Origin: Flavobacteriales bacterium
GTDB taxonomy: Bacteria; Bacteroidota; Bacteroidia; Flavobacteriales_D; Sanyastnellaceae
Length of the DNA stretch: 64,000 bases
Direction: 5' to 3'
NCBI GenBank assembly: GCA_028823145.1
Contig: JAPKCA010000001.1
Span: 240 to 64,239 of the forward strand
How positions within the stretch are numbered: the first letter of the stretch is position 1; every line of letters begins with the position of its first letter. The translations under genes were made by a program, and so were the position numbers. Shown here piece after piece: positions 1 through 64,000 of this stretch. Under the pieces are notes generated by a model, which ran no database searches, was not told where the DNA came from, and was given only the letters and a program-made list of their open reading frames with translations.

Positions 1-1
1 C

Positions 2-193
2 CTGTTTGAGGAATGCTCTGATTGTTCCGAAAACTGTGGTGAAGGAACTTACTATGAAGAGGATTCAGGAACTTGCTTACCGTTCGTTCCCGGATGTCCT
101 GCGGATGTTACCGGAGACGGGCTCGTCAATGTTTCTGATTTGCTTATACTACTGTCTCAGTTTGGTGATATTTGCGAGGAGGATCCCGAATGA
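2..193 (+). CDS. 3' end of a secreted protein, 5'-truncated by the window edge, ending in a dockerin-like Ca-binding repeat
   Basis: Frame 2 is open from the window edge to TGA at 191-193. It reads LFEECSDCSENCGEGTYYEEDSGTCLPFVPGCPADVTGDGLVNVSDLLILLSQFGDICEEDPE*. The DxxGDGxVNxxDLLxLLxxFG stretch fits a dockerin/EF-hand-type repeat. The listed ORF 6..197 is in another frame and has no recognisable features. Confidence 0.6.
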   Translation: MFEECSDCSENCGEGTYYEEDSGTCLPFVPGCPADVTGDGLVNVSDLLILLSQFGDICEEDPE

Positions 194-315
194 TTAATCC
201 TGACAACTAAAACGATGAAATCCCGGAATCCGACCGAGATATTCTCTGCGGATAGGCCCGCATCGAACGTGCAACCAAACCGGTAGAGGATGAGTTATAA
301 ATTCAACACCAAGAA

Positions 316-1092
316 ATGATGAAAAAATTATTATTCGTATTCGGTTTTGCGGCGATCTCTGGTCTCGGATTTGGTCAAGATCAGATCTGTCCAGGGGCCA
401 CTATTGAAATTTCAGCAGAAGGCATGTCGTTTTCTCCAGATGCTGCAATTGTGAATGTGGGATGGACCGTTGGATGGGTGAATTATGGCGGGAATCACGA
501 TGTAAATGGAATAACGAATTCTCTAACTCAACTTCCATTTGACAACCCTGAAGAATTTTACTTACCGACCGTGGAGGTTGACACTGTGCCCGTTTGTTTA
601 GGGACACACACTTTTACGATTCCTGGAGTTTATTATTACGATTGCACGACATACGGTCATGCTCAAGCTGGGATGGTCGGAAGTATTACAATCCACCTCC
701 CAGGATGCATGAATTCTCTGGCTTGCAATTATGATGATGCTGCAACAGAAGACAATGAAAGCTGTTTGTTCATCGGAGACGCTTGCGATGACGGTGACGA
801 AACCACACAGGATGACGTGATTCAAGAAGACTGCGGATGTGCTGGTTCACCCGCGTCTATTGTCGGTGAATTAGACGACATATCAGTCCTGATATTCCCT
901 AACCCTGTTGCATCAAATTTGACAATCACCTTAAGCTCAACCTCGACTCTTCAAGTTTTCAATTCTATTGGAAAATTAGTGGAGGAAACAGGACCCGTTT
1001 CAAGTTGGGTTTTCAATGTAAGTGACTGGAAAAAGGGGTTCTACACAGTGAAAACGCACGAGGGGAAAACGCATACGTTTATCGTTGAGTAG
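316..1092 (+). CDS. Secreted cupredoxin (plastocyanin/azurin-family type-1 copper protein) with a Cys-rich linker and a T9SS type-A C-terminal sorting domain
   Basis: Signal peptide MMKKLLFVFGFAAISGLGFGQ. Type-1 Cu ligand pattern: GNHDV ... YYYDCTTYGHAQAGMVG (C-x4-H-x4-M). The linker contains ACNY...SC. The C-terminus IFPNPVASNLTITL...FYTVKTHEGKTHTFIVE resembles a Por/T9SS CTD. Confidence 0.75.
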   Translation: MMKKLLFVFGFAAISGLGFGQDQICPGATIEISAEGMSFSPDAAIVNVGWTVGWVNYGGNHDVNGITNSLTQLPFDNPEEFYLPTVEVDTVPVCLGTHTFTIPGVYYYDCTTYGHAQAGMVGSITIHLPGCMNSLACNYDDAATEDNESCLFIGDACDDGDETTQDDVIQEDCGCAGSPASIVGELDDISVLIFPNPVASNLTITLSSTSTLQVFNSIGKLVEETGPVSSWVFNVSDWKKGFYTVKTHEGKTHTFIVE

Positions 1093-1180
1093 AACTTGAA
1101 TGGACAAGCAACTTGGAGCTACAGTCCTAGCTAAAACTATGAACTAGTGTTACGAGTTCTGAACGTTTGATAGATGATGC

Positions 1181-1243
1181 CAAATCCTCCTCAAAAAGTT
1201 TCGACTTCCCGCCTCTCTGCTCCACCAAAAATAAACCCACTCA
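1181..1243 (+). repeat. Intergenic repeat copy 1 (full form: left arm + core + right arm)
   Basis: Sequence is caaatcctcctcaaaaaGTTTCGACTTCCCGCCtctctgctccaccaaaaataaacccactca. The left arm plus core recur at 3474-3507. The core plus right arm recur at 2130-2175. Confidence 0.85.
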
Positions 1244-1265
1244 TTTGAGTGGGTTTTATTATTTT
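1233..1265 (+). terminator. Rho-independent terminator formed by the right arm of repeat copy 1
   Basis: Hairpin aaacccactca/tgagtgggttt followed by tattatttt. It lies downstream of the cupredoxin gene. Confidence 0.6.
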
Positions 1266-1272
1266 AGGGCCT

Positions 1273-2022
1273 ATGGAAAAAAGATGGAAAAGAATCTTGC
1301 TATTTTTAGTTATTGCAATAACTATATCTAATATTTTCAGGTTTGACGTTTTCGATCTTAAAGCCAATTTAGAAGAAATTCCAAGTTGGATTTACATACT
1401 AACTACTATTATTCTTGAAGGAAGTGGCGTATTAATTGGAGCTCTAATTGCTCTTTTTCTTCTAAAGAAAAAAAGAATAACCAAAATCTCTCTTTTTGGC
1501 ACATCAAAATCAAAAAGTCTAGTAATGATCATTATTCCGACAATCATCTTGACGATTATTGGAGTAGATAATGAATTTGAATTAAATCCTCATTTATATG
1601 GTTTTATATCAATCATAGGAACTTTATTGTACTGTGTAATGGAGGAATATGGATGGAGAGGTTACTTACAAGAAGAGTTAAAAACTATCAAACCATGGAA
1701 AAAATACCTCACTATTGGATTTTTATGGTACTTCTGGCACTTGACATTTTTAACAGAAGCTACAATAGGAGATAATCTATTCTTTTTAGCAATGATGATC
1801 TTTGGCAGCTGGGGTATTGGACAAGTAGTGGAATCTACAAAATCTATTTTGGCAAGTGCTTGTTTCCATTTAATTATACAAATTATGATGTTTAATGCAC
1901 TAATCAAAAATGGAATTGATATGACGGAAAAACTTATAATCTTAGTTGTTTCCGTTGTTCTTTGGTTTATGATTATTAAAAAATGGGAGAAAGAAGAACT
2001 TGTTAAAAAAGTTCGAAATTAG
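1273..2022 (+). CDS. CPBP family intramembrane glutamic endopeptidase (CAAX protease / Abi-like)
   Basis: Multi-pass membrane protein with EEYGWRGYLQ (EExxxR), WYFWHLTF and CFHLIIQ motifs. I moved the start to ATG 1273 because the listed GTG 1249 lies inside the terminator hairpin. The gene is very AT-rich: a hand count of 1261-1320 gives 28% GC. Confidence 0.75.
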   Translation: MEKRWKRILLFLVIAITISNIFRFDVFDLKANLEEIPSWIYILTTIILEGSGVLIGALIALFLLKKKRITKISLFGTSKSKSLVMIIIPTIILTIIGVDNEFELNPHLYGFISIIGTLLYCVMEEYGWRGYLQEELKTIKPWKKYLTIGFLWYFWHLTFLTEATIGDNLFFLAMMIFGSWGIGQVVESTKSILASACFHLIIQIMMFNALIKNGIDMTEKLIILVVSVVLWFMIIKKWEKEELVKKVRN

Positions 2023-2129
2023 GACCGAGAGGCCCACCGATTTTGTATTTAAATACAAATTTTAGATTTTTTAGTCTTGATTTTCAGGGTTCAATTTGTC
2101 TAAAATTTTCTGGAGATCGTTGTCGAAGT

Positions 2130-2175
2130 GTTTCGACTTCCCGCCTCTCTGCTCCACTAAAAATAAACCCACTCA
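2130..2175 (+). repeat. Intergenic repeat copy 2 (core + right arm only)
   Basis: GTTTCGACTTCCCGCCtctctgctccactaaaaataaacccactca matches copy 1 positions 1198-1243 with one mismatch. The left arm is unrelated, and the 3' hairpin arm is degenerate (gttgtgagaatttta). Confidence 0.85.
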
Positions 2176-2187
2176 GTTGTGAGAATT

Positions 2188-3381
2188 TTATTCTAAAATT
2201 ATTTTCTTCTCTACAGTATTGTCTTCGTAGATATAGAGTAGGGGGGTGTTGGGCTTAAGTGTTGTCTCTCTTCCCAACAGATCTGTAATTAGGACAAGTT
2301 GTTTTTCAAAAGCTGATTCACTAAACGTATCATTTATTGTAACTAGAGCACAAGCATCAGTGATTTCATTTTCTGAATTACAGCCCCCATCGTTTAATTC
2401 AATTGTAGATGGCCCAAAATCATTAGTGAGGTACGAGCAAATATTATCTAACGAGCAGTAATTCAGATTTCCACAATTCATTATTGTGAGGTGAGTGATG
2501 TTTTGTTCCTCTACATTTTCTAACCCATACAAGCTTGTTAGACTTTCGCAATTGTAAACTAAAATTTCCCCATTGAATTCAACTACGGAGAACAAGCCTT
2601 CAAGACTGTTTAGACTGGTATTACTCCAAAGGTTGATATTTGTTCCAATTGAGATTACTGATGAAAGTGCATCTAGGTTTTCTAATATGGGGTTTTTTCG
2701 TATGATAAGATTGCCACCAATAGCATCAATATTTTCGAGGCCTTCTAATGAATGCAATCCATCCATTTCATCGATATTAATATCACCACCCACAGTAGAA
2801 AAGTTAGAAAAGCCAGAAAGATTGGGCAAAGCATAATTTTCTTCAAGATTGATGCTTCCCGGTATTTCACTGATGCCTTCAAATCCGACAATCTCTATCA
2901 GTTCATTGCATTCGTAAATATTGATGCTTCCTACGTATTGCAAATTGTCTAGGCCATGGGTGCTCAATAAATCGTCACACTCATATAAGTTGAAACCCTC
3001 TCCAATATAAGATACATTGTTCAGACCTTGTAAGTTCACAAGAGTACCATGTGGTTCGTCAATAGTGATGTGACCACCAACGTAGGTAAGGTTCTCGAGA
3101 CCTACAAGAGAGCTCAGATCACATTCGTTACAAAAAAGGTTACCGCTAATTGAATCTAATTGAGCTAGTGCAGGAAAGCCTGCTAAATCTGAGGTACCTC
3201 CATATGGCAGTCGAAGACTATTTGGAAGACAGCTGCAGCTCGGGTAATCAATTACAAATTGAGCTATGTCCGAGCAATTGTAATAATCAGGATATCCAGA
3301 AGTCGGACAGCCCTGAGAGTAGACTTTTAATGTCGACAAGAATATTAGGCAAACCATAAATATTTTCGATGCTGATTTCAT
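2188..3381 (-). CDS. Secreted leucine-rich-repeat (BspA/LRR_5-like) protein with a T9SS C-terminal domain
   Basis: Signal peptide MKSASKIFMVCLIFLSTLKVYSQ. About 10 tandem ~22-aa units of the form L-x-GLENL-x-x-(I/V)GG-x-(I/L)-x-I-x-x-N-x-x-L. The C-terminus LVLITDLLGRETTLKPNTPLLYIYEDNTVEKKIILE resembles a T9SS CTD. Low GC: a hand count of 2581-2640 gives 38%. Confidence 0.7.
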   Translation of the reverse strand: MKSASKIFMVCLIFLSTLKVYSQGCPTSGYPDYYNCSDIAQFVIDYPSCSCLPNSLRLPYGGTSDLAGFPALAQLDSISGNLFCNECDLSSLVGLENLTYVGGHITIDEPHGTLVNLQGLNNVSYIGEGFNLYECDDLLSTHGLDNLQYVGSINIYECNELIEIVGFEGISEIPGSINLEENYALPNLSGFSNFSTVGGDINIDEMDGLHSLEGLENIDAIGGNLIIRKNPILENLDALSSVISIGTNINLWSNTSLNSLEGLFSVVEFNGEILVYNCESLTSLYGLENVEEQNITHLTIMNCGNLNYCSLDNICSYLTNDFGPSTIELNDGGCNSENEITDACALVTINDTFSESAFEKQLVLITDLLGRETTLKPNTPLLYIYEDNTVEKKIILE

Positions 3382-3473
3382 TCGTTGAATGTACCAATTT
3401 AAGATGAGTTGATTGCTTTAAACTCAGGGGTAAGATGCAATCGAAAATAATTCAGATAGTTGTCTAGTGTTAG

Positions 3474-3507
3474 TCAAATCCTCCTCAAAATGTTTCGACT
3501 TCCCGCC
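3474..3507 (+). repeat. Intergenic repeat copy 3 (left arm + core only)
   Basis: tcaaatcctcctcaaaatGTTTCGACTTCCCGCC matches copy 1 positions 1180-1213 with 2 mismatches over 34 nt (the first base, and the a/t just before the core). Sequence after the core diverges. The further-upstream 'ctagtgtta' is also shared with 1144-1152. Confidence 0.8.
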
Positions 3508-3560
3508 CCGTTTCTCCTATATCTCAATGTCAATGAGTGGCATACTTTATAAATACAATG

Positions 3561-3589
3561 AGAAGGCCCCGCATTTTGCTGGGCCTTCT
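3561..3589 (-). terminator. Strong stem-loop, probably the terminator of the 3708..4250 gene
   Basis: agaaggccc / gggccttct stem (9 bp) with an 11-nt loop. On the minus strand it is followed by a moderately T-rich stretch (cattgtatttat). Confidence 0.4.
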
Positions 3590-3707
3590 TCATAAATCGT
3601 GTTGTTGAATGTCAGTGTGTATTCCTGATCGCTGAACACGCGTTCTTACAGTGAATAATCCTGGACGCAGCGAGCAGCGAAGCCGCAGGGACGAATGCCA
3701 CGTGAAG

Positions 3708-4250
3708 TTATTGCCCGTAGTAACACGAACCATTCAGCTGCATCAGATAGGCCATGGTCCGGATCGGACGACCAGAGGAACTCATCCCCCCAACACGGTT
3801 GGTTGAAACTTCTCCAATCGTGCCATCCGGAAAATGCAAGAAGTACCGTGTGCCGTGTTGCATGGGTTGGTTTGTCGCATTGACCCCACGATCCATCAAC
3901 AAGACCTGGTGACTCATCTCTTCAGATTCTTCAACCAGGATGTGTCTGTGGTTTTCCGATGTCTGGTTTGGATCAGAGAGGTCGTTGACTCCAGCATGAA
4001 GCACAATTATTTGAGCGTCCGAAGGCAACTGGAGCATTTCAGACTCCTTGCCCAACCAGTCCAGTTCACTGACCAATGGTGACTCGCCGCCGCCACCTGT
4101 CCATGCCGAGCCGAAAATCCCAAGGAAAGGCAAAAGATCTGGCATTTCAATGGCCCGGTTTCCATCAAAATCCGGATTCCAACCCGGATGGTTTTGGGCC
4201 GTTGCACACAAGGCCAAGGTCACAGAAACAACCAGTAAACCGTATTTCAT
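3708..4250 (-). CDS. Small secreted hypothetical protein with an N-terminal dockerin-like half-site
   Basis: Signal peptide MKYGLLVVSVTLALCATAQ, then NPDFDGNRAIEMPDLLPFLGIFG. This parallels GDFNQDGARNLPDILLLLMHYG in the 45243..48980 protein. The rest is unrecognised. Confidence 0.5.
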   Translation of the reverse strand: MKYGLLVVSVTLALCATAQNHPGWNPDFDGNRAIEMPDLLPFLGIFGSAWTGGGGESPLVSELDWLGKESEMLQLPSDAQIIVLHAGVNDLSDPNQTSENHRHILVEESEEMSHQVLLMDRGVNATNQPMQHGTRYFLHFPDGTIGEVSTNRVGGMSSSGRPIRTMAYLMQLNGSCYYGQ

Positions 4251-4336
4251 GCTTTCACTCTTTGAATTGATTTCAAGATGAAAGCTAATTACGTGCTGGC
4301 TGGAAGCTCCTTTAAGCCGAGGAACTTACCCACAGT

Positions 4337-6199
4337 TTATTCCACAACCAGCACCCATGCAGCCCAAGCGGGAATCGTCAACTCACCGCCTGTATGACGC
4401 TCTCCTGTCAATGCATTCACCACATGTGCGCCCGCTGGAATCATTTCACTAAATCGGGTCAAATCCATCACTTCCGGCTCTTGAGACTTGTTGAGAATCA
4501 CCATTATTTTTTGATCGTCGTTGAAACGGAAATACACGTAACTCCCCTTTTCTGGGACATAATGCATGAGTCGACCGTCGTGAATGGCTGAAGCCGTTTT
4601 CCTCCAATTCATCAGGCTTCGAAATTCAGATTGAAAAGCTTGGGATTCATCAGATAACCCACGACCTGATCGAACATCAACCGCATCTCCATCCCAACCT
4701 CCCGGAAGATCACTCCGGATGTTGCCGTGGCTATCATCGCCCGTATTGGACATCAAGATTTCCGTGCCGTAATAGAATTGCGGCGTCCCGCGCATGGTGG
4801 CAAAAAAATAGGTGGCCAATCGAGTCAAGTTCACATCGTCTCCGAGTTGTGTGTGGATCCGACTCATATCGTGGTTGTCTGGGAAAATGATATGAGCTGA
4901 TGCATCGGGATAGAGGTAGTCATTGCCCAACATTTCATACATCTGCACCCAATCCGAATGCCAAGACTCCTCTTCGGTCAGGGATGTGATGAGCGCGTCG
5001 TGCAATGGGAAATCCAGCAACCCTGGCAAGCACGATGTGTAACCATTGGCGTTGGATTGACCCGCCTGCCAATAGGCCAAAACCGATGGATTCAGGCTCC
5101 ACTCTTCGCCGCACATGTTGAACTCGGGATAGGCATCCATGACCGCACAACTCCATCGGCTCATAAAAGCCGCATCGGAATATGGATAGGTGTCCATTCG
5201 AATGCCACCAATCCCGAGGTACTCGATCCACCACAGCGTATTTTGAATGAGGTAATCGGCCAACAGTGGTTGCCGCTGGTTGAGGTCCGGCATAGTTTCT
5301 ACAAACCAACCATCCGCGAAGCCTTTGACATCGGATTGGGCTGCATATGGATCGCGGAGGGATGTCCGGCGATGCGTTGTTGGGATGAATGTGTTGTCGT
5401 TGTTGACCCAATCCCTGGTTGGCAAATCCTTCATCCAAGGATGCTCGGACCCGCAATGGTTCATGATCATGTCCATGATGACTTTCATGCCCTTATCCCG
5501 GGCACTTTGCACTAATTGACGGTAGTCTTCGTTGCTTCCAAAGCGCGGGTCGACCCGGTAATAGTCCGTAGTAGAATAGCCATGATACGACCATTGAGGC
5601 TGGTTGTTTTCCAACACCGGATTCAACCAAATAGCGGTGAATCCCATGGAGTCCAAGTAGTCCAAATGCTGCTCAATCCCCACCAAGTCACCACCATGCC
5701 GGCCAAAATCAATGGTTCGGTTGGGGCCTTCCAACATGTCCGGATGAGCATCGTTGGACGAGTCTCCATTGGCAAATCGATCCGGCGTGATGAGGCAAAC
5801 CACATCCGCATTGGTATATCCGGTGATTTCAAAATCCGGGGACCTCGCTTCCAACCTATACGGTGTGCGACCAACGGTTCGACCCTTGGGGTCTTTCCAT
5901 TGAATAACAAACGTTCCAGGTTGGGTCTCTTCGTCAATATGGAGGTACAGAAACACATAATTTTCACTTTCCACGGTCACGGCACGATCCAACCGGATTC
6001 CGGGAAAATCGACATAGGGCGTCAATTGAACCAATCGGTCCCCGTGGATCATCAGTTGCAATTCGGAATGGTGCATCCCGACCCACCAATTGGGGGGTTC
6101 TACGGTGTCAATCCACGATTGGGATTGCCCGGTCATCGCAAAAACCGAAACCAAGATGAATACTCCACTTAATTTTCTCCACCGTAATCTCCAATTCAT
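4337..6199 (-). CDS. Glycoside hydrolase family 13 alpha-amylase / cyclomaltodextrinase-like enzyme, secreted
   Basis: The four GH13 regions are present: VIMDMIMNH, GIGGIRMDTYPY, CGEEWS, FPDNHDMSR. The start is set at MNWRLRWRKLSGVFILVSVFAMTGQSQ (ATG 6199), which gives a signal peptide. Confidence 0.85.
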   Translation of the reverse strand: MNWRLRWRKLSGVFILVSVFAMTGQSQSWIDTVEPPNWWVGMHHSELQLMIHGDRLVQLTPYVDFPGIRLDRAVTVESENYVFLYLHIDEETQPGTFVIQWKDPKGRTVGRTPYRLEARSPDFEITGYTNADVVCLITPDRFANGDSSNDAHPDMLEGPNRTIDFGRHGGDLVGIEQHLDYLDSMGFTAIWLNPVLENNQPQWSYHGYSTTDYYRVDPRFGSNEDYRQLVQSARDKGMKVIMDMIMNHCGSEHPWMKDLPTRDWVNNDNTFIPTTHRRTSLRDPYAAQSDVKGFADGWFVETMPDLNQRQPLLADYLIQNTLWWIEYLGIGGIRMDTYPYSDAAFMSRWSCAVMDAYPEFNMCGEEWSLNPSVLAYWQAGQSNANGYTSCLPGLLDFPLHDALITSLTEEESWHSDWVQMYEMLGNDYLYPDASAHIIFPDNHDMSRIHTQLGDDVNLTRLATYFFATMRGTPQFYYGTEILMSNTGDDSHGNIRSDLPGGWDGDAVDVRSGRGLSDESQAFQSEFRSLMNWRKTASAIHDGRLMHYVPEKGSYVYFRFNDDQKIMVILNKSQEPEVMDLTRFSEMIPAGAHVVNALTGERHTGGELTIPAWAAWVLVVE

Positions 6200-6261
6200 G
6201 CTCAAGTTTAGTTCAGGATGTTCGCATGGGAAAGAATTTCCCTCATCTTTGAGATGAATCA

Positions 6262-7356
6262 ATGAACATGGAATTGCTGCAATCACTTGAGACAGGAAAC
6301 ATCAGCACCTGGATGGTCTTGGGAGTGCTCATCACGTTTAGCATCATTGAAATCGGATTTGGATTTCTGAAGCAATCACAGCGATCAAAAGACGACTGGA
6401 CGCTCGAAATCATCAGCTTTATCACCTTGTCTTTGCTGGTCAAACCATTGGTTTTGGGGATAACCCTTTTTCTTTGCGCCGCGGTGATTCCGGACACCGA
6501 ACAAGCCCTGGCCTGGATTCCATTTGGCTGGGCATGCCTGATGTATTTGTTGACCGATGATTTGATTCAATACTTCTATCACCGTGGTGCCCACGCGCAC
6601 CCTTTTTTCTGGAAGTTGCATCGGGCCCACCACCAAGCAGAAGAAATGGGCTTTTTCGTTTCGTACCGAAATGCCGCCTTGTATTACCTCCTCATGCCAA
6701 ATGTCTGGTGGTTGGGACTCGTCGTTTTTTGGGGCGGTGCAGGACCTGCCGCACTCGGATTGGTCATCAAGCAAGCCATCATCATCAGTTCACATAGCCG
6801 CGTAACGTGGGATGCGCCTTTTTATCGTCACAAACTGTTGCGCCCTTTGATTCGGCTGTTGGAACGCATTTTCATCACCCCTGCATTCCATCATGCCCAC
6901 CACGGCCAATCCAAAGCAGATGGAGTCAGCAACCCCAACGGGAATTTCGGCAACCTCTTTTCAATTTGGGACCAACTATTCGGGTCTGCTCATTTCCCAC
7001 GATCCTTCCCAGTTGCCTACGGTTTGCCGCAGGCAACCCATGATCGCTGGCACGCAGCCTACCTCTATCCCCTGGCCGCTTCTTCGGACCCAAAAAGTGA
7101 GTTGTCGCGCGGGTTTAAAAAACATAACACCACTTCCTCCAAGCCATCGAGGCAACAAGTGGAAGCGGGAAAAACGTACCTATGGTGCAGCTGTGGCCTC
7201 AGCCAAAACCAACCTTTTTGCGATGGATCTCATCATGGAACCGGCCATCAACCGGTGGTTTATGTGGCTCAAAAAGATGCAAATCTTTCCTTTTGTCATT
7301 GCAAACACACGGGGAAACCACCGTTTTGCGACAATTCCCATTTGACGGCTAAATAG
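6262..7356 (+). CDS. Fatty acid hydroxylase / sterol desaturase-family membrane di-iron enzyme fused to a C-terminal double CDGSH iron-sulfur domain
   Basis: His boxes YHRGAHAH, HRAHH and FHHAHHG sit in a multi-TM N-terminal region. The C-terminus carries CSCGLSQNQPFCDGSH and CHCKHTGKPPFCDNSH, which fit the CDGSH [2Fe-2S] signature. Confidence 0.8.
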   Translation: MNMELLQSLETGNISTWMVLGVLITFSIIEIGFGFLKQSQRSKDDWTLEIISFITLSLLVKPLVLGITLFLCAAVIPDTEQALAWIPFGWACLMYLLTDDLIQYFYHRGAHAHPFFWKLHRAHHQAEEMGFFVSYRNAALYYLLMPNVWWLGLVVFWGGAGPAALGLVIKQAIIISSHSRVTWDAPFYRHKLLRPLIRLLERIFITPAFHHAHHGQSKADGVSNPNGNFGNLFSIWDQLFGSAHFPRSFPVAYGLPQATHDRWHAAYLYPLAASSDPKSELSRGFKKHNTTSSKPSRQQVEAGKTYLWCSCGLSQNQPFCDGSHHGTGHQPVVYVAQKDANLSFCHCKHTGKPPFCDNSHLTAK

Positions 7357-7362
7357 TCTAGG

Positions 7363-8790
7363 TCACAACCACTTCAACACCGCATTGATCAAGCGTGATT
7401 TTGAGCGGGTATAAGGTGGCATCAAAAGCCCCCCTACTCCGGCCCAGCGTTGCTCATAGACTCCTCTAAAATGCGTGAATTCCCGAAAGCCAAACTCCCC
7501 ATTTCCCGAACCTACTCCACTGGAGCCTAAACCGCCAAACGGCAAGTTGGTACTGGTAACATGAATGATACTGTTGTTGATGCTCACACCTCCAGATGGC
7601 ACCGCAGACATGACCTCACGGATCAATGATTTTTTCTTGCTGTAGAGGTACAAAGCCAATGGGGTTTCGCGTTCCCCAATGAAATCGATGGCTTCCTGCA
7701 AATGACCCCAGGTGATGACGGGCAACACGGGGCCAAATATTTCTTCATGAAGTATTCGAGATCCTGCTGGCACGTCAACCAAGATGGTGGGTTCAACATG
7801 GCAACCAACTGTGTCCACTTCGCCACCTCGGATAACGGTTGCTCCGCGTTCTTTGGCATCGATGATGAGCCCTTCAATGCGCTGGGCATGTCGAGTATGA
7901 ACGATGCGTTGATAATCTCGTGCTTTGGATTCTGCGTCAGGGTACAAAGAATCCATGGCAAGTTGAAGTTGGTCTACAAAAGCATCCCGGACGCTCTCAT
8001 GCACCAAGACGTAGTCCGGCGCCACACAAATTTGTCCAGCATTGGAGAGCTTGGACCATGCGATGCGCTTTGCCGCGGATTTCAAGTTTGCCGATGCATC
8101 CAGGATCACGGGAGATTTCCCTCCTAGCTCTAGCGTCACACTGCATGGCAGTTTTGCAGCTGCGGCCATGACCACTCGCCCCACTTGCGGTGAACCGGTG
8201 AAGAACATGTGATTGAAAGGCAACGTCAACAAATGCGTCGTCGTTTCCACGCCACCTTGCACCACGACCACCTCGCGAGGATCAAATACCGCGGCGACAA
8301 TTTCAGCCACGACTTTCGCTGTGTGCCCCGTCAATTCTGAAGGTTTCAGCAGAGCCGTACAACCTGCAGCAATGGCAGCAACCAACGGACGAAAAACCAG
8401 CTGCATGGGATAATTCCATGGAGCAATAATCAAAGCCACTCCTTTTCCTTCAGGCCTGATCCATGAAGAAGACCCGACCAAAGCCAAACCACTAGGAACT
8501 TTTCGCGGGCGCATCCAATTCCTCAGTGACCGCTTGACCGCTTTGATTTCACTTTTCAGCACAAATATTTCTGTGAGGTCAACCTCCTCTGGGGGTTTCT
8601 GAAAATCCTCCCACATGGCCTTTTTCAGATCATCCCTTCTCCGCCAAACTTCAGCGTTTAAGGCATTCAACCGCTTGATCCGCTGCTTGGCAGATAATTG
8701 GCGTTGTTGGGGAGCTCGCTCCACCAATCCTTGAAACAAGGCATTCATGGATTCAACAGCTGGAGCGACAGGAAGGATGGTGCTAGTCAT
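7363..8790 (-). CDS. NAD(P)-dependent aldehyde dehydrogenase (ALDH3/coniferyl-aldehyde type)
   Basis: Motifs TLELGGKSP, NAGQICVAPDY (catalytic Cys) and EEIFGPVLPV. The start is trimmed to MTSTILPV (ATG 8790), which avoids overlap with the divergent gene. Confidence 0.85.
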   Translation of the reverse strand: MTSTILPVAPAVESMNALFQGLVERAPQQRQLSAKQRIKRLNALNAEVWRRRDDLKKAMWEDFQKPPEEVDLTEIFVLKSEIKAVKRSLRNWMRPRKVPSGLALVGSSSWIRPEGKGVALIIAPWNYPMQLVFRPLVAAIAAGCTALLKPSELTGHTAKVVAEIVAAVFDPREVVVVQGGVETTTHLLTLPFNHMFFTGSPQVGRVVMAAAAKLPCSVTLELGGKSPVILDASANLKSAAKRIAWSKLSNAGQICVAPDYVLVHESVRDAFVDQLQLAMDSLYPDAESKARDYQRIVHTRHAQRIEGLIIDAKERGATVIRGGEVDTVGCHVEPTILVDVPAGSRILHEEIFGPVLPVITWGHLQEAIDFIGERETPLALYLYSKKKSLIREVMSAVPSGGVSINNSIIHVTSTNLPFGGLGSSGVGSGNGEFGFREFTHFRGVYEQRWAGVGGLLMPPYTRSKSRLINAVLKWL

Positions 8791-8861
8791 GAACAAAGCT
8801 TTGTAGCAATCTAACAACAGAATGATGCAGATTCCTCTTGGAAACGTAGGAACTTGGTCAA

Positions 8862-9470
8862 ATGAATTCACCGTGGGATGAACGCTACCGGAATCAAGAG
8901 GGATTGTACGGCGCTGAGCCCAATGCATTCTTTGCGGAAGCCTTGCGTGATTGCGTCGGACATTCCATGCTCCTCCCGTGCGATGGTGAAGGGCGCAACG
9001 CTGTTTTTGCGGCCAAGCAAGGTTGGAATGTATGGTCTTTTGATGCCAGTCAAGTCGGTGTAACCACTTCTATTCGGTGGGCGGAAGAAGCTGGAGTGAC
9101 CATCCATTCGGTCCAAGCCGACGCCTTCGAATACACTCCGCCCAATGGTCCCGTAGATGTTGTTGGATTGTTCTACGCTCACATGCCCGAATCCATGCGC
9201 AACGCTTTTCATCGACGTGCCTTGTCATGGGTCAAGCCTGGAGGCCTGATCATCTTGGAAGGATTTCACACGGATCAGTTGCAGTTTTCGTCTGGAGGCC
9301 CCAAAGATCTGGCAATGCTCTTGACTCCTGAAATTTTAGAATCAGACTTCGACGAACTGACCGTTTTGCAAAATCAGTCCTTGCGTGTAAAATTGAATGA
9401 AGGACCTTTGCACCAAGGTGCAGCTGCTGTTTGTCGATTCATCGGTCAGAAACCCCAATCAACCCCTTGA
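8862..9470 (+). CDS. Class I SAM-dependent methyltransferase
   Basis: Motif-I-like LLPCDGEGRNAVFAAKQGWNVWSFD. The size (~200 aa) and layout resemble TehB/TPMT-type small methyltransferases. Confidence 0.65.
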   Translation: MNSPWDERYRNQEGLYGAEPNAFFAEALRDCVGHSMLLPCDGEGRNAVFAAKQGWNVWSFDASQVGVTTSIRWAEEAGVTIHSVQADAFEYTPPNGPVDVVGLFYAHMPESMRNAFHRRALSWVKPGGLIILEGFHTDQLQFSSGGPKDLAMLLTPEILESDFDELTVLQNQSLRVKLNEGPLHQGAAAVCRFIGQKPQSTP

Positions 9471-9474
9471 CAAG

Positions 9475-10896
9475 ATGAGATACCCTGCCGTACTATTGAT
9501 TCCCATTGCTGTGGTTGGAATATCATTTTTCATAGGTTCAGATACGCAATCGGACCAAACCGAAGAACCCGGTGCCGTCCTGTATGCGGAATTTTGCCAA
9601 GATTGCCATGGCACAAACGGGCGTGATTTTGTGGGCCGCACATGGAAACTTGGAAGCCGAAAGAAGGACCTCCTGCGCGTGATGGAAGAGGGCTATCCTT
9701 TGCTTGGCATGCCCGGTTATGGGGCGACCATGGGGCCGGAAGAATTGGATTCGCTGGCTGAATATGTGTTGCAACAAGCGCAAAAGGAAAAGCGGTTCTA
9801 CCCAACTGCCCCGAGGACTGAGGAAACTTCCGATCTCACAATCCGAGCCGATGTCATCATGGACGGCCTCGAAACTCCCTGGGGAATGGACCTGACCGAT
9901 CAAGGCGGACTATTGGTGACCGAGCGAGAAGGCCGCCTGTGGCACTTTCAAGAGGGCGTTCAACGAGTGGTTAAAGGATTGCCCGACGACATCATCGTCA
10001 AGGGACAAGGAGGGCTCATGGATGTGGCGTTTTGGACCGATAACAAAACACTTGAATCGTGGGTTTACTTAAGCTACAGCAAGCTTCACCCTGACAACGA
10101 TCGACTCTCCGCTACCGGATTGATTCGTGGCCGATGGGAAGTGGCCGACAGCACGTTCCGATTGGCTGATGTGGAGACGCTCTTCATCGCCACTCCCTAT
10201 GAGAAAACGCATCATCATTACGGAAGTCGAATCGCTTTTGGACCGGATGGGATGCTCTATCTGACATGCGGTGAACGCGGCCATCGGGATACCCATCCCC
10301 AATCGTTGGAATCACGGCCTGGAAAAGTGCACCGCCTGCACCCCGATGGGACAATTCCTGCAGACAATCCCTTTTTGAACATCCCTGGAGCGGAGCCTTC
10401 TATTTGGACCTGGGGGCACCGCAATCCACAGGGGATGTTTGTCCATCCCACGACGGGAGAAATATGGACGCATGAGCATGGCCCAAAAGGCGGAGATGAA
10501 ATCAACATCCTCCGAAAAGGCGCCAACTACGGTTGGCCCAGCATCACTTTTGGGAGGAATTACAGTGGAACCATTATCACCCGCGATACAGCCATGACAG
10601 GGATGGAACAGCCCTTGTATTATTGGCTCCCTTCCATCGGAGCATGCGGCTTGGATATCATTGATGGAGGGCAATGGCCGAAAGCTTGGCAAGGAAACCT
10701 ATTGGCCGGTTCGTTGAGTTTTGAATACTTGGAACGATTGGTCCTCGACCAAGATCAAAAGGTGATCCATCGAGAAAATTTGCTCGAAGACATTGGGCGT
10801 GTGAGGGATATTTGCACGGGACCAAATGGCGATGTCTTTGTGGCCATTGAAGGAGCAGGAACGGTCGTTCGATTGATCCCACTTCCAAAATTATGA
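9475..10896 (+). CDS. Cytochrome c domain fused to a PQQ-dependent sugar (glucose/sorbosone) dehydrogenase beta-propeller
   Basis: Signal/TM MRYPAVLLIPIAVVGISFFIG and haem motif CQDCHG. These are followed by HHYGSRIAFGPDG, WGHRNPQG and HEHGPKGGDEIN...GANYGWP, which are typical of soluble PQQ dehydrogenases. Confidence 0.8.
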   Translation: MRYPAVLLIPIAVVGISFFIGSDTQSDQTEEPGAVLYAEFCQDCHGTNGRDFVGRTWKLGSRKKDLLRVMEEGYPLLGMPGYGATMGPEELDSLAEYVLQQAQKEKRFYPTAPRTEETSDLTIRADVIMDGLETPWGMDLTDQGGLLVTEREGRLWHFQEGVQRVVKGLPDDIIVKGQGGLMDVAFWTDNKTLESWVYLSYSKLHPDNDRLSATGLIRGRWEVADSTFRLADVETLFIATPYEKTHHHYGSRIAFGPDGMLYLTCGERGHRDTHPQSLESRPGKVHRLHPDGTIPADNPFLNIPGAEPSIWTWGHRNPQGMFVHPTTGEIWTHEHGPKGGDEINILRKGANYGWPSITFGRNYSGTIITRDTAMTGMEQPLYYWLPSIGACGLDIIDGGQWPKAWQGNLLAGSLSFEYLERLVLDQDQKVIHRENLLEDIGRVRDICTGPNGDVFVAIEGAGTVVRLIPLPKL

Positions 10897-10906
10897 TCGC
10901 TTGAAA

Positions 10907-11893
10907 ATGGTCCCGCGATTTCTCGTTCTATGCTCCCTGGTTGGGTTGTTGGGGGTTTCACTCCAGGCCACATCACAGACGGTGACCAAAACCCTGACGG
11001 CCGCGGAAGAGAACGCCCTCAGGATGGCCGAATCTCCTGCTCCCATTGTGGACACCGTGCTCTGGAAAAGCGAAGGTGTTGTCAATGTGCAATTCAGCCA
11101 AGTGCATCTGAAAAATTGGGCGGCTGGAGGCCAAAGCAACCTGTCTTTGATGACAAAATTCGATCACAACTGGAATCTCGATCGAGAACGAATCGGCTGG
11201 GACACGGAGTTGCATTTGGCCTTCGGAATGTTGCACCGACCGGAAGACAATGTTTTCATCAAAACTGACGATCGCTTCGAATGGTCTTCGAAATGGGGGT
11301 ACCGCGCAACAGAGACCGCCTTCATGACAATCATGGCTCAATTCCGATCACAATTCGCTCCAGGATACAGCATGATGGACGGCATTCCGGATAGAGACAA
11401 TCTTCGCTCCAATTGGATGGCACCAGGCTACGGCGTCTTCGCCGCGGGGATTGATTACAAAAACTCAAAAGGCGGATTCACCCTCTTTTTCGCCCCGTTT
11501 ACCTACAAAGGCACATGGGTGCTGGATGATTCATTGTCTCAGGCTGGCGCCTTTGGCGTTGAACCCGGGGAGCGATTTCGCTATGAATTGGGTGGATATA
11601 TAAAGTTGGGCTGGGTGACTCCCGTCGTGGAAAATGTCACCTACGCCTTGCGCCTCGATTTGTTTTCCAATTTTGTCGCAAATCCTGAAAACGTGGATTT
11701 GTTCACGGACCACGTGCTTTCGCTCAAAATCAACTCCTACCTCACCACCACCATTAGTGCGACATTCATCTATGATGATGATGTTATTTTAACCAAAGAG
11801 CCGATTGAAGTGGAAGGCGAGATGATTCCACAACAGGGACCCGGAGTCCAATTTAAGGAAGTGATCTCCGTAGGACTTTCGCTAAAATTTTAA
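10907..11893 (+). CDS. Outer-membrane beta-barrel protein, DUF3078-like
   Basis: Signal peptide MVPRFLVLCSLVGLLGVSLQA. It has the LKNWAAGGQSNLSL motif I associate with DUF3078, alternating beta-strand pattern, and a terminal F. ATG 10907 is preferred over TTG 10901. Confidence 0.6.
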   Translation: MVPRFLVLCSLVGLLGVSLQATSQTVTKTLTAAEENALRMAESPAPIVDTVLWKSEGVVNVQFSQVHLKNWAAGGQSNLSLMTKFDHNWNLDRERIGWDTELHLAFGMLHRPEDNVFIKTDDRFEWSSKWGYRATETAFMTIMAQFRSQFAPGYSMMDGIPDRDNLRSNWMAPGYGVFAAGIDYKNSKGGFTLFFAPFTYKGTWVLDDSLSQAGAFGVEPGERFRYELGGYIKLGWVTPVVENVTYALRLDLFSNFVANPENVDLFTDHVLSLKINSYLTTTISATFIYDDDVILTKEPIEVEGEMIPQQGPGVQFKEVISVGLSLKF

Positions 11894-11926
11894 AGACATG
11901 TGCCTCGCTCGTTCTATTTTTACACC

Positions 11927-12820
11927 ATGAAAGCATTTGTTTTTCCAGGTCAAGGCGCTCAATTTCCAGGCATGGGACTTGACCTTTATCAAGCGTCATC
12001 GATTGCACGCAATCGTTTTGCCAGAGCGGATGAACTGCTCGGATTTCCCATTTCCACGACCATGTTCGAGGGAACTGAGGGCGATTTAAAGCAAACCGCT
12101 GTGACCCAACCGGCCATTTTCTTGCATTCGGTTCTCCTCGCAGAATTATTGGGAGAACGATTCCAACCGGGCGTCGTGGCTGGGCACAGCCTCGGGGAAT
12201 TCTCTGCATTGGTCGCTGCAGGAGCGATGAAGTTTGAAGACGGCCTGCAACTTGTTTCAGAACGTGCGCAAGCCATGCAAGCAGCATGCGAAAAGGCACC
12301 ATCGACGATGGCTGCCGTCTTAGGACTGGAGGATGATGTTGTTGAATCCATTTGCGCATCAACTTCGGGAATCGTGGTCGCTGCCAACTACAATTGCCCC
12401 GGCCAATTGGTTATCAGCGGTGAAAACAGTGCCGTAGAAGCAGCTTGCGCAGCGCTCACTGAAGCCGGTGCTCGTCGGGCAATTCTACTTCCCGTCGGCG
12501 GCGCCTTTCACTCTCCCCTGATGGAACCCGCGCGGGAACGGTTGGCCCAAGCCATCGCCAACACCACACTCAAAACACCCCGTTGTCCCATCGTTCAAAA
12601 TGTCCATGCCCAACCCGAAACTGACCCGGCGAGGATCAAGGAAAATCTGATGTCACAGCTTACGGCTCCTGTACGTTGGACCCAATCCATGCACCAGATG
12701 ATTCTGATGGGAGCTGATGAAGCCGTCGAAGTGGGGCCTGGTAAAGTGCTCCAAGGTTTATTTAAAAAAGTGGATCGTGCTTTTGCTGTATCAGGTGCAA
12801 CGATTTTGACTGAAGCATAA
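11927..12820 (+). CDS. fabD: Malonyl-CoA:ACP transacylase
   Basis: Starts MKAFVFPGQGAQ, with the GHSLGE active-site serine motif. Length is ~297 aa. Confidence 0.9.
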   Translation: MKAFVFPGQGAQFPGMGLDLYQASSIARNRFARADELLGFPISTTMFEGTEGDLKQTAVTQPAIFLHSVLLAELLGERFQPGVVAGHSLGEFSALVAAGAMKFEDGLQLVSERAQAMQAACEKAPSTMAAVLGLEDDVVESICASTSGIVVAANYNCPGQLVISGENSAVEAACAALTEAGARRAILLPVGGAFHSPLMEPARERLAQAIANTTLKTPRCPIVQNVHAQPETDPARIKENLMSQLTAPVRWTQSMHQMILMGADEAVEVGPGKVLQGLFKKVDRAFAVSGATILTEA

Positions 12821-12834
12821 AACCAATGCTCAAT

Positions 12835-12870
12835 AAAAAAGGCGGACTCCTGAGGGGTCCGCCTTTTTTA
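12835..12870. terminator. Bidirectional rho-independent terminator
   Basis: aaaaaa-ggcggactcc-tgag-gggtccgcc-tttttta, located between the convergent fabD and the 12888..13148 ORF. Confidence 0.75.
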
Positions 12871-12887
12871 TTTACGATGGTGATCGT

Positions 12888-13148
12888 TTAGACTGCGACT
12901 TCGTTCGCGTAAGTATGCAGGGACATCAGTTCATTCTCTGTCACCAACAATGCTTGCTTTAAGCTGCTGTTTTCACCGCGCAGCTCATCGCATCGACGTT
13001 GAGCCAATGCCAATTCATTTTTCAAACGCATGAATTCCTTAAGGGTCGACACCCGTTCTTGACGGGCCGTTTCGAGCTGGAGCATGAGGTCTTGCATACT
13101 ACAAAGAACGATGAGAGGCCGAAGCATCACAACGGCATGCACATACAT
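12888..13148 (-). CDS. Small hypothetical coiled-coil protein
   Basis: Heptad-like MQDLMLQLETARQERVSTLKEFMRLKNELALAQRRCDELRGENSSLKQALLVTENEL. I recognise no family. It may be non-coding. Confidence 0.35.
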   Translation of the reverse strand: MYVHAVVMLRPLIVLCSMQDLMLQLETARQERVSTLKEFMRLKNELALAQRRCDELRGENSSLKQALLVTENELMSLHTYANEVAV

Positions 13149-13198
13149 TTATCCACCTTTTGACGTTCATTTCAACAACTCCTTGCCCACAGATTCTG

Positions 13199-14389
13199 TC
13201 ATGAAAATCGTCGACGAAAAACCAACATCAACACCGCACTGATCAGGCCGAAAATTCCACAGATTCCATACAGTCCTGAAATCGCATCCAGATTACCAGA
13301 AAAGCTATAACCTGAAAATACCGCACCTCCTCCAATTCCAAGCTCCAAAGCCATGAGCATGGTACCCAAAGCCAAAGCGATTTTTCCAGGACGAGCCAAA
13401 TCTGCTGTCCACGCAAAAATGGTTGGCATGTTAATCCCAACCGATGCGCCATAAATCAAGCCCGCCACCGTTGCAGTGGCTTTGCTGTCAGCGTATGCCA
13501 GCCCCCCCATCCCACAAGCCATCAGCAAACCGCCGATGATCAACAAGGGCACACGCCCATAACGATCCGAGGCCCGACCCGCAACAAATCGCATCGAAAT
13601 GGAAGCTACAACAATGATGGTGTTGAAGGATCCTTTGTAGACATACCCCAATGAATCCACAAAGTCCGGTGTAATGGTCAAGAACGTTCCAAACGCAAAT
13701 GCAACCGGCAACAAAGCCACAGAAGCTGGCCACGAGGACCAATCCAAGACTGGACCTTTGAATATATTCAAGTCTTTCAACAGAACCGGCCGAGCCTGGG
13801 GAAGGGATTCTGGCAAACGAATCGTCATGAACAAGGCAAGAACTCCCAAGATGCTCGACCCGATGAACATCGCATCATACCCATATTCGACGGTCAACCA
13901 ACTTCCGAGCGCAGGCCCACCAGCCATTCCCGCATTGCCTGCCACTCCCAGATAGCCCAACGCTTCACCTCTCCTGTTGATGGGAGTGATATCGGTCAAG
14001 AAAGCCGTCGTACCCGTAGGACGAAAGCCCGTGCTCATGCCATGAAGTAATCTCAAAAGAAGGAAAAACCAGATGGCCAAGGGCACGCCTTTCCAAGGCA
14101 AAAAATCCGAGCCATGAATCCACCCAACCCCGATGTAGCCCAACCCGGCAATGGTTGTAATCCACGTTCCAAAGAGCATGACAGGTCGGCGACCGGCGTG
14201 GTCAGCTATGCGGCCACTCACAAAACGTGAGAAGAAAGCACCGACCGTAAACAGCCCCACAATCCATCCGATCAAATCAGACCGACCGAGCATGGTCAAA
14301 TATCCTGGCAATTCAGGCATGACCATTCCAAAGCTGGCCATAAACAACACGGTGCTGGAGCAGAGCATCCAAAACTGGGTTGAAAACAT
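13199..14389 (-). CDS. MFS transporter
   Basis: About 12 predicted TM segments and an MFS loop motif GRIADHAGRRP. The start is trimmed to MFSTQFWML (ATG 14389). Confidence 0.8.
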   Translation of the reverse strand: MFSTQFWMLCSSTVLFMASFGMVMPELPGYLTMLGRSDLIGWIVGLFTVGAFFSRFVSGRIADHAGRRPVMLFGTWITTIAGLGYIGVGWIHGSDFLPWKGVPLAIWFFLLLRLLHGMSTGFRPTGTTAFLTDITPINRRGEALGYLGVAGNAGMAGGPALGSWLTVEYGYDAMFIGSSILGVLALFMTIRLPESLPQARPVLLKDLNIFKGPVLDWSSWPASVALLPVAFAFGTFLTITPDFVDSLGYVYKGSFNTIIVVASISMRFVAGRASDRYGRVPLLIIGGLLMACGMGGLAYADSKATATVAGLIYGASVGINMPTIFAWTADLARPGKIALALGTMLMALELGIGGGAVFSGYSFSGNLDAISGLYGICGIFGLISAVLMLVFRRRFS

Positions 14390-14457
14390 CGGAGTTTCCG
14401 TAGTGGCGGATGCATTTTTCACTTGCCGGCAAAGGTACCACGGCTTAACTTGGAAGC

Positions 14458-14865
14458 ATGCAATACCCGGCCAAAGTCTTGATCGCATGGGGCGAAGCCA
14501 TTTCGGGCAATCGCCCCCTTCGAGATTGGCTCATGAAGCATGGATATGAAGAGTTGGGCATGGCATGCCATGCTCTTCATCACGTCGAATCTTCCAGGAC
14601 GTGGCTCATGGCCAATGGCCATCAGCGCATTATGGCCATGATTCGTGGGGCTGAAGGTGATCCAAATGCCATTCTTTGGCTGCAACGATTCGGGTTTAAT
14701 TACTTGGCGGACGTGGCATCAGGAGCTGACAACGATGATGAAGCAGTCAAACGTCTCTTAAAAGCGAATCAAAAAGAGTGGGCGGGCATCGCATTGAAAT
14801 TGCGATTCGTCAAAAATCAATTGGAGGACGATAACAACGATGTACACCGCATCTCTCCCGTTTGA
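14458..14865 (+). CDS. Hypothetical protein with three tandem ~22-aa WL-x3-G repeats
   Basis: The repeats are RPLRDWLMKHGYEELGMACHAL, ESSRTWLMANGHQRIMAMIRGA and DPNAILWLQRFGFNYLADVASGA. The family is not recognised. Confidence 0.45.
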   Translation: MQYPAKVLIAWGEAISGNRPLRDWLMKHGYEELGMACHALHHVESSRTWLMANGHQRIMAMIRGAEGDPNAILWLQRFGFNYLADVASGADNDDEAVKRLLKANQKEWAGIALKLRFVKNQLEDDNNDVHRISPV

Positions 14866-14877
14866 AAAAGCAAGGAC

Positions 14878-16152
14878 TCAGCGACTGAGATAGACCAAGT
14901 GACTCAGTCCTTCAGGGGCCAATACTTCATTTGCAAGCCGCAGGACATCATCCGCACTGATGGCATCAATCGAAGCGAAAACCGATTCGAGCGATTCCAC
15001 ACGATCATACAAAAGGTAGCTTTTGCCTAAACCCGTCATGATGCTGTTGCCCGAATCTTGGGATAAGGCAATATGCCCCACTACCTGTTGCTTGATATCA
15101 TGAAGCTGGCGCACACCGAGCCGGTTATTTCGAAGGTCTTTCAATTCCTTCAAAACCAATTTTTCAGCGCGCGCGTGCAACCGCTGATCCGTTCCAAAAT
15201 AGATGCTAAAGGTTCCGACATCGCTATATGGACTGTAAGCACATTCGATGTTGTATGCCATGCCATGCCGTTCACGAACATTCAAGCTCAATCGATTATT
15301 CATTGTCGGACCGCCCAAATGATTGGCCAGCAAAGCCAATCCCAATCGATCCGGATGGTCGCTCCCATGAGTCACGGTTCCCATGACATGGTGCACCTGG
15401 TGGATATCCTTGGCCTCTCGAACATCGAATTTGGGCAGCGCCACCACAGGCTGGCGATTCAATTTCGCAGTTCCCGCAGAAAGCGAACCGAAGTACTTCT
15501 CACAAAGGCGATGCACCTTTTTCCAAGGGGTAGCTCCCACGGCACTAAACACCATTTGTTCTGTCTGGTAATGCCTTTGAACAAATCCTTTCAGAACCTC
15601 TCGATTCATAGAAGAGACCGAATCCTTTGTGCCTAGGATATTCCCACCTAAGGAATGGCCTGCAAAAAGACGTTCTTCAAATTCGTCAAAAATTGCATCC
15701 GCCGGACTGTCCAAATACGCATGAAGTTCATCTAAAATCACATCCCGTTCCTTGAGGATTTCCTTATCCGGAAACGTTGCTTGGAAAGTGATATCAGAGA
15801 TCAATTCTACTGCTCGTTCGAGGTGCTGTTCTGAAAACGCCGCATAAATCCACGTATCCTCCTTGGATGTGTAAGCATTGAATTCACCCCCAACGCTATC
15901 CAAACGGTTGAGGATATGAAATGCCTTTCGTTTCTGGGTGCCTTTGAATAAAGTATGCTCAATGAAGTGCGCAGCACCTGATTCTCCAAGGGATGAAATT
16001 TCATCACGAGCACCCGCATTGATCACCAATCCACAATGGGTCACTGGACGTGGAACTTGCTTGTAAATCAATCGGAATCCATTTGCAAACCGCGCGGTAT
16101 GCAACTCCTCTTTGCCCCATTGAGGCAAACTAGATGATGAGATTGATGGCAA
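14878..16152 (-). CDS. M16 family (pitrilysin/insulinase-like) zinc peptidase
   Basis: The inverted zinc motif HFIEHTLFKGT (HxxEH) is in the expected N-terminal position. The start codon appears to be TTG at 16152; there is no in-frame ATG nearby. Confidence 0.8.
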   Translation of the reverse strand: MPSISSSSLPQWGKEELHTARFANGFRLIYKQVPRPVTHCGLVINAGARDEISSLGESGAAHFIEHTLFKGTQKRKAFHILNRLDSVGGEFNAYTSKEDTWIYAAFSEQHLERAVELISDITFQATFPDKEILKERDVILDELHAYLDSPADAIFDEFEERLFAGHSLGGNILGTKDSVSSMNREVLKGFVQRHYQTEQMVFSAVGATPWKKVHRLCEKYFGSLSAGTAKLNRQPVVALPKFDVREAKDIHQVHHVMGTVTHGSDHPDRLGLALLANHLGGPTMNNRLSLNVRERHGMAYNIECAYSPYSDVGTFSIYFGTDQRLHARAEKLVLKELKDLRNNRLGVRQLHDIKQQVVGHIALSQDSGNSIMTGLGKSYLLYDRVESLESVFASIDAISADDVLRLANEVLAPEGLSHLVYLSR

Positions 16153-16199
16153 GCTATTGCGCTATGATTGCCCCCGCACTGGAGCCTGGTGGTACCGAA

Positions 16200-16577
16200 T
16201 CAAAAAGGCAAATCATCATCGTCGGCAGCAGGCGCCACAGGCATGGGTGGCACATCAGGCATCGGATCCTGAGAAACTGCCGGTGCAGCCGCTCCTTGCT
16301 CAGGCGGCGCGCCATCTCCGGCCTCAACACGCCAAGCATTGAGATCGACATAAAAATTACCATTGTACTCGCGGCCACGAACATCAAACTTCACCAACAC
16401 CGGATCTCCTTCTTGGAATCGCGCTATTTGCTCCGTTCGTTCTTTGACTGCTGTAAACTTTACATCCTGCGGATATTGCTCCTCTGTGGTAACCACAAAG
16501 TCACGTTTATAGAATCCGCTTGGAAAATCTTGTTGTTCGAAGATCTTTTTGATCTTCCCTTTCATTTCAAAACCCAT
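16200..16577 (-). CDS. DUF3127-type OB-fold protein with an SSB-like acidic C-terminal tip
   Basis: KGKIKKIFEQQDFPSGFYKRDFVVTTEEQYPQDVKFTAVKERTEQI...VKFDVRGREYNGNFYVDLNAWRVE is typical of DUF3127. A Pro/Ala-rich linker follows, ending in ADDDDLPF. Confidence 0.75.
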   Translation of the reverse strand: MGFEMKGKIKKIFEQQDFPSGFYKRDFVVTTEEQYPQDVKFTAVKERTEQIARFQEGDPVLVKFDVRGREYNGNFYVDLNAWRVEAGDGAPPEQGAAAPAVSQDPMPDVPPMPVAPAADDDDLPF

Positions 16578-16642
16578 AAGGCGAAGGTATCGCGTGCGAG
16601 CTGAATGGCGATACGTTCTGATAAAAAAAAACGCGTAGGACG

Positions 16643-17554
16643 TTAGCCCGGATTAAACGCCATCAATGCCTTCATTGCAGGGAGTATGTTTCCCAAGGCT
16701 ATTTGATCAGCTGCATAGCGATGCAACGCGGCTTCTAAACCCACCCCATCTCCTTCAAACTCCATAAATAAATCTGAAAGCTCCAAGAGTTTATAGTCAT
16801 TGACTTCCGTTTCATCAGGCATTTCCGACAAGGCCCCCAATTGACCCAAGTCATTCCCCGTCAAAATCCGGCTTTCTCTCACCTCAATAGGAAGAGAATC
16901 TACACCAACTCCTGGTGCAGCCAACGGTTTAGGCAAATCAAACAAGGCCGCGCCTGATGCTCGAACATACGTACTCCCACCACAACGTCCGACCAAATCG
17001 AGTCGTTGAGGATCGGGATGGCCTTTTTCATTCAACACATCGCTTCGGAAATGCATCCGCAAAACCTCACAAATGACAAGCTGTCCCGCCCCTCCTGTTT
17101 CACCTAAAGAATCCACTCGAAGCACTTTGCATTCCAATTGAACCGGGCTTTCTGCAACACGGTTGGGCCGAACCACTTCAGAAGCCAACGGCGTCAGGCC
17201 TGATTTCTCAAATTCATTCACCCCTCGGTCAAAATCAGAACTCGCAAGCGAGCACTGATGTACCATGGCGAAATCTACCAAATTGATGACCACCTCAGGG
17301 ACCATCAATACGTTATCCAAAGTGTGTTTGGTGGTGTTGTTGCGCAACCTACGTGCAGGACTAAAAATCACAATCGGCGGTTGAGCCGAAAAAACATTGA
17401 AGTAACTAAATGGTGCCAAATTTGGGATGCCCTGGTCATCGATGGTGCTTGCAAAAGCAATGGGGCGTGGTGCAATTCCGCCGAGTAGCTTGGCATGCAA
17501 ATCACCGGGTGCGAGTGCAAGAGGATCGAACGAAGCGAATTGGCGGTCACCCAT
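16643..17554 (-). CDS. Flavin reductase-like (FMN-binding split-barrel) protein with a C-terminal extension
   Basis: GGIAPRPIAFASTIDDQGIPNLAPFSYFNVFS is typical of the flavin reductase-like domain. An extra C-terminal ~100 aa is unassigned. Confidence 0.7.
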   Translation of the reverse strand: MGDRQFASFDPLALAPGDLHAKLLGGIAPRPIAFASTIDDQGIPNLAPFSYFNVFSAQPPIVIFSPARRLRNNTTKHTLDNVLMVPEVVINLVDFAMVHQCSLASSDFDRGVNEFEKSGLTPLASEVVRPNRVAESPVQLECKVLRVDSLGETGGAGQLVICEVLRMHFRSDVLNEKGHPDPQRLDLVGRCGGSTYVRASGAALFDLPKPLAAPGVGVDSLPIEVRESRILTGNDLGQLGALSEMPDETEVNDYKLLELSDLFMEFEGDGVGLEAALHRYAADQIALGNILPAMKALMAFNPG

Positions 17555-17556
17555 AT

Positions 17557-18072
17557 TTAAGTTTTTTGGCGATGGTTTTCTACCTGAGAAATGGCCGCCT
17601 CTACTTTCGTCTTGAGGTTTTCTTTGAATTGACTGATTCTTCCCAACAAAGCCAAATCACCAACGGCTACAATTTGGGCCGCCAAGATTCCCGCATTGCG
17701 GCCACCATCCAATGCAACGGTTGCCACAGGCACACCCGAAGGCATTTGCAAAATGCTCAACACGGAATCCCATCCATCGATGGAATTGCTGCTTTTAATG
17801 GGCACGCCAATGACCGGAAGAGGAGTCAACGACGCGGTCATGCCCGGCAAATGAGCTGCGCCTCCTGCGCCGGCAACGATGACTTGAATGCCACGGCCAA
17901 CCGCTTCTTGGGCATGCTGGAACATGCGCTCTGGAGTTCTGTGGGCGGAAACCACCGTCATTTCATAGGATACGTCCAATTCTTGGAGTACCGATGCGGC
18001 CTGCTCCATGATCGGCAAATCACTGGAGGAGCCCATAATGATACTTACTCGGGGAGATGGATTGGCATGCAT
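17557..18072 (-). CDS. purE: N5-carboxyaminoimidazole ribonucleotide mutase
   Basis: IIMGSSSDLPIM and AGGAAHLPGM motifs; 171 aa. Confidence 0.9.
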   Translation of the reverse strand: MHANPSPRVSIIMGSSSDLPIMEQAASVLQELDVSYEMTVVSAHRTPERMFQHAQEAVGRGIQVIVAGAGGAAHLPGMTASLTPLPVIGVPIKSSNSIDGWDSVLSILQMPSGVPVATVALDGGRNAGILAAQIVAVGDLALLGRISQFKENLKTKVEAAISQVENHRQKT

Positions 18073-18091
18073 AGTGACTTGGGCTTTCTAG

Positions 18092-18673
18092 TTAGGCTTT
18101 TTTTTGACGATCAATCTCGTCTCGAATTTGCGAGGCTTGTTCGTAATCTTCACGAGCAATAGCTTTCTTCAGGGCAGCATTCAACTCTTTCATGGAGCGC
18201 AATTTGGGCTTGGGCTCCACCTTCTCTACTGGAGCTTCAAAAGGATCCTCCTCTGTCTCCAAATCTTCCCCTCGAATGCCCGCTGCAGCGAGAACAGATT
18301 CATAACAAAAAATCGGACAACGAAAACGATAAGCCAAAGCCACAGCATCACTAGGCCGGCAATCAATCTCCTCCTCCTTCACCCCATCAGTGCATACCAA
18401 TTTCGCATAGAAAATACCCTCGACCATGTTGTAAATCAGCACTTCTTTGACGCGTATATCAAACGAAGCAAAAGCCGTTTTAAACAAATCATGCGTCAGG
18501 GGCCTGGACGCTTTCATTTTTTCCATTTCAATGGCAATCGCTTGCGCTTCAGCACCGCCAATTACAATGGGAAGTTTCCTGTTTCCTGAAACTTCGCCAA
18601 GCACCATAGCATATGCTCCTGAGGATGATCCACTCAGGGCAATGTCCGTAATTTCCATTTCTACCTTCTTCAT
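18092..18673 (-). CDS. Bifunctional nuclease family protein (DUF151) with a C-terminal UVR motif
   Basis: VIGGAEAQAIAIEM...RPLTHDL core, with the C-terminal helix ALKKAIAREDYEQASQIRDEI (UvrB/C-type). Confidence 0.75.
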   Translation of the reverse strand: MKKVEMEITDIALSGSSSGAYAMVLGEVSGNRKLPIVIGGAEAQAIAIEMEKMKASRPLTHDLFKTAFASFDIRVKEVLIYNMVEGIFYAKLVCTDGVKEEEIDCRPSDAVALAYRFRCPIFCYESVLAAAGIRGEDLETEEDPFEAPVEKVEPKPKLRSMKELNAALKKAIAREDYEQASQIRDEIDRQKKA

Positions 18674-18723
18674 CTACGAGAATCGTATCTGCGCGAAGTT
18701 AAGGAGTCCAGCGGTTATCTGGT

Positions 18724-19668
18724 TTATGAATTCAATGCGCGAACTGCCGCCGTAAGGCGAGGGAGTACTTCAAAAGCATCGCCTACAATCCCGTAATCAG
18801 CCGCTTTAAAAAATGGTGCCTCCGGGTCGGTATTGATCACGACAATAACTTTCGATTGATTGACACCTGCTAAATGTTGAATCGCGCCCGAAATGCCTGC
18901 AGCAATGTACAAATTGGGACGGATGGTAATGCCCGTTTGACCAACGTGCTCATGGTGAGGACGCCAACCGATGTCCGAAACAGGGCGAGAGCAAGCGGTC
19001 GTTGCACCTAAGGCTTGAGCCAAATCTTCAACAATCCCCCAATTCTCAGGTCCTTTTAAACCTCTCCCGGCGCTCACCACCAAATCTGCTTCTGGCAGTG
19101 GAACTTGCCCGTCTTCACTGGCAGCATGGAACGATACGACCTGTTCACGAACAGCACCCACTTCGGCATCAAAAGATTCCGTTGTGGCAACGCCGCCATC
19201 AGAAGCAATTCCGAAAGCATTCGGAGTCACTGAATAAACAGCTTTGGCTTGTTTTACTGCTACGTCAGCCATGGCTTTACCAGAGAATACGTTTTTACGA
19301 ACCAAACCAGATTTGGGCAAAGCGGTTACACCGCTGACCATACCTGCCCCGATTCGCACGGCCATCCGAGGACCAACAGCCCGACCGAAGTGATCATGTG
19401 AAATCACCGTGGCATCGGCTCCAATTTCCAAACCGGCAGCAGCACCGAGCTTGGCCCATTGGCTGCTATCTGTGATTCCCCCTGCATGCACCAAAACCCG
19501 TTGAACACCGGTTGCACCGAGTCCGCCATCTCCATCAATGGATCCAGAGATCAACGCAACGGCATCAGTGCCCAACGATTTCGCATACGCAGCGGCATAT
19601 GACGCCGCTTCCAACCCTCCCTTGGTAGGTTGACCATTTTTAAGGGAAACAATTGCTAATACCGACAT
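18724..19668 (-). CDS. etfA: Electron transfer flavoprotein alpha subunit
   Basis: The C-terminal FAD-binding region reads RPNLYIAAGISGAIQHLAG...VINTDPEAPFF. ATG 19668 (MSVLAIV) is preferred over TTG 19674 and lies 2 nt after the etfB stop. Confidence 0.9.
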   Translation of the reverse strand: MSVLAIVSLKNGQPTKGGLEAASYAAAYAKSLGTDAVALISGSIDGDGGLGATGVQRVLVHAGGITDSSQWAKLGAAAGLEIGADATVISHDHFGRAVGPRMAVRIGAGMVSGVTALPKSGLVRKNVFSGKAMADVAVKQAKAVYSVTPNAFGIASDGGVATTESFDAEVGAVREQVVSFHAASEDGQVPLPEADLVVSAGRGLKGPENWGIVEDLAQALGATTACSRPVSDIGWRPHHEHVGQTGITIRPNLYIAAGISGAIQHLAGVNQSKVIVVINTDPEAPFFKAADYGIVGDAFEVLPRLTAAVRALNS

Positions 19669-19670
19669 GA

Positions 19671-20408
19671 TCAAATGACTTTGGCTTCTTCACGAAGCAA
19701 ACGAATGAGTTCCTCCGCTTGTTCAGCGGGGATTATTTTGCAAGCTCCTTTGGGTGGAGGAAGGGTGAATTCCTGCACTTCCGTAGCCGGTTCTGCCTGC
19801 CCACTCTCCACGAGTAAGGGTTTGGATCGAGCTGACATGATGCCCCGCATGTTGGGGATTCGTTGCTCTGCCATGCCCTTTGCTGCACTCAATACCAATG
19901 GCAAAGAAACTTCAACCGATTCCGTGCCACCCGCAGACTCCCTTTGCACACTAGCAACACGGCCATTCACCTCCAACTTGCTGGCCAATGCGATAAACGG
20001 CCAATCCATCATTTCTGCAACCATAGCAGGAACAATCGAGCCATTGTGATCGATGGTCTCTTTCCCACACAAAATCAAATCAAACCCCTTGTCCGTGGCA
20101 TAGCCCGCAATCAAACTTGCCACTTGCATCGCATCCGTTGGGTCGACGTCCAAGCGCACAGCATCATCTGCACCAATGGCCAACGCCTTTCGAATAACTG
20201 GATCACACGCAGCAGAACCCACCGTCACTGTGGTAACAGACCCCCCGAGGGATTCTTTCAACTCAATACCTCGAACCAATGCATACCATTCGTCATACGG
20301 ATTCACGATATACTGGACACCCGATGATTCGAAAACCTTACCACCCTCTGTGAAAGCGATGCGGCTTGTCGTATCCGGAGCTTGACTAACGCAAACTAGA
20401 ATTTTCAT
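19671..20408 (-). CDS. etfB: Electron transfer flavoprotein beta subunit
   Basis: Starts MKILVCVSQAPDTTSRI, with the typical EtfB layout, immediately upstream of etfA. Confidence 0.9.
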   Translation of the reverse strand: MKILVCVSQAPDTTSRIAFTEGGKVFESSGVQYIVNPYDEWYALVRGIELKESLGGSVTTVTVGSAACDPVIRKALAIGADDAVRLDVDPTDAMQVASLIAGYATDKGFDLILCGKETIDHNGSIVPAMVAEMMDWPFIALASKLEVNGRVASVQRESAGGTESVEVSLPLVLSAAKGMAEQRIPNMRGIMSARSKPLLVESGQAEPATEVQEFTLPPPKGACKIIPAEQAEELIRLLREEAKVI

Positions 20409-20423
20409 ACCTGGAATTTGTCT

Positions 20424-20431
20424 CAAAGGTA
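20424..20431 (-). promoter_or_regulatory. Candidate Bacteroidota -7 promoter element for etfBA
   Basis: The minus strand reads TACCTTTG (TAnnTTTG) 16 nt upstream of the etfB ATG. I found no well-spaced -33 TTG. Confidence 0.3.
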
Positions 20432-20516
20432 ACACCTCTCAGGCCAAAAATTGCGGACATTAACTATGCATGCATAGGTTTTTTTCATGCTTTTTTTTTC
20501 ATTCATTTTCCTGTTT

Positions 20517-20545
20517 TTGTTCCATTTCCAGTTGACATATCTTTG
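20517..20545 (+). promoter_or_regulatory. Candidate Bacteroidota sigma-A promoter for pdhB (-33 TTG / -7 TAnnTTTG)
   Basis: TTG at 20517-20519, an 18-nt spacer, then TATCTTTG at 20538-20545, 17 nt upstream of ATG 20563. Confidence 0.45.
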
Positions 20546-20562
20546 CCGACCTATTGTAATAG

Positions 20563-21552
20563 ATGGAATTCATGCGTGAAGTACAATTTAGAGAAGCTGT
20601 TCGTGAGGCGATGAGTGAGGAAATGCGTCGCGACGAACGAGTTTTCTTGATGGGGGAAGAGGTTGCTGAATACAATGGAGCTTACAAAGCGTCAAAGGGC
20701 ATGCTCGATGAGTTTGGTCCTGAACGCGTGATTGACACACCCATTGCCGAACTTGGTTTTACAGGAATTGCGGTTGGAGCAGCGATGAATGGATTGCGCC
20801 CCATCGTCGAATTCATGACGTGGAACTTTGCGATTCTGGCCGCAGATCAAATCATCAACCACGCTGCGAAAATGTTGCAGATGAGTGGAGGACAATACCA
20901 TGTACCAATCGTCTTACGAGGCCCCAACGGGACCGCTGGTCAATTGGGCGCCACGCACAGTCAATCGTTTGAATCCATGTACGCTTCGATTCCCGGATTG
21001 AAAGTCGTCACTCCTTTCACTCCTTATGAGGCGAAAGGCTTATTGAAGTCCGCTATCCGAGATCAAGATCCTGTTTTGATTATGGAAAGCGAGCAAATGT
21101 ATGGGGATAAGGGCTTGATTCCAGATGGCGAATTCCTGGTACCTATTGGGAAGGCCAATATTCGAAGAACAGGGGATGCTTGCACCATTGTCTCCTTTGG
21201 AAAGATTTTAAAGACCGTTCATGCTGCAGCCGATGAATTGGAAAAAGAGGGCATTGAAGTTGAAATCATTGACTTGGTCACGATTCGTCCTCTAGACTTG
21301 GACACCATCATCGAAAGCGTCAAGAAAACCAATCGGTTGATCATCGTTGAAGAGAGTTTCCCCGTTGCAAGCATCAGCAGTGAAGTAGCTTACCGCGTTC
21401 AACGCAACGCGTTCGACCACTTGGACGCTCCCATTGTTCGCTTGTGCCAATCCGATACCCCATTTGCTTTTTCTCCTCCGCTCATCGAAGAGGCCCTTCC
21501 ACAAGTCAAAGACATCATGGAAGCCGTGAAAAGCGTTGCCTACGTGGCATAA
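20563..21552 (+). CDS. pdhB: Pyruvate / 2-oxoacid dehydrogenase E1 component beta subunit
   Basis: FLMGEEVAEYNGAYKASKGMLDEFGPERVIDTPIAELGFTGIAVGAAMNGLRPIVEFMT is the canonical E1-beta N-terminus. The alpha subunit is not adjacent. Confidence 0.85.
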   Translation: MEFMREVQFREAVREAMSEEMRRDERVFLMGEEVAEYNGAYKASKGMLDEFGPERVIDTPIAELGFTGIAVGAAMNGLRPIVEFMTWNFAILAADQIINHAAKMLQMSGGQYHVPIVLRGPNGTAGQLGATHSQSFESMYASIPGLKVVTPFTPYEAKGLLKSAIRDQDPVLIMESEQMYGDKGLIPDGEFLVPIGKANIRRTGDACTIVSFGKILKTVHAAADELEKEGIEVEIIDLVTIRPLDLDTIIESVKKTNRLIIVEESFPVASISSEVAYRVQRNAFDHLDAPIVRLCQSDTPFAFSPPLIEEALPQVKDIMEAVKSVAYVA

Positions 21553-21605
21553 CCCCAATATTAAAATTGTAACCGCATCCCTCCGGATGCCAATAGATCA
21601 TCATC

Positions 21606-23861
21606 ATGGATCAAAACCTGCTATACTTCGTCCCAGTTATCGCCATTTTAGGCTTAGTGGTTATGGCATTCCAAGCCGCTTGGGTGCGCAAACAAGATGC
21701 CGGCGAAGCCCGAATGGCTGAAATTGCCAAACACATCCACGAAGGAGCCCTCGCGTTCCTCAAAGCTGAATACCGCATCCTCGCGATTTTCGTTGTCGTT
21801 GCCGCCGCGTTGCTTGGTGTGGTTTCCTACTTCGTAGAAACCACAGAAGTCTACATTGTCGGCGCCTTTGTGATTGGCGCCATTTTTTCAGCCTTGGCGG
21901 GAAATATTGGAATGCGTATTGCAACGCAAGCCAATGTTCGTACGACACAAGCCGCTCGTACCGGAATCGCTCACGCATTGAAAGTGTCCTTCACTGGAGG
22001 CACTGTCATGGGTTTGGGTGTTGCTGGATTAGCCGTGTTTGGACTCAGCATGTTGTTCATCATTCTTTTCCAAATCTCCAGCGGTGGAGAATGGGAAAGC
22101 GTACATGCCATGACCATCGTCTTGGAATCCTTGGCCGGCTTCTCGCTCGGTGCTGAATCCATTGCCTTGTTTGCACGTGTTGGTGGAGGTATCTACACCA
22201 AAGCTGCGGACGTAGGGGCTGACCTTGTGGGAAAAGTAGAAGCAGGCATTCCCGAGGATGACCCTCGGAATCCAGCGACCATTGCAGACAATGTCGGTGA
22301 CAATGTCGGTGACGTCGCTGGCATGGGCGCAGACTTATTTGGCTCGTATGTAGCGACAGTCCTTGCGGCCATGGTTCTCGGGAATTATGTCATCAATGAT
22401 ATGGGCGGGTCGATCGTTGGCCAGGATGAGTTTGGTGGCATGTCCCCCATTCTTCTTCCTTTGATCATTTCCGCTTTGGGCATTGTTTTTTCCATCCTCG
22501 GAACATTTTTTATTCGGGTGAAGGATGGTGCCAGAGAGGCCGAAGTTCAACGCGCGTTGAACATGGGAAACTGGAGCAGCATCATCATGACCGCTGTTGC
22601 GTGCTACTTCTTGATTGATTGGATGTTGCCAGAACAATTGTCCATGACGTTTTTCGGCGAAGCAGATCGCACATTCGGTTCGATCAATGTATTCTATGCC
22701 GTTTTGGTTGGACTCACCGTTGGAGCTGCCATCAGTTACATGACGGAGTATTACACAGGATTGGGCAAGAAGCCCGTCATGGATATCGTACAAAAATCTT
22801 CCACTGGAGCAGGGACCAACATCATTGCTGGTTTGGCAACGGGAATGATTTCAACCTTCGGACCCATTTTGGTATTTGCTGCTGCCATTTATACAGCGTA
22901 TGAATTCGCTGGATTTTACGGTGTCGCAATCGCCGCTTGTGCTATGATGGCCACCACTGCTATGCAACTTGCCATTGATGCATTCGGTCCGATTGCGGAC
23001 AACGCAGGAGGCATTGCAGAAATGAGTGAATTGCCGGATGAAGTGCGTGAACGCACCGACATCTTGGACTCCGTTGGAAACACAACTGCTGCCATTGGAA
23101 AAGGCTTTGCTATTGCGTCTGCTGCATTGACAGCTTTGGCATTATTTGCTGCTTTCGTTGAGTTTACGGACATCGATGGAATCAACATCTTCAAGGCGAA
23201 CGTTTTGGCCACCCTATTTATAGGTGCCATGATTCCTGTAGTCTTCTCGGCATTGGCGATGAATTCAGTCGGAAAAGCCGCTATGGAAATGGTGAAAGAA
23301 GTTCGCCGCCAGTTCAAGGAAATTCCTGGAATCATGGAGGGTACAGGGAAACCAGAGTACAGCAAATGTGTGGACATATCCACCCAAGCCGCACTGCGGG
23401 AAATGATGTTGCCTGGAGCGTTGACCATTATCGCTCCACTTGCCATTGGCTTGCTGCCTTTGGCCTTCGGAATGGATGGCAAATGGGCCGCTGAGACACT
23501 GGGTGGCTACATGGCTGGCGTGACCGTCAGTGGAGTCTTGTGGGCCATTTTCCAAAACAATGCCGGTGGTGCATGGGATAACGCAAAGAAGTCATTCGAA
23601 GCGGGCGTGGAGATTGACGGCGAAATGACCTACAAAGGTTCAGAAGCTCACAAAGCAGCTGTAACCGGCGATACTGTTGGAGATCCATTCAAGGACACCT
23701 CAGGTCCTTCCATGAACATCCTGATCAAGTTGACTTGCTTGGTCGGTTTGGTGATTGCTCCCATCCTTCATGGATTCAATGCACCAGAAAGTCATTCAGA
23801 CGCAACAATCGAGACACCTTCAAGTGAGGTCATCGTTGCCGAGGCGGTACCTGCTGAATGA
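21606..23861 (+). CDS. hppA: Membrane-bound ion-translocating pyrophosphatase
   Basis: [28 protein letters not shown], and about 16 TM segments. Confidence 0.9.
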
Positions 23862-23880
23862 GTTGAGCAATGATCAAAAG

Positions 23881-23910
23881 AAAAGCGGGCCTTGCGGCCC
23901 GCTTTTTTTA
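23881..23910. terminator. Bidirectional rho-independent terminator
   Basis: aaaa-gcgggcc-ttgc-ggcccgc-ttttttta, between the convergent hppA and the deoxynucleoside kinase gene. Confidence 0.8.
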
Positions 23911-23962
23911 TATCCTAAAATTCGTCACTCGCAGCCATCAAAGCGATGGAGATTGAAGGAGA

Positions 23963-24580
23963 TTAGACAAACAATCCGTGGAGCTCGGCATCCACTCCCT
24001 CAATCACCGCTCCCAAATCTTGTTTGCTCTCATTGAAGTGATTGCTATCCACATCGATGATCAGCAGCTTGCCGTGTGAGTAGGTGCTGACCCAAGCTTC
24101 GTACCGTTCATTGAGCCGATTCAAATAGTCCAATCGGATGGCTTCTTCGTAATCCCGTCCACGCTTTTGGATATTTTCTACCAAACGAGGGACAGAAGCA
24201 CGTAGATAAATCATCAAGTCTGGAGGGGAAATGAAGCGCTCCATCAAAGCGAACAGGTCCTGGTAATTCTCGAAATCACGGGTGCTCATGAGACCCATGG
24301 CATGCAAATTCGGAGCGAAAATGTGAGCATCCTCATAAATCGTCCGATCCTGGATGACCTTCTTCTTGCTTTCTTGTAATTCCGCTAACTGGGCAAAGCG
24401 TGAGCGGAGAAAAAACACCTGCAGGTTGAACGACCATCGTTGCATATCCTTATAAAAGTCATTCAAGTAAGGATTGTCATCTACTTGCTCAAAATGAGGA
24501 GTATAGCGGTAATGCTTGGCGAGCAAAGTGGTCAAGGTGGTTTTTCCCGAACCGATGTTTCCGGCGATGGCTACATGCAT
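23963..24580 (-). CDS. Deoxynucleoside kinase
   Basis: P-loop IAGNIGSGKTTL, and FEQVDDNPYL...F...QV.FL..R typical of dNK/dGK family proteins. The start MHVAIAG (24580) is preferred; 24622 is also possible. Confidence 0.8.
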   Translation of the reverse strand: MHVAIAGNIGSGKTTLTTLLAKHYRYTPHFEQVDDNPYLNDFYKDMQRWSFNLQVFFLRSRFAQLAELQESKKKVIQDRTIYEDAHIFAPNLHAMGLMSTRDFENYQDLFALMERFISPPDLMIYLRASVPRLVENIQKRGRDYEEAIRLDYLNRLNERYEAWVSTYSHGKLLIIDVDSNHFNESKQDLGAVIEGVDAELHGLFV

Positions 24581-24701
24581 AATCTTGGTATCCGTTGAGC
24601 GTGCAAAATAGGGCGTTTCCAAGCGCTATAAAAATAGGGTTTTCCACACCCACCTAACATGCAGTAAACCATCAAATGTGAATGGCTTGGTACAGCAACA
24701 T

Positions 24702-26273
24702 TCATTTCGATGGTTCATCGAGAACTTCCTGATGAAGCAATTGGGAACGCTCAATCCATTGCTTGGCCAATAGCACCTCCTTTAACATGTTTCGATCACC
24801 CGAAAGACGCAGCACCTTGTGTTGGCCACCCCACTTGCCTTTGCTCTTTAACCATTGATCAAATGTTCCCACAGGAACGGCTTGCACCACGGGATATTCC
24901 ATGGCCAAATTTCCTGTGCGCTTGACAGCATAGTCTGAGTTTTGCCTTTGAAGAGAAGCGTCAAGGCATTCAACGAACAAATCCAACCCCCCTTGTGGTG
25001 GTTGTGCAAATTCAATCAACCACTCATGCCCTCCTGTTCGCTCTGCGCTCATGAAAACAGGGGCAGCCGTGTAATCTCTCACCGAAGCGCCTGAAAGGGC
25101 ACTTGCTTCAGCCACCGCTCTTTCGGCTTGATGCACCATCAATTCTTCTCCAAAAGCGTTGATGCACGAATGAACGCGACCAGAGACTTGCATGCGGAAT
25201 GGGTGGAGGCCTGTTACCCGAATAACATCACCTAGTGCATATCTCCACAGCCCAGCATTTGTGGAAATGACCAACGCATACTCAACGCCAATTTCCAATT
25301 CACGCAATTCCAAAGCGATGGGGCTTTCACTCTTCCATTCGGACATCGGTACAAATTCAAAATAGATGCCATAATCCAGCATCATGAGCAAATCATCCTC
25401 ATCCAAACGGTCTTGCATCCCAAAAAGCCCTTCCGATGCATTGTGGCTCTCTAGAAAATCCACCGGATGTTTGGTTGCACCAATCAACGACTCAAATTCA
25501 TTCCGGTAAGGAGTAAAGCTCACACCACCGTGCATGAACAATTGCAGATTCGGCCAAACTTCACTCAATGAATCTGCTCCTGAATGCTCCAGCACTCTTT
25601 TGACAATGACGAGCATCCAACTCGGTATGCCCGTTAAAATCCGAACATCCTCTTTCATGGTCGCTCGGGCCATGGCATCGACTTTCTTTTCCCAATCCGG
25701 CATCAAAGCAATTCTGCGATTTGGTGTGCGCCGACTCTCGACCCAAAACGGCAAATTCCGAACCAAAATAGCACTCAAATCTCCTGTGTATGAACCCTTC
25801 CTCGTCCCTTCCAACGCCGATGACCCTCCCAGCACCAAGTGTTTGCCATCATAGAGTTCCGCCGCTGGCCTTTGATTGCAGTACAATGCCAACAAGTCTT
25901 TCCCCGCCTTGAAATGGCAGGTTTTTAATGCATCCTTTGTAATTGGAAGAAATTTGCTGCGTTCTGCTGTGGTCCCTGAACTTTTCGCAAACCATTGGGT
26001 TTTTCCAGGCCAAAGAACATCCGACTCACCTGCTCGAGATCGATCAATCCAAGGTTTGATGTCGTCGTATGTGCGAATGGGAACCTGCCGCTGAAAATCA
26101 CGCAAACAGGTAATCTCACCGAAATGATGTTCCACCCCAAATTCCGTTTGGCGACCATGTGCAATCAAATGGGAAAACACCGAACGCTGCACATCAACTG
26201 GCATGGATCGAACCATTTCAATATTGTACATGCGCTGGCGAATAAACCAACTAAATGCAGAATTCAAAGCCAT
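24702..26273 (-). CDS. GH3 auxin-responsive-promoter family protein (adenylating acyl-acid amido synthetase fold)
   Basis: The N-terminus and length (~520 aa) match the Bacteroidota GH3-family proteins. It has FAKSSGTT (AMP-forming motif-like) and YRYALGDVIRV. Confidence 0.7.
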   Translation of the reverse strand: MALNSAFSWFIRQRMYNIEMVRSMPVDVQRSVFSHLIAHGRQTEFGVEHHFGEITCLRDFQRQVPIRTYDDIKPWIDRSRAGESDVLWPGKTQWFAKSSGTTAERSKFLPITKDALKTCHFKAGKDLLALYCNQRPAAELYDGKHLVLGGSSALEGTRKGSYTGDLSAILVRNLPFWVESRRTPNRRIALMPDWEKKVDAMARATMKEDVRILTGIPSWMLVIVKRVLEHSGADSLSEVWPNLQLFMHGGVSFTPYRNEFESLIGATKHPVDFLESHNASEGLFGMQDRLDEDDLLMMLDYGIYFEFVPMSEWKSESPIALELRELEIGVEYALVISTNAGLWRYALGDVIRVTGLHPFRMQVSGRVHSCINAFGEELMVHQAERAVAEASALSGASVRDYTAAPVFMSAERTGGHEWLIEFAQPPQGGLDLFVECLDASLQRQNSDYAVKRTGNLAMEYPVVQAVPVGTFDQWLKSKGKWGGQHKVLRLSGDRNMLKEVLLAKQWIERSQLLHQEVLDEPSK

Positions 26274-26340
26274 AAATCAGGATTGAATTTCGAATGTAGC
26301 GAAAGCGCGTGCCAATGCCAATCCGAATTCAGCACTAAAC

Positions 26341-27483
26341 TTATTCTCCCACTGGAGAAAAAACGCGTGCAATCGCTTTCATTGCAAATTCCACATCCGA
26401 ATCCGTGTTGTACCGACCGAATGAAAACCGCAAACTAGCCCGTGAAGAATCATGGTAATCCAAGGCTCTGAGGACATGAGAACCCAATGTAGCTCCACTA
26501 GAACATGCACTGCCTCCAGAACACGCTATGCCCTCTAAATCCAGCAAAAAGAGAGCCATGCCACTTTTCGGATGAGGAGGGAAGGAAACGTTTAATACGG
26601 TGTATAGCCTGCTGGGGTCATCCGAGTTTCCGTTGAAGCGAATATCTGGAAATAGTGCTCGCAATTCCCCCACCATCTTCGCCTTCAGCGCCCGAATATG
26701 CTGTTCGTGCTTTTCCAAATCTCCGTATGCCAAATCCATCGCCCGGGACAAACCAACGATGGAATGAATGTTTTCTGTTCCACCCCTTACAGCACGTTCC
26801 TGACTTCCCCCTTCGATTTGACCTCCCACTTTCAAGCCCTGAGCAATGTATAAAAACCCGATGCCTTTTGGCCCGTGAAACTTATGTGCAGAACACGTAA
26901 TGAAATCGACTGGCAATGACCTAAGATCAAACCGATAATGACACATAGTCTGAACGGTGTCTGTATGAAACAGAGCTTGATTGGCCCGACACAATTGGCC
27001 AATGCGTTCCAAATCCTGGACCACCGCCACCTCGTTATTGGCATGCATCAAGCTCACCAAGGTTTTGGGTCCATTGGCAAGCAATTCCTCGAGGTGGGCG
27101 TAGTCGATGACCCCATCCTCCAAATGACGAACCAATTCCAGTTCGATTCCTGATGTCCGTTGCAGTGATTCCGCTGTCTTGATTACGGCACTATGCTCCG
27201 CAGCAGACGTAATGATTCGTTGGCAACCCAAATCTCGGACCGCAGAACGCAGAGCTAAATTATCGGCTTCAGTGCCACCGGAAGTGAAATAGATGGTCCG
27301 TGGATGACATCCCATATGGCCCGCAATAGAGCGTCTATTTTGCTCAATGATGACCCGTGATTTCCTTCCGATCGAGTGGCTGGATGAGGGATTTCCATAA
27401 TGATCTCGCAACACAGGAATCATCGCCTCCAGCACTTCTGGAGCTACAGCAGTGGTAGCGGCGTTATCGAGATACACGGACAT
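26341..27483 (-). CDS. Cysteine desulfurase (class V aminotransferase, NifS/IscS-like)
   Basis: PLP-lysine motif SAHKFHGPKGIG and catalytic-Cys loop GGSACSSG. Confidence 0.85.
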   Translation of the reverse strand: MSVYLDNAATTAVAPEVLEAMIPVLRDHYGNPSSSHSIGRKSRVIIEQNRRSIAGHMGCHPRTIYFTSGGTEADNLALRSAVRDLGCQRIITSAAEHSAVIKTAESLQRTSGIELELVRHLEDGVIDYAHLEELLANGPKTLVSLMHANNEVAVVQDLERIGQLCRANQALFHTDTVQTMCHYRFDLRSLPVDFITCSAHKFHGPKGIGFLYIAQGLKVGGQIEGGSQERAVRGGTENIHSIVGLSRAMDLAYGDLEKHEQHIRALKAKMVGELRALFPDIRFNGNSDDPSRLYTVLNVSFPPHPKSGMALFLLDLEGIACSGGSACSSGATLGSHVLRALDYHDSSRASLRFSFGRYNTDSDVEFAMKAIARVFSPVGE

Positions 27484-27608
27484 TTCGTGGGGAATTCAGG
27501 ATGACAAAAATGCAACTTTCCTCTTCATCTATGCAACTTGAATCCAAGAATCCCATTCTTCAGCTGAGGTTAATCGGGCTGGAATCCCAGTCAAAACCAA
27601 CTGATGCG

Positions 27609-28991
27609 CTAACAATCAGCAAGGTAGCCTTGCAATTCAGCTTTGAATGCACCACCCAATGAAACAGCCGCTTCAGAGGTCTCAGCTTCAGCATATACCC
27701 GAATGATGGCTTCTGTGTTGGATCGCCGCAGATGAACCCACCCTTCAGGCAAGTCAAATTTTACGCCGTCAAGGGTGTTTACTTCAGCATCGGGATGGGC
27801 CGCGACCAACTGAGCCAGGGCTTCTTCCACTCCCGAATCCGGCAATTCCAATTTATCCTTGGAAATGACCCATTGCGGATAATCGCGGCGAAGTTCCGAC
27901 ATGGTTTTACCGGAGGCCACCAAATGAGTCAAGAACAGTGCTGCACCAACCACCGCATCTCGACCACAATGTGAAGCGGGATAAATGACACCACCGTTGC
28001 CTTCTCCTCCAATGACTGCGTTGGTTGTCCGAATCCCTTCGACCACATTGACTTCCCCTACCGCACTCGCTAGGTATTGGCCTCCATGTTTTTCTGTTAT
28101 TTGACGCAAAGCGCGGGTAGAACTCATGTTACTGACGGTGTTGCCAGGCGTATGCTGCAACACAAAATCTGCGACAGCTACCAAGGTGTATTCCTCGCCG
28201 AACCAACTCCCATCCTCACTTACAAATGCCAAACGATCCACATCCGGATCCACACTGATGCCCAGATGACAGCCATGAGCCACCACCGCTTCTCTCAAAT
28301 CCACCAAATGATTCGGAAGCGGCTCTGGGTCGTGCGCAAAATCTCCCGTTGGATCACAGTGAATCCGGATTACCTCACATCCCATAGCTTCTAAAAGTAT
28401 GGGCATAATGATGCCTCCACTTGAATTCACCGCATCGACGGCTACGCGCAAACCTCTTTTTCGAACGGCTTCAACATCAACCAATGCTAACTCAGTGGCA
28501 TGGGCCACATGTCTCTCCATCCATCCTTCCCGATGGTCGGTCCTCCCAATGGAATCAATTTCCGTGTATTCCAATGCCATAGACGCCCATTTCAAAACCT
28601 TCTCGCCATTCTCCGAAGAAAGGAATTCTCCATGAGCATCCAACAACTTCATGGCATTCCATTGTTTGGGATTATGACTTGCCGTCAAAACAATGCCTCC
28701 ATCAGCCTGCTCTCCTGGAACAGCCAATTCCACGGTCGGTGTCGTGCTCAACCCCAAATCCAAAACATGAACCCCCATCGCGTTTAGTGTTCCCACCAAG
28801 CAATCCCGGACCATCATGCCGCTCATTCGTGCATCACGTCCTACCACCACCGTTGGCTGGGTTTTTCCAGATGCATCTTTGAGCCATTTGGCATATCCAG
28901 AAGCAAATCGGACAACGTCAGGCGGGGTCAATCCTTGGCCTGCAATTCCACCGATGGTTCCTCGGATTCCCGATATTGAGGTGATGAGCAT
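27609..28991 (-). CDS. glmM: Phosphoglucosamine mutase / phosphohexomutase
   Basis: Starts MLITSISGIRGTIGG, with the active-site loop TASHNP and Mg site DPDVDR. Confidence 0.85.
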   Translation of the reverse strand: MLITSISGIRGTIGGIAGQGLTPPDVVRFASGYAKWLKDASGKTQPTVVVGRDARMSGMMVRDCLVGTLNAMGVHVLDLGLSTTPTVELAVPGEQADGGIVLTASHNPKQWNAMKLLDAHGEFLSSENGEKVLKWASMALEYTEIDSIGRTDHREGWMERHVAHATELALVDVEAVRKRGLRVAVDAVNSSGGIIMPILLEAMGCEVIRIHCDPTGDFAHDPEPLPNHLVDLREAVVAHGCHLGISVDPDVDRLAFVSEDGSWFGEEYTLVAVADFVLQHTPGNTVSNMSSTRALRQITEKHGGQYLASAVGEVNVVEGIRTTNAVIGGEGNGGVIYPASHCGRDAVVGAALFLTHLVASGKTMSELRRDYPQWVISKDKLELPDSGVEEALAQLVAAHPDAEVNTLDGVKFDLPEGWVHLRRSNTEAIIRVYAEAETSEAAVSLGGAFKAELQGYLADC

Positions 28992-29098
28992 GCAGCAAAA
29001 GTAAACTCATCCCTTGAATTCTTAAACTACTGAAATCAATATGTGAAAAAACCTTTGATGTAAAAAGGTGCAGCTGTGGACTCTCGGTATTAGCTTTG

Positions 29099-30517
29099 AT
29101 GAAGATGAATGAAGAGGGACGAGCATATCACGATGAACCTGCCTTACTCGATTTGGTCCGCAAATTCGAGGATATGGTCAAATGTGGGGATGAAGCTTTT
29201 TTTGATTTAGACGAATTAGAAGGCCTCATCGAGCACTATATGGAACACCGAGAAACCCGGAGAGCCCGTGCTGCATTAAACTATGCAAGCAAACTCTACC
29301 CGGGCAACTTGAACTTGAAGTTGCGTCAAGCTCAGATTCTTGCCAACAATGGTCAAACTGTTAAAGCGGTACCTATCCTAAAAGAGCTCTTGGCCTTAGA
29401 CCCCCTGAACGAAGAGGTACATCTCACGTTGGGTTCGGTGTACAGCCATATGACAGAGCACAAGTTGGCTATTCAGCATTACAAAAAGGCCATGCTTTTA
29501 GCGGATCAAGAAACGCGCCGGGACATTCGGGTCGACATCGCTCTTGAATTTGAAAACCTCGGTGCTTGGAAAGAAGCCGTTGCAAATTTGAAGGAAGCGC
29601 TTGTCGAAGACCCTTTGAACGAAACGGCCGTTTACGAGCTAGCCTTCTGCTTTGAGCGCACTGGTCAATACAAGCAGGCCGCTGCTTTCTACACACAGTA
29701 TTTGGAGGATGAGCCTTATTCATTCGCTGCATGGTATAGCCTAGGCAATGCATTGCAACATTGCGGGCGTCAAGCCAAAGCCATCGACGCATATGATTTT
29801 GCGATTGCCATTGAAGATTCTTTTGGCCCAGCGTATCATCAAAAAGCGGAAGCACTCGTATCCATGGAGCGATATGCAGATGCGCTCCAGACGTATCAAG
29901 AGACCTTAAATTTTGAATCTGCCTCCCCCGCCACCCATTGCTACATGGGAGAATGCTTGGAGCGTATGGGGGACTTGGACCAAGCGACGACCTATTACAA
30001 AGCAAGTCTGGAGTTGGATCCGGCGTTTCCTGACGCCTTCATTGGGCTCGGAGTCCTGGCCGATTTGAAAGGCAATTTGCAAGAGGCTTGCGCGCAATTT
30101 GAGCGAGCAATCAATCTGGAACCCAAACAGGCCGATTACTACTTACTCCTGGCCACTGCCCAGAAAAAAATGGGTGAAAATGAACGTGCCGAACAACTCT
30201 ATGCGCAAGGTCTTTCCTTGGACATCGCCCATGAAGAATTGTGGATCGAACGCATCGACAACATGCAGGCGATCGAAGCCCATGACCAAGCCTTGAAAAT
30301 CGCCAACTTCGGACTGGAGCATCTTCCTGAGTCATCTGGAATTCGATACCGACAATTTATAAGTCATTATGCTTTGAAGCAATTCGCCAAAGCATTTGAT
30401 TATTTGGAGCACCTCCTCACTCATTATTTTGATGGAGCTGAAGAACTTCTGAATCTCCTTCCAGCGCTTGCCAATGATGCGCGCTTTGTTGATCGCTATA
30501 AGCGATACAAACCTTGA
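29099..30517 (+). CDS. Tetratricopeptide repeat protein
   Basis: Multiple 34-aa TPR units (A..Y..AL.l.P......lG). ATG 29099 is preferred over TTG 29096. Confidence 0.75.
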   Translation: MKMNEEGRAYHDEPALLDLVRKFEDMVKCGDEAFFDLDELEGLIEHYMEHRETRRARAALNYASKLYPGNLNLKLRQAQILANNGQTVKAVPILKELLALDPLNEEVHLTLGSVYSHMTEHKLAIQHYKKAMLLADQETRRDIRVDIALEFENLGAWKEAVANLKEALVEDPLNETAVYELAFCFERTGQYKQAAAFYTQYLEDEPYSFAAWYSLGNALQHCGRQAKAIDAYDFAIAIEDSFGPAYHQKAEALVSMERYADALQTYQETLNFESASPATHCYMGECLERMGDLDQATTYYKASLELDPAFPDAFIGLGVLADLKGNLQEACAQFERAINLEPKQADYYLLLATAQKKMGENERAEQLYAQGLSLDIAHEELWIERIDNMQAIEAHDQALKIANFGLEHLPESSGIRYRQFISHYALKQFAKAFDYLEHLLTHYFDGAEELLNLLPALANDARFVDRYKRYKP

Positions 30518-30529
30518 TTTAACTTTAAA

Positions 30530-31327
30530 ATGAAACATTTACCAGCGCGTCCAGCTAAGCCAAGAAACAATGGTTTAACCATGGTTATGGACAAAGGCCT
30601 CAGTGTGCGGCAAGCAGAGGATTTGATCTCCATCGGTTCTGAATTGGTCGATTTGTTAAAACTCGGCTTTGGAACATCCCATATTACACCCGGTGTAAAG
30701 GAGAAAGTCAAGCTGTATCATGATTCAGGCATGGAGGTGTATTGCGGTGGCACGTTGTTTGAAGCCTACTTTATTCGCGATGACATGGATGGCTACTTGC
30801 GATTCATTGACCAATTGGGCATCGGATGTTTGGAAGTCAGCGATGGTTCTATGGTGATTAACCACGATGAAAAATGTGAGCTCATCGCAAAGTTGAGCAA
30901 AAACTACAAGGTGTTGTCTGAGGTGGGCTCCAAAGAGGAAGGTATTCTCATCAGCCCTGCCAAGTGGATCCGAATGATGAGCAACGAATTGGAAGCAGGA
31001 AGCTTTAAAGTCATTGCCGAAGCGAGGGAAAGCGGAACGGTAGGCATCTACCGCCCCAATGGCTCTGCTCACGTACAACTCATCAAGCGCATTTTGGCGA
31101 ATGTTTCTTTGGAGGACATCCTCTGGGAGGCACCGAAAAAACCACAACAGGCTTGGTTCATCAAGCAATTTGGTTGCAACGTAAACTTGGGCAATATTGG
31201 CCCCAATGATCTTATTCCGTTGGAATGTTTGCGTTTAGGTCTACGAGGAGATACATTTTTCGAACATCTGCCCGCTGAACTTGCCGAAGGCCGGCGCCTC
31301 ATTTCTGATGAAGTAGAAGAAGACTAA
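30530..31327 (+). CDS. comA: (2R)-phospho-3-sulfolactate synthase
   Basis: The N-terminus LPARPAKPRNNGLTMVMDKGLS...ELVDLLKLGFGTS and the ~260 aa length are typical of ComA. Confidence 0.75.
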   Translation: MKHLPARPAKPRNNGLTMVMDKGLSVRQAEDLISIGSELVDLLKLGFGTSHITPGVKEKVKLYHDSGMEVYCGGTLFEAYFIRDDMDGYLRFIDQLGIGCLEVSDGSMVINHDEKCELIAKLSKNYKVLSEVGSKEEGILISPAKWIRMMSNELEAGSFKVIAEARESGTVGIYRPNGSAHVQLIKRILANVSLEDILWEAPKKPQQAWFIKQFGCNVNLGNIGPNDLIPLECLRLGLRGDTFFEHLPAELAEGRRLISDEVEED

Positions 31328-31330
31328 AGC

Positions 31331-31660
31331 ATGTCGTTGATTCCTGAAATCACCGTAGAAGAATTGCGCCAATGGCAGGTGGACAAGCATCCTCATGTCA
31401 TTTTGGATATCCGGGAAATCAACGAAGTCCAAGTGAGTCATTTTGACGAAATGACGCACATTCCCATGGCTTTCTGCCTGACTCGTCAAGTAGAAATTCC
31501 GAGGAATTTACCCGTCGTAGTTCATTGCCGTTCTGGTGCGCGTTCCGCGGCGACGGTAAGCGCTCTGATGTCTAAACACGGATTCGATAATCTCTTCAAT
31601 TTAGTTGGTGGATTCACCGCTTGGGCTAAACACATTGCTCCAGGATTGGAAGTGGGATGA
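31331..31660 (+). CDS. Rhodanese-like sulfurtransferase (single domain)
   Basis: Active-site loop HCRSGARS (CxxxxxR). 109 aa. Starts 4 nt after the comA stop. Confidence 0.8.
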   Translation: MSLIPEITVEELRQWQVDKHPHVILDIREINEVQVSHFDEMTHIPMAFCLTRQVEIPRNLPVVVHCRSGARSAATVSALMSKHGFDNLFNLVGGFTAWAKHIAPGLEVG

Positions 31661-32592
31661 ACAACGAACGCCCCCTCAAAGCATACGGTTGGATTTGGCT
31701 GAAAGGAATGGCCATGGGTGCAGCCGATCTGATTCCGGGTGTATCGGGAGGGACGATTGCCTTGATTAGTGGCATTTATGACGAATTACTTTCCAGTATC
31801 GCCAACCTTCACCCAAGACTCATTCTGCAAGGGTTTCGGACTGGATGGAAAGGGGTTTGGAAAGAAGCCAACGGGGCATTTCTTTTGGCTCTTGCCGGTG
31901 GTATTTTGAGCAGTGTGGTCTTGTTCTCCAACATCCTTCACCACCTTCTCAGCAACCACAAAGAAGCGCTTTATGCTTTCTTTTTTGGATTGGTTGCCGC
32001 TTCCGTTCCCCTGGTCGGAAAAACAGTTGCCTCCTGGAATGGAAAGCATATCCTATGGGGGCTGGCAGGCACCTTGATCGCAGCCACTATCACATCCCTT
32101 CCACCATCTGACGTTGGAAGCGAGTTGTGGGTGTTGGCGCTTTGCGCATCCGTTGCGGCTTGTGCGATGATTTTGCCAGGAATTTCCGGTAGCTTCATCT
32201 TGCTCCTATTGGGGGCGTACGGAACCGCAATTGGTGCGCTGAAGGACTTGGACATCATGCGAATTGCCGCTATTTGTTGTGGTGCGCTCATTGGATTGCT
32301 TGGATTCAGTCGCATCCTGAAAAAGCTTCTCTCCCGTGCAAGAAACCAAACCTTGTCGTTACTCACCGGTTTTCTTCTCGGTTCCCTTCAAGCCCTTTGG
32401 CCTTGGAAGCAAAACCTTTCATTGCTCTACACCCACTCCGATGGCCGGGAGATTTGGTCACAAACCAATGCCTGGCCAGGAATGGAGGCCATAGATATGC
32501 TTCTAATATGCGGAGTAAGTGCATTGGTGGGGATAGCGGTGATTCTCGGGCTCAATCGATTGGGAAACACATCTTCTGCGCCATCGAAATGA
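31657..32592 (+). CDS. DUF368 family integral membrane protein
   Basis: GMAMGAADLIPGVSGGTIALI and ILPGISGSFILLLLG duplicated motifs. ATGA overlap with the rhodanese stop. Confidence 0.75.
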   Translation: MNNERPLKAYGWIWLKGMAMGAADLIPGVSGGTIALISGIYDELLSSIANLHPRLILQGFRTGWKGVWKEANGAFLLALAGGILSSVVLFSNILHHLLSNHKEALYAFFFGLVAASVPLVGKTVASWNGKHILWGLAGTLIAATITSLPPSDVGSELWVLALCASVAACAMILPGISGSFILLLLGAYGTAIGALKDLDIMRIAAICCGALIGLLGFSRILKKLLSRARNQTLSLLTGFLLGSLQALWPWKQNLSLLYTHSDGREIWSQTNAWPGMEAIDMLLICGVSALVGIAVILGLNRLGNTSSAPSK

Positions 32593-33350
32593 GACGTTTT
32601 GGACTGGTCGGGAAATCCCTTCAACATTCTCAATCTCAATCCCATTTTACGGATAAATTTCGACGAGAAGGAATTGCAGATGCCTCCTATGCATTGTTTG
32701 AACTTCTTGATATCGATCAATGGAACGAATGGATTTCAGCAGAAGAAAAAAACCCTTCCGGTCCTTTGTGCGGATTGAATATCACCATTCCATACAAGCA
32801 AAGCATCATCCAACATTTGAGCGGATTGACCGAAGAAGCTTTGAGTATCGGTGCCGTCAATGCCATCCGTCCCGATGGACAACAGGGTTGGGTGGGGCAC
32901 AACACCGATGCACTCGGATTTGCGCAAAGCATCCGACCCTTCCTCACCTCCAAGCATGAACGGGCCTTGATTCTAGGCAACGGAGGTGCGGCAGCGGCAG
33001 TGCGTTTTGCATTGCAAAACTTAGGCCTCGATGTCGCACATGTCACCCGAACGCCTCACGAAGGATGGAACACCGTCCGGTACGAAGAGCTCTCCATGGA
33101 AGCTGTGAGATTCTATGGCTTAATCGTTCAAGCCACGCCCGTTGGAACTTATCCAAATCTGACCGATGTTCTCCCCTTTCCTTGGGAAGGTCTCACCCCT
33201 GATCATTTGGTCATTGACCTCATATACAACCCGGCTGAAACAGCATTTTTAGGAATGGCTCGTGCTCATGGAGCAACTGTACTGAATGGAAAAGACATGC
33301 TCCAAGCTCAAGCTGAAGCAGCATGGAAATGGTGGAACACCAAGACATGA
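32589..33350 (+). CDS. aroE: Shikimate dehydrogenase
   Basis: MRRFGLVGKSLQHSQS..HF, NITIPYK, GHNTD, GNGGAAAAV. ATGA overlap with the DUF368 stop. The listed 32274 start is an out-of-context extension through DUF368. Confidence 0.85.
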   Translation: MRRFGLVGKSLQHSQSQSHFTDKFRREGIADASYALFELLDIDQWNEWISAEEKNPSGPLCGLNITIPYKQSIIQHLSGLTEEALSIGAVNAIRPDGQQGWVGHNTDALGFAQSIRPFLTSKHERALILGNGGAAAAVRFALQNLGLDVAHVTRTPHEGWNTVRYEELSMEAVRFYGLIVQATPVGTYPNLTDVLPFPWEGLTPDHLVIDLIYNPAETAFLGMARAHGATVLNGKDMLQAQAEAAWKWWNTKT

Positions 33351-33383
33351 TTAGACTGCGACCCATGTTGTAACTTTTGAGCC

Positions 33384-34211
33384 GTGAATTTCGATCTCCC
33401 TCCTACGGAACAAACAGGTCCCATCCGTGATCTCGAAACGTTATCCATTGCCGAACTCACCGCAGGAATGCAATCGAGTTTGACTGCAGTGGAGCAAGCG
33501 GTCACAACCGCACTTCCCGCTGCCAATGCATTGATCGAAGCCTTGGTTCAGCGAATGAAACAAGGAGGACGCTTATTCTACATCGGAGCGGGGACGAGCG
33601 GAAGATTGGGAGTGATCGATGCGAGCGAATGCCCACCCACCTTTGGTATTGATCCAGGCGTTGTCATCGGCCTGATTGCAGGAGGCGATGGTGCCCTTCG
33701 GATAGCCGTCGAAGGAGCTGAAGACAACTCGGAAGGCGCATGGTCCGATTTGCAAGCATTTCAACCGAATACCATGGATACCGTGATAGGCATCGCTGCT
33801 TCAGGAAGAACCCCATATGTCATTGGAGGGCTCCAGCAAGCAAGAGACGCTGGGTTGCTGACGGGATGCATTACATGCAATCCGGACACAGAAGTAGAAC
33901 GAGCCGCGGAATATGCCTTAGTGGCCGTCACGGGTCCCGAATTCATCACAGGAAGCACACGCCTCAATGCAGGAACTGCAACCAAACTCTTGCTCAACAT
34001 GATCACCACCGCAACCATGATTCAATTGGGACATGTCCGGGGATCACAAATGGTCGACATGCGGCCATCCAATAAAAAGCTGATGGAACGAGGCGTGCGG
34101 ATGATCATAGAAGCCACTGGATTGGATGCCGATCGAGCTTCATCGCTGTTGAGTTCTACAGGAAGTGTTCGTGCAGCAATCGATCAAGCCAAAGGAGATG
34201 CACGCGCTTGA
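33384..34211 (+). CDS. murQ: N-acetylmuramic acid 6-phosphate etherase
   Basis: SIS domain YIGAGTSGRLGVIDASECPPTF. Length 275 aa. Apparent GTG start. Confidence 0.85.
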   Translation: MNFDLPPTEQTGPIRDLETLSIAELTAGMQSSLTAVEQAVTTALPAANALIEALVQRMKQGGRLFYIGAGTSGRLGVIDASECPPTFGIDPGVVIGLIAGGDGALRIAVEGAEDNSEGAWSDLQAFQPNTMDTVIGIAASGRTPYVIGGLQQARDAGLLTGCITCNPDTEVERAAEYALVAVTGPEFITGSTRLNAGTATKLLLNMITTATMIQLGHVRGSQMVDMRPSNKKLMERGVRMIIEATGLDADRASSLLSSTGSVRAAIDQAKGDARA

Positions 34212-34779
34212 GCCATATTACGCTTGGCGCAATCACTATATCGCCAGTGAGGACCCCAAAAGTCCTTTTTTCGATCGTGAATACAGCGAGTTCGAGTACT
34301 CGACGAAAGTCTACAATTACTATATCCATCCCCAGTGGGATACCATTCACTCGTCGACCTTGTTTTGCAAAATACTCTTTGTGGATTATGAAGAACGCTT
34401 TGCCATTCTAGAGTTTATAGGCGAATGGAACGACTGCCTCTACAATGACATTATGCAACTCAAACGCGAAGTCATCGATGTGTTGCAAAGTGAAGGCATC
34501 CATCGGTTTATTTTAATCGGGGAAAATGTCCTGAATTTCCATTTCAGCGATGATTGCTACTATGATGAATGGTTTGATGAAGTCACGGGTGATGACGGTT
34601 GGATTGCCTTGCTCAATTTCCGTGAACATGTCATCGCAGATATGCAATCCATTGATTTGGATAGCTATTTTGTTTTAGGAGGGGAATTGAGTGAAATCGG
34701 CTGGAGAACCTATTCACCAAGCCACTTATACCAACGGATAGACGATTGTGTGAGCCAGCGACTGGGCCTCATTGGCTAA
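34198..34779 (+). CDS. Hypothetical protein
   Basis: Clean ORF starting MHALEPYYAWRNHY, overlapping the murQ stop by 14 nt. The family is not recognised. Confidence 0.5.
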   Translation: MHALEPYYAWRNHYIASEDPKSPFFDREYSEFEYSTKVYNYYIHPQWDTIHSSTLFCKILFVDYEERFAILEFIGEWNDCLYNDIMQLKREVIDVLQSEGIHRFILIGENVLNFHFSDDCYYDEWFDEVTGDDGWIALLNFREHVIADMQSIDLDSYFVLGGELSEIGWRTYSPSHLYQRIDDCVSQRLGLIG

Positions 34780-34909
34780 CGATGCTGCATCTCAGCGTAC
34801 GATCGGTGGGCAATCGGAAATCCAATGGTTCCTAGGATTTCAATTTTAGATTCACGGCAAGCTCCTCATCGCATTCACGGCAACCAATTTCGATGGCAAA
34901 ATCCGCTCA

Positions 34910-35761
34910 TCAAAACCGCTCGATCGCTCCCAATCCAAACAGGGCGAAATCCAAACGAACAGGATCTTCGGAGTCAATCTGGCGAAGGGAAGCCGTCAAT
35001 GCTTCGACCGTTTTCCAGTCGTTCGCCTTTCTTTCCAAGAGACCTAATTTTCTTCCAACCCGGCCTGTATGCACATCCAATGGAATCATCAATTCCGAGG
35101 GCTTCACTTTTGACCAAATACCAAAATCCACTCCGCGTCTTGACGATCTGGCCATCCAACGAATAAACATGTTGATGCGCTTCGCCGCAGACCCACGTGC
35201 TGGCCTCGCCACATGCTTCTGGGTGCGCCCCGGAGCGTATCCCTCATGGTTTGAAGCTTCAAAAAACGCTTTTTGGAAGGCCTGAATCCCCGCAGACATG
35301 GGGCTTTGGCCTTCGGAGATTGGGCCCTGAATTCCTGCAATGAAATAGTTCTCTAAACTCCCCCCCTGTTGAATCAACCGCTGGAGAGCGATGAAAAACA
35401 ACATCGCATCCCTTTCGTTGAAGGTGCGGTGAACAAATCCGCGGGACGCCGCTTGAAGTTCTTGTCGGGAAGCATGGGTGATAAACCGAGCCGGATCGTG
35501 GTCCAATCGCCTCATGAGCTCATCCGCACTTTTGAGGATGGATTTTCGATTTCCCCATGCCAACGTAGCGGTCAAAAAACCAGCAATTTCAATGTCTATC
35601 GGGGCCGAAAAGCGGTGCGGAATGGCAATGGGGTCGTCTTGAATAAACGACGCATCTTCATACGTATCAGCCTTTTCCAACAAAAAAGAACGGATGGATT
35701 CCGGAACTCGTTTCGGGGGAAGCCCCATTGCTTTTTCATTCTCCTGTTTTTCTCTCGCCAT
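34910..35761 (-). CDS. TIGR02757 / DUF2400 family protein
   Basis: DPIAIPHRF...IEIAGFLTATLAWGNRKSI and the C-terminal EDPVRLDFALFGLG are typical of the family. The start is uncertain: 35761 or 35728. 35836 would overlap the divergent gene. Confidence 0.65.
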   Translation of the reverse strand: MAREKQENEKAMGLPPKRVPESIRSFLLEKADTYEDASFIQDDPIAIPHRFSAPIDIEIAGFLTATLAWGNRKSILKSADELMRRLDHDPARFITHASRQELQAASRGFVHRTFNERDAMLFFIALQRLIQQGGSLENYFIAGIQGPISEGQSPMSAGIQAFQKAFFEASNHEGYAPGRTQKHVARPARGSAAKRINMFIRWMARSSRRGVDFGIWSKVKPSELMIPLDVHTGRVGRKLGLLERKANDWKTVEALTASLRQIDSEDPVRLDFALFGLGAIERF

Positions 35762-35793
35762 GGACCGCAAAATTGGTGCTAAATTTGCGCCGA

Positions 35794-37881
35794 ATGGAAT
35801 TCGTGCATCCAGAAATACTTTGGGCTCTAAGTGCACTTGCTATTCCCATAGCTATTCACCTCCTTCATTTTCGTCGCTATCAGAAAATCGCCTTTTCCCA
35901 GGTAGCCTTTCTCGATGAAATCAAGCGCGAATCCAAGGCCATGCAGAAGATTCGCCAGTGGTGGATTCTGGCCCTAAGGCTCCTTGCATTGTCCGCTTTA
36001 ATTCTTGCTTTTTCTCAGCCCTACTGGCCCCCTACGTCAACCGAAGAAGCGGATGCATCCGCTTCTTTATCAGGTCACGCGGTGTCCCTGTATGTTGACA
36101 ACAGCTATTCAATGGAGGCCCATGGAGAGGAAGGGCAATTACTTCAATCGGCACAAAACAAGGCCGCCGTTGTCATCGAACAATTCGATGCCACCGATCG
36201 GTTTCAAATCGTGACAAATGATTTTTCCGGAAGAGATCAGTTGTTTCTGACTCAACAGCAAGCTTTGGAACGTATCGTAGACATCGAAGCGAGTCCGATT
36301 TCACGCCCGATTAAAGATGTCCTCATTCGCATGGGTTCTCAATTGGAAAAAGAAACATCCAAAAAACGAGTTGGCTTTTTGTTCTCGGATTTGCAGAAAA
36401 CAACCCATACGTTTTCGGCGGACCCCATGGAACCCGACACGGGTGTTACCTGGCATTTCGTTCCAGAATTATCGAGCAACACGCCCAACATCTGGTTGGA
36501 TTCAATCTGGTTTGATGAGCCCTTGCGGATAGAAAGCCGTCCCACCACCTTGCGCGTACGCATTCGACACAATGCCCGCAAAGCCATTGGTGGTCTACCG
36601 ATGCACCTCACCATCAACGATGAACGCATTGCTATTGGGACCTTCAATGTAGTTCCTGGTATGGCCACGGATACAGCCATTCGCTTCACACATGGAATAG
36701 CAGGCTTGAAGAAAGGGCAATTGACCATCCAGGACGCGCCCATCCGTTTTGACGACGATTGGCATTTTGGATACGAAGTCATCGATCGCATTCGAATTCT
36801 GCACATCACCGCTCATCCACAAAGTGGTCCAGCGCAGGCGGTAAATAGGGTATACCAATCGACCCAAGGACAATACGAGCTCACAACATCCGCCCAATGG
36901 TCTCCAGAGAGTTTAGCTGAGGCTCATGTGGTCATCGTGACCGAAATCCCCTTGACATCAAGCGGTTTTGCCGATCAATTGGCACAATTTGTCAAACAAG
37001 GAGGAACGATCATGCTCATGCCTACTTCGGGGGAATACCACCCAGAAGTCGCACAATCGCTGGGGTTGGAAGATGAAGGTACATGGTCAATTGAAGCTGA
37101 TCAGGTGGGGAGTATTGCATCAGAGCACCCATTCTTCAAAGGCGTCTTCAAATCTCAACCAGAACGTTTGAACTTGCCCAGCCTTTCAGAAGCGATCCAT
37201 CGTAGCCCCGGACCGCGTGAAGAAGTGTTGGTACGAACCCAATTGGGATACCCCTTCTTTTCTAAGATTCCCCTTGGGCGTGGCTCTGTTTTTGTTTTAG
37301 GCACCAGTCCGTCGGTCGCATCAACCAATCTAACAAGGCATGCTCTATGGGTCCCATTGCTTTTGCGTATGGCAGAGCAATCTTCGGCCACCCCTATTCA
37401 TGCAGAGAAATTAGGAAGCTCTGTGGCATGGAATGTTGCATCTGAACCGGAGGATACAGAATCGGTCACTTTGGATGGACCGATGGCTCCGAAAACCGAC
37501 CAATCCCTTAAAAGCTGGATTCCAGAAGTCAGATCAACGCAAGGAAGAACCTCGATTTACATCCATGATTTGCAATTGGAAGCGGGTCATTATGCGTTGA
37601 CTTTTTCAGGTGTTTCTGTTGCAATGTGGGGATTGAACCAAGACCGAAACGAATCCGATCACACAGCGTTCAACTCCGTTGAATTCAAATCCCAGTGGGA
37701 ACCATGGGGTTGGGAACATGTAGATGTCCTTCAAACGTCTACGACCGAACTCACCCAAATGATTCAACGTTTAGAGAAAGGACAACCGCTTTGGATTCAA
37801 TTTGTCTTGCTCGCGCTTTTAGCCCTATTGGCAGAAACTTATTTCTTACACCCATGGAAACGCTCCTCCTCAAATCCGTAA
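35794..37881 (+). CDS. BatA-like N-terminal double-TM protein with a vWA-like domain
   Basis: MEFVHPEILWALSALAIPIAIHLLHFRR is the aerotolerance-type N-terminal double-TM signature. It also has a MIDAS-like DNSYSM and a C-terminal TM. Confidence 0.7.
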   Translation: MEFVHPEILWALSALAIPIAIHLLHFRRYQKIAFSQVAFLDEIKRESKAMQKIRQWWILALRLLALSALILAFSQPYWPPTSTEEADASASLSGHAVSLYVDNSYSMEAHGEEGQLLQSAQNKAAVVIEQFDATDRFQIVTNDFSGRDQLFLTQQQALERIVDIEASPISRPIKDVLIRMGSQLEKETSKKRVGFLFSDLQKTTHTFSADPMEPDTGVTWHFVPELSSNTPNIWLDSIWFDEPLRIESRPTTLRVRIRHNARKAIGGLPMHLTINDERIAIGTFNVVPGMATDTAIRFTHGIAGLKKGQLTIQDAPIRFDDDWHFGYEVIDRIRILHITAHPQSGPAQAVNRVYQSTQGQYELTTSAQWSPESLAEAHVVIVTEIPLTSSGFADQLAQFVKQGGTIMLMPTSGEYHPEVAQSLGLEDEGTWSIEADQVGSIASEHPFFKGVFKSQPERLNLPSLSEAIHRSPGPREEVLVRTQLGYPFFSKIPLGRGSVFVLGTSPSVASTNLTRHALWVPLLLRMAEQSSATPIHAEKLGSSVAWNVASEPEDTESVTLDGPMAPKTDQSLKSWIPEVRSTQGRTSIYIHDLQLEAGHYALTFSGVSVAMWGLNQDRNESDHTAFNSVEFKSQWEPWGWEHVDVLQTSTTELTQMIQRLEKGQPLWIQFVLLALLALLAETYFLHPWKRSSSNP

Positions 37882-39143
37882 GGATTTTTGATCGCACCGG
37901 ACCTCATCACGGGAACGTCTGCGACGTACTGATCCGCAATGGTCGCATCGAAAACATCGCTGACCAAATTCCAACTCAGAATGACATGATGATCTGGGAA
38001 TCACCGAATGGTGCTATTTCATCCGGTTGGATTGATGGCCAAGTCGATTTTAAAGATCCAGGAGAAGAGCAAAAAGAAGGAATTCAAAACGGACTTAACG
38101 CCGCTCTTCACGGTGGAATAGCCCATGTTGTCCTAAATACGAGCAACGAGCCGGCTGCCGACCACAAGTCGGCCATCGGATATCTTCTGGATCAAGGTGC
38201 CACATCCGTGTGTCAAGTGCATCCCTTGGGTTGCATTTCTGCAGGAACAAAGGGTGCTCAGCTTGCGGAACTGTATGATTTAGCAGAAGCTGGCGCGGTG
38301 GGGTTTTCTGACGATTGTCCCATGGATCGAACCGAGATGTTGCGCCGTGCATTGGAGTATGCTACTGAACTCAATCTCCCCATCATCACATGCCCACTCG
38401 ATTTAGGTTTGAATGCGGGAGCGGTCATGCACGAAGGAATCGTTAGCACCCAGATGGGAGTCACAGGAAATCCAACATCATCTGAAGTGATGCGCATTCA
38501 ACGTGACCTTGAAGTGCTTCGATACACGGGAGGTCGGTTGCATTTCTCTGTGGTGAGTTCTGCCGAAGGAGTTCAATTGATTCGCCAAGCGAAATCAGAA
38601 GGTCTTCAAGTGACCTGTGGCACAACGGCTCACCACCTTTACTTCACCGATGAAGATTTGAGCGGGTTTGATGGAACCCTGCGGGTTATGCCTCCTTTCC
38701 GATCGGAAAAAGCGCGAAAGGCACTTTGTGAAGGTGTTTTGGACGGCACCATAGACATGCTCGTTTCTGATCACCGTCCAGAGGACTTGGAACACGCCGA
38801 TGTCGAATTTGCCTTGGCCACTGAAGGCATGTCAGGAATCGAATCTTTGTTTGCTGTAGCTCTCAGTGCTCTGAGTCAGCATACGACTCCAGAAATCGCT
38901 CGAGATAGCATCATCCGCTCTTTGACGGAGGGGCCGCGAAATGTGTTGGGATGGGAGTCTCTTCCAATGGACATCGGATCTCCTGCGGACTTGACTTGGT
39001 TTGCGACAGATGCAGAGTGGGTGTGCTCCGAAGTCTCCAAAGGGCACAATCAAGCCAACTATGCATCGTTGCCGAACAAACCACCCCTCTGCGGAAATCC
39101 ACTCGGTGTGGTCACTTCAAAAGGACATTTTTCCCGCTTTTAA
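37854..39143 (+). CDS. Dihydroorotase-like amidohydrolase (possibly a non-catalytic PyrC'-type)
   Basis: Overall DHOase-like (GWIDGQVDFKDPGEE..KE.I..G..AAL.GG; VSDHRPE). The expected HxH metal motif reads QVD. The start METLLLKSV (37854) overlaps the upstream gene by 28 nt. Confidence 0.65.
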   Translation: METLLLKSVRIFDRTGPHHGNVCDVLIRNGRIENIADQIPTQNDMMIWESPNGAISSGWIDGQVDFKDPGEEQKEGIQNGLNAALHGGIAHVVLNTSNEPAADHKSAIGYLLDQGATSVCQVHPLGCISAGTKGAQLAELYDLAEAGAVGFSDDCPMDRTEMLRRALEYATELNLPIITCPLDLGLNAGAVMHEGIVSTQMGVTGNPTSSEVMRIQRDLEVLRYTGGRLHFSVVSSAEGVQLIRQAKSEGLQVTCGTTAHHLYFTDEDLSGFDGTLRVMPPFRSEKARKALCEGVLDGTIDMLVSDHRPEDLEHADVEFALATEGMSGIESLFAVALSALSQHTTPEIARDSIIRSLTEGPRNVLGWESLPMDIGSPADLTWFATDAEWVCSEVSKGHNQANYASLPNKPPLCGNPLGVVTSKGHFSRF

Positions 39144-39149
39144 GGCGGG

Positions 39150-39476
39150 CTACGCCTCCCCTTGTGGCCCACTGAATGTCAGCGGAAAGGCGGGGTCTTG
39201 GCTTCCATTTGGTGCTTGAATGGGGCCATTTTGCTTTTCGAACCGTTGCACATTCTCGCCCAGTGCCTGCAACAATCGTTTGGCATGGTGTGGGGCTAAA
39301 ATGATTCGACTGCGCACTTTCGCCTGAGACATGCCAGGCATCACCTGCGCAAAATCAACCACAAACTCCACAGGACTATGTGTGATCACAGCCAAATTTG
39401 AGTAGGCCCCTTGGGCTAACTCCTCAGGCAGGTCAATACTTAATTTCTTCTTCTTGGAATTGTCTTCGTTGGCCAT
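39150..39476 (-). CDS. DUF3467 domain protein
   Basis: LSIDLPEELAQGAYSNLAVITHSPVEFVVDFAQVMPG...RIILAPHHAKRLLQAL. The start is trimmed to MANEDNS. Confidence 0.7.
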   Translation of the reverse strand: MANEDNSKKKKLSIDLPEELAQGAYSNLAVITHSPVEFVVDFAQVMPGMSQAKVRSRIILAPHHAKRLLQALGENVQRFEKQNGPIQAPNGSQDPAFPLTFSGPQGEA

Positions 39477-39550
39477 GTCATGCTGTTCTTGAACCTCGAA
39501 GTTAACCCATTCGTAGGACAGATAAATGAAGGCCTTCGAATAGTCCCGAA

Positions 39551-40267
39551 TCACAGAGGGAGAGCAAGGATGTCTGTTAGCCTTGTAACGGTGCGCCAAA
39601 TCTGTTCGCGATTGCGATGACCCTTGGGATTAAAATGCACTTGACGCCACCCCGCTTCTTTTGCGCCAACCACATCGCATTCCAAATCATCACCGATCAT
39701 CACCGCACGTTCAACCGAAGAGTCGGTTTGTTCCAAGCAACATTCAAAGGCCCTGGGGTGAGGCTTCTTGTATCCCAAGGCATCACTGGTAAATACCTTT
39801 TCAAAATAAGGACCCAAACCCGAATGCTGCATTTTGATGTGTTGCACCTCATCAAATCCATTGGTGAGAATAAACATTCGATGACCGCGACTGGCTAAAG
39901 TCTTGACTACATCAAGGGCATCCGGGATGAGTTGAGTGCGAAAAGGGGCGCGTTGAACGTATGCTTCTCCCATGGCATGTGCCAACTCTTTGCCCCCATC
40001 CATATCAGGAAAACCCAATTCTTCCATGGTCCTTTGAAACCGAAGAGGGCGAAGTTGCTGTTGGTTCAATTTCCCCTCACGATAGGCTCTCCAGCATTTT
40101 TCGTTTTCCACCTCATATACTTTGATGAAGCGAGACGCGGAAATCGAATTAGGCATCACAGGTATAGCCAATTCCAAGAAAATCTCTTCCAATGCTTCTC
40201 TTGAATTGCGATCAAAATCCCACAACGTACGATCCAAATCAAAAAACAAATCTGCCTTCATCTCCAT
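39551..40267 (-). CDS. HAD-superfamily hydrolase (YjjG/pyrimidine 5'-nucleotidase-like)
   Basis: Motif I DLDRTLWDF, motif II ILTNG, motif IV GDDLECD. Confidence 0.7.
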   Translation of the reverse strand: MEMKADLFFDLDRTLWDFDRNSREALEEIFLELAIPVMPNSISASRFIKVYEVENEKCWRAYREGKLNQQQLRPLRFQRTMEELGFPDMDGGKELAHAMGEAYVQRAPFRTQLIPDALDVVKTLASRGHRMFILTNGFDEVQHIKMQHSGLGPYFEKVFTSDALGYKKPHPRAFECCLEQTDSSVERAVMIGDDLECDVVGAKEAGWRQVHFNPKGHRNREQIWRTVTRLTDILALPL

Positions 40268-40287
40268 CGGTTTTCATTGAACATAGA

Positions 40288-40737
40288 TTACTGCGGTGGA
40301 TTCGTTTCACCGAGCAACAAACTAAGAGTCGTCAAAATAAAAGACCAAACAACAAAGGCTAAGACCAACAACCATGGCATCCGAGGATCCTTGCTGTGAT
40401 ATTTCGCTGCCAAGATTGATGCAATGGGAACCGAGATCAGTCCTGAGATGGCCAAAAGCCCCCACAGTCCAAAACGTCGTTGAAATCGAACCCATCTTCT
40501 TCTTGCGGGAGTAAAGGCCTTGCGCTTCTTGTCCTTTTGATGGACCCATTCCCCCCAAACTTTTAACACCCATTTTCCGAAATGGAAAAACATCAAAACA
40601 CCGATGGCCGCACCAATTGAAGTGACCAAAATCGTCATCCACCAAGAGGCACCGCGAACCATCATCCCGGTTGGAGTCAATATGAATTTGATGATTGCTC
40701 CAACCATCCACCCCAAGGTTTCAATAGGCCCCATCAT
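40288..40737 (-). CDS. Small integral membrane protein (hypothetical)
   Basis: About four hydrophobic segments. The start MMGPIETLGW abuts the upp stop. Confidence 0.5.
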   Translation of the reverse strand: MMGPIETLGWMVGAIIKFILTPTGMMVRGASWWMTILVTSIGAAIGVLMFFHFGKWVLKVWGEWVHQKDKKRKAFTPARRRWVRFQRRFGLWGLLAISGLISVPIASILAAKYHSKDPRMPWLLVLAFVVWSFILTTLSLLLGETNPPQ

Positions 40738-41384
40738 GTCATTTTGGTTCCAAATGTCAAGTCCCCAGCATCGCCTAAACCGGGAACAATGTATCCTTTC
40801 GATGTCAAGGTATCGTCCACTGCTCCCGCCCAAATCTGAACTCCAGGAGGCAACTGGGAACGGATTTCGTCAATTCCTTCTCGACTTGCTAGCACGCAGG
40901 CAATATGGATATGAGCCGGGGTTCCAAAAGCGAGCAGTTGCTCATAAACCCGAACCATGGAAGCTCCCGTCGCCAGCATCGGGTCAGCCAAAATCAATGT
41001 TCTACCTTCCAATGAAGGTGTGCTGATGTAATCCACTTGAATCTCAAAATCATCCCCGTCCGTCTGTTGTCGGTAAGCTGCCGCAAAAGCATGATCAGCC
41101 CAATCAAATACCCGCATCATCCCCTGATGCATTGGCAGACCAGCCCTCATGATCGTTGCTAAAACCGGTTGCTCTTTCAAAACATCAACCATTGCAACCC
41201 CCAACGGAGTCTGAACCTCCTTGGATTGGTATTCCAAATGCTTTGAAATTTCCCATGCAATACACGATCCTACTCTCTCCAAATTCAAACGAAAGCGAAC
41301 ACGATCTTTTTGGATCGATTCATCACGCATCTCAGCCAAGTACGTGCTTGCAATGCTCGGTGTTTGAATCAGCTCATGTAACAT
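40734..41384 (-). CDS. upp: Uracil phosphoribosyltransferase
   Basis: PRPP loop LILADPMLATGAS and the C-terminal YIVPGLGDAGD. Confidence 0.9.
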   Translation of the reverse strand: MLHELIQTPSIASTYLAEMRDESIQKDRVRFRLNLERVGSCIAWEISKHLEYQSKEVQTPLGVAMVDVLKEQPVLATIMRAGLPMHQGMMRVFDWADHAFAAAYRQQTDGDDFEIQVDYISTPSLEGRTLILADPMLATGASMVRVYEQLLAFGTPAHIHIACVLASREGIDEIRSQLPPGVQIWAGAVDDTLTSKGYIVPGLGDAGDLTFGTKMT

Positions 41385-41404
41385 TCCTACAAGGTAATTC
41401 CAAT

Positions 41405-42760
41405 CTATTTTGGCTGGACCACTTGCAACACTTCTTTGTAAAATTCACGCCAACCTTCCCATTCCCATCGATTGCTAACCGATTCATTGTGCCAGAGCAA
41501 GGTCAGGATGCCCTGCACTTGCTCCACTTCGTCTTGAATCGATCGAACCATCAACAAAGCCTCCTTTGAAGACAGGTTCAAATACCTCATCAAGGTGGCA
41601 TCCATGATGGCAATGGGGTGCAACCAAAGGTCCATGATGCGTTCATCTTCCAAGTCATAGGCACGAAACGGACGTGACAAACCTGAACGGAAACCCGGCT
41701 GATCAGCATATCCCAGCGAATGGTCCCGATTGATACCACAAGCTTCAAGTCGCTTCCACGAGCCCGGGAATCGTTGCAACAGATAATGCTGTCGTCCGTC
41801 ATCAAGTTGGTTCCCCTTCAATTGGCCCAGCCGATTGATTTCCGACTTTAAAGTCCGGGAATCTGCAGATTCATGCGATTCAAAACTGGGGTGAATGGAA
41901 ACGTCTGCAACCTGGGTTAAATATGAAATCAATCGCCGCATTCCCTTGGAATCAAATGGAACGCCCCGGTCTTTGGAGCTTCGGTCAGCTAGCAGCATGA
42001 AATAGTGTGTGCGTAACCCAAACTTCGCATGCTGCTCTTCGATCCATTCATAGGTGTCATACGGGTCAGGTTCAGAACCCCAAAGAACACGAGGCCGTTC
42101 CAAAAAACGCTTCCATCTTCCTTTGAATAAATCTTGGATGGCCGCTCCAAAAATCAACCACGGACCTTTATGCAAATACGCAAAGGCACTATCCACATCC
42201 ATCGTCGCCCGAGCTTCATAGTGCCGATTCGAAGGCATAAAACGAGTTGCAGCAGACGCCCAATCCCGCACAACTCTTTCAATATTCGGTCGTTTCAACC
42301 AGCCTTCTGCATGCGCCAAGGAGTGCTCTCCTTGGAATCGACCCCAGCGATCTCGCTTGAGTTCATGTCCTTCCACTTGCTCTTCCATCCGTGCTGCCAT
42401 CCAAAACACCCAACTCCACCAATCGGCATGCATCTCGTTGGAAACCCCATGGGAAACCCCAAAAGGAAGTCTTGTTCCGCCTGGAGTGAGCTCCGCATCC
42501 GACCATTGCCAATCCATCTCCTCAACCCCTGATCTAGACAATAAGCCTGCATCGGGAATCCAAAGCACCTCATCACCACACATACTCGGTGTTCCACCAT
42601 AACATATATGCAAATCGCCCCCATTCTTCCAGGCTGACTCCCGATCACACCATACTGCTGGCCAGCCCAAAACAACTTCAAACACCACGTGAACCACATA
42701 GTGATGGCGCGGTGTCAACTGATCGACAGAAGGAGACCAAATCCTTACTTCTGGAACCAT
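41405..42760 (-). CDS. Polysaccharide deacetylase-like (CE4-superfamily) hypothetical protein
   Basis: ATMDVDSAF, VSIHPSF and GRQHYL resemble divergent CE4 motifs. It overlaps the wecB stop by 16 nt. The assignment is tentative. Confidence 0.45.
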   Translation of the reverse strand: MVPEVRIWSPSVDQLTPRHHYVVHVVFEVVLGWPAVWCDRESAWKNGGDLHICYGGTPSMCGDEVLWIPDAGLLSRSGVEEMDWQWSDAELTPGGTRLPFGVSHGVSNEMHADWWSWVFWMAARMEEQVEGHELKRDRWGRFQGEHSLAHAEGWLKRPNIERVVRDWASAATRFMPSNRHYEARATMDVDSAFAYLHKGPWLIFGAAIQDLFKGRWKRFLERPRVLWGSEPDPYDTYEWIEEQHAKFGLRTHYFMLLADRSSKDRGVPFDSKGMRRLISYLTQVADVSIHPSFESHESADSRTLKSEINRLGQLKGNQLDDGRQHYLLQRFPGSWKRLEACGINRDHSLGYADQPGFRSGLSRPFRAYDLEDERIMDLWLHPIAIMDATLMRYLNLSSKEALLMVRSIQDEVEQVQGILTLLWHNESVSNRWEWEGWREFYKEVLQVVQPK

Positions 42761-43851
42761 GCTTGCAAGGAGTCTGCAATGCTAATCGCCGCCTGACCTG
42801 AACCATAAAATGGCTCGTCATATGGAAGAGGCAATTCAGGCATTTGAAGGATACAATTCAATAAATCATCTGGTTGAGGACAGAGTTGCGCAAAACCACC
42901 GGAAACCAATTCACTCCATTCTGTCGTATCGCGCATCACAATCGATGGCCTGTGGAAGAAAAACGCTTCCTTTTGGAGCCCTCCTGAATCAGTCCAAACC
43001 GATGCAACCTGATGCAGCCATTTCGTCATTTGAACATATCCTGCAGGCTCCTCCACTTGTATCCCCAAACCCACGAGCTGTTTTTTCCACTCCATTCCAA
43101 AAGCCGACAACAAGGATTTGGCTGTTCTCGGATGAACAGGAAATATGACATTGAAACCCCTTTGATTCGCCACCTCACCAACTTTAAAAACCCATCTCTT
43201 CAATCGCTCGATATCATCTACGTTAGACGGCCGGTGCATCGTCCACAAGACTTGCTTGCTTCCTGCTGGAACGGCGGTGGGGGGTCCGCCAATGAACCTG
43301 GCGGTATCCAGCATCAAATCCCCACATTGACTCACCAGGATATCCGAGCGCGAACCGGTAAAAACTCCTTCTTTCCTGAGCTGATCTACGGCACCGTGAG
43401 TAGGGCAAAAAAGCACGGAGCTCAAATGATCCGTTAATACCCGATTGACCTCTTCCGGCATAGATCGATCAAAAGATCGCAATCCCGCTTCAATATGAAC
43501 AATGGGGATTCCCGCACGAGAACCGGACCAGGCACCTGCCAGTGTGGAATCGGTATCACCATACAGAATAATAGCATCAGGTTGATAGGCTGCTATGGCT
43601 GACGAGATCCCTTCCATCATCTGTCCCATTCTCACGATTGGATGGGAATCCACCTCTAGTTGGATATCCGCTTGACGAAGACCCAACTCCCGGAAAAAGA
43701 TACCTGACATGTCGTCTGACACGTGTTGACCGGTGTGCAACACCTGTTCTACCATACCATGCGATCCAGATTTGAGCGTGCGACTTAAGGCAGCGGCCTT
43801 CATCCATTGTGGTCTTGCACCGATGATGGTGAGTAGTTTTTTCATTCGCAT
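42745..43851 (-). CDS. wecB: UDP-N-acetylglucosamine 2-epimerase (non-hydrolysing)
   Basis: IIGARPQWMK, GDTDSTLAG, HIEAGLRSFD...PEE.NR are typical WecB motifs. Confidence 0.85.
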   Translation of the reverse strand: MRMKKLLTIIGARPQWMKAAALSRTLKSGSHGMVEQVLHTGQHVSDDMSGIFFRELGLRQADIQLEVDSHPIVRMGQMMEGISSAIAAYQPDAIILYGDTDSTLAGAWSGSRAGIPIVHIEAGLRSFDRSMPEEVNRVLTDHLSSVLFCPTHGAVDQLRKEGVFTGSRSDILVSQCGDLMLDTARFIGGPPTAVPAGSKQVLWTMHRPSNVDDIERLKRWVFKVGEVANQRGFNVIFPVHPRTAKSLLSAFGMEWKKQLVGLGIQVEEPAGYVQMTKWLHQVASVWTDSGGLQKEAFFFHRPSIVMRDTTEWSELVSGGFAQLCPQPDDLLNCILQMPELPLPYDEPFYGSGQAAISIADSLQAWFQK

Positions 43852-43886
43852 TGCAAACGCCGAAGGTCAAGCATTGTTGCACGCGT

Positions 43887-44552
43887 TCACAATTCTCCTT
43901 CGTCCGCAAAGCTAAAGTACCGCTCATGCGATACAATGATGTGGTCCAACAACGGACAATCCAACAATTTTCCAGCTGCATGCAGGTTTTGGGTGAGGCG
44001 ACGATCCGCATCACTTGGTTGAATATTGCCTGAAGGATGGTTGTGTATGGCGACAATCGCTGCAGCACGAAAGGCCAATCCCTTGCCGAAAATAATCTTT
44101 GGATCTGCTACAGTTCCCGTAAGTCCTCCCCGGCTGATCATCAACTCCGCCATAATCTCATTCGATCGGCGCAAAAAAAGCACCCAAAATTCTTCATGAG
44201 ACAGGCTTCCAATTTTTAATGCAAATCGATGGAACACATCCGCTGAAGATCGAATGGTTCGGGGATGGGCCGATGGCATTCCTTGCAGATGCCGTCTCCT
44301 TCCCAATTCCAAAGCCGCTGCAATCTGAACAGCCCGCGCATGACCAATACCTCGGACCATGGTAAATCCCTCCGGTGGCATGCGCCCCAATGCTTGGACA
44401 TCGTGTCCGACCAAATCGAGCAAATTCCTTCCCACAGATAGGGCCGAAGATCCTGGAGGTCCGCTTCCTATCAAGATGGCCAATAATTCCGACGTGTCCA
44501 ACGCCTGGGCACCTTTCAATAGTAATTTCTCACGAGGTCTATCCCTCTCCAT
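43887..44552 (-). CDS. radC: RadC-family JAB-domain protein
   Basis: Helix-hairpin-helix N-terminus (LSTSELLAILIGSG) and JAMM motif HNHPSG...PS..D. Confidence 0.85.
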   Translation of the reverse strand: MERDRPREKLLLKGAQALDTSELLAILIGSGPPGSSALSVGRNLLDLVGHDVQALGRMPPEGFTMVRGIGHARAVQIAAALELGRRRHLQGMPSAHPRTIRSSADVFHRFALKIGSLSHEEFWVLFLRRSNEIMAELMISRGGLTGTVADPKIIFGKGLAFRAAAIVAIHNHPSGNIQPSDADRRLTQNLHAAGKLLDCPLLDHIIVSHERYFSFADEGEL

Positions 44553-44580
44553 CGTATTTTCAAACCATCAACAATTGAAC

Positions 44581-44610
44581 AAAAAAAAAGCCTCCTGTTT
44601 CCAGGAGGCT
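44581..44610 (-). terminator. Rho-independent terminator of rpsT
   Basis: On the minus strand: agcctcctg-gaaa-caggaggct followed by a run of 9 T, 22 nt after the rpsT stop. Confidence 0.8.
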
Positions 44611-44632
44611 AGTTCGTTCAAAATCAAATCGA

Positions 44633-44884
44633 TTAGAGCTTAGCTATATAAATGGCTAGGCTTGATTTGAGATTGGAAGCTTTGTTTTTGTGGATCACGT
44701 TGTTTTTCGCCAATTTATCCAACATGGCGCTCACAACAGGCAACATTTCTGTAGCAGCTTTCGCATCCGTTGTTGCGCGCAATGCACGAATTGCATTCCG
44801 AGTCGTTTTGTGGTAGTAGCGATTGCGAAGCGCTTTCTTCCGATCTGAACGGATGCGCTTGAGTGCTGATTTGTGCTGAGCCAT
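44633..44884 (-). CDS. rpsT: 30S ribosomal protein S20
   Basis: Starts [27 protein letters not shown]. The start is trimmed to ATG 44884. Confidence 0.9.
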
Positions 44885-44908
44885 TTCGTTTTTTCCGATA
44901 AGGGGATG

Positions 44909-44938
44909 CAAATATAGTTCATATTCAAACTCCTACAA
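44909..44938 (-). promoter_or_regulatory. Bacteroidota-type promoter of rpsT (-33 TTG / -7 TATATTTG)
   Basis: The minus strand reads TTG-N19-TATATTTG, with the -7 box ending 25 nt upstream of the ATG. Confidence 0.55.
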
Positions 44939-45242
44939 GCATTGCGGCAAATTCATGAAAGAATCTCAAATTCTAGAAAATAGAAAGGACGCACCCCTGC
45001 GTCCTTTCACCCTAACAGTCTAGTTGCATTCTTTCCGCCCAAGCAGCCTGCAAACGGCATGGGCAAATGCTTCTGCTATAATACAACCAACAATCCATTA
45101 AACATAATTTTTCATAGATGATTGGGCTTATTTTACACACCTATGAAACTTAAATCAAATATGCCATGGCACGCTAATTGCCTCGCCTGAGTTTTATCAT
45201 TCCAAACGAATCACACAGAGTTCCGTATCTTCGACCCTTCGT

Positions 45243-48200
45243 ATGAACCATCTCCACCGCCTTCAAACCCACCTATTTGCAGCGCTTTTGATGGGTGGTT
45301 CTGCCGCATTCAGTTGGGGGCAAGATTCGGCACTATTTGAAGATATATCAGCAAGTGCCGGAGTGAACTTTACTGGAGTTCATCATTCCGTTGCCATAGT
45401 TGATTATGACGGCGATGGATGGGAAGACATCTATGTGGGAAGCAAGTTTCAGAACAATTCGCTTTTCCGGAACATGGGTAATCTGACCTTTCAAGAAGTC
45501 GGTGCTTTGGCGGGCGTTGATGACCCTGGAGATTCACATGCCGTGCTTTGGGGCGATTTCAACAACGATGGCTGGCCCGATTTAATTACCGGGAACTACT
45601 TAGAAGCCAACCGATTCTATTGGAACAACGGCGATGGAACGTTCACTGACATGACCACGCAGCTGGGAGTCGGGAATACGGGACCCTGCAGGAGCTTGCA
45701 CGCCGCTGATTTTGATCAAGACGGCTGGCTAGACCTGTACGTGGTCAATATCAATAGTCAAAATGTCATGTGGCGCAATTTGGAAGGCGAGGGTTTCCAG
45801 AATCTGACCTTTCAAACCGGAACAACAGACATGGGTGTTGGCATGGGCAGCGTGTTTTTCGATGCCGATAACGATGGCGATCAAGACTTGTATTTGACCC
45901 GCGATGGAAATCAGGTCAACCGCTTTTTCAGCAACAACGGCAACGGAACTTTCACTCAAATGGCTGCTGAGGTCGGGCTCGATTTCCAAGGCAACTGCAT
46001 GGGAGTTGACGTCGCTGACATCAATCACGACGGCTGGCTTGATCTCTACATTACGGATCTGTATCCGAGTGAACTTTTCATCAACGATGGTGACGGAACA
46101 TTTACCGCGATTGGAGAATCCTCCGGAGTCAACGATATGGGCATGAGCTGGGGATGTGCTTGGCTGGATTTTGACAACGACTCGGAGTCCGACTTGTACA
46201 TCGTAAACGACTATGCTTTTGCCCCGATGTCCAACATCCTTTACCGGGGATTAGGCGACTTGGCATTCGAGGTTGTCAGTGCAGGAGATTCTGTGTTGGA
46301 GCACAACTATTCCGATTACGGTTTGGCTCAAGGGGATTTTGATCGCGATGGCGATATGGACTTAGCCGTGGCATCTACTGGCTCCATCACCCTTCCTGGT
46401 TTCACATTGCTGAAAAACCTGAATTCTTCTGGCCATTCCATCCAATTCAAACTCGAAGGGACCTCATCCAATCGAGATGCTGTCGGCGCACGAGTCACCG
46501 CCTACTTTGATGGCACAATGCGCATGGACGAAGTCAATTGTGGCCAAGGATATAGCGGAGCCAGCTCCATGGTTTTGCATTTTGGTCTTGGGTCCACCAC
46601 GGAATTGGATTCATTGCACATTCGCTGGCCCAACGGAATCAACAGCACATACGAAAGCATGGCTGCGGATTCATTGTATCATTTGGTCGAGCCTGGAGCC
46701 AACTCCTGGTTATATTATGGATGCACCGAAACCCATGCATGCAATTATCAAAGCGCCTCTGTCGAAAACGATGGCTCGTGTGAATACCCCAATGCCGGAC
46801 TGGATTGCAATGGTTCTCCATTGCCCGACTTCCCAACTTTGGAGACCCATAGCATTGCACGATTATGGAATGAAGCTCTTTTGGTGGCAATCCGAAACGA
46901 TTGGGCGCGTCCTACTGTGCACGCGCGCAACTTGTGGCACAGTTCTGCGCTGATGTATGACGCGTGGTCAGCCTTTTCAGAACCCAGCATCGTGAGTCCT
47001 CAGTCTTGGCTTTTGGGTGACACAGTGGATGGTTTTTCCATCCCCTTTTCTGGCGTGCTTGAACCGGAAAGCGATTCAGAACGTCTCATAGCTCGTCGCA
47101 GAGCTCTCAGCTTCGGCATGTATCGCTTATTGCAGCATCGTTTTGCTCTCGCCCCGCATGCACAATTGATTTCCGTTCATCTCCATTCTCAGATGGAATC
47201 CTTCGGGTATGACACGGCTTTTGTCTCCATGGATTACACGACCGGTGATTTAGAACACGATGCCGCTGCCCTTGGAAATTATTTGGCGCAGCAATACATC
47301 GCTTTTGGATTGCAAGATGGTTCACGGGAAGAAATCCAATTCCAAAACACCTATTACAATCCCATGAATTGGAATTTGGTTATGGACGAACCCGGCAACC
47401 CAAACATGTTTTTTCCAAACCGATGGCAGCCGCTGCAGTTGGCTGAATTCATCGACCAATCAGGAAATGAAGGCTCCAATATTTCACCGGACTTTCTGAG
47501 TCCAGAATGGGGGGATGTCACTCCCTTTGCCATGGACACGAGTGATACCAGCTTGTTCGAACGGCTGGGCAGTACCTACACGGTTTATCATGATCCAGGG
47601 GCTCCCCCCCAAATTAATCCATTGGTCGATTCCGATTTGGAATCCGATTACAAATGGGGACATGTACTGGTCGCCCAATGGTCCTCCCATCTCGACCCTT
47701 CAGACAGTGTTGTATGGGATATCAGCCCCGGAGCTTTTGGACGCAATGGAGACACGCCTACCACTATGGAAGAAGCGCGGCTCTACTACCTCACAGAAGA
47801 AGGCGGAATGGCGCCTGGAGAAGGTGAAGTGGGCCATCCGTACAATCCAACCACCAATGAGCCATATGCTCCACAATCTGTTTTGCGTGGGGATTTCACG
47901 CGCGTCCTAGCCGAATTCTGGGCAGATGGGCCCGAATCAGAAACTCCTCCTGGTCATTGGTTTACATTGATGAATTATGTCAATGACCAGCCTTCCACCT
48001 TGAGGAAATGGCGTGGTACGGGAGAATCCATGTCTCAACTGGATTGGGATGTCCTGGGCTACTTTGCAATGGGTGGCGCTATGCATGATGCAGCCATTTC
48101 AGCTTGGAGCATCAAAGGATGGTACGACTACGTACGCCCTGTATCGGCATTGCGATGGATGGCTGAAGGCGGTCAAAGTAGTGACCCAGAGCTCCCCAAT

Positions 48201-48980
48201 TTCCATGGATCGGGCCTGCCATTGATTCCTGGGTTTGTGGAATTGATTGCAGATTCTGATCCAGTTGAATTGCGCGGAGAGAACAATGAACATGTTGATG
48301 ATATCAAGCTCAAGTCGTGGTTGGGGCCCACAGCGATTCAAGTTCCTGCGATCGACAAAGCTGGAGTCGGTTGGATTCGGGCAAAGGAATGGTGGCCGTA
48401 TCAAAGGCCCACATTTGTCACACCGCCATTTGCTGGATATATCAGCGGACACTCGACCTTCAGCCGGGCTGCAGCGGAGGTATTGACCTTGCTGACCGGA
48501 GATGAGTACTTCCCTGGCGGCTTGGGGACATTCCCTGTAGAAGCTCATGAATTCCTCGTGTTTGAGGATGGTCCATCACAAGACCTGGAATTGCAATGGG
48601 CCACGTACCGAGATGCAGCAGATCAAAGTGCGTTGTCTCGCATTTGGGGCGGCATCCACCCACCACAGGATGACTTTCCAGGACGGATCATCGGCGAACT
48701 CGTTGGAATCGACGCTTTTTTACTTGCGGAAACGTACGCCTTCCCATTGCTCTCTCCAGACTGTGGAAGCCAAAATGGCTGTCCATGTCCCGGTGACTTC
48801 AACCAAGATGGTGCTCGGAATTTACCGGATATTTTGCTTTTGCTGATGCATTATGGCGAGCCCATTACTTGGGATGGAAATGGCGCATCACCGGTGATCG
48901 ATCTCGACAACAACGGCATCATCGGAATTGGAGACTTATTAGGTCTGTTGGGCGTTTGGGGTCAACCTTGCAGCGATTGA
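45243..48980 (+). CDS. Large secreted fusion: FG-GAP/VCBS + ASPIC/UnbV (CRTAC1-like) region, ACNY Cys module, vanadium-haloperoxidase/PAP2-like domain, and two dockerin-like repeats
   Basis: Signal peptide. Repeated DxDGDGWxDLY FG-GAP units. RDAVGARVTAYFDG...QGYSGASSMVLHFGLG (ASPIC/UnbV). The PAP2/VHPO triad is K958-x6-RP (IKGWYDYVRP), ISGHST, and SRIWGGIHPPQDD. The tail has GDFNQDGARNLPDILLLLMHYG and DLDNNGIIGIGDLLGLLGVWG. Confidence 0.8.
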   Translation: MNHLHRLQTHLFAALLMGGSAAFSWGQDSALFEDISASAGVNFTGVHHSVAIVDYDGDGWEDIYVGSKFQNNSLFRNMGNLTFQEVGALAGVDDPGDSHAVLWGDFNNDGWPDLITGNYLEANRFYWNNGDGTFTDMTTQLGVGNTGPCRSLHAADFDQDGWLDLYVVNINSQNVMWRNLEGEGFQNLTFQTGTTDMGVGMGSVFFDADNDGDQDLYLTRDGNQVNRFFSNNGNGTFTQMAAEVGLDFQGNCMGVDVADINHDGWLDLYITDLYPSELFINDGDGTFTAIGESSGVNDMGMSWGCAWLDFDNDSESDLYIVNDYAFAPMSNILYRGLGDLAFEVVSAGDSVLEHNYSDYGLAQGDFDRDGDMDLAVASTGSITLPGFTLLKNLNSSGHSIQFKLEGTSSNRDAVGARVTAYFDGTMRMDEVNCGQGYSGASSMVLHFGLGSTTELDSLHIRWPNGINSTYESMAADSLYHLVEPGANSWLYYGCTETHACNYQSASVENDGSCEYPNAGLDCNGSPLPDFPTLETHSIARLWNEALLVAIRNDWARPTVHARNLWHSSALMYDAWSAFSEPSIVSPQSWLLGDTVDGFSIPFSGVLEPESDSERLIARRRALSFGMYRLLQHRFALAPHAQLISVHLHSQMESFGYDTAFVSMDYTTGDLEHDAAALGNYLAQQYIAFGLQDGSREEIQFQNTYYNPMNWNLVMDEPGNPNMFFPNRWQPLQLAEFIDQSGNEGSNISPDFLSPEWGDVTPFAMDTSDTSLFERLGSTYTVYHDPGAPPQINPLVDSDLESDYKWGHVLVAQWSSHLDPSDSVVWDISPGAFGRNGDTPTTMEEARLYYLTEEGGMAPGEGEVGHPYNPTTNEPYAPQSVLRGDFTRVLAEFWADGPESETPPGHWFTLMNYVNDQPSTLRKWRGTGESMSQLDWDVLGYFAMGGAMHDAAISAWSIKGWYDYVRPVSALRWMAEGGQSSDPELPNFHGSGLPLIPGFVELIADSDPVELRGENNEHVDDIKLKSWLGPTAIQVPAIDKAGVGWIRAKEWWPYQRPTFVTPPFAGYISGHSTFSRAAAEVLTLLTGDEYFPGGLGTFPVEAHEFLVFEDGPSQDLELQWATYRDAADQSALSRIWGGIHPPQDDFPGRIIGELVGIDAFLLAETYAFPLLSPDCGSQNGCPCPGDFNQDGARNLPDILLLLMHYGEPITWDGNGASPVIDLDNNGIIGIGDLLGLLGVWGQPCSD

Positions 48981-48981
48981 A

Positions 48982-51231
48982 CTAGTCGTGTATTCCTTGG
49001 GCATGAACCACCAGTTCATCCATAAACATCCAAGACGGCGAAGATGCCGCATCATGCCAATCAGGACAAGGACCTGGGTTCACCGCTTCCATTCGAATCC
49101 ATTCTGCTTGTGCATCCGCAGGCAGTGAAATCCGCACGATATCTTGCAAATCTGTTGGTTCCAAGATATTTCCCAAACTCACCGTTTGGCCTTGCCAATC
49201 TTCCCCATCCAAAGACCAACCAAAATAGATATCCGCTGGTAAAAATATCCAAGCATCTTGGTAGCGGTATAACTGGACGCTCAGTGAGTCCAACATCACG
49301 CGTTGCGGAAGTTGCATCGTGATGGACATATTCTCTGATTGGATCGCCTGCCAGCATCCATCGCGAAAGTCCAAAGAACCCAGCCGCCCATCCGCCAATC
49401 CTTGCATTCCACCACCTGGATAATACGGGCTAATTGAATGACCAATTGTCACCTCTGAGAAAGCGCCAACATGTCCGGCTACAGGGAATATCAGGGTATC
49501 ACGGAGCGGGCGTCCGTGGCGATTTAATATCGCTTGGATTTCACCTTCTCCCTTCAACGACATAAGCGAACCCAAAGGCCTCGAATCGCCAGGTTCCAAA
49601 TCGGACCGCTCGACAAATTGAACCGTTCCTTCCAAATGACCAATGGCCCTTGTCAACGTCACGTCTACACCAAACGGATCGCCCCCCTTGTTCCATGAGA
49701 CCTCAAGCGGAACAGCTTCCAACCCCGCATCTACTCCCCATGCATCGAGCCGTCGGTCGTGCCGAATTTTACGGTCTGAAAAACCTTCCCAATTTCTCAA
49801 ATTTTTGGGACTCCACAGCACCTCTGCCAAAGCCACCATACGTGGAAAGACTTTCGATTCAACCAAGGATTGAGGTGCGTGCTCGGTCCACATGTTGCAT
49901 TCACCACCCAAAATCCGACCCGCGCCCTCCAGGCCTTCAGGCTCAGGTTCAAATCCATATACTTCCTCCATATTGGTGGCACTTATGGGGTAGTCAAAGT
50001 AGCAATGCGACGTAGGAGACATGATGGCATCGCGTCCGGCATTTACAGCAGCCATGCCACCTTCCATTCCACGCCAAGACTGAACAGTAGCGCCCTCCGG
50101 CAAGCCACCCTCCAAGATTTCGTCCCAACCGATTAACTGGCGGCCATGTGCGGCCAAATACCGTCCAATTCGATTGATGAACCAAGACTGAAGTTCATGC
50201 GTGTCATGCAATCCCTCTTCCTCCATCCTTTTTTGGCATTTTGGGCATGCATCCCAACGCACTTTGGGAGCTTCATCCCCACCGATATGAATGAATCGTG
50301 ATGGAAACAACTCCATGACCTCATCCAAAACCGATTCCAAAAAGCGGAAGGTCGTGTCTTGGCCAGCGCAATAAATATCTTTAAAAACTCCCCAATCATT
50401 GGGAACCTCCAAGGTGTCTCCGGTGCAGCTGAGCCATGGATAAGATGCCAATGCCGCACGGCTGTGTCCGGGCAATTCAATTTCCGGTATGACGGTGACA
50501 TGGCGCTGATGCGCATAGGCAACGATGCCACGAATTTCTTCTTTCGTGTAGTAGCCACCGTGTTGAGAACCATCCTTTTCGGTGCGCCATGCACCCACGG
50601 TGGTCAAAGATGGATACGCTTCGATCGGTACGCGCCAACCTTGATCTTCTGTCAAATGCCAATGGAGCACGTTCATCTTGTGAAGCGCCAGTAAATCAAT
50701 CATCCGTTTGATAAAATCCGGCTCCATGAAGTGCCTGCAGCAATCCAGCAAAAGACCTCGATGTTCGAAGCGGGGCGCATCAAAAATTTCCACTTCAGGC
50801 ATCAGAACATCATTTTTAAACCCAAGTTGTTCCGCTTCCACGGGCAGGATTTGACGCAACGTGGTCAACCCTCGAAAAACCCCTTCAGCATCTGAAGCAT
50901 GGATACTGACCCCTTTCGTGGAATCCACCTGCAAACCATATCCACCAACAGGGGTTTTTTCGGAAAAAATCACACGCAATGGAGTACCTGTTGAATCTGC
51001 TTGACCTGGAATCCAATCCTGCCAAAATCCTTGCTGACCCACCCATTTCGGAGATATTTCCCAGCGCCATCGGAGTCCCTTCACCAACAAAGTGGCCGCT
51101 GATGCCTTCGTTTCCATTTGAGCGGGCAAGGGGACCAATCCATCCAAAGAACCATACACCGATTCTTCAGCAGTTTGGGAACATGAAGAAAGGATCAAGC
51201 AGATAACAAAAGGGAGAATGGTGAATCGCAT
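48982..51231 (-). CDS. GH20 beta-N-acetylhexosaminidase lipoprotein with a C-terminal discoidin (F5/8 type C)-like domain
   Basis: Lipobox MRFTILPFVICLILSSC. GH20 catalytic HIGGDE, with HWHLTDDQGWR-like HWHLTEDQGWR. The start could also be 51255. Confidence 0.85.
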   Translation of the reverse strand: MRFTILPFVICLILSSCSQTAEESVYGSLDGLVPLPAQMETKASAATLLVKGLRWRWEISPKWVGQQGFWQDWIPGQADSTGTPLRVIFSEKTPVGGYGLQVDSTKGVSIHASDAEGVFRGLTTLRQILPVEAEQLGFKNDVLMPEVEIFDAPRFEHRGLLLDCCRHFMEPDFIKRMIDLLALHKMNVLHWHLTEDQGWRVPIEAYPSLTTVGAWRTEKDGSQHGGYYTKEEIRGIVAYAHQRHVTVIPEIELPGHSRAALASYPWLSCTGDTLEVPNDWGVFKDIYCAGQDTTFRFLESVLDEVMELFPSRFIHIGGDEAPKVRWDACPKCQKRMEEEGLHDTHELQSWFINRIGRYLAAHGRQLIGWDEILEGGLPEGATVQSWRGMEGGMAAVNAGRDAIMSPTSHCYFDYPISATNMEEVYGFEPEPEGLEGAGRILGGECNMWTEHAPQSLVESKVFPRMVALAEVLWSPKNLRNWEGFSDRKIRHDRRLDAWGVDAGLEAVPLEVSWNKGGDPFGVDVTLTRAIGHLEGTVQFVERSDLEPGDSRPLGSLMSLKGEGEIQAILNRHGRPLRDTLIFPVAGHVGAFSEVTIGHSISPYYPGGGMQGLADGRLGSLDFRDGCWQAIQSENMSITMQLPQRVMLDSLSVQLYRYQDAWIFLPADIYFGWSLDGEDWQGQTVSLGNILEPTDLQDIVRISLPADAQAEWIRMEAVNPGPCPDWHDAASSPSWMFMDELVVHAQGIHD

Positions 51232-51264
51232 GGTTTCAAAAATAGGGTGTTGCATATGCTCAAA

Positions 51265-52776
51265 TCACGGGAACCACGCGCGAACCGCATCAGCTGAAAC
51301 GGGGTACGTGGTGCCATCAAAATACTTCATGGTTCTTTCATTTTTCTGTCGGCATGAGGCATGCACGGCACCGACCCCCATGTTCTGCCAAGTCGCTTTT
51401 TGGTCGGGATGAACGCCACTCGCCACAGTGACGTCGAATCCCCATTCCAGCAATTGAGCAATTCTGGCTTGGCCATCCCATGCACGCTCTTCACCTCCAC
51501 TACTCAACAACCTCAAAACCCCCAATTCACGCAAGGCATGTACATCCGACTCCCAATTTAGCGAAGCGTCCAATGCTCGGTGGATGACAAGTCGGTGTGC
51601 GCCAAACAAGTCGGTCCAGCGACGAATTTTTTCGATTTCGAACCGGCCTTGAGCGTCCAATGCGCCAACTACGACGCGACTAGCACCGGAATTCAACGAT
51701 GCTTCAACTTGATGGGTCATCCCCTCCCATTCAGATTCGGAATACTCAAAATGTCCCGCCCGTGGACGGATCAAGCTGTATACCGGAATGCCATGCTCGC
51801 AAGCACGGCGAATATCCACTTCGTTGGGCGTTAAACCACCGCATTCCCAATGGGAGCATAGTTCCACTCGACGGGCACCATGAGCCGAAGCAATGGCCAC
51901 ATCTTCTGGTGAACTGGCACACACTTCCAATGTCAACGGGTCGTTTGGATCGGCAAGTTGGTGGCTGACATGTTCCAAATCCGCCAAGCTCGTCATGTCC
52001 AATATGGATTCCGCGATGGGCAAAACCTCCAATCCATGGCCGGAATCAATCATGGCCTGCACGGCAGATGGCAATTCCTTTTCCCCACGTTTCGGATGCG
52101 GTGACAAGGCGAGTAAAAAAGGCATTAAAATTTCAGCATCAAACCGGAAAAGATTCATTGAAACCAAGACCGGACCCTTCAAATGCAAGCGGTTAATGGT
52201 ACTTACGTCTGGCTTTTCACAAATGGAAACAAGACGTCCCTCTTGCATTTCGATAACGGCAAATGATTCAACCCGATCTGGCGGCAATCCCAGACACATG
52301 CGGTCATAGCCTAAAAGCGCTTGACCAGAGGGGACTCCTCGCAACCGAGCCAAAGCTCGAACCGAAGGTAAATTATCCCCGTTGCATAAAACAAAGCCCG
52401 ATTGAGAAGGCAATGGATCTTGTTCCATCGCCACCAACACTGCATGGCCCGTGCCGAGGGGTTCATCTTGAATTGCCAACGCAATGCGCATCCGAACCCC
52501 GATGCCCCGCTCATTCCACCCTTGGACAAACGATTCAGTAACGTGATCTGACGGAGCTACGACCAATGTCGCTTCACTGAAACCAGCCGCTAGTGCGTTC
52601 TCTAAAACAAACTGCAAAAACGGCTGCCCTTCTTCTCCGACTCGGATCATGGGTTTTGGTCGGGACAAGGCGTCTTGACGCCATGCGTCCGGCCAATGGG
52701 ATGCTGTCTGCGCCGAACTTTTCTTCATGCGTGTCGCCCTGCCAGCCCCTAAAATGATGATTCGTTCACATCGCAT
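51265..52776 (-). CDS. Fusion protein: sugar-phosphate nucleotidyltransferase (N-terminal ~280 aa) + CutC-family TIM-barrel domain (C-terminal ~220 aa)
   Basis: The N-terminus has IILGAGRATRM (GxGxR pyrophosphorylase loop), EPLGTGHAV and CNGDNL. From about aa 281, LTLEVCASSPEDVAIASAHGARRVELCS...GGLTP...IRPRAGHFEYS matches the CutC signature layout. Confidence 0.75.
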   Translation of the reverse strand: MRCERIIILGAGRATRMKKSSAQTASHWPDAWRQDALSRPKPMIRVGEEGQPFLQFVLENALAAGFSEATLVVAPSDHVTESFVQGWNERGIGVRMRIALAIQDEPLGTGHAVLVAMEQDPLPSQSGFVLCNGDNLPSVRALARLRGVPSGQALLGYDRMCLGLPPDRVESFAVIEMQEGRLVSICEKPDVSTINRLHLKGPVLVSMNLFRFDAEILMPFLLALSPHPKRGEKELPSAVQAMIDSGHGLEVLPIAESILDMTSLADLEHVSHQLADPNDPLTLEVCASSPEDVAIASAHGARRVELCSHWECGGLTPNEVDIRRACEHGIPVYSLIRPRAGHFEYSESEWEGMTHQVEASLNSGASRVVVGALDAQGRFEIEKIRRWTDLFGAHRLVIHRALDASLNWESDVHALRELGVLRLLSSGGEERAWDGQARIAQLLEWGFDVTVASGVHPDQKATWQNMGVGAVHASCRQKNERTMKYFDGTTYPVSADAVRAWFP

Positions 52777-52818
52777 GAGCTAAAGGTCTACAAATCTTTT
52801 TGACATCAAGTTCCCTGA

Positions 52819-53874
52819 TTAATCCTGTTCTATTGTCACTCCATCTTCTCCCAGTTCCACAACCATTGGTCGTCCTCCCTTAGATTCTACGGCTGAATTC
52901 ACATCTTGAACCATCGAACTCTCCGTGACCACAAAGCAGGTACCCCCTCCACCCGAACCATTGATTTTTCCACCCCATGCTCCGGCATCCAAGGCTGCCA
53001 TCAGAATGCGATCGATGCGATCAGTTGAAACATGGAGCACATCGCGAAGCAAATCATGGTGGTGTGTCAACAAAGGAGCCCATTGAAGCGGTTCATCGGC
53101 AAAATCCCTCAAACCTTGGTATCCGAATTCGCTGACATCACGAATGGCCACTGTTCCTTCCATCAATGCGCTTTGGTCAAGCGAGAATGAAACAGGAAGT
53201 GGAGGCAGTGCCTTGCCGGAGTCCAAAGACCAAGTGGTATCCCAATGCTCCATCAAATCCAGTCGTTGGTGTTTGGCACGCCCCAACACACCCAAGGTGT
53301 TTTTCGGTTCGCCGGAATCGATTAATATCCACGTTCCTGTTGGTTTGGGAAGGCTGATTTCACAAAAGGAAGGCGCAAATTCAAATCTCCTCACTCCTCC
53401 CAATGCACAGGCATAGTGGTCCATCATTCCACCGGGTTCGTTGAACCATTGAACTTCAGCGCGATGTGCTGCTTCCGCTACCCAGCGAGGAGTTACATCC
53501 AAGCCCGAACGAACAGCAATCATACCACACCAGGCCACCACCAAAGCGGTTGAACTACTGGCTCCCGCTTGCTGTGGAATATCACTCGTCACTTGCGCAT
53601 TCCAACCCGTTTTAGGCAACCATCCTTCACGGGAAGCGACATGCAATGCCGACAACCAATATCCCCTGGAACCTGGCGCAGGCAACGCATCCAAATCCCA
53701 CGAAAAAACCTCCCCGATATCCAATAATTCGAGATGAACGATCCGATCTTCCCGGGATTGACTCCGCACTTGGCAGCGAACATCTACGGCAGCAGCAACC
53801 ACCGGCAACCCCAAATAATCCTGGTGCTCACCAAACAGGCAAATACGGCCAGGAGCTGAAGCATTGACGTTCAC
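52819..53874 (-). CDS. GHMP-family sugar kinase (galactokinase / GalNAc-kinase-like)
   Basis: APGRICLFGEHQDYLG (galactokinase signature), IPQQAGASSSTALVVA (GHMP ATP motif) and INGSGGGGTCFVV. The GTG start at 53874 forms a GTGA overlap with the upstream symporter stop. The listed 54045 start runs into the symporter gene. Confidence 0.75.
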   Translation of the reverse strand: MNVNASAPGRICLFGEHQDYLGLPVVAAAVDVRCQVRSQSREDRIVHLELLDIGEVFSWDLDALPAPGSRGYWLSALHVASREGWLPKTGWNAQVTSDIPQQAGASSSTALVVAWCGMIAVRSGLDVTPRWVAEAAHRAEVQWFNEPGGMMDHYACALGGVRRFEFAPSFCEISLPKPTGTWILIDSGEPKNTLGVLGRAKHQRLDLMEHWDTTWSLDSGKALPPLPVSFSLDQSALMEGTVAIRDVSEFGYQGLRDFADEPLQWAPLLTHHHDLLRDVLHVSTDRIDRILMAALDAGAWGGKINGSGGGGTCFVVTESSMVQDVNSAVESKGGRPMVVELGEDGVTIEQD

Positions 53875-55631
53875 TTCTTGGAGCGATTGATCCAAATGAT
53901 CGCTACAGCACAAATCACGGCAAGGGAAGTCAACCAGATGGCTCGATCGGTGGCAGCATACAACCACGAACCCGTCGCAAACAAGGCAGCATACACCCCG
54001 ACTGAACCCAAAATCATAGAGAGCATGCCCATGGGAACCGACCACGCTTCTCCTTTGGGTGAACCGTCACTCCATCTTTTCCATCCGGGACCCCCTGGAC
54101 GAACTTTGGACACAAAAGATTGCAACGTAGCATCCGACTCAGCTGGAGTTAATAACGTTCCGACTATCCAAATCGAGGTCGTCAACAAAGTCCCCCACAG
54201 CAGCTTTTCGTAGTCGGCCAATTCCACCCAATTCAAGTGATCATGGACGAACGTAAAGTAGCCTGCGACCAAAATCGATCCTACCATCGCAATCAACTCC
54301 GTCCAAGCACTGATTCGCCACCAAAACCATCGCAGAATGAAAAGCCCGCCCGTTCCAGCACCAATCAACAACAGCAAATTGAATGCTTGCCCCGCATCCG
54401 TCAACAACAATCCCAGTCCTCCTCCCAAAATGAGCGAAATTACCGTGGCAATGCGACCCGCTCGAACTTGCTCCCTTCCCGTTGCTTCAGGATGAATGAA
54501 TCTCACCCAAAAATCATTGACCAAATAGCTCGCGCCCAAATTGATTTGCGTCGACATGGTACTCATAAAAGCCGCAAGCAACGAAGCTGCGACAAGGCCT
54601 AACAGCCCTGGAGGAAGCAATGAAAGCATGGCAGGATAGGCCAAATCATGTCCAATCTTGTCGGCGGGTATATCTGGGAATGCTTGTTGCAAATCAGCCA
54701 GAGTAGGATAAACCACGATGGATGCCAAGGCAATCAAAATCCATGGCCATGGACGCAAGGCATAGTGCGCCACATTGAACAACAACGTAGCACCCACGGC
54801 ATTCGACTCGTCCTTGGCGCTAAACATGCGTTGGGCGATGTACCCTCCACCTCCGGGTTCTGCACCGGGATAATAACTCGCCCACCATTGCACCGCTAGA
54901 GGAACCAACAAAACGGGGATCCAAGCCGAAGGATCGGACATGTCAGGCAGCATGTTCGTTTTTGAAGCCACATCCGGATGCTCAAGAAGGGCCGTCAATC
55001 CCCCAATCATCTCCAAGTCTAACAAATAGATACATGCCCAAACGCTGCCGATCATCGCCAATATGAATTGAACGAAATCGGTCAAAATCACAGCCCTAAG
55101 CCCTCCCAACGCACTGTAAGAAATCGTAATGACACCGGTAATCAGAAGCGTCAGCCATCCTGGCCAGCCCATCAAAATGCCACCGAGCTTAATGGCCGCC
55201 AACGAAACCGTTCCCATGACCAATACATTGAACACCAAACCCAAGTACAAGGCTCTGAAGCCCCTCAACCATGCAGCCGGTTTCCCTCCGTAACGCAATT
55301 CATAAAATTCGATGTCCGTCAAAACGCCCGAACGGTGCCACAACCGGGCATACACAAAAACCGTGAGCATTCCCGTCAACAAAAAGGCCCACCAGCCCCA
55401 GTTTCCGCTCACCCCTTGTTCCCTGACGAGACCCGTCACCAAGTTCGGCGTGTCTGTGGAAAATGTGGTCGCCACCATACTCACTCCGAGCAACCACCAT
55501 GGCATGTTGCCTCCTGCCAAGAAAAAGCTCTTGGCATCTTGACCTGCTTGACGTGAAGCCCAAAGGCCAACACCCATGGCCAACAAAAAATAGGCCGCGA
55601 TGATCGCCCAATCTAGTCCTGTTAAATGCAT
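53871..55631 (-). CDS. Sodium:solute symporter (SSS) family transporter
   Basis: 586 aa, about 13-14 TM segments, with an SSS-like N-terminus (LDWAIIAAYFLLAMGVGLWASR...FFLAGGNMPWW). Confidence 0.8.
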   Translation of the reverse strand: MHLTGLDWAIIAAYFLLAMGVGLWASRQAGQDAKSFFLAGGNMPWWLLGVSMVATTFSTDTPNLVTGLVREQGVSGNWGWWAFLLTGMLTVFVYARLWHRSGVLTDIEFYELRYGGKPAAWLRGFRALYLGLVFNVLVMGTVSLAAIKLGGILMGWPGWLTLLITGVITISYSALGGLRAVILTDFVQFILAMIGSVWACIYLLDLEMIGGLTALLEHPDVASKTNMLPDMSDPSAWIPVLLVPLAVQWWASYYPGAEPGGGGYIAQRMFSAKDESNAVGATLLFNVAHYALRPWPWILIALASIVVYPTLADLQQAFPDIPADKIGHDLAYPAMLSLLPPGLLGLVAASLLAAFMSTMSTQINLGASYLVNDFWVRFIHPEATGREQVRAGRIATVISLILGGGLGLLLTDAGQAFNLLLLIGAGTGGLFILRWFWWRISAWTELIAMVGSILVAGYFTFVHDHLNWVELADYEKLLWGTLLTTSIWIVGTLLTPAESDATLQSFVSKVRPGGPGWKRWSDGSPKGEAWSVPMGMLSMILGSVGVYAALFATGSWLYAATDRAIWLTSLAVICAVAIIWINRSKK

Positions 55632-55674
55632 GCCACAAGAATAGGAATTAGGATACCAAGAACGCGTATGGTGT

Positions 55675-56034
55675 TCATAAGCCGAGCTCCAATCGGGATT
55701 TTTTCGTCATGGAAGCGACAACTCGCTCGTAACTATGTTCAATCAACTCTCCCACCAGTTTTAACGGTACATCCGATTCAGCATCAACAGAATTCCAATG
55801 CTTCTTATTGAGGTGCCAACCTGGCCGAATGCCCAGAAACTGCTCTCGCAATTCGATGGCTCGTTCCGGACTGCACTTGAGAGAAATGCCGGTAAAATTA
55901 TCAATGTCCGCAATCGCAAACACCTTTCCCTCAACCTTCCACACCATGGTATGTGTGTCGAACGGAAAGCTCTCTGAAACGTACCGATAGGACAAGCATA
56001 CGTCACGAACTTCATCGAATTCAAAAGATCTCAT
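55675..56034 (-). CDS. MmcQ/YjbR family protein
   Basis: FPFDTHTMVWKVEGKVFAI...SLKCSPERAIELREQF..I.PGWHLNKKHWNSV is typical of the family. Confidence 0.75.
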   Translation of the reverse strand: MRSFEFDEVRDVCLSYRYVSESFPFDTHTMVWKVEGKVFAIADIDNFTGISLKCSPERAIELREQFLGIRPGWHLNKKHWNSVDAESDVPLKLVGELIEHSYERVVASMTKKSRLELGL

Positions 56035-56090
56035 TGGGAATGAAGGAAAGGAAGCTAATTTGCGGCAAATTTCGACGAAACCTTATCACG

Positions 56091-57023
56091 ATGAAAATTA
56101 CAACTTTACTCACGGTAGCGGCTACTTTGACTTCGGTCATATCTAGCGCACAATGCACCGATTTATTTATATCTGAATACCTGGAAGGAACTGGCAACAA
56201 CAAGGGGCTCGAGTTCTACAACCCGACGTCAGAAACCATCAACCTCTCTGGTTATCAATTGCAGCGTTGGAGCAATGGCGAAGGCACAGCGACCGATTGG
56301 GTCGACTTGATTGGCGAAGTTGCCCCGTTCGGCACCTGGGTATTGGTCAATGGACAAACGGAAGATGTGGACCTCGGCGGTGGAGCAACTTCTCCTTTGT
56401 GCGATCCAGCTATGCAGGCTCTTGCAGATCAATTGGACAACCCGTACCCTGCTCCTACCTACATGAACGGAGATGACGCATTGGTATTGGTCAAAAACAT
56501 CACGACCATTTTGGATATTTTTGGAAAACCCGGTGAGGATCCTGGTGTGGCTTGGACCAACGATGAAGCGAACGGATACATCGATATCGGAGATGGAGCA
56601 GCATGGTTGACTTCCAATCATACGTTGCGTCGCAAATATGACGTAATCCAAGGCGTTGTAATACCTCCAGTAAGCTTCAACACCTTCTTGGAATGGGATA
56701 CGTTGGTGGTGAACACGTGGGATGGATTGGGTGAGCATTTTTGTGCCTGCAATCCAAACGAAGTTGCTGAAATGAGTCCAGCTGTGACTACGTCGGTTTT
56801 CCCGAATCCTTCCTCAAATGGCATGTTGACCATCCAAGCGGATGCTCGGATTATGAAAGTGACCATTCACTCCATGACAGGCGCTTTGGTCTGCGAAGAA
56901 TTTGCAATTCCGGGCGGCTCACTGGCTGGCTGGAAGACACGTGAATTGAACGCAGGTTCCTACATCGTCAATTTGTACGTCGAAGGCGGAAAGACCTTTG
57001 CTCATCAAGTTTTGATTCAATAA
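56091..57023 (+). CDS. Secreted lamin-tail-domain (LTD) protein with a T9SS C-terminal domain
   Basis: Signal peptide MKITTLLTVAATLTSVISSAQ. DLFISEYLEGTGNNKGLEFYNPTSETINLSGYQL resembles the LTD at the N-terminus of ExeM/NucH-type extracellular nucleases. CTD SVFPNPSSNGMLTIQ... Confidence 0.7.
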   Translation: MKITTLLTVAATLTSVISSAQCTDLFISEYLEGTGNNKGLEFYNPTSETINLSGYQLQRWSNGEGTATDWVDLIGEVAPFGTWVLVNGQTEDVDLGGGATSPLCDPAMQALADQLDNPYPAPTYMNGDDALVLVKNITTILDIFGKPGEDPGVAWTNDEANGYIDIGDGAAWLTSNHTLRRKYDVIQGVVIPPVSFNTFLEWDTLVVNTWDGLGEHFCACNPNEVAEMSPAVTTSVFPNPSSNGMLTIQADARIMKVTIHSMTGALVCEEFAIPGGSLAGWKTRELNAGSYIVNLYVEGGKTFAHQVLIQ

Positions 57024-57027
57024 AAGC

Positions 57028-59880
57028 ATGCGGATCGCTTCGTTCTGGTTTTTCGCGTTTCTGCTGTGCGCGATAGGTGTCAACGCCCAACAAAGCGGCA
57101 AAATATATGGCGTAGTTTCAGATGCAATCACCGGTGAAACATTGATTCAAGCATCTGTTCGGTTGGGAAATTCTGGCGTTGCTACGGATTTTGACGGGCG
57201 CTATGAAATGGGGCTTCCTTACGGACAACATGACATTACCGTAAACTACATCGGTTACGAAAGTCAGACAAGGACCATCACCGTTGATAGCCCACAGTTG
57301 CAGGTCAATTTTACCTTAGCTACCATTGTTTTGCGCGAGGCAGAAGTGATCGCTGATGTCGCCATTGAAAGAGAAACCCCCGTGGCTTTTTCCAACATCA
57401 AACCGGTCCAAATTCAAGAGGAATTGGGTTCACAACCCATTCCCATGATTTTGAATTCTACGCCTGGTGTGTATGCCACTCAAGCAGGTTCGGATGACAA
57501 TGGCCCGTCCATTTCGATTCGCGGATTCAAGCAACGCAATGTTTCTGTTCTCATCGATGGTATCCCTGTCAATGACATGGATAGCGGTGGTGTTTTTTGG
57601 AACAACTGGTTTGGACTTGATATGGTGACACAAACCATGCAGGTCCAGCGGGGATTGGGGGCCTCCAAACTCGCATTGCCTGCAATTGGTGGCACGGTCA
57701 ACATTGTGACCCAGGGCATTGAAAGCAAGCGCAAGACGTCTGTCAAGCAGGAAGCTGGAAGTTTCGGGTTCACCCGGACCTCAATTGGCCACACAAGCGG
57801 ACGATCAGATGGTGGCTGGGGGTATACCCTCGCAGGAAGTTTTCAAAATCGCCAAGGGTATTTTGACCAAGACTACAACCGTGCGTTCTTCTATTATGTG
57901 AAGGTTCAAAAGGCGATGGGGAATCACACGTTGTCGATCAGCGCTACAGGATCTCCATCTGAAAATGCGTCCCGGGGCTACCAGCAGAGGATTGCCACCC
58001 ATGATAAAGACTTCGCGCGAAACCTGTTTGAAGGCACGGACGATGAGTATGAATACCTGCGCGGCTACAGCCAAGGCTATGACGGAATCTTCAACAATGA
58101 CACGTTGTTGGAGCCTGAAGAACAAGCGGCATATGCTGAACTGAACGCGGAGTATGGTTACAATTCCTCGGATGATTTTGAAGAGGAAGTTTCTGCGACT
58201 GACTTCATAGACACCACCGGATTGGTGAGCTACGGCAACGGCTACAATGTGCACTGGGGCGAGCTCAACAATGAGGTGTTGTACGAAAGGCAAAACAAGT
58301 ACCACAAACCCCTCTTCTCCGTGCGCCACAACTGGCGCGCCACGGAAAAATTGTACATCTCCAACATGGCTTATGCGAGTTACGGATACGGCGGTGGTTC
58401 ACGGTTGGAAAACAGCTTAGGTGCCGGTGATTACACGCCCGACGGCCAAGTCGACTTCCAGAAGTTCTACAACACCAATACCATTGGCGGATTGTTCGGC
58501 CCTCCCATTGACCCGACCTACAGTGATTCATTGCTGAAGTCTACTCGGATTCTTCGAAAATTGTACAACAACCACTATTGGTACGGTGTGCTATCGACGT
58601 TCCGTCATGAGACAACGGAGAACCTGACATTGTCAGGTGGCTTGGATTTCCGCACGTACCAAGGCGAGCACTACGCGGAGGTACACGACCTGTTAGGCGG
58701 CGACTATTTTATTGACAATCGGAATGCCAACGCAACAAGCAATATGCGGACTGTTGGCGACAAAATCGGATACCACAACGATTCATTTGTGCGCTGGGGT
58801 GGCGCATTTGCCTTGCTCGAATACAAAGGATACGTATGGAATGCCTTCCTTAACATCAGCGCCGTCACTCAAGGGTACAAGAGTGTTGACTATTTCTCTG
58901 AACCCAATGAGGACGGATCCTTCGCGACAAGTGGTTGGAAATGGATTCCCGGATACACGATCAAAGCAGGCGGGAACTACAACCTGTCTGAGTACTCCAA
59001 TGCGTTCGTCAACTTGGGCCATTTGAACCGAACACCGGTGTTCCGAAGTGTCGTGGATTACGAAAACGAATTTGTCCAAAACACCGAGAATGAATTGATC
59101 AATTCCGTGGAATTGGGATACAGTTTCAGCAAGTTCCCTTTTAGCGCGAACATCAATGCATACTACACGGATTGGCAAAACCGTCCGCTCCAATCGCTTT
59201 TGCGCTATGAAACCGTTGATGGCGATATCGTGCGAGCCAATGTGAACTCCATGAGTGCCGTGCACAAGGGCATCGAAGCCGATGCTGCATGGCAGGTGCG
59301 TCGCAACCTGACCATCGAAGGATACATCAGCCTGGGTGACTGGAAGTGGACGAGCTCTGAAGATAGCTTGGTGCTTTTGGATGAAAACACGAATTTGCAA
59401 TACTTCGATCAGGAAGGAAATCCAGCCATTGTCCAATACAATGCGGAAGGTGTGGCAGTGGGAGATTCTCCACAGCGGCAATACAGCATGTCCATCAAGT
59501 ATTCATTCAAGAAGTTCTATATCAAACCAAGATTTACGGTGTTCAGTAGGCATTATGCCGATTTCGACCCGTTCAGCCTCTACGGTGAAAATGAAGGCCG
59601 TCAATCGTGGCAAATCCCCACCTACGGTTTGCTCGACTTGCATACAGGATACAATATGGATATCGGTGGGAGCAATGTTGACTTCCGCTTGAGCGCATTC
59701 AATATTTTGAACACGGTATACTTGAGCAACGCTCAAAACAACGATGCCTTTGGCCAGTATTATTTCAATGATCCAGGCCGCAAATACGCCTTTAGTCAAA
59801 ACAACTTCGATGCTGGATCAGCCAGTGTCTACATGGGATACGGATTCCGAACCAACTTCTCCGTCCGAGTCCGCTTCTAA
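57028..59880 (+). CDS. TonB-dependent receptor with an N-terminal carboxypeptidase-regulatory-like domain
   Basis: GKIYGVVSDAITGETLIQASVRL (CarbD-like), a plug region (GSDDNGPSISIRGF..RNVSVLIDGIPVND), a long beta-barrel, and a terminal ...VRVRF. Confidence 0.85.
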   Translation: MRIASFWFFAFLLCAIGVNAQQSGKIYGVVSDAITGETLIQASVRLGNSGVATDFDGRYEMGLPYGQHDITVNYIGYESQTRTITVDSPQLQVNFTLATIVLREAEVIADVAIERETPVAFSNIKPVQIQEELGSQPIPMILNSTPGVYATQAGSDDNGPSISIRGFKQRNVSVLIDGIPVNDMDSGGVFWNNWFGLDMVTQTMQVQRGLGASKLALPAIGGTVNIVTQGIESKRKTSVKQEAGSFGFTRTSIGHTSGRSDGGWGYTLAGSFQNRQGYFDQDYNRAFFYYVKVQKAMGNHTLSISATGSPSENASRGYQQRIATHDKDFARNLFEGTDDEYEYLRGYSQGYDGIFNNDTLLEPEEQAAYAELNAEYGYNSSDDFEEEVSATDFIDTTGLVSYGNGYNVHWGELNNEVLYERQNKYHKPLFSVRHNWRATEKLYISNMAYASYGYGGGSRLENSLGAGDYTPDGQVDFQKFYNTNTIGGLFGPPIDPTYSDSLLKSTRILRKLYNNHYWYGVLSTFRHETTENLTLSGGLDFRTYQGEHYAEVHDLLGGDYFIDNRNANATSNMRTVGDKIGYHNDSFVRWGGAFALLEYKGYVWNAFLNISAVTQGYKSVDYFSEPNEDGSFATSGWKWIPGYTIKAGGNYNLSEYSNAFVNLGHLNRTPVFRSVVDYENEFVQNTENELINSVELGYSFSKFPFSANINAYYTDWQNRPLQSLLRYETVDGDIVRANVNSMSAVHKGIEADAAWQVRRNLTIEGYISLGDWKWTSSEDSLVLLDENTNLQYFDQEGNPAIVQYNAEGVAVGDSPQRQYSMSIKYSFKKFYIKPRFTVFSRHYADFDPFSLYGENEGRQSWQIPTYGLLDLHTGYNMDIGGSNVDFRLSAFNILNTVYLSNAQNNDAFGQYYFNDPGRKYAFSQNNFDAGSASVYMGYGFRTNFSVRVRF

Positions 59881-59890
59881 TCGTCATATC

Positions 59891-62092
59891 ATGAAAAAAT
59901 TTCAACTCTTCTTCTTGGCCTTTCTCGCTGGCAGCTTCGGCACGGCCATGGCGCAAACAGACATCTTAGATGCACGAACCAACTACAGTGTTGGACAATC
60001 CGTTACCGTTTCAGGCATTGTAACCAGCGATGGTAATTTGGGAATTGTTCGGTATTTGCAGGATGAATCTGCAGGAATTGCTCTTTATCCTGGAGGAGAA
60101 TGGAGCACATTGGGATTTGCTGACCCACAACCAGGAGACGCGTTGACCATGACTGCCGTTTTAAGCGAATACAACGGATTGCTCGAAGTGGGGCCCGATG
60201 ACATCACCCAGGTTGACGTGACTTCGGTAGGAAACCCGTTGCCTGAAGCGCAAACGGTCACGCCAGCTCAATTGGATGAATCCATGGAAGGGGAAATCGC
60301 GTACATCGAAGGCGTCGTATTCACCAACGGTGGATCCATGATTACAGGAAACAGCACCTTCAGCTTCTCCGCCAATGGGGAAGATGGAATCATCTACGTT
60401 CGGAATGACAACGAGCTCGTTGGTCTTGTGCTCCCAGCGGGAGAAGTCAACCTCTACGGCATTGTTTCCCAATTCTCATTCGATGGTTTTGGAGGATACC
60501 AGCTGTTGCCGCGTGGGTCTGCTGACTTGATCCCGACTTCTGCGATCAACCTTAGCGCACAGGTCGATCAAATCAACTTGACCACGACCAGTTTTGACCT
60601 CACGTGGTCCACGGATGTACTCGGAGATTCTCATGTCGAATATGGCTTGACGCCAGAGATGGGCATGGAGGTGGTGGATGACATGCAGTTGTTGAATCAC
60701 CAATTGTCATTGACTGACTTGAGTCCTGGAACCGTTTATTGGGCACGCGTGATTTCAATTGCCGGAGAAGACTCCACGTTTTCTGCAGTTCGTCCGTACG
60801 CGACGGTCTCAGAATCCCCGGGATACATTCGTGCGTATTTCACACGGGAAGTCGACAACAGTGTAGCGACCATCGAAAATGCGGCGACCCTTGGCACAAA
60901 TACGAATGACACCATTGCAGCTTACATCGCTACCGCTCAAAACACCTTGGACATCGCTGCATACAACCTGAACAATTCCGCCATCGAAAACGCGATCAAT
61001 TTGGCGGTTGAAAATGGAGTGCAAGTGAGGTATATCGCCGAAGGACAAAATGCCAACTTGGGATTGAGCAATGTGGACGACAGCGTTCCGGTTCACTTCC
61101 GGACGGATGGTGAAGGCAGCGGCATGCACAACAAATTCATCGTTGGCGATGCTGAAAGCACGGAACGGGCATTTGTATTGACAGGTTCAACCAATTTCAC
61201 CACAGGCAACCTCAACACAGACCCAAACAACGTGATCATTTTTGGAGACCAAAGCTTGGCCCGGGGATACACGTTGGAGTTTAATGAAATGTGGGGATCT
61301 GATGGCCCAGAGCCCAATGCGGCGAACTCACGTTTCGGCGCACTGAAGACGGTCAACACACCAAAACGCTTCATCATCGGCGGGAGTTCTGTTGAATTGT
61401 ACTTCTCTCCGACTGATGGTACCACCTCAGCCATCGAGCAAGCCATTCAGTCCACCGACTATGACCTATCCTTTGCTGTGCTTGCGTTCACACGAAACGA
61501 TTTAGGTGCGGCGGTGATTGAAGCTGGATCAAGCATCTTTATCAATCCCCAGGGAGCCATCGAAGATGTCAACTCCACCGGTTCTGAATACGATGCCCTT
61601 TTGGATGCTGGAATCGCCGTCTACAGCCACACCGGAATCTCGGGGCAACTCCACCACAAGTATGGGATCATTGACCAGAGTGAACCCTTGTCTGACCCAA
61701 CAGTTGTCACCGGTTCGCACAACTGGTCAACCACAGCGGAGACCACCAATGACGAGAATACGGTCATTGTCCATGACGCGCGTGTAGCCAACCTCTACTT
61801 CCAAGAATTCAGTGGATTGCTCAATGCCATGGGCGTTGGCATCCATGAAGCGGGCGAAGACCAGCCTTTGTGTCATGTTTTCCCCAACCCGGCCACCAGT
61901 ACAATCACCATACAATTGACCGAATTGGCGTCAATGGGTGATTGGATTCGGCTTTTGGATGGTCAAGGCCGTTTGGTCCTCACCGAACAAATCATGGGAA
62001 CTTCCACTCGCTTGGAAATCGGGCATTTATCTGCAGGAATCTACTTGATGCAGTACGGCAATAGTCAACCTTCACAACTGGTGATCCAGTAA
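59891..62092 (+). CDS. Secreted OB-fold / Fn3-like / phospholipase-D-superfamily (two HKD motifs) protein with a T9SS C-terminal domain
   Basis: Signal peptide MKKFQLFFLAFLAGSFGTAMAQ. OB-like VGQSVTVSGIVTSD...LSEYNGLLEV. A purple-acid-phosphatase-N-like LTWSTDVLGDSHVEYGLT. HKD motifs MHNKFIVGD...GSTNFT and LHHKYGIID...GSHNWS. CTD VFPNPATSTITIQL. Confidence 0.8.
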   Translation: MKKFQLFFLAFLAGSFGTAMAQTDILDARTNYSVGQSVTVSGIVTSDGNLGIVRYLQDESAGIALYPGGEWSTLGFADPQPGDALTMTAVLSEYNGLLEVGPDDITQVDVTSVGNPLPEAQTVTPAQLDESMEGEIAYIEGVVFTNGGSMITGNSTFSFSANGEDGIIYVRNDNELVGLVLPAGEVNLYGIVSQFSFDGFGGYQLLPRGSADLIPTSAINLSAQVDQINLTTTSFDLTWSTDVLGDSHVEYGLTPEMGMEVVDDMQLLNHQLSLTDLSPGTVYWARVISIAGEDSTFSAVRPYATVSESPGYIRAYFTREVDNSVATIENAATLGTNTNDTIAAYIATAQNTLDIAAYNLNNSAIENAINLAVENGVQVRYIAEGQNANLGLSNVDDSVPVHFRTDGEGSGMHNKFIVGDAESTERAFVLTGSTNFTTGNLNTDPNNVIIFGDQSLARGYTLEFNEMWGSDGPEPNAANSRFGALKTVNTPKRFIIGGSSVELYFSPTDGTTSAIEQAIQSTDYDLSFAVLAFTRNDLGAAVIEAGSSIFINPQGAIEDVNSTGSEYDALLDAGIAVYSHTGISGQLHHKYGIIDQSEPLSDPTVVTGSHNWSTTAETTNDENTVIVHDARVANLYFQEFSGLLNAMGVGIHEAGEDQPLCHVFPNPATSTITIQLTELASMGDWIRLLDGQGRLVLTEQIMGTSTRLEIGHLSAGIYLMQYGNSQPSQLVIQ

Positions 62093-62113
62093 AGGCGCAA
62101 AAACTTGAATCTG

Positions 62114-62147
62114 AAAGCGGCGTTCCACAGGGACGCCGCTTTTTTGT
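62114..62147 (+). terminator. Rho-independent terminator
   Basis: aaagcggcgt-tccacaggg-acgccgcttt followed by tttg. It lies between the convergent 59891..62092 and 62159..63682 genes. Confidence 0.75.
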
Positions 62148-62158
62148 TGCGCCAAATA

Positions 62159-63682
62159 TTAGCGCAACAATTGAAACGAGCCTGTCAGGGTTGCGATTGG
62201 GTTGTCTGCTCCCGAATAATTCGTTTCTCCCTTTATATCAATAACAGTCAGGTTGTCCAATCCTATTGGAATGCGAATCTCATACCAATACGTGCCCTCG
62301 GTGGCCTCTTCTTGGCTTGGATCCCACCCCGCCGTTGCACCGAAATTATCCGATGAATACATCATCACCCCCCAACGATCAAAAATCCGAACAGCACTCC
62401 CCGGCCAGGCATCCAATCCATCCACTAGGAAGGCATCATTCAAAGCATCGCCATTGTCCGGTGAAATAACGTTGGGCACCGTCAAACTACATTGCTCAGT
62501 CACAACCAGGTAGGAACCAGACCCTTCATAGCATGGAGGAACCGTGCTCATGATAACCGTGTACAATCCATCGCCAATGCTTTCTATGCCTGCACCATCG
62601 CCTGCTTGCTCCGTTACTGAGCCACCAGATGCTGTGTAAATCCACTCGTATTCATAGGCAGTCGATGTAGGCTGCATAACCACCCCGTCGACCCACAGAT
62701 TTGCCACATCATCCGGACAAACGGATATCATCCATTCATCCCACGGATTTGGCGGATCCAAACGCGTCAAGTCTATGGCCGCAAATCCTTCCCCCAAATT
62801 TCCACACGGGTCGGCTACAGATCCTGCCGCATCAATAATGAAAAGCTGGTGCAAACCATCGTTGATGATTGGCGATGAAATCGTCATGGAAAACAATGAA
62901 GCCAAATCTCCAGCTTGATCCAAAGGAACCAACCCAGCAAATCCATAGGAATTGCTTCCAGGACCCACCAACTCAAAATCTGCTGCTTCGACGGTAGATA
63001 CCAACACAAATTCATCTAGTTGAACGACAAAATCATTCAAGGTGCAATCCACTCCAATGCTATCAGGCTGAGGAGGCCATTGATCGTACAGACTGGCCGT
63101 AGACTGACCAAAATCGATGGTATACCCCTCCAAGCTGTTGGTCCAATTCATCACCACCAAAGCATATTCCTCGCCAGCCAATACAGGCAAGTCCGCATTG
63201 AATGCCGGACCATTCAGGTTGCCCGGTCCGTTGGATGCACCCGTTCCGCCGTTGGCGGTAGAAATACCTGTTGGCCCATTGGGTGTTGGAGCCGCTACAC
63301 CGTATGAGTTGCAACCAACTTCCGGAGACAAAATCGGCGAACCAACGCCTTCACATCCTCCACTGGTAATATCAAACAATCCCCAATCGTAATCGTCCAT
63401 GGGATTGATGGGATCCAAAATAAAACTAAGCAGACCATCCTCTTGCACCGTAAAAGTGTACCAAACACTGCTCTGCTCTAGATTTGCATTGCACGCACCT
63501 GTATACTCGTAAAAGTCACCGGTATTGAGGGTCGCTTCCGTTTCGGTGTACAAATCCCCGCACAAGACAACCCCTCCTTCGCAATCGCTGATGGTTTGAG
63601 AAAGGGCGCCCATCGTGCTCAGTACGAACAAGACCGAAAATCCACAGGGTACAGCCAACGATACCTTTATTTTTCTATCCAT
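62159..63682 (-). CDS. Secreted protein with a gliding-motility-associated (T9SS type B) C-terminal domain
   Basis: Signal peptide MDRKIKVSLAVPCGFSVLFVLSTMGALSQ. The C-terminus VPNVISPDNGDALNDAFLVDGLDAWPGSAVRIFDRWGVMMY...GTYWYEIRI resembles the CHU_C/type-B CTD. Confidence 0.75.
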   Translation of the reverse strand: MDRKIKVSLAVPCGFSVLFVLSTMGALSQTISDCEGGVVLCGDLYTETEATLNTGDFYEYTGACNANLEQSSVWYTFTVQEDGLLSFILDPINPMDDYDWGLFDITSGGCEGVGSPILSPEVGCNSYGVAAPTPNGPTGISTANGGTGASNGPGNLNGPAFNADLPVLAGEEYALVVMNWTNSLEGYTIDFGQSTASLYDQWPPQPDSIGVDCTLNDFVVQLDEFVLVSTVEAADFELVGPGSNSYGFAGLVPLDQAGDLASLFSMTISSPIINDGLHQLFIIDAAGSVADPCGNLGEGFAAIDLTRLDPPNPWDEWMISVCPDDVANLWVDGVVMQPTSTAYEYEWIYTASGGSVTEQAGDGAGIESIGDGLYTVIMSTVPPCYEGSGSYLVVTEQCSLTVPNVISPDNGDALNDAFLVDGLDAWPGSAVRIFDRWGVMMYSSDNFGATAGWDPSQEEATEGTYWYEIRIPIGLDNLTVIDIKGETNYSGADNPIATLTGSFQLLR

Positions 63683-63734
63683 TTCGTCTTCAGCTATTTG
63701 AATGGCATCAAGGTAAACAAATTGACAAGCACAT

Positions 63735-63949
63735 TTAAAACGGATCACTCAACCACCATGCATCTCGGATGATTGCATCATTCAGGGTCTCAAGAAAGGC
63801 AACCAACCCCTCGCGTTCATCTTCCGTCAACGCCAACCGATAGGGCGGTTGACCAAGGGCACATCCTCCGCGTCATACCTACAACCAACGGTTGAAGCGG
63901 ACACGAGCAGAAAGAACACCAACGAATTTCTATAACCCAGCAGTCCCAT
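63735..63949 (-). pseudogene. Possible remnant of a cytochrome-c / di-haem peroxidase-like lipoprotein gene (N-terminal signal + C-terminal helix, frameshifted)
   Basis: The minus strand reads MGLLGYRNSLVFFLLVSASTVGCRYDAEDVPLVNRPIGWR*. In the +1 frame it continues LTEDEREGLVAFLETLNDAIIRDAWWLSDPF*. L(S/T)xxExxxLxAFLxxL is the usual last helix of c-type cytochrome and CCP/MauG domains. Confidence 0.3.
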
Positions 63950-64000
63950 TTGGACAATTTAGTGAGAAAGCTTCACAGTTCATACGCATCTCCAACCTGT

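What the first reader, a model, noticed from the sequence alone, without database searches (positions are those of the whole stretch)
1100..3600. Low-GC two-gene islet bounded and split by three mosaic copies of one repeat (L-core-R / x-core-R / L-core-y)
Three intergenic sequences share the core GTTTCGACTTCCCGCC.
- Copy 1 (1181-1243) has a left arm (caaatcctcctcaaaaa) and a right arm (tctctgctccaccaaaaataaacccactca).
- Copy 2 (2130-2175) keeps only core + right arm.
- Copy 3 (3474-3507) keeps only left arm + core.

This is the arm-swapping pattern expected of attL/attR/attB-type junctions after site-specific recombination, or of serial cassette insertion at one site. The repeats delimit two cassettes: a CPBP/Abi protease gene and a T9SS LRR protein gene.

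Both cassettes are much more AT-rich than the flanks. Hand counts give 28% GC at 1261-1320 and 38% at 2581-2640, against 57% at 4381-4440. No integrase or transposase is present in the window, so the mobilising function, if any, acts in trans or has been lost.
Basis: seen in the sequence. Interest (0 to 1): 0.65.

Follow-up and report, generated by a model that had tools for sequence, protein, structure and literature searches.

The report
Repeat-bounded gene cassettes from marine Flavobacteriales
The three repeats are real and mark the edges of two imported single-gene modules; they belong to a widespread, apparently undescribed family of tRNA-end-like junction repeats that separate swappable gene cassettes in arrays downstream of tRNA and tmRNA genes in uncultured marine Flavobacteriales.

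Summary
In detail: the 16-nt core occurs exactly three times, all on the + strand, inside the only low-GC stretch of the window (35.5% vs 49.6%). The arm-swapping reading is wrong in detail. All three are full 48-nt copies (1178-1225, 2110-2157, 3472-3519) of one repeat in three subtypes. The shared "right arm" is a tRNA/tmRNA-type terminator hairpin that starts the next module. A fourth, related repeat (2003-2037) ends the CPBP module. About 170 type-I copies occur in ~120 metagenome and MAG loci, so this is not a single att site. Copies within a locus are always co-oriented (50/50 adjacent pairs). The related type-II repeat forms arrays of 5-11 units per 16-32 kb lying downstream of, and co-oriented with, ssrA or tRNA-Val. 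Unit ends copy the anchor's 3' end (GCTCCAC, GCCCAC). Cassettes recur edge-to-edge in different arrays with unrelated neighbours (9 of 13 pairs). The window's CPBP cassette sits behind a genuine ssrA in another contig. Best reading: site-specific cassette accretion at t(m)RNA-3'-end-like sites, with an unidentified recombinase acting in trans. The window holds a small imported fragment of such an array.

The parts
316..1092 (+). Left neighbour: cupredoxin-domain protein with a T9SS C-terminal sorting domain. GC is 40-47%, so it may itself be part of the flexible region.
   Evidence: Pfam Copper-bind plus Por_Secre_tail; composition.
1178..1225 (+). Type-I junction unit, copy 1 (L-type; ends CTCCAC at 1220-1225).
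   Evidence: nhmmer 52 bits; core exact.
1226..2037 (+). CPBP cassette (812 nt): terminator hairpin, CPBP gene and a type-II unit.
   Evidence: 99.5% identical in L095/L096 with different flanks. 85.8% edge-to-edge match to L229 cassette 3, with different neighbours.
1233..1256 (.). Bidirectional terminator hairpin AAACCCACTCAtttGAGTGGGTTT. The same type of hairpin follows genuine ssrA and tRNA-Ala genes elsewhere.
   Evidence: Terminator scan; L095 ssrA flank; L141 tRNA-Ala flank.
1273..2022 (+). CPBP / Rce1-like intramembrane protease gene (249 aa, GC 29.8%).
   Evidence: Pfam PF02517. Homologues are patchily distributed across phyla.
2003..2037 (+). Type-II junction unit (AAAAAAGTTCGAAATTAGGACCGAGAGGCCCAC), the right end of the CPBP cassette.
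   Evidence: nhmmer 46.5 bits with the type-II profile; five such units in L229; 107 genome stretches.
2038..2109 (+). Linker (CGATTTTGTATTTAAATACAAATTTTAG...) that in at least 9 other loci directly follows an L-type unit and leads into an x-type unit. The CPBP cassette therefore interrupts a pre-existing L/x unit dimer.
   Evidence: Right-flank class (c) in L019, L127, L147, L217, L227, L205, L188, L137, L166.
2110..2157 (+). Type-I junction unit, copy 2 (x-type subfamily; ends CTCCAC at 2152-2157).
   Evidence: nhmmer 50.7 bits. The same subtype, with the same ~70-nt left extension, occurs in L011, L027, L137, L108 and L154.
2158..2192 (.). Decayed copy of the same terminator hairpin (TAAAAATAAACCCACTCAGTTGTGAGAATTTTATT), the start of the LRR cassette. 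It overlaps the LRR stop codon.
   Evidence: 84% match to 1226-1260; weak terminator call on the minus strand.
2188..3381 (-). LRR / receptor-L-domain secreted protein with a T9SS-type C-terminus (397 aa, GC 37.5%).
   Evidence: Pfam; clusters with the T9SS cargo family found next to units in 41 of 122 loci.
3472..3519 (+). Type-I junction unit, copy 3 (L-type left half, CCGYTTCTCC-variant right half, mutated end CTCCTA). It marks the right edge of the low-GC islet.
   Evidence: nhmmer 47.4 bits; variant subtype seen in many copies; GC rises immediately to its right.
3708..4250 (-). First backbone gene (180 aa, no Pfam family). It lies in the conserved MT-aldh-amylase-p180 synteny block of the ~50-58% GC relatives.

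Best explanation
SHOWN.
- The three sequences are copies of a 48-nt junction repeat ('type-I unit', consensus CTTCAAATCCTCCTCAAAATGTTTCGACTTCCCGCCTCTCTGCTCCAC).
- The unit is native to low-GC uncultured marine Flavobacteriales.
- It resembles the T-loop-to-acceptor 3' end of tRNA-Ala and tmRNA, and its conservation stops sharply at CTCCAC.
- A sister repeat ('type-II unit', ...GTTCGAACTTAGGACCGAGAGGCCCAC) resembles the 3' end of tRNA-Val.
- In the home genomes, type-II units, and occasionally both types together, sit in co-oriented arrays.
- Where an anchor gene is visible, the array lies downstream of, and co-oriented with, ssrA, tRNA-Ala or tRNA-Val.
- Each interval between units is a cassette: a terminator hairpin, one or a few genes (mostly T9SS-sorted or lipoprotein-type secreted proteins), and the next unit.
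- Identical cassettes turn up in different arrays and genomes with unrelated neighbours, and homology ends at the ...CCAC| junction.

INFERRED.
- Cassettes are gained and moved by site-specific recombination whose crossover lies at or near the CCAC end shared by units and by the t(m)RNA 3' ends. This would be serial accretion at a t(m)RNA-like att site.
- The recombinase acts in trans and has not been identified.

THE WINDOW.
- A ~50% GC Flavobacteriales genome carries a small imported piece of such an array: unit 1, then the CPBP cassette ending in a type-II unit, then a linker plus unit 2, then the LRR cassette, then unit 3, then the backbone.
- The CPBP cassette has been inserted exactly between the two halves of a pre-existing L-type/x-type unit dimer.
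For: Family and boundaries:
- 11 of the 28 genome loci found by the core scan, and more than 120 metagenome stretches, carry the unit. That gives about 170 copies in about 120 loci, with conservation ending at CTCCAC.

Co-orientation:
- 36/36 multi-copy type-I loci are co-oriented: 50/50 adjacent pairs, and 37/37 pairs more than 1 kb apart (p = 1.5e-11).
- 24/24 multi-copy type-II loci are co-oriented.
- 5/5 loci that hold both unit types have them in the same orientation.

Clustering (type II):
- Contig coordinates show arrays: 10 units in 400-432 kb of a 1.06-Mb contig; clusters at 8-32, 440-464 and 688-696 kb of a 1.39-Mb contig.

Anchors:
- ssrA lies upstream of and co-oriented with units in L011/L144, and points into the 440-464 kb array (its last unit is ~2 kb from the ssrA 3' end).
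- tRNA-Ala does so in L022 and L141; tRNA-Val does so in two genomes.
- Unit ends equal the anchors' 3' ends, and the flanks that follow genuine tRNA-Ala, tRNA-Val and ssrA genes also follow units directly after CCAC.

Modularity:
- Among 54 cassettes there are 13 homologous pairs. Nine are edge-to-edge at 86-100% identity. In the 12 pairs whose neighbours could be assessed, no neighbouring cassette is homologous on either side.
- About 30% of homology breaks between related type-I contigs fall at the unit edges.

CPBP cassette:
- It is 99.5% identical in L095, directly after a genuine tmRNA 3' end (Rfam 66 bits, E = 7e-24), and also occurs in L096 and L229. All share the same edges and have different flanks.

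Import into the window:
- Unit-bearing loci have median GC 37.6% and the arrays 30-31%, against a window backbone of 49.6%.
- Syntenic relatives lack the genes and the units.
Against: - No recombinase was found in the 64-kb window, among 140 representative ORFs near type-I units, or inside or beside six large arrays. A crude motif screen found no Y1/HUH transposase.
- No strain-level occupied-versus-empty pair was found.
- Type-I units also lie next to housekeeping genes such as ruvB, a release factor and fumarase, and their clustering was not measured as it was for type II.
- The type-II unit lies exactly 24 nt upstream of the start codon of many cassette genes, and ~85% of genes (estimated by eye) share one orientation relative to it. 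The unit may therefore be conserved for expression and not, or not only, for recombination.
- The window's own anchor gene is not visible, and its relatives have no tRNA next to p180.
- Much of the evidence comes from MAG and metagenome assemblies, where repeats can break or mis-join contigs.
Confidence: 0.6

Rival explanations
1. The units are cis-regulatory expression modules: a conserved promoter or 5'-leader next to the previous gene's terminator, belonging to a regulon of secreted or T9SS cargo genes. Under this reading, arrays are simply clusters of such genes, and cassette sharing reflects homologous recombination or gene conversion between the conserved modules.
For: - The type-II unit sits exactly 24 nt upstream of the ATG of many cassette genes, and ~85% of genes (estimated by eye) share one orientation relative to it.
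- Hairpin plus T-run terminators follow CTCCAC more often than in controls (21% vs 3% by strict criteria).
- T9SS cargo genes adjoin type-I units in 41 of 122 loci.
- A gene-conversion-like patch is confined to copy 3 in L099.
Against: - Units keep their orientation when the adjacent gene is reversed (L229; Z_MB123 around 24.2-24.9 kb).
- Type-I units show no preferred geometry relative to genes (11/10/9/7).
- Units mimic t(m)RNA 3' ends, and arrays start at those genes.
- Housekeeping thrBC is also bounded by units.
- The junction with genuine ssrA or tRNA shares only 6-7 identical bases, which is too little for RecA-dependent exchange.
- This reading is compatible with, and does not exclude, a recombination role.
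Confidence: 0.2
2. The units are passive dispersed repeats with no dedicated enzyme. They serve only as portable homology for RecA-mediated cassette replacement after DNA uptake, and as breakpoints for deletions and duplications.
For: - 48 nt of near-identity is enough for homologous exchange.
- Left-arm variants travel with left flanks, whereas the same right flank occurs with different unit variants. This fits crossovers inside the invariant centre.
- About 30% of homology breaks fall at the unit edges.
- There is a conversion-like patch in L099.
Against: - It does not explain the 100% co-orientation.
- It does not explain the t(m)RNA anchors or the match of unit ends to anchor 3' ends.
- It does not explain insertion of the CPBP cassette between CTCCAC and the linker, with only CCAC shared.
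Confidence: 0.2
3. The type-I unit is a multicopy small-RNA gene: its own promoter, a 48-nt C/U-rich unstructured RNA, and a locus-specific intrinsic terminator.
For: - The right boundary is sharp, and it is followed by hairpin/T-run structures.
- TTTG boxes are enriched near -12 and -34 relative to the unit start.
- The unit's strand is the G-rich (leading-type) strand in 24 of 32 loci (p = 0.007).
- The location is always intergenic.
Against: - Only 17% of copies have an A..TTTG box, and 2 of 130 have TA..TTTG.
- There is no Rfam match.
- The type-II sister unit overlaps a coding 3' end in the CPBP cassette.
- An sRNA gene does not explain the t(m)RNA-flank junctions, edge-to-edge cassette sharing or array anchoring.
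Confidence: 0.1
4. Cassettes move as single-stranded DNA through an HUH/Y1 (IS200/IS605- or RAYT-like) enzyme. Insertion would occur 3' of a CCAC target, which every cassette regenerates at its own right end, producing co-oriented tandem arrays.
For: - The same tetranucleotide lies left of each cassette and at its right end, with no target duplication.
- A hairpin lies ~10 nt after the junction.
- The units contain small palindromes, AAGTTCGAACTT and GTCGAAgtgtTTCGAC.
- There is a weak link between unit orientation and GC3 skew.
- No large recombinase is present nearby.
Against: - No Y1-type ORF was found in about 2 Mb of loci, although this was only a crude motif screen.
- The L-type unit lacks a convincing hairpin.
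- Two arrays on one contig share an orientation and a third is opposite, which does not discriminate between mechanisms.
Confidence: 0.08
5. Assembly artefact: the low-GC islet was joined to a 50% GC contig by a chimeric join at a repeat.
For: Five of the six strain-level contigs that extend past p180 end inside or just short of copy 3, a graph branch point.
Against: - An independent assembly (L099) reads from the amylase gene through p180 and copy 3 into the LRR gene at 99.8% identity.
- L104 reproduces the LRR gene at 100% identity in the same sample series.
Confidence: 0.03

Closest known systems
Tandem ssrA-specific genomic islands of Dehalococcoides (ssrA-GIs; McMurdie et al. 2011, PMC3146451)
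   Same: - Multiple islands lie in tandem downstream of ssrA.
- Each is bounded by a direct repeat of the ssrA 3' end.
- Some islands lack integration genes and were proposed to be cis-mobilizable.
- The integrase ORF reads across the junction repeat on the complementary strand. The type-I unit shows a comparable complementary-strand ORF trace.
   Different: [quoted passage not shown]
- Here cassettes have a median of ~1.4 kb, usually hold one gene, number up to 11 per array, and none carries a recombinase.
- The repeats are diverged mimics of the t(m)RNA end, not exact 20-bp copies.
- Anchors include tRNA-Val and tRNA-Ala as well as ssrA.
CIMEs and site-specific accretion at tRNA or other target genes (Pavlovic 2004 and Bellanger 2011, as reviewed in PMC5704250)
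   Same: Elements that have lost their integration genes but keep attL/attR sites accumulate in tandem by integration of newcomers into a resident att site.
   Different: - CIME tandems hold a few large decayed ICEs or IMEs.
- Here there are long arrays of gene-sized cassettes, with no resident ICE or IME seen.
Integron cassette arrays and CALINs (established knowledge, not tested against a reference tool here)
   Same: - Co-oriented arrays of mostly single-gene, recombinase-free cassettes are separated by a conserved repeat.
- The same cassette is found in different arrays with precise boundaries.
- Sedentary arrays have highly similar repeats (compare the Vibrio VCRs).
   Different: - No IntI, attI or Pc was seen.
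- The repeat is not an attC-type imperfect palindrome with R''/R' boxes.
- The repeat lies on the 5' side of most cassette genes, and each cassette brings its own terminator.
- Arrays are anchored at tRNA/tmRNA genes.
Repeats of partial tRNA 3' ends inside the genomic islands of marine Prochlorococcus (Coleman et al. 2006, from memory)
   Same: Fragments of a tRNA 3' end are repeated within hypervariable islands next to the tRNA gene and are read as scars of repeated integration.
   Different: - There are only a few repeats per island, and the islands are many kilobases long.
- There is no gene-by-gene cassette structure and no second repeat family.
Mosaic intergenic repeats (REP/BIME, pneumococcal BOX elements; established knowledge)
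   Same: They are short, intergenic, multicopy and modular in appearance, and they cause assembly breaks.
   Different: - REP/BIME units are palindromic, scattered and not co-oriented.
- The units here are non-palindromic, co-oriented within every multi-copy locus, tRNA-like, and (for type II) clustered.

Membership tests
Integron / CALIN | Co-oriented array of promoterless cassettes separated by recombination sites | tested here: met
   Co-orientation was 50/50, 24/24 and 5/5. Arrays hold 5-11 units. Cassettes are shared edge-to-edge. Whether the cassettes are promoterless was not tested.
Integron / CALIN | attC sites: imperfect palindromes with R''/L''-L'/R' boxes (RYYYAAC ... GTTRRRY) that fold as single-strand hairpins | tested here: not met
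   The 48-nt and 33-nt units are not palindromic and carry no GTTRRRY/RYYYAAC pair (sequences). Only a separate short terminator hairpin follows the junction. No attC covariance model was run.
Integron / CALIN | IntI tyrosine recombinase with attI next to the array (absent in CALINs) | tested here: not met
   No recombinase was found in the window, in 140 neighbouring ORFs, or at or inside six arrays.
tRNA/tmRNA-targeted integrative islands in tandem (accretion, CIME arrays, ssrA-GIs) | An intact tRNA or tmRNA gene at one end of the array, co-oriented with the repeats | tested here: met
   Met in related loci: ssrA (L011/L144, L095, L352), tRNA-Ala (L022, L141) and tRNA-Val (L301, L317). It is not visible in the window itself.
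tRNA/tmRNA-targeted integrative islands in tandem (accretion, CIME arrays, ssrA-GIs) | Direct repeats that reproduce the 3' end of the target gene | tested here: inconclusive
   The last 6-7 nt are identical (GCTCCAC, GCCCAC) and a T-loop-like TTCGA block is shared, but the repeats have insertions relative to the genes. The local alignment to ssrA scored above shuffles (p about 0.012).
tRNA/tmRNA-targeted integrative islands in tandem (accretion, CIME arrays, ssrA-GIs) | The native downstream flank of the target gene is displaced to the far junction | tested here: met
   Units are followed directly by flanks that elsewhere follow genuine tRNA-Ala, tRNA-Val or ssrA genes. By motif search, 7 and 8 of 138 unique type-I right flanks are of the tRNA-Ala-flank and ssrA-terminator types. 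L258, L247 and L252 show this for type II.
tRNA/tmRNA-targeted integrative islands in tandem (accretion, CIME arrays, ssrA-GIs) | An integrase encoded by at least some elements of the array | tested here: not met
   None was detected. Whole genomes could not be scanned.
REP/BIME-type or MITE-type repeats | A palindromic unit or terminal inverted repeats, with target-site duplication and scattered, orientation-free distribution | tested here: not met
   No TIR or TSD is visible at the unit edges. Copies are strictly co-oriented, and type-II copies are clustered.
Described RNA families (Rfam 15) | A match reaching a family's gathering score | tested here: not met
   No hit near a gathering score over 1-6000. 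The weak leader-family matches (Leu_leader 29 bits vs gathering score 50, E = 0.0059; Phe_leader E = 0.064) fall on the terminator hairpin at ~1229-1299. ARAGORN found no tRNA or tmRNA in the window.
Protein-coding gene or gene remnant (minus-strand ORF VEQRGGKSKHFEEDL...) | A full-length parent protein, a consistent start codon, and substitutions biased to synonymous sites | tested here: inconclusive
   - All 61 database hits are ORFs of 24-70 aa, with no parent protein.
- 76% of copies begin with GTG, ATG or TTG.
- Synonymous fractions are only 19-22%, and tail differences are spread evenly over codon positions.

The most novel reading that the evidence does not exclude
Marine Flavobacteriales (the Cryomorphaceae BACL11, Schleiferiaceae and Crocinitomicaceae-type lineages) possess an integron-like gene-cassette system of a new type. 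A trans-acting, still unknown recombinase captures and reshuffles gene-sized cassettes, mostly T9SS-secreted or surface proteins. Each cassette carries its own terminator and a pseudo-tRNA-3'-end site. Arrays grow from the 3' ends of tRNA-Val, tRNA-Ala and tmRNA genes. Fragments of such arrays, like the one in this window, spread horizontally into other lineages.
Probability: 0.4. Interest if true: 0.85.

Novelty: new variant of a known kind. Interest (0 to 1): 0.7.

Why it matters
Cassette-capture systems are textbook for Proteobacteria (integrons). For the abundant marine Bacteroidota, I found no comparable gene-by-gene shuffling platform in the literature I searched.

The arrays concentrate T9SS cargo and surface proteins, the genes that set polysaccharide and particle use, adhesion and phage or grazer exposure in these bacteria. 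A dedicated cassette mechanism would therefore explain much of their strain-level surface diversity.

It would also give a concrete sequence handle for mining flexible genes from metagenomes: two short repeat families with sharp junctions.

For annotation, two practical points follow:
- The units break assemblies.
- They spawn dozens of spurious 'hypothetical protein' clusters.

Tried and rejected
- **tmRNA/tRNA gene in the window.** ARAGORN and Rfam found none. The CCACCA resemblance turned out to be meaningful only through comparison with other loci.
- **Full-length parent of the minus-strand ORF.** A profile search of 5.8 billion proteins returned only 24-70-aa ORFs. Six-frame synonymous/non-synonymous counts and codon-position tests were not convincing.
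- **attP on phages.** The single viral-contig hit is a chance match in a high-GC phage gene.
- **Strain-level empty site.** Contigs with the exact flanking proteins are 98.7-100% identical to the window and mostly break inside or just short of copy 3. A systematic search among the metagenome contigs found no occupied/empty pair.
- **Replication-strand polarity as the sole cause of co-orientation.** Raw GC skew showed nothing. Strand-balanced GC3 skew gave 24 of 32 loci. However, contig coordinates show type-II copies clustered in arrays and not spread along replichores.
- **sRNA promoter.** Only a minority of copies have a Bacteroidetes-type -7 box.
- **Recombinase hunts.** Motif screens plus Pfam on 50 window ORFs, 140 pooled neighbours and 20 array ORFs all came back negative.
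- **tRNA next to p180 in relatives.** None was found.
- **Literature.** Three searches returned no description of these repeats or arrays.

Full report
**1. Checking the observation**

The 16-nt core GTTTCGACTTCCCGCC occurs exactly three times in the window (1198, 2130, 3492), always on the + strand. The chance expectation is 0.06.

The region 1100-3600 has 35.5% GC (CPBP gene 29.8%, LRR gene 37.5%), against 49.6% for the rest of the window. It is the only stretch below 42% in 64 kb.

- an Rce1/CPBP-type membrane protease at 1273-2022 (+);
- an LRR / receptor-L-domain protein at 2188-3381 (-), whose C-terminus groups with T9SS-sorted proteins.

None of the 50 window ORFs is an integrase or transposase.

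**2. The 'arms' re-read**

Alignment with copies from elsewhere shows a conserved unit of 48 nt: CT(T/C)CAAATCCTCCTCAAAATGTTTCGACTTCCCGCCTCTCTGCTCCAC. Its right end, at CTCCAC, is sharp. All three window copies are full-length:

| Copy | Coordinates | Subtype |
|---|---|---|
| 1 | 1178-1225 | L-type |
| 2 | 2110-2157 | x-type: left half diverged, with a conserved ~70-nt upstream extension also seen in L011, L027, L137, L108 and L154 |
| 3 | 3472-3519 | L-type left half with the common CCGYTTCTCC variant of the right half |

These assignments rest.

It is a terminator hairpin (stem 1233-1256). A decayed copy of it follows copy 2.

**3. Not a tRNA gene, but tRNA-like**

ARAGORN and Rfam find no tRNA, tmRNA or known RNA family here. 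Comparison with other loci shows the connection:
- Two short metagenome contigs carry the CPBP segment at 99.5% identity but with different flanks.
- In L095 the segment follows a genuine tmRNA 3' end (Rfam tmRNA, 66 bits, E = 7e-24, model positions 268-374). The sequence reads ...GGTTCGACTCCCCCCGGCTCCAC|CAAAAATAAACCCACTCATTTGAGTGGG, with the same terminator as in the window.
- The unit therefore occupies the place of the ssrA 3' end. It also resembles that end, sharing TTCGAyT, CCCGCC and GCTCCAC in the same order.

**4. A large repeat family**

A scan of 185,579 species genomes found the core in 11 loci of seven Flavobacteriales, Cryomorphaceae or Bacteroidetes MAGs. The other 17 hits are chance matches.

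A profile search then gave about 170 copies in about 120 loci.

The copies do not behave like REP elements, however:
- In 36 of 36 multi-copy loci, every copy has the same orientation. That is 50/50 adjacent pairs and 37/37 pairs more than 1 kb apart (p = 1.5e-11).
- Orientation shows no relation to the strand of the neighbouring genes (0.50).
- Right flanks and left flanks each fall into recurrent classes that occur in different combinations.
- About 30% of homology breaks between related contigs fall within a few bases of the unit edges, although the unit occupies only about 1% of the sequence.
- By motif search, 7 of 138 unique right flanks match the sequence that follows a genuine tRNA-Ala in L022, and 8 are the ssrA/tRNA-type terminator.

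**5. Alternatives examined**

*Coding.* On the minus strand the unit reads (V/M)E(Q/K)RGGKSKHFEEDL.... Several differences between subtypes are synonymous, and 76% of copies begin with GTG, ATG or TTG. Against that:
- A profile search of 5.8 billion proteins found only 61 ORFs of 24-70 aa and no parent gene.
- Frame-wise and codon-position tests are unconvincing.

I treat the signal as at most a relic. It is worth noting that the integrase gene of the Dehalococcoides ssrA islands always reads across the junction repeat on the complementary strand.

*Small RNA.* Hairpin/T-run structures follow CTCCAC more often than in controls (21% vs 3%), and TTTG boxes are enriched upstream. However, only 17% of copies have an A..TTTG box.

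*Replication polarity.* The unit's strand is the G-rich one in 24 of 32 loci by strand-balanced GC3 skew (p = 0.007). The window has the opposite sign.

*Phage attP.* No viral contig carries the unit.

*Recombinase in cis.* None was found among 140 representative neighbouring ORFs. Only T9SS sorting domains recur among them.

**6. The CPBP cassette and a second repeat family**

CPBP homologues are patchily distributed across phyla. The closest one (84%) lies in L229, a 31% GC Flavobacteriales single-cell genome.

L229 contains five co-oriented copies of a related unit, AAAAAGTTCGAACTTAGGACCG(AG/TA)AGG(C/T)CCAC, each followed by the same kind of hairpin. These units bound five different cassettes:
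- two lipoprotein genes on the minus strand;
- CPBP on the plus strand;
- a three-gene block with T9SS cargo.

Homology between the window and L229 runs from 3 nt after CTCCAC to the CCAC at 2037 and nowhere else.

The window's CPBP module (1226-2037) therefore ends in its own type-II unit (2003-2037, 46.5 bits).

The sequence that follows it (CGATTTTGTATTTAAATACA..., 2038-2109) directly follows an L-type unit in at least nine other loci and leads into an x-type unit. In the window, then, the CPBP cassette interrupts a pre-existing L/x unit dimer exactly at the CTCCAC| junction.

**7. Arrays and anchors**

The type-II unit occurs in 107 genome stretches across many marine Flavobacteriales MAGs and single-cell genomes. 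All 24 multi-copy loci are co-oriented.

Contig coordinates show that the copies are clustered:

| Contig | Region | Units |
|---|---|---|
| Z_MB123 (1.06 Mb) | 400-432 kb | 10 |
| AC_MB403 (1.39 Mb) | 8-32 kb | 8 |
| AC_MB403 (1.39 Mb) | 440-464 kb | 11 |
| AC_MB403 (1.39 Mb) | 688-696 kb | 2 (exact matches only) |
| BACL11 contig 3 | 104-126 kb | 9 |
| FRAM18_bin188 contig 3 | 336-352 kb | 6 |

The arrays have 30-31% GC. Cassettes range from 0.5 to 7.9 kb (median about 1.4 kb) and mostly hold one gene, typically T9SS-sorted or a lipoprotein. About 85% of the genes (estimated by eye) point opposite to the unit, often with the unit exactly 24 nt upstream of the ATG. Units keep their orientation when a gene is reversed.

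The anchor genes are as follows:
- The tmRNA gene of AC_MB403 points straight into the 440-464 kb array; its last unit lies about 2 kb from the ssrA 3' end.
- A tRNA-Val next to folC lies upstream of, and co-oriented with, arrays in two genomes.
- ssrA (L011/L144) and tRNA-Ala (L022, L141) do the same for type-I units.

The tRNA-Val ends ...TTGCCCAC|CAAAGCGGAATCC.... Type-II units end ...AGGCCCAC|CA, and several are followed by the same AAGCGGAATCC terminator. Each unit family thus mimics the 3' end of an anchor gene, and the anchor behaves as 'unit 0' of the array.

Mixed arrays exist, and in them the two unit types are co-oriented in 5 of 5 loci.

**8. Cassette modularity**

Among 54 cassettes there are 13 homologous pairs. 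Nine are homologous from junction to junction at 86-100% identity. In the 12 pairs whose neighbours could be assessed, no neighbouring cassette is homologous on either side.

Two examples are AC_MB403 8-32k#3 versus Z_MB123#7 (98.5% over 1513/1512 nt) and the window's CPBP cassette versus L229#3. Three of the edge-to-edge pairs are 100% matches between contigs of one MAG and may reflect assembly redundancy.

The threonine genes thrBC are bounded by units in BACL11 and sit first after tRNA-Val in FRAM18_bin188.

No recombinase is present at the ends of, or inside, six arrays, and a crude motif screen found no Y1/HUH enzyme.

**9. Interpretation**

*Shown:*
- a repeat family with sharp junctions;
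- strict co-orientation;
- array organisation;
- t(m)RNA anchors with matching 3' ends;
- discrete cassettes shared between arrays;
- one such cassette (CPBP) present in the window, behind a genuine ssrA, and inside another array.

*Inferred:* cassettes are acquired and moved by site-specific recombination at or near the CCAC end, through serial accretion at t(m)RNA-3'-end-like sites, by an enzyme encoded elsewhere in the genome.

The main competing readings are:
- The units are conserved chiefly as expression modules.
- They act only as portable homology for RecA.

Neither accounts for the anchors, the match to the t(m)RNA ends, or the 6-7-nt junction identity with genuine ssrA and tRNA genes. 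A dual role as recombination site and promoter is quite possible.

For the window itself, the islet is a small piece of such an array in a genome of higher GC. Its syntenic relatives (MT-aldh-amylase-p180) have neither the genes nor the units. An independent assembly confirms the p180-unit-LRR junction.

**10. Comparison with known systems and novelty**

The closest described system is the tandem ssrA-specific genomic islands of Dehalococcoides, together with the CIME/accretion concept. The present arrays differ in four ways:
- gene-sized cassettes;
- up to 11 units per array;
- no integration module;
- several kinds of anchor gene and two repeat families that mimic them.

In organisation they resemble integron arrays, but they fail the attC and IntI criteria.

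I classify this as a new variant of a known kind. The literature I searched holds no description of these repeats or arrays.

The main uncertainty is the unidentified recombinase, together with the absence of a direct occupied/empty or circle-junction observation.

Noticed in passing
window 3472-3519 vs L099 (Logan SRR22098096 contig): A strain-level contig is 99.8% identical to the window over 2.7 kb. All of its differences (3 mismatches, 2 gaps) sit inside the core of copy 3, where the minus strand reads GGCGGGAAATCCGATAAGTTTGAGG instead of GGCGGGAAGTCGAAACATTTTGAGG. This is the 'KSDKF' unit subtype seen elsewhere, so it looks like a gene-conversion patch from another copy.
   Followed up: partly
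window 6262-7356 (+): A fatty-acid-hydroxylase / CDGSH zinc-finger fusion gene sits between the amylase and aldehyde dehydrogenase genes. In the relatives where both genes were seen, they are adjacent (about 45 nt apart), so this looks like a lineage-specific insertion in the backbone.
   Followed up: no
window 56040-63682: A second group of T9SS cargo genes lies here (LTD + Por_Secre_tail, PLD + Por_Secre_tail, a CHU_C protein, plus a TonB-dependent receptor). It has normal GC and no junction units, so not all T9SS cargo in this genome is cassette-borne.
   Followed up: partly
protein database hits P0001-P0061: The minus strand of the type-I unit has been called as at least 61 distinct 'hypothetical protein' clusters of 24-70 aa in public metagenome annotations. 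Their N-termini are often just translated terminator hairpins (MGLFLVE...). They are probably annotation artefacts.
   Followed up: partly
stitched BACL11 contig-3 region 8533-10977 (L331 533-2977) and L317 3661-5884: The housekeeping threonine genes thrB-thrC are bounded by type-II units in one genome and are the first block after tRNA-Val in another. Essential genes can therefore sit inside these arrays.
   Followed up: no
window 2038-2109: The linker between the CPBP cassette and copy 2 contains a perfect 18-nt palindrome (TTTGTATTTAAATACAAA). The linker is conserved together with the x-type unit in several genomes. Its role (terminator, or protein-binding site) is unknown.
   Followed up: no
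L155 3805-4506 (+): One IS3-family-like transposase fragment (judged by eye from the sequence) lies about 3 kb from a type-I unit. It is the only transposase-like ORF noticed in about 620 kb of unit-bearing loci.
   Followed up: no
L230-L245: Homologues of the CPBP protein at 48-74% identity occur in Cyclobacteriaceae, Chitinophagales, Saprospiraceae, Prolixibacteraceae, Aminicenantes, Cloacimonadota, Neomarinimicrobiota and a Rheinheimera MAG, without the junction units. The gene itself is widely exchanged.
   Followed up: partly
type-I loci: In its home genomes, the type-I unit lies on the strand with positive strand-balanced GC3 skew in 24 of 32 loci (p = 0.007). The window has the opposite sign. 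It is unclear whether this reflects array orientation relative to replication, as is known for chromosomal integrons.
   Followed up: partly

Follow-up and report, generated by a model that had tools for sequence, protein, structure and literature searches.

The question raised by this locus is what four tightly packed genes on the minus strand of the window, a 64,000-nucleotide stretch of DNA from a Flavobacteriales bacterium, accomplish together and whether they belong together at all. It appears fairly probable that the locus represents a scavenging route for an N-acetylhexosamine (HexNAc), with GalNAc as the most probable substrate and GlcNAc as a possible further one, encoded by an operon of composite origin. 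The earlier note had described four minus-strand genes with their domains and minimal spacing, and this was confirmed by the list of open reading frames (ORFs), by Pfam matches above the gathering cut-offs in all four proteins, and by direct reading of the junctions (Table 1). The TGA stop codon of the sodium:solute symporter (SSS) gene shares the GTGA at 53874-53871 with the GTG start of the kinase gene, which is followed after 42 nt by the transferase-CutC fusion, while the gap between the fusion and the GH20 gene is 9 nt to its first ATG and 33 nt to its second. A fifth gene on the same strand, yjbR, has its end 43 nt ahead of the start of the SSS gene; it is located upstream in most loci of the lineage (absent at L007, L008, and L074) and is possibly the first gene of the transcription unit, outside the conserved module. 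The four genes are presumably co-transcribed; the promoter and terminator scan used the sigma-70 consensus, which is uninformative for Bacteroidota. All related Flavobacteriales loci retrieved show an identical gene order, even where the identity of the fusion protein drops to 43-44%, and this recurrence rules against a chance arrangement. Since the neighbourhood is wholly syntenic within this lineage, the four-gene conservation observed there represents non-independent evidence.

Table 1. Features of the four-gene block and its upstream neighbour, with positions in the window.
Feature	Position	Strand	Remarks
SGLT-type sodium:solute symporter (SSS), 586 aa	53871..55631	-	SSF domain; predicted inner-membrane importer of released sugar
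Stop/start overlap GTGA, symporter/kinase	53871..53874	-	sequence read: ...aag aaG TGA acg tc...
Galactokinase-like GHMP kinase, 351 aa, GTG start	52819..53874	-	GalKase_gal_bdg + GHMP_kinases_N + GHMP_kinases_C
NTP_transferase+CutC fusion, 503 aa	51265..52776	-	Pfam
Sugar-1-phosphate nucleotidyltransferase domain, fusion N-terminus, about residues 1-275	51952..52776	-	NTP_transferase + NTP_transf_3
CutC-family TIM-barrel domain, fusion C-terminus, about residues 276-503	51265..51951	-	Pfam CutC
GH20 exo-beta-N-acetylhexosaminidase, 757 aa, lipoprotein-type signal	48982..51255	-	Glyco_hydro_20 + Glyco_hydro_20b
YjbR/MmcQ-family small protein	55675..56034	-	Pfam YjbR 2.7e-25

The GHMP superfamily is characterized by motif II (P-x-x-x-G-L/S-S-S-S-A), a glycine-rich motif III, and the domains GHMP_kinases_N and GHMP_kinases_C. 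The kinase features IPQQAGASSSTA and KINGSGGGGT, both conserved in an alignment of 27 sequences, and scored 43.2 bits for PF00288 (cut-off 22.3), 35.8 bits for PF08544 (cut-off 21), and 35.4 bits for PF10509 (cut-off 23.1). Galactokinases are further distinguished by motif I (G-R-x-N-L-I-G-E-H-x-D-Y, including the Arg) and a catalytic Asp in the G-x-x-D-Q loop; in an alignment with P. furiosus GalK, PGRICLFGEHQDY and GGMMDH of the kinase match SPGRVNLIGEHTDY and CGILDQ, respectively. Among the 27 family members, no variation occurs in the motif PGRxCLFGEHQDY, in the GGxMD loop, or at R10, E16, H17, D19, Y20, and D152 (27/27), the catalytic Arg and Asp being assigned after GalK structures. The GTG start is backed by 26 homologues with the same starting position (alignment A1), and the AF2 model (pLDDT 92) has galactokinases as its top structural matches (TM 0.86). 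Thus, motifs and fold include the anomeric-kinase hallmarks of galactokinases, and the earlier designation as a galactokinase-like GHMP kinase stands.

None of the NCBIfam equivalog cut-offs was reached by the kinase. Canonical GalK (EC 2.7.1.6) was rejected with scores of 71.6 for TIGR00131 (cut-off 226.65), 85 for NF003006 (443), and 83.3 for NF001816 (509), and judged by its sequence the enzyme belongs to a separate, unnamed subfamily. An APH-type HexNAc 1-kinase (NahK, AmgK, BT4240) was likewise rejected, the fold being GHMP and the APH domain (PF01636) being found in none of the four proteins. For the GalNAc kinase GALK2 (EC 2.7.1.157), an enzyme defined by O1 phosphorylation of GalNAc and by a pocket with room for the 2-acetamido group, the structure 2a2c gave a weak partial match (3.5e-10) covering the N-terminal half only. 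The kinase is predicted to be a HexNAc (GalNAc) 1-kinase.

Regarding the fusion protein, its transferase domain scored 39.5 bits for PF00483 (cut-off 21.2; NTP_transferase E = 6e-10), a family recognized by an N-terminal G-x-G-x-R...K loop, a (G)T-x-x-A base/sugar loop, a metal-binding D/N, and an E-K-P motif. Residues G12, R16, K41, Q103, G108, T109, N132, D134, N135, E187, K188, and P189 are invariant among 20 fused and unfused members, identifying the domain as a sugar-1-phosphate nucleotidyltransferase, and the unfused transferases located behind the kinase in other phyla, which are about 280-310 aa long, share 32-39% identity with it. The signals for the nucleotide differ: the sequence profile placed ADP-glucose pyrophosphorylases first, with matches to GlgC, GlmU, and ST0452-type enzymes, whereas the fold search led to UDP/dTDP enzymes, namely GlmU, UDP-glucose pyrophosphorylases (GalU), and RmlA/RffH. 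UTP is probably the nucleotide used. Assignments to the GlmU, MurU, and RmlA equivalogs were rejected, the best score being 63.9 bits versus 292 (TIGR03992), compared to 18.5 versus 250 for MurU and at most 33 bits for the GlmU models. A bifunctional protein of the Fkp type was also dismissed, kinase and transferase being separate ORFs.

The GH20 family is marked by a (beta/alpha)8 catalytic domain with a catalytic Asp-Glu pair. The GH20 protein scored 374.6 bits for PF00728 (E 7e-112), harbours HIGGDE at residues 322-328 (catalytic GGDE at 325), and has a solved full-length homologue in the 774-aa beta-hexosaminidase 6q63 (1.3e-130 over residues 21-750). Its N-terminus MRFTILPFVICLILSSC contains the lipobox-like LSSC, and a Cys following a hydrophobic stretch is kept in all GH20 homologues of the lineage, rendering the lipoprotein call plausible. 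The symporter, scoring 110.6 bits for PF00474 (SSF; E 1.1e-31), has the Vibrio sodium/galactose transporter vSGLT (2xq2, 4.9e-33) as its best solved relative, followed by human SGLT1 and SGLT2, with proline, iodide, and choline transporters also behind vSGLT, which assigns it to the SSS/SGLT sugar symporters.

The CutC domain scored 122.6 bits for PF03932 (cut-off 23.3, E 1.9e-35). Within the E-x-C and E-L-C segments that mark this TIM-barrel family, E284, C286, E305, L306, and C307 are nearly invariant; PDB matches were CutC 1twd (1.7e-22) and human 3iwp, and the fold reached a TM of 0.86 to the Shigella CutC chain, normalized to the target. For the E. coli-type CutC equivalog NF008603, the score of 118.6 was below the cut-off of 311. 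Among the loci examined, no transferase-CutC fusion was found outside this lineage, and on the sequences compared the fusion is lineage-specific. In sister contigs, the same syntenic site is occupied by YjbR, a standalone CutC, and GH20, with symporter, kinase, and transferase absent; the CutC domain is 41-50% identical to these standalone CutC genes, which overlap the orthologous GH20. The assumption that the four genes form a single unit was therefore not sustained, given the CutC-GH20 pair in module-free sister contigs and a transferase never fused to CutC outside the lineage. Instead, the block is composite, with CutC and GH20 representing an older local pair and the four genes not being one evolutionary unit. 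A widespread symporter-kinase-transferase module was probably placed between YjbR and the pre-existing CutC-GH20 pair, and the transferase fused to CutC; the latter is probably an accessory enzyme going with GH20 and HexNAc-glycan breakdown. Because the GH20-CutC pairing is independent of the module, the link of GH20 to the kinase is weaker than that to CutC.

The uncharacterised galactokinase-like family of the kinase was detected in at least 566 species genomes of FCB-group phyla. The symporter-kinase-transferase module recurs in Bacteroidota, Ignavibacteria, Aminicenantes, KSB1, Calditrichota, and other groups. According to the earlier note, the proposed pathway would fail if the block were not conserved beyond this genome. 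The proposal withstood this check: outside this lineage, in other phyla or classes, the transferase is located directly downstream of the kinase in 37 of 61 informative loci, and often SSS is directly upstream of the kinase (17 of 58 informative loci). Unbiased neighbour clustering of 83 loci, with the kinase found in 81, recovered the transferase in 57 (46/69 in loci beyond the lineage carrying the fusion). The numbers of loci with the other neighbours were 38 for SSS, 18 for GH109, 14 for an epimerase, 12 each for GH20 and a 900-aa protein resembling clan GH-D, nine for a ROK regulator, and eight for a melibiase-like protein. The epimerases scored best against GalE and TviC C4-epimerase models, and the ROK regulator against NagC. 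GH20 adjoins the module in unrelated arrangements too (L010, L073, and L083), as does a GH89 NAGLU-like gene. The commonest glycosidase neighbour, GH109, is a family comprising alpha- and beta-N-acetylgalactosaminidase activities; in Fibrella, the order is GH109, MFS, kinase. The earlier choice of GH20 as the glycosidase partner thus applies to this lineage, but elsewhere the usual partner is GH109 or a melibiase-like protein, and this points to GalNAc as the sugar.

In the proposed route, the lipid-anchored GH20 exo-beta-N-acetylhexosaminidase would work outside the cytoplasm and remove the terminal HexNAc of glycans, the free sugar would be imported by the SGLT-type Na+/sugar symporter, and its anomeric O1 would be phosphorylated by the kinase. 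The transferase domain would then convert HexNAc-1-P and an NTP (probably UTP) into NDP-HexNAc and PPi, the former entering glycan synthesis directly or, following 4-epimerisation, the UDP-GlcNAc pool. The sugar is likely GalNAc (or HexNAc), as suggested by the neighbouring genes (GH109-like, melibiase-like, GH20, NagC-like, and GalE/TviC-like) together with the kinase motif and model; the GH20 partner in this lineage cannot separate GlcNAc from GalNAc, and the block includes no epimerase. GlmM is present in the genome, so the route is not required for making UDP-GlcNAc. The sequence of transport, C1-kinase, and nucleotidyltransferase put forward earlier, along with its parts list, is upheld by domains, motifs, and cross-phylum adjacency. 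Its salvage purpose is less certain: the GalE/TviC-like epimerases of many modules and the catabolic role of the analogous BT4240 (PMC11992087) make Leloir-like catabolism equally conceivable, and the nucleotide sugar may serve either as the final product of salvage or as an intermediate in such catabolism.

A catabolic function would share the first three steps, but the nucleotide sugar would be an intermediate of a Leloir/Isselbacher-like route, from GalNAc-1-P via UDP-GalNAc, 4-epimerisation to UDP-GlcNAc, and GlcNAc-1-P to central metabolism, serving growth on HexNAc and not envelope salvage. This possibility, which we consider real albeit rather unlikely, is in line with the GalE/TviC-like epimerase and NagC-like regulator, which in many loci of Ignavibacteria and Bacteroidota come immediately after kinase and transferase, and with the frequent PUL-like contexts of the module featuring SusC, LacI, and glycosidases. 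Furthermore, growth on GalNAc depends on the analogous APH-type GalNAc-1-kinase BT4240, as does half of that on chondroitin sulphate, making GalNAc-1-P a catabolic intermediate in Bacteroidota (PMC11992087). However, no epimerase, mutase, NagA, or NagB adjoins the block in the window, the block sits among housekeeping genes and not in a PUL in this marine lineage, and the pyrophosphorylase route costs UTP unless run as a cycle.

It is improbable that the substrate is a non-acetylated sugar (galactose freed by melibiase-like enzymes, another hexose, or a uronic acid) and GH20 a neighbour inherited with CutC: the kinase, equally close to true galactokinases and to GalNAc kinase, and the frequent melibiase-like and clan GH-D-like neighbours would fit, as would the module-independent tie of GH20 to CutC, but GH109 as the commonest glycosidase neighbour, the unrelated arrangements with GH20 and GH89, the NagC-like regulator, the TviC/WbpP-like epimerase, and the kinase scores below every canonical GalK cut-off argue for an acetylated one. 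Conserved synteny devoid of any pathway, with the kinase being a divergent mevalonate-type or other small-molecule kinase, is very improbable. Archaeal mevalonate kinases were indeed the top PDB and NCBIfam matches by E-value, and the entire neighbourhood is syntenic within the lineage; nevertheless, the mevalonate kinase equivalogs were missed (NF003036 108.7 bits versus 403; TIGR00549 88.6 versus 163), and the N-terminal motif of those enzymes has Lys (APGK...GEHAVV) and lacks D-Y, whereas the kinase studied has the Arg and the galactokinase-type D-Y. Moreover, kinase and transferase stay adjacent even in phyla in which all other synteny has been lost, and the kinase is joined to a sugar symporter by the 4-nt translational overlap.

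No paper describing a GHMP-based symporter-kinase-transferase module was found in the literature, in agreement with the earlier note, whose author was aware of no characterised system combining these parts. Among partial counterparts, the bifidobacterial GNB/LNB pathway (NahK, GalT-type uridylyltransferase, and GalE) also processes GalNAc/GlcNAc via the 1-phosphate, UDP-sugar, and 4-epimerase, resembling the kinase, transferase, epimerase order of many module loci; however, NahK is APH-type, and the uridylyl step exchanges with UDP-glucose, involving no pyrophosphorylase. Fkp, the Bacteroides L-fucokinase/GDP-fucose pyrophosphorylase, likewise activates a sugar in a single pass in Bacteroidota by pairing a GHMP anomeric kinase with a nucleotidyltransferase, but as one fused protein using L-fucose and GTP, whereas here the genes are separate and the fusion partner of the transferase is CutC. 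AmgK/MurU, which serve peptidoglycan recycling in Pseudomonas and Tannerella, convert an amino sugar to sugar-1-P and UDP-sugar, bypassing de novo synthesis, and MurU is a PF00483 member; in contrast, AmgK is APH-type, the transferase studied falls below the MurU cut-off, and no link of the module to MurNAc was found. In human GalNAc salvage, GALK2 (a GalNAc 1-kinase) and AGX1/UAP1 (a UDP-GalNAc pyrophosphorylase) also couple a galactokinase-like GHMP enzyme forming HexNAc-1-P to a pyrophosphorylase forming the UDP-sugar, but similarity to GALK2 is low, the bacterial transferase is a small PF00483 and not a UAP-type (PF01704) protein, and the bacterial genes are operonic with transporter and glycosidase. 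The nearest characterised analogue is the BT4240-BT4243 operon of Bacteroides thetaiotaomicron, encoding a GalNAc-specific APH-type 1-kinase essential for growth on GalNAc, a GH2, an MFS transporter, and a GH109 enzyme, the fate of GalNAc-1-P being left undefined (PMC11992087). In both Bacteroidota loci, a glycosidase releasing HexNAc in the periplasm is encoded together with a sugar transporter of the inner membrane and a kinase, predicted in the present case, that phosphorylates HexNAc at the anomeric position in the cytoplasm, and many relatives of the kinase studied adjoin GH109, as BT4240 does. The BT4240-43 operon differs in its MFS instead of SSS transporter and in having no nucleotidyltransferase, and, BT4240 being APH/NahK-type (PF01636) and the present kinase galactokinase-like GHMP, the two kinases would represent a non-orthologous replacement.

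Analysis of the block consisting of the SSS symporter, GHMP kinase, nucleotidyltransferase-CutC fusion and GH20 beta-N-acetylhexosaminidase genes indicated that the first three functions, hereafter referred to as the module, represent a variant of a known pathway type, carried by a large, uncharacterised kinase family. The earlier note had proposed a four-gene salvage route in which an N-acetylhexosamine (HexNAc) is released outside the cell, imported, phosphorylated at C1 and converted directly to an NDP-sugar. This pathway logic is well supported by cross-phylum gene neighbourhoods, motifs and folds, whereas the term 'salvage', the treatment of the four genes as one unit and the part assigned to CutC need revision.

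The four minus-strand ORFs were confirmed at the positions originally assigned, and every domain named for them exceeded its Pfam gathering score. Direct reading of the junctions reproduced the GTGA in which the stop codon of the symporter overlaps the GTG of the kinase (53874-53871), the 42-nt gap between the kinase and fusion genes, and the gap preceding GH20 (9 nt to the first start, 33 nt to the second ATG). The GTG start is correct, because 26 homologues start at the same residue. None of the four proteins reached an NCBIfam equivalog cut-off; therefore, none of them corresponds to a named, curated enzyme. On the same strand, a fifth gene, yjbR, terminates 43 nt ahead of the symporter start and may be part of the same transcript; it is absent from some related loci. 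Rfam and tRNA scans of the whole window returned nothing, with no riboswitch or leader found, and a promoter and terminator scan, which used the sigma-70 consensus only and is uninformative for Bacteroidota, yielded three promoter-like sites versus 7.9 expected by chance.

Coordinates of features in the window and in compared loci (L-numbers) from other genomes
Feature	Source	Position	Strand	Size
Low-GC segment	window	1-4000
Phosphoglucosamine mutase	window	27609-28991	-
FG-GAP/VCBS repeat protein	window	45243-48980	+	1245 aa
GH20	window	48982-51255	-	757 aa
Nucleotidyltransferase-CutC fusion	window	51265-52776	-	503 aa
GHMP kinase	window	52819-53874	-	351 aa
SSS symporter	window	53871-55631	-	586 aa
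YjbR	window	55675-56034	-
Divergent trio	window	55953-62092	+
Kinase, called short	L003	6909-8001		323 aa
FG-GAP/ASPIC protein, Fibrella PUL	L009	17196-20606
~900-aa family protein	L010	12014-14746
~900-aa family protein	L048	11943-14735
CutC overlapping GH20 or Amidohydro_1	L092	5184-6298
CutC overlapping GH20 or Amidohydro_1	L094	3488-6470
CutC overlapping GH20 or Amidohydro_1	L096	2952-5940
CutC overlapping GH20 or Amidohydro_1	L100	7001-8904

Several other features of the window were recorded. Its first segment, with a GC content of 0.39-0.40 versus ~0.50 elsewhere, may be a foreign insertion; the products encoded there are a T9SS cargo resembling cupredoxins, a membrane protein resembling CAAX proteases and an LRR protein for which an EndoS-LRR-like match was obtained. 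Convergent with GH20 is the gene of a protein featuring FG-GAP/VCBS repeats, ASPIC/UnbV and a vanadium-chloroperoxidase-like helical domain; a similar FG-GAP/ASPIC protein adjoins the kinase in a Fibrella PUL. The divergent trio, syntenic with the block in all loci of the lineage, encodes a TonB-dependent receptor lacking a SusD partner and two proteins ending in T9SS sorting tails, one with a lamin-tail domain (LTD) and one PLD-like (PLDc_2), and may represent an extracellular nucleic-acid or phosphodiester scavenging set.

For the kinase, near-equal E-values were obtained with archaeal mevalonate kinases (1e-17) and the galactokinase of P. furiosus (9e-17). Its motif PGRICLFGEHQDY aligned to SPGRVNLIGEHTDY, and its GGMMDH to CGILDQ, the loop carrying the catalytic Asp in galactokinases; in the alignment, mevalonate kinases feature Lys in place of Arg and lack the D-Y. 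The galactokinase-like motif residues are invariant among 27 family members sharing 37-62% identity, and the AlphaFold model (pLDDT 92) matched galactokinases best (TM 0.86), with mevalonate kinases behind. Because of these invariant motifs and structural matches, the protein is assigned to an unnamed GHMP subfamily and read as a putative anomeric sugar kinase, while a mevalonate kinase identity, despite the top E-values, was rejected on motif and gene context. The protein search yielded over 4,500 relatives, and the family is widespread yet unannotated, occurring in at least 566 species genomes according to the genome scan; current database names read 'GHMP kinase', 'mevalonate kinase family' or 'galactokinase family' protein. 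The matches listed include Cytophagales (Fibrella, Siphonobacter, Larkinella, Fibrisoma and Aquirufa) as well as Saprospiraceae, Ignavibacteria/Melioribacter, Balneolales, Aminicenantes, KSB1, Calditrichota, Cloacimonadota and Fidelibacterota. In one locus (L003), the kinase was called short and as two tblastn pieces, probably due to a frameshift or assembly error; it is intact (356 aa) in the near-identical contig L004.

To characterise the kinase neighbourhoods, all ORFs located ≤7 kb from the kinase in 83 loci were clustered unlabelled, and large clusters were annotated later. The kinase cluster itself was present in 81 loci. The most frequent neighbours were a nucleotidyltransferase of ~290 aa (57 loci; 46 of the 69 outside the lineage with the CutC fusion) and the SSS symporter (38), followed by a GH109-type protein (GFO_IDH_MocA plus Glyco_hydro_109_C; 18), an NAD-dependent epimerase (14), an unannotated ~900-aa protein with weak Melibiase/GH31 similarity (12), GH20 (12), a ROK regulator (9) and a melibiase-like protein of ~680 aa (8); LacI, GntP-permease and SusC clusters were also found. 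When the count was restricted to loci outside the fused lineage with sufficient flanking sequence, the transferase lay directly downstream of the kinase in 37 of 61, the SSS gene directly upstream in 17 of 58, and a glycosidase type within 7 kb in 21 of 40. In Ignavibacteria and Bacteroidota, the typical order is melibiase-like protein, GH109 (or the 900-aa protein), SSS, kinase, transferase, ROK and epimerase. Best models were GalE and TviC (UDP-HexNAc(A) C4-epimerase) for the epimerases directly following the module, with 169-208 bits and thus below cut-off, and NagC for the ROK protein. Other arrangements comprise GH89/NAGLU, MBL-fold protein, kinase, transferase, 900-aa protein, GH20 and SSS (L010), and GH109, then (MFS), then kinase in Fibrella and Fibrisoma. 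Members of the ~900-aa family also occur in L024, L028, L031, L040, L047, L049, L053, L060, L072 and L081; the only similarity of this family, a weak one, is to the TIM barrels of Melibiase and GH31 (Pfam 5e-7 to 5e-5; 0.005 for alpha-galactosidases in the PDB), and the family may represent a clan GH-D-like glycosidase yet to be described, e.g., an alpha-N-acetylgalactosaminidase.

The fusion protein has only 52 relatives in a collection of 5.8 billion proteins, all from uncultivated Flavobacteriales-like genomes, and the order symporter, kinase, fusion, GH20 is kept in every inspected locus of the lineage, down to 43-44% identity. This gene order is weak evidence, because the flanking genes (YjbR, LTD-T9SS protein, TonB receptor, PLD-like protein, FG-GAP protein, S20 and RadC) are syntenic too, and four-gene conservation was rejected as independent functional evidence.

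The structural model of the fusion protein (pLDDT 93, pTM 0.92) matched CutC structures in its C-terminal half (TM 0.86) and GlmU, UDP-glucose pyrophosphorylases and RmlA/RffH in its N-terminal half, the nucleotidyltransferase motifs of which are common to 19 fused and unfused relatives. A sequence profile of the module nucleotidyltransferase domains matched ADP-glucose pyrophosphorylases, the uncharacterised structure 3pnn, GlmU and ST0452-type enzymes. The entry 3pnn, annotated only as 'conserved domain protein' (303 aa), matched it along its entire length (1.1e-12); its structure may represent this family or one closely related to it. For GH20, homology to the solved beta-hexosaminidase 6q63 (774 aa; 1.3e-130) extends over the full length; the protein contains the catalytic GGDE and features a lipobox-like LSSC at its N-terminus, and a Cys follows the signal-peptide core in all lineage homologues. 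Among characterised transporters, the Vibrio sodium/galactose transporter and human SGLTs resemble the symporter most closely, with proline, iodide and choline carriers behind.

In the pathway that is best supported, terminal beta-HexNAc would be freed by GH20 outside the cytoplasm, taken up by the SGLT-type symporter, converted to HexNAc-1-phosphate by the GHMP kinase and then to an NDP-sugar by the transferase domain. If one substrate is assumed for the whole kinase family, GalNAc is the most economical choice, because it is releasable by GH109, GH20 and clan GH-D enzymes alike and accounts for the 4-epimerase; the GH109-linked and GH20-linked branches of the kinase share an identical sugar-contact motif. 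GlcNAc is possibly an alternative sugar in the Flavobacteriales lineage. Regarding the nucleotide, the sequence profile of the transferase points to GlgC (ADP) and the fold to GlmU, GalU and RmlA (UDP/dTDP); on the modelled structure, UTP is favoured. The window also encodes a phosphoglucosamine mutase passing the archaeal-type model TIGR03990 (469.6 versus 439 bits) and failing the bacterial glmM model (200 versus 447); the archaeal type is unusual in a Flavobacteriales genome. The organism very likely makes UDP-GlcNAc de novo, and the block would therefore be a supplementary route, with the NDP-sugar being either an end product (salvage) or an intermediate of Leloir/Isselbacher-like catabolism.

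The CutC family is conserved from bacteria to humans and labelled 'copper homeostasis'; we know of no biochemical activity of CutC, and a literature search for its biochemical function found none. In sister Flavobacteriales contigs, standalone CutC proteins, 41-50% identical to the fused domain, are encoded directly upstream of a 757-759-aa GH20 with a few-base overlap, and this GH20 shares 50-51% identity with that of the window over its full length. These pairs occupy the same syntenic position, adjoined by S20, RadC, a UDP-GlcNAc 2-epimerase-like gene and the PLD-like T9SS protein, with a GH2 beta-mannosidase-like gene opposite. In the contig L092, YjbR is followed by standalone CutC and the GH20 N-terminus, without symporter, kinase or transferase between them; the four genes form a composite, not one evolutionary unit. 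Beside the kinase, CutC was never found outside the Flavobacteriales lineage among the loci analysed. In the simplest history, the CutC-GH20 pair is older, insertion of the module separated YjbR from CutC, and fusion of the transferase with CutC followed; the module may instead have been lost from an ancestral five-gene block. Under either insertion or loss, CutC travels with GH20.

Beyond these contigs, CutC lies behind an Opp/Dpp-type ABC transporter and overlaps an Amidohydro_1 gene in another organism, and in published genome comparisons, cutC of Xanthomonas adjoins an asparaginase gene and the nix cluster for N-glycan degradation (PMC6718126, PMC5700972). The association with HexNAc is not universal, because a Microbacterium CutC locus has no sugar link in its neighbourhood. 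Taken together, gene context suggests a link of CutC with the catabolism of HexNAc-glycans, not with copper. A more specific proposal, put forward tentatively and rather doubtful at present, is that CutC takes part in N-acetylhexosamine metabolism as a cytoplasmic enzyme whose substrate is released by GH20-type hexosaminidases; it could, for example, be an anomerase, epimerase or other converter readying HexNAc or HexNAc-phosphate for the next step. If true, this role would be reflected in the transferase fusion, the overlapping CutC-GH20 pair and the placement beside nix. The fusion and the pairing provide a starting point for elucidating CutC function.

Both GalNAc and GlcNAc are major constituents in the economy of host mucins, N-glycans, chitin and marine glycans, and the module enzymes are possible tools for the chemo-enzymatic synthesis of UDP-HexNAc analogues. 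In agreement with the initial assessment, in which no characterised system with this set of parts (GHMP kinase, SSS importer and CutC fusion) was known, a literature search for a characterised module of GHMP HexNAc kinase and nucleotidyltransferase found no description of it. The chemistry of the module resembles that of human GALK2 plus AGX1, AmgK/MurU, Fkp and the bifidobacterial GNB/LNB pathway; in membership tests, it fell outside the MurU, Fkp-type and APH-type (AmgK, NahK) families, and the kinase matched GALK2 weakly and in part. To our knowledge, the only characterised GalNAc entry step in Bacteroidota is the APH-type 1-kinase BT4240, and the operon BT4240-43 of Bacteroides thetaiotaomicron is functionally the closest characterised system. 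This operon encodes the GalNAc-specific 1-kinase, a GH2, an MFS transporter and a GH109; the kinase prefers GalNAc ~275-fold over GlcNAc and is essential for growth on GalNAc, the precedent is catabolic, and the fate of GalNAc-1-P was left undefined (PMC11992087). A GHMP kinase with a dedicated nucleotidyltransferase, often accompanied by a 4-epimerase, is a candidate answer for the steps following GalNAc-1-P. Whereas BT4240 is of the APH/NahK type, the module kinase belongs to the GHMP family; the module represents a non-orthologous version of this system and adds the next enzyme.

What the first reader, a model, noticed from the sequence alone, without database searches (positions are those of the whole stretch)
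51265..52776. Rosetta-stone fusion of an NDP-sugar pyrophosphorylase with CutC
CutC is a conserved TIM-barrel protein historically linked to copper tolerance, and its biochemical function remains unclear.

Here a CutC domain (about nt 51265-51936; LEVCASSPEDVAIASAHGARRVELCS...GGLTP...IRPRAGHFEYS) is fused in frame to a nucleotidyltransferase with an intact GxGxR loop. The fusion sits inside a sugar-salvage operon. This argues that CutC acts on a phosphosugar or nucleotide-sugar intermediate, for example as an epimerase, aldolase or phosphatase-type TIM barrel, rather than in metal homeostasis.
Basis: partly seen in the sequence, partly recalled or inferred. Interest (0 to 1): 0.65.

Follow-up and report, generated by a model that had tools for sequence, protein, structure and literature searches.

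The report
GlmU-like uridylyltransferase fused to CutC
A marine Flavobacteriales bacterium fuses a sugar-activating enzyme to CutC, a protein conserved from bacteria to humans with no known biochemical function, and this fusion plus CutC's gene neighbours across many phyla point to N-acetylglucosamine / N-glycan-core salvage rather than copper handling.

Summary
Window 51265-52776 (minus strand) is one 503-aa ORF. Its N-terminal half is a GlmU-like sugar-1-phosphate nucleotidylyltransferase (aa 1-275). Its C-terminal half is an intact CutC TIM barrel (aa 282-503).

It is not an artefact. About 49 protein clusters at 41-97% identity, from independent assemblies, keep the same architecture and the same operon: SSS transporter, GalK-like kinase, fusion, GH20 lipoprotein.

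Sister lineages carry the same orthologous genes fused differently (kinase::NTase, with CutC separate). In Sphingomonas dokdonensis CutC is fused to the GlcN-6-P deaminase NagB-II, inside a nagP-nagA operon.

In 80 CutC loci sampled across phyla, 39 carry NagK-like ROK kinase, GH20, glycosylasparaginase, GH2 β-mannosidase, GH29 fucosidase or a PNGase-fold protein. Only 2 of 80 control loci do (p≈3e-12).

The closest folds outside CutC are phosphate-binding barrels (HisA, TrpF, PdxS, ThiE, MfnB). The putative copper-binding cysteines are not conserved.

Best reading: a HexNAc salvage operon in which CutC acts on a phosphorylated N-acetylhexosamine. The exact reaction remains unknown. I found no paper proposing this link.

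The parts
51952..52776 (-). N-terminal domain (aa 1-275): GlmU-like sugar-1-phosphate (probably HexNAc-1-P) uridylyltransferase. The P-loop LGAGRATRM lies at nt 52729-52752. A variable ~20-aa insertion follows, before the RPKPM lysine motif.
   Evidence: Pfam PF00483/PF12804. The family profile's best solved match is the GlmU uridylyltransferase domain over its full length, E 1.2e-14, with the P-loop, Q..PLGTxxA, NGDN, EKP and RGExELP motifs aligned. Foldseek returns GlmU, GalU and RmlA.
51934..51951 (-). Short interdomain linker (aa 276-281, ADPNDP).
   Evidence: Alignment A1 shows a conserved-length junction in all fusion orthologues. The AF2 model has pLDDT 93 and pTM 0.92 for the whole two-domain protein.
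51265..51933 (-). C-terminal CutC (β/α)8-barrel domain (aa 282-503, plus the stop codon). All family-invariant residues are present: E284, R303, E305, G313-G314, P317, R337, R339, H399-R400, D403, S426-G427, G454, H472.
   Evidence: Pfam PF03932, E 1.9e-35. PDB sequence hits 1twd, 3iwp, 4r9x, 2bdq. Foldseek TM-score 0.86-0.90 to solved CutC structures. Invariant columns.
52819..53874 (-). GalK-type GHMP anomeric sugar kinase (351 aa). Its GTG start overlaps the transporter stop codon (GTGA).
   Evidence: Pfam GalKase_gal_bdg, GHMP_kinases_N and GHMP_kinases_C. The family profile matches galactokinases at E 1e-34 and GalNAc kinase at E 7e-30. PGR..GEHQDY and GGMMD are invariant. The start-codon overlap is read directly from the sequence.
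53871..55631 (-). Sodium:solute symporter (SSS family), the presumed importer of the free sugar.
   Evidence: Pfam SSF, E 1e-31, and TIGR00813. The gene is conserved at this position in all N::C operons and in distant K::N operons.
48982..51255 (-). GH20 β-N-acetylhexosaminidase with a lipoprotein signal (…LILSSC), 9 nt downstream of the fusion.
   Evidence: Pfam Glyco_hydro_20, E 7e-112. It is a full-length homologue of B. thetaiotaomicron BT0459 (PDB 6q63, E 1e-130). GH20 always follows CutC in related loci.
55675..56034 (-). YjbR-family small protein, possibly the first gene of the operon (43 nt upstream of the transporter).
   Evidence: Pfam YjbR. Present at the same position in L009/L010 but absent in L006-L008, so its membership in the operon is uncertain.

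Best explanation
The ORF encodes a bifunctional cytoplasmic enzyme of an N-acetylhexosamine (HexNAc) scavenging operon.

Proposed pathway:
1. The GH20 surface or periplasmic lipoprotein releases terminal β-HexNAc from glycans. It is a full-length homologue of the N-glycan enzyme BT0459.
2. The SSS symporter imports the free sugar.
3. The GalK-type GHMP kinase phosphorylates the anomeric hydroxyl to give HexNAc-α-1-P.
4. The N-terminal GlmU-like domain converts this with UTP to UDP-HexNAc.
5. The C-terminal CutC domain is a cofactor-independent, phosphate-binding (β/α)8 barrel that acts on a phosphorylated HexNAc of the same pool.

The single activity that would fit all partner sets seen here is an isomerisation between HexNAc phosphates. 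Those partner sets are a 1-kinase plus uridylyltransferase in this lineage, and NagK-like 6-kinase, NagA and NagB-II in others. An example would be linking the HexNAc-1-P (salvage) and HexNAc-6-P (catabolic) branches. Acid/base ring-opening or epimerase chemistry of the HisA/TrpF/NanE kind is another.

What is shown: the domain identities, the conservation of the fusion, the operon structure, the alternative fusions, and the neighbourhood enrichment.

What is inferred: the sugar identity (from GH20 and the GlmU similarity), UTP specificity (from the conserved Gln/Gly base-recognition motif), a phosphorylated CutC substrate (from fold neighbours and Gly-rich loops after β6/β7), and the reaction class. 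I give about 0.75 to 'CutC works in HexNAc metabolism', about 0.55 to 'on a phosphorylated or nucleotide-activated HexNAc', and about 0.3 to the isomerase/mutase sub-hypothesis.
For: Domain calls: 3, 4, 12, 84, 86.

Fusion conservation: 41-97% identity in about 49 clusters, with invariant residues in both halves. The model is confident, with pLDDT 93 and pTM 0.92 (44).

Operon conservation: it holds down to 44% identity, with overlapping or near-abutting genes.

Alternative fusion K::N + CutC + GH20: the proteins are orthologous, at kinase 41%, NTase 34% (with the same P-loop insertion) and CutC 40% identity. It occurs in more than 65 clusters and in the operon esterase-SSS-K::N-CutC-GH20.

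Standalone CutC-GH20 pair, with a GH2 β-mannosidase alongside.

CutC::NagB-II fusion inside an MFS-...-NagA operon in Sphingomonas dokdonensis: the protein is held in NCBI and UniRef, and a fused relative at ≥90% identity is present in an independent assembly (74-78).

Other contexts: Bifidobacterium has ROK - cutC - nagB - nagA. In Xanthomonas, cutC lies next to an asparaginase and the nix N-glycan cluster (18, 50).

Census of 80 CutC loci: ROK 19, GH20 12, Asparaginase_2 7, GH2 5, GH29 5, Transglut_core 4. At least one of these occurs in 39/80 loci, against 2/80 control loci, p = 2.7e-12 (38-42, 46, 72). Immediate operonic neighbours: ROK 14, GH20 5, Asparaginase_2 5, GH2 5, GH29 4, Asparaginase_II 3 (65). 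The ROK neighbours score best to the NagK model.

Fold neighbours of CutC are phosphate-binding barrels: MfnB with PRPP, HisA, TrpF, PdxS with R5P, KGPDC, ThiE.

The cysteines proposed as the Cu(I) site are not conserved. The E. coli copper phenotype belongs to MicL.
Against: No enzymatic or genetic data exist for any CutC in sugar metabolism, so everything here is guilt by association.

The two kinase types found next to CutC phosphorylate different positions (C1 versus C6). A single common phosphorylated substrate is therefore not obvious, and a TIM-barrel phosphomutase has no precedent.

All standard steps of GlcNAc metabolism already have known enzymes, and these co-occur with CutC (NagA, NagB). 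CutC must therefore do something off the textbook map.

About half of the sampled CutC loci show no sugar context (Enterobacterales, many Actinobacteria).

The K-N cassette also occurs without CutC or GH20, next to a GntP-type permease, in Aquirufa. Its sugar specificity may therefore vary.

The N::C fusion itself is confined to three clusters at 50% identity.

Census caveats: the loci are off-centre 8-kb tiles, the motif used to find CutC requires the second Cys, the family HMMs were built from the case set, and the control set has a different taxon mix.
Confidence: 0.55

Rival explanations
1. CutC acts at the anomeric centre of an unphosphorylated sugar. It would be either a β→α GlcNAc mutarotase feeding the anomeric kinase (as GalM feeds GalK), or a hydrolase for the 1-amino-GlcNAc (glycosylamine) left by glycosylasparaginase- or PNGase-type amidases.
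For: All recurrent neighbours either release β-GlcNAc or β-glycosylamine (GH20, Asparaginase_2, Asparaginase_II, transglutaminase/PNGase-fold) or phosphorylate free GlcNAc (ROK, GHMP). A GalK-type kinase needs the α-anomer, while retaining GH20 releases the β-anomer (established enzymology). Transport is by non-PTS systems (SSS, MFS, ABC), so free sugar reaches the cytoplasm. This single activity would fit both the 1-kinase and the 6-kinase contexts. HisA and TrpF, which are fold neighbours, open glycosylamine rings.
Against: The fold neighbours and the Gly-rich β6/β7 loops, together with three invariant Arg, point to a phosphate-bearing ligand. The fusion partners are NTase and NagB-II, not the kinases or amidases. 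The K-N-C operons contain no amidase. No known mutarotase is a TIM barrel.
Confidence: 0.2
2. The kinase-NTase-CutC cassette works on a sugar other than GlcNAc/GalNAc, for example MurNAc (an AmgK/MurU-like peptidoglycan salvage), mannose, or an acidic sugar. GH20 would then be only a neighbour.
For: The K-N pair occurs with a GntP-type (acid-sugar) permease and without GH20 or CutC in Aquirufa. There is a weak NCBIfam hit of the N-domain to MurU and a PDB hit to MurU 4y7t. GH2 β-mannosidase is a frequent CutC neighbour. The kinase cannot be assigned a sugar from sequence.
Against: GH20 is separated from the fusion or CutC by 9 nt or overlaps it, and it is invariably present in N::C and K::N + C operons down to 36-44% identity. 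The best full-length structural and sequence relative of the N-domain is the GlcNAc-1-P uridylyltransferase GlmU. Independent CutC contexts (NagK-like ROK, NagA, NagB, NagB-II) point to GlcNAc.
Confidence: 0.12
3. The CutC domain is not catalytic. It would be a sugar-phosphate-sensing (allosteric) module that regulates the fused or neighbouring enzymes.
For: It is fused to two different enzymes of amino-sugar metabolism (NTase, NagB-II) that do not share a substrate. GlcNAc-6-P is a known allosteric effector of NagB-I (established knowledge). No activity has ever been found for CutC, despite four solved structures.
Against: Invariant polar residues (Glu, Arg, His, Asp, Ser) sit at the C-terminal ends of all eight strands, the classical catalytic face. 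CutC is mostly a standalone protein and is conserved up to humans.
Confidence: 0.08
4. CutC is what its name says, a copper (or other metal) homeostasis or chaperone protein, and the fusion and neighbourhoods are incidental.
For: There are historical genetics in E. coli, reports of Cu(I) binding by human CUTC, and a 2022 Xylella study. The Xylella study is cited in PMC13198582 and was not read. The human CUTC report is from my own knowledge. C286 and C307 are present in the window protein.
Against: The E. coli phenotype is caused by loss of the MicL sRNA encoded inside cutC, not by loss of the protein (PMC4102768). The first Cys is replaced by Ile or Val in 2 of 20 fusion orthologues, and the second Cys is absent in B. 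anthracis CutC. No copper genes recur among CutC neighbours in 80 loci, whereas amino-sugar and N-glycan genes do, at p≈3e-12.
Confidence: 0.04
5. The fusion is an assembly, frameshift or gene-calling artefact.
For: The window comes from an uncultured organism. The closest relative is a MAG.
Against: There are about 49 clusters of ~500-aa proteins from NCBI, JGI, ENA and Logan assemblies with the same junction. The frame is continuous. Three 50%-identity representative clusters exist in an exhaustive search.
Confidence: 0.01

Closest known systems
GlmU (bifunctional GlcN-1-P acetyltransferase / GlcNAc-1-P uridylyltransferase)
   Same: The N-terminal Rossmann-like uridylyltransferase domain has the LAAGxxxRM loop, the Q..LGTxxA base-recognition motif and a GE..LP motif. 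It is the best solved match to the N-domain profile. As in GlmU, a second domain acting in the same amino-sugar pathway is fused at the C-terminus.
   Different: The C-terminal partner is a CutC TIM barrel, not a left-handed β-helix acetyltransferase. Scores lie far below every GlmU equivalog cutoff. A ~20-aa insertion follows the P-loop. The operon logic is salvage (kinase + transporter + GH20), not de novo synthesis.
Fkp of Bacteroides (L-fucokinase / GDP-fucose pyrophosphorylase), and the AmgK-MurU and NahK-type anomeric-kinase salvage routes
   Same: The logic is the same: free sugar → anomeric kinase → sugar-1-P → NDP-sugar. In Fkp, a GHMP kinase and an NTase are fused, as in the K::N relatives found here.
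   Different: The domain order is reversed relative to Fkp (from my own knowledge of Fkp). AmgK and NahK belong to a different kinase fold (APH-type), so this is an analogue and not a member. None of these systems includes CutC.
Type II phosphomannose isomerase / GDP-mannose pyrophosphorylase (AlgA, ManC, XanB) and yeast Gal10 (epimerase + mutarotase)
   Same: These are precedents for an NDP-sugar enzyme fused to an isomerase-type domain that catalyses a non-adjacent step of the same pathway. That is the kind of relationship proposed for NTase::CutC.
   Different: The partner folds are unrelated (cupin PMI, β-sandwich mutarotase) and the sugars differ. The comparison rests on established knowledge and was not tested here.
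Solved CutC proteins (Shigella/E. coli 1twd/1x7i, human CUTC 3iwp, B. anthracis 4r9x, S. agalactiae 2bdq)
   Same: Same fold (TM-score 0.86-0.90) and the same invariant residues.
   Different: All of them are standalone proteins of ~225-290 aa annotated as copper homeostasis proteins. Here the domain is fused to an NTase and carries lineage-specific invariants (C312, H342, C475, R476).
Phosphate-binding (β/α)8 barrels: HisA, TrpF, PdxS, ThiE/TenI, KGPDC, MfnB
   Same: These are the nearest structural neighbours outside CutC (Foldseek E 1e-7 to 1e-5). They share Gly-rich loops after β6/β7 and acidic residues at β1 and β5, as in HisA and TrpF (inference).
   Different: Sequence identity is only 12-17%. 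CutC has no invariant Lys, so it is not a class I aldolase or Schiff-base enzyme. It lacks the DxKxxD motif of the OMPDC suprafamily.

Membership tests
CutC family (Pfam PF03932) | Match to the family HMM above the gathering score | tested here: met
   122.6 bits against a 23.3 cutoff, aa 282-475, covering profile positions 2-200 of 202.
CutC family (Pfam PF03932) | (β/α)8 barrel superposable on solved CutC structures | tested here: met
   The AF2 model of the domain has pLDDT 96. Foldseek to 1x8c, 1twd and 3iwp gives TM-score 0.82-0.90 and rmsd 2.2-2.7 Å.
CutC family (Pfam PF03932) | Family-invariant residues (E-β1, RxEL(C)-β2, GGxTP, RPRxGxF, HRAxD, SG, GGG, HxS) | tested here: met
   All 26 columns that are invariant across 23 diverse CutCs are kept in the window protein.
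CutC family (Pfam PF03932) | Equivalog of enterobacterial CutC (NCBIfam NF008603) | tested here: not met
   118.6 bits against a 311 cutoff. The protein is a domain-level member, not an equivalog.
CutC family (Pfam PF03932) | Copper binding or a role in copper tolerance | not testable with these tools
   The Cys pair is present here (C286, C307) but is not conserved in the family. The E. coli phenotype has been reassigned to MicL.
Sugar-1-phosphate nucleotidylyltransferases (Pfam PF00483, GlmU/RmlA/GalU group) | HMM match above the gathering score, and the fold | tested here: met
   PF00483 scores 39.5 bits against a 21.2 cutoff. Foldseek to GlmU, GalU and RmlA gives E ~1e-14. The profile against PDB GlmU gives E 1.2e-14.
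Sugar-1-phosphate nucleotidylyltransferases (Pfam PF00483, GlmU/RmlA/GalU group) | Catalytic motifs: G-x-G-x-x-R loop, PK lysine, Q/G base-recognition motif, acidic (N)GD(N) metal site, EKP sugar-phosphate site | tested here: met
   G12, R16, K41, Q103, P106, G108, N132-G133-D134-N135, E187-K188-P189 and S206-M207-N208 are invariant across the N::C and K::N families. They align with the GlmU motifs.
Sugar-1-phosphate nucleotidylyltransferases (Pfam PF00483, GlmU/RmlA/GalU group) | Demonstrated NTP + sugar-1-P activity and specificity | not testable with these tools
   UTP and HexNAc-1-P are inferred from motif similarity to GlmU and from GH20 linkage only.
GlmU (bifunctional) equivalogs | C-terminal LβH acetyltransferase domain and an equivalog-level score | tested here: not met
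   No hexapeptide-repeat domain is present. The GlmU NCBIfam models score 20-33 bits against cutoffs of 367-718.
GalK-type GHMP anomeric sugar kinases (neighbouring gene) | Galactokinase signature, GHMP N and C domains, catalytic Arg and Asp | tested here: met
   Pfam GalKase_gal_bdg, GHMP_kinases_N and GHMP_kinases_C. R10, the GEHQDY motif and D152 (GGMMD) are invariant. The profile matches galactokinases at E 1e-34. The sugar is not determined.
GH20 β-N-acetylhexosaminidases (neighbouring gene) | GH20 catalytic domain plus the GH20b domain | tested here: met
   PF00728 at E 7e-112 and PF02838. Full-length similarity to BT0459/6q63, E 1e-130.

The most novel reading that the evidence does not exclude
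CutC, including human CUTC, is a previously unrecognised enzyme of N-acetylhexosamine-phosphate metabolism tied to N-glycan-core / GlcNAc salvage. It would catalyse a reaction absent from current pathway maps. Candidates are a cofactor-independent HexNAc-1-P/6-P interconversion, an epimerisation or anomerisation, or the clearance of a glycosylamine or damaged amino-sugar phosphate. Its 'copper homeostasis' name would then be a historical misannotation.
Probability: 0.3. Interest if true: 0.85.

Novelty: new variant of a known kind. Interest (0 to 1): 0.7.

Why it matters
CutC is one of the widely conserved proteins, from bacteria to humans, that still lacks a biochemical function. Structures have been available since 2004, and its only classical phenotype (copper sensitivity in E. 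coli) has since been reassigned to an sRNA.

This locus provides two alternative fusions of one kinase-NTase-CutC module. Together with an independent CutC::NagB-II fusion and a strong cross-phylum neighbourhood signal, it narrows the search to a handful of commercially available amino-sugar phosphates. It also names tractable organisms where cutC sits inside GlcNAc or N-glycan operons: Xanthomonas, Bacteroides, Sphingomonas and Bifidobacterium.

If confirmed, this would correct a pervasive annotation, so that 'copper homeostasis protein' would stop being counted in metal-resistance surveys. It would add a step to GlcNAc / N-glycan catabolism, which matters for gut and marine glycan turnover. 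It would also give a hypothesis for human CUTC. In the papers I could search, cutC next to N-glycan genes was noticed only in passing and was read as copper resistance.

Tried and rejected
Searches that led nowhere:
- Pattern-based locus finding with diverse CutC alignments failed, because no stretch was conserved enough.
- A narrower alignment reached only one rumen Bacteroidales clade. I replaced it with a degenerate DNA motif scan.
- The standalone kinase homologue in Emticicia soli lies in an unrelated context and is probably a paralogue.
- The P0298 contig was too short to give context.
- The σ70 promoter/terminator scan was uninformative, since Bacteroidota promoters are not covered.
- There were no Rfam hits and no tRNAs in the window.
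- No K::N::C triple fusion appeared among the best 120 or 150 hits of the two searches.

Hypotheses considered and rejected:
- Class I aldolase: the CutC family has no invariant Lys.
- CutC as a non-orthologous replacement of NagA or NagB: it co-occurs with both, adjacent or fused.
- CutC as a NanE analogue in sialic-acid catabolism: no NanA/DHDPS or sialidase genes appear among the recurrent neighbours.
- Assembly artefact: excluded.

Literature: eight searches found no paper assigning CutC a sugar-related activity. The name collides with choline TMA-lyase CutC, which dominates the hits.
Full report
**1. The observation**

Window 51265-52776 holds a single 503-aa ORF on the minus strand, starting with ATG.
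- Pfam places NTP_transf_3 and NTP_transferase on aa 7-248. It places CutC (PF03932) on aa 282-475, at E 1.9e-35 and far above the gathering score.
- NCBIfam agrees at the domain level. No equivalog cutoff is reached for either half.
- The nucleotide-binding loop is LGAGRATRM, the GlmU-type LAAGxGTRM loop with Ala replacing the second Gly.

**2. Not an artefact**

A search of 5.8 billion proteins returned about 49 clusters of ~500-aa proteins with both domains, at 41-97% identity. They come from NCBI, JGI, ENA and Logan assemblies, and the named ones are Flavobacteriales MAGs.
- Alignments of 20 and 40 members show a junction of conserved length (…LADPNDPLTLEVCAS…). Dozens of columns are invariant in both halves.
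- AlphaFold2 gives pLDDT 93 and pTM 0.92 for the whole protein. That implies a defined two-domain arrangement.
- An exhaustive phmmer scan of 1.84 billion representatives finds three clusters at 50% identity with the full fusion. The architecture is real but phylogenetically narrow.

**3. The operon**

All genes lie on the minus strand, in this order:

| Gene | Window coordinates | Spacing to the next gene |
|---|---|---|
| YjbR-like | 55675-56034 | 43-nt gap |
| SSS symporter | 53871-55631 | its stop overlaps the kinase GTG start (GTGA) |
| GalK-type GHMP kinase | 52819-53874 | 42-nt gap |
| the fusion | 51265-52776 | 9-nt gap |
| GH20 lipoprotein | 48982-51255 | — |

- The same order, often with overlapping stop and start codons, holds in relatives at 60%, 49% and 44% identity.
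- The kinase family keeps the galactokinase catalytic motifs (PGR…GEHQDY, GGMMD). Its profile matches galactokinases at E 1e-34 and human GalNAc kinase at E 7e-30.
- The N-domain profile's best full-length solved relative is the GlmU uridylyltransferase domain, E 1.2e-14, with all motifs aligned. The archaeal GlcNAc-1-P/Glc-1-P enzyme ST0452 and M. tuberculosis GlmU follow.
- The GH20 is a full-length homologue (E 1e-130) of B. thetaiotaomicron BT0459, PDB 6q63. I know BT0459 as a complex-N-glycan β-GlcNAcase. That point is my own knowledge and was not verified here.

**4. The same module in another fusion state**

In sister lineages (Crocinitomicaceae and other Bacteroidota MAGs) the kinase is fused to the NTase in a ~635-aa protein. 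CutC is a separate 229-235-aa gene immediately downstream, again followed by GH20. The operon reads esterase-SSS-K::N-CutC-GH20.
- The parts are orthologous to the window's. The kinase shows 41% identity. The NTase shows 34% and shares the unusual insertion after the P-loop. CutC shows 40%.
- More than 65 clusters carry K::N. No triple fusion was seen.
- A third state, standalone CutC overlapping GH20 with a convergent GH2 β-mannosidase and no K or N, also exists.

**5. CutC beyond this lineage**

I sampled CutC genes across the genome collection with a degenerate motif (R-x-E-L-C-x5-GGLTP). All 80 loaded 8-kb tiles contain a bona fide CutC ORF. I then clustered all neighbouring ORFs without prior assumptions and annotated the cluster representatives with Pfam.

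| Neighbour family | Loci of 80 | Note |
|---|---|---|
| ROK kinase | 19 | mostly overlapping cutC on the same strand |
| GH20 | 12 | |
| ABC transporter components | 4-8 | |
| Asparaginase_2 (glycosylasparaginase type) | 7 | |
| MlrC / M81 peptidase | 6 | |
| GH2 β-mannosidase-like | 5 | |
| GH29 α-L-fucosidase | 5 | |
| Transglutaminase-core + Big_1 | 4 | the fold of eukaryotic PNGase |

- A Pfam census of the 113 immediate same-strand neighbours gives ROK 14, GH20 5, Asparaginase_2 5, GH2 5, GH29 4, Asparaginase_II 3 and Transglut_core 3.
- Of the 80 CutC tiles, 39 carry at least one of the six sugar-related families. Only 2 of 80 tiles around the housekeeping triose-phosphate isomerase gene do (Fisher p = 2.7e-12).
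- Caveats on that comparison: the HMMs were built from the case set, and the two sets differ in taxon mix.
- The signal spans Bacteroidota, Alpha-, Beta- and Gammaproteobacteria, Actinomycetota, Clostridia, Thermotogae and Spirochaetes.
- The signal is absent in Enterobacterales and in many Actinobacteria.
- The ROK neighbours score best against the NagK (GlcNAc kinase) model, though below its equivalog cutoff.
- In Bifidobacterium leontopitheci the order is ROK regulator, cutC, nagB, nagA.
- In Xanthomonas, cutC (XAC3091) lies next to an asparaginase (XAC3092) and the nix N-glycan cluster. The authors noted this and read it as copper resistance (PMC6718126 and PMC5700972).

**6. A second Rosetta stone**

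In Sphingomonas dokdonensis, CutC is joined in frame through a Pro-rich linker to a complete NagB-II glucosamine-6-phosphate deaminase (NF046059, E 3e-101). The fused gene sits between an MFS permease and NagA, opposite a ROK/MarR-type regulator.
- The 591-aa protein is in NCBI and UniRef (WP_158212156.1, A0A245ZNF4). A fused relative at ≥90% identity is also present in an independent Logan assembly.
- RefSeq also holds a 333-aa SIS-only call from an internal start, so internal initiation cannot be excluded.
- Because NagA and NagB co-occur with CutC here and in Bifidobacterium, CutC is not a replacement for either.

**7. What kind of protein is CutC?**

- The domain model (pLDDT 96) superposes on solved CutCs at TM-score 0.86-0.90.
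- The next structural neighbours are all phosphate-binding (β/α)8 barrels. They are MfnB with PRPP, HisA, TrpF, KDPGal aldolase, PdxS with R5P, KGPDC and ThiE.
- Family-invariant residues sit at the C-terminal ends of all eight strands: E (β1), RxEL (β2), GGxTP, RPRxGxF (β3), HRAxD (β5), SG (β6), GGG (β7) and HxS (β8).
- No Lys is invariant, which argues against a class I aldolase.
- The Gly-rich β6/β7 loops and three invariant Arg fit a phosphate-bearing ligand. This is an inference.
- The acidic residues at β1 and β5 recall the acid/base pair of HisA and TrpF. This is also an inference.
- The two cysteines proposed as a Cu(I) site in human CUTC are not conserved. The first is Ile or Val in 2 of 20 fusion orthologues. 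The second is missing in B. anthracis CutC.
- The E. coli copper phenotype is caused by loss of the MicL sRNA encoded within cutC (PMC4102768).

**8. Most likely mechanism**

Shown: the domain identities, the operon, the two fusion states, the independent NagB-II fusion, and the neighbourhood enrichment.

Inferred pathway:
1. GH20 releases β-HexNAc outside the cytoplasm.
2. SSS imports it.
3. The GalK-type kinase makes HexNAc-α-1-P.
4. The N-domain makes UDP-HexNAc. The Gln/Gly base-recognition motif matches that of GlmU.
5. The CutC domain acts on a phosphorylated HexNAc of the same pool.

CutC is found with a 1-kinase plus NTase here, and with a NagK-like 6-kinase, NagA and NagB(-II) elsewhere. 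The most economical single activity is therefore an isomerisation among HexNAc phosphates. That could link the 1-P (salvage) and 6-P (catabolic) branches, or it could be ring-opening or epimerase chemistry.

My estimates are about 0.75 that CutC functions in HexNAc metabolism, about 0.55 that its substrate is phosphorylated or nucleotide-activated, and about 0.3 for the isomerase/mutase sub-hypothesis.

The main rival is anomeric-centre chemistry on unphosphorylated β-GlcNAc or on the glycosylamine left by asparaginase- or PNGase-type amidases. That rival explains the amidase and glycosidase neighbours well. It fits the phosphate-binding fold and the fusion partners less well.

The K-N cassette also occurs without CutC or GH20, next to a GntP-type permease, in cultured Aquirufa antheringensis. 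Its sugar may therefore differ between lineages. In the window, the HexNAc assignment rests on GH20 linkage and GlmU similarity.

**9. Comparison with known systems and novelty**

- The N-domain is a member of the sugar-1-P nucleotidylyltransferase family and works like the GlmU uridylyltransferase. It is not a GlmU equivalog, because it has no LβH domain and scores far below the cutoffs.
- The kinase + NTase logic parallels Fkp, AmgK-MurU and NahK salvage. The kinase fold differs from AmgK and NahK.
- NTase::isomerase fusions have precedents in AlgA and ManC, and mutarotase fusions in Gal10.
- The CutC domain is a full family member.
- Eight literature searches found no proposal of a sugar-related role for CutC.
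- I rate the object a new variant of a known kind, an uncharacterised bifunctional architecture. Its main value is that it makes the long-open question of CutC's function directly testable.

Noticed in passing
L105 (Sphingomonas dokdonensis NZ_NBBI01000002.1) 1857-3629, minus strand: CutC is fused in frame, through a Pro-rich linker, to a complete NagB-II glucosamine-6-phosphate deaminase. The fused gene lies between an MFS permease and NagA. The public record is WP_158212156.1, while RefSeq also lists a 333-aa SIS-only product from an internal start.
   Followed up: yes
L011/L012 4109-6705; L162 5714-8352; L163 7001-9632: An alternative fusion of the same module: GalK-type kinase::NTase (~635 aa), followed by a separate CutC and then GH20. 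In L162 and L163 it is preceded by an SSS transporter and a BD-FAE/Abhydrolase_3 esterase. In L162 the esterase carries a C-terminal GC-type dockerin-like domain (L163's was not scanned), so it is probably secreted.
   Followed up: yes
window 55953-62092, plus strand: A divergently transcribed trio: a lamin-tail-domain protein with a T9SS sorting tail, a TonB-dependent receptor (CarboxypepD_reg + Plug), and a PLD-family (PLDc_2) protein with a T9SS tail. This trio is syntenic with the CutC/GH20 locus in every related lineage, fused or not (L005, L006, L009, L011, L163). It could be an extracellular phosphodiesterase or nuclease uptake system. Whether it is functionally linked to the HexNAc operon is unknown.
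   Followed up: partly
window 45243-48980, plus strand: A 1245-aa secreted FG-GAP/ASPIC-UnbV protein with a vanadium-chloroperoxidase-like (VCPO_2nd) C-terminal region, convergent with GH20. It is conserved at this position in the N::C lineages. In the CutC-standalone lineages a GH2 β-mannosidase takes its place.
   Followed up: no
window 52666-52728 (aa 17-37 of the fusion): A ~20-aa insertion between the P-loop (GAGRATRM) and the RPKPM lysine motif of the NTase. It is variable in sequence, shared with the K::N relatives, and absent in one of them (P0207).
   Followed up: partly
L053, L071, L072 (same strand) and L044 (opposite strand); also L013/L016 (Bacteroidales): In gut and rumen Bacteroidales, cutC is directly followed by an ~850-aa transglutaminase-core + Big_1 protein, which has the fold of eukaryotic PNGase. 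In a Bacteroides MAG it is also preceded by a GH29 fucosidase. This protein may be an uncharacterised bacterial GlcNAc-Asn amidase.
   Followed up: no
L094 (Akkermansiaceae) 1-942; L102 (Verrucomicrobiae) 4751-5986: In Verrucomicrobiota, cutC is preceded on the same strand by a calcineurin-like metallophosphoesterase. Three of the 113 immediate neighbours in the census belong to this family.
   Followed up: no
L286 (Aquirufa antheringensis CP049835.1) 6949-10211: A cultured freshwater Bacteroidota has the orthologous kinase and a standalone NTase, with overlapping stop and start codons. They are followed by a GntP-family permease and SusC/SusD, with no CutC or GH20. This organism could serve to determine the sugar specificity of the K-N cassette.
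   Followed up: partly
L043 (Actinomadura madurae) 4524-6164, and two further census loci: An Asparaginase_II (PF06089) protein lies immediately upstream of cutC. This is a second asparaginase family, unrelated to Asparaginase_2, that recurs next to CutC.
   Followed up: no
window 42745-43851, minus strand: A UDP-GlcNAc 2-epimerase (Epimerase_2) gene lies about 5 kb from the operon, with RadC alongside. In relatives (L009, L011, L163) the same group also includes rpsT. This probably reflects conserved synteny rather than a functional link.
   Followed up: no
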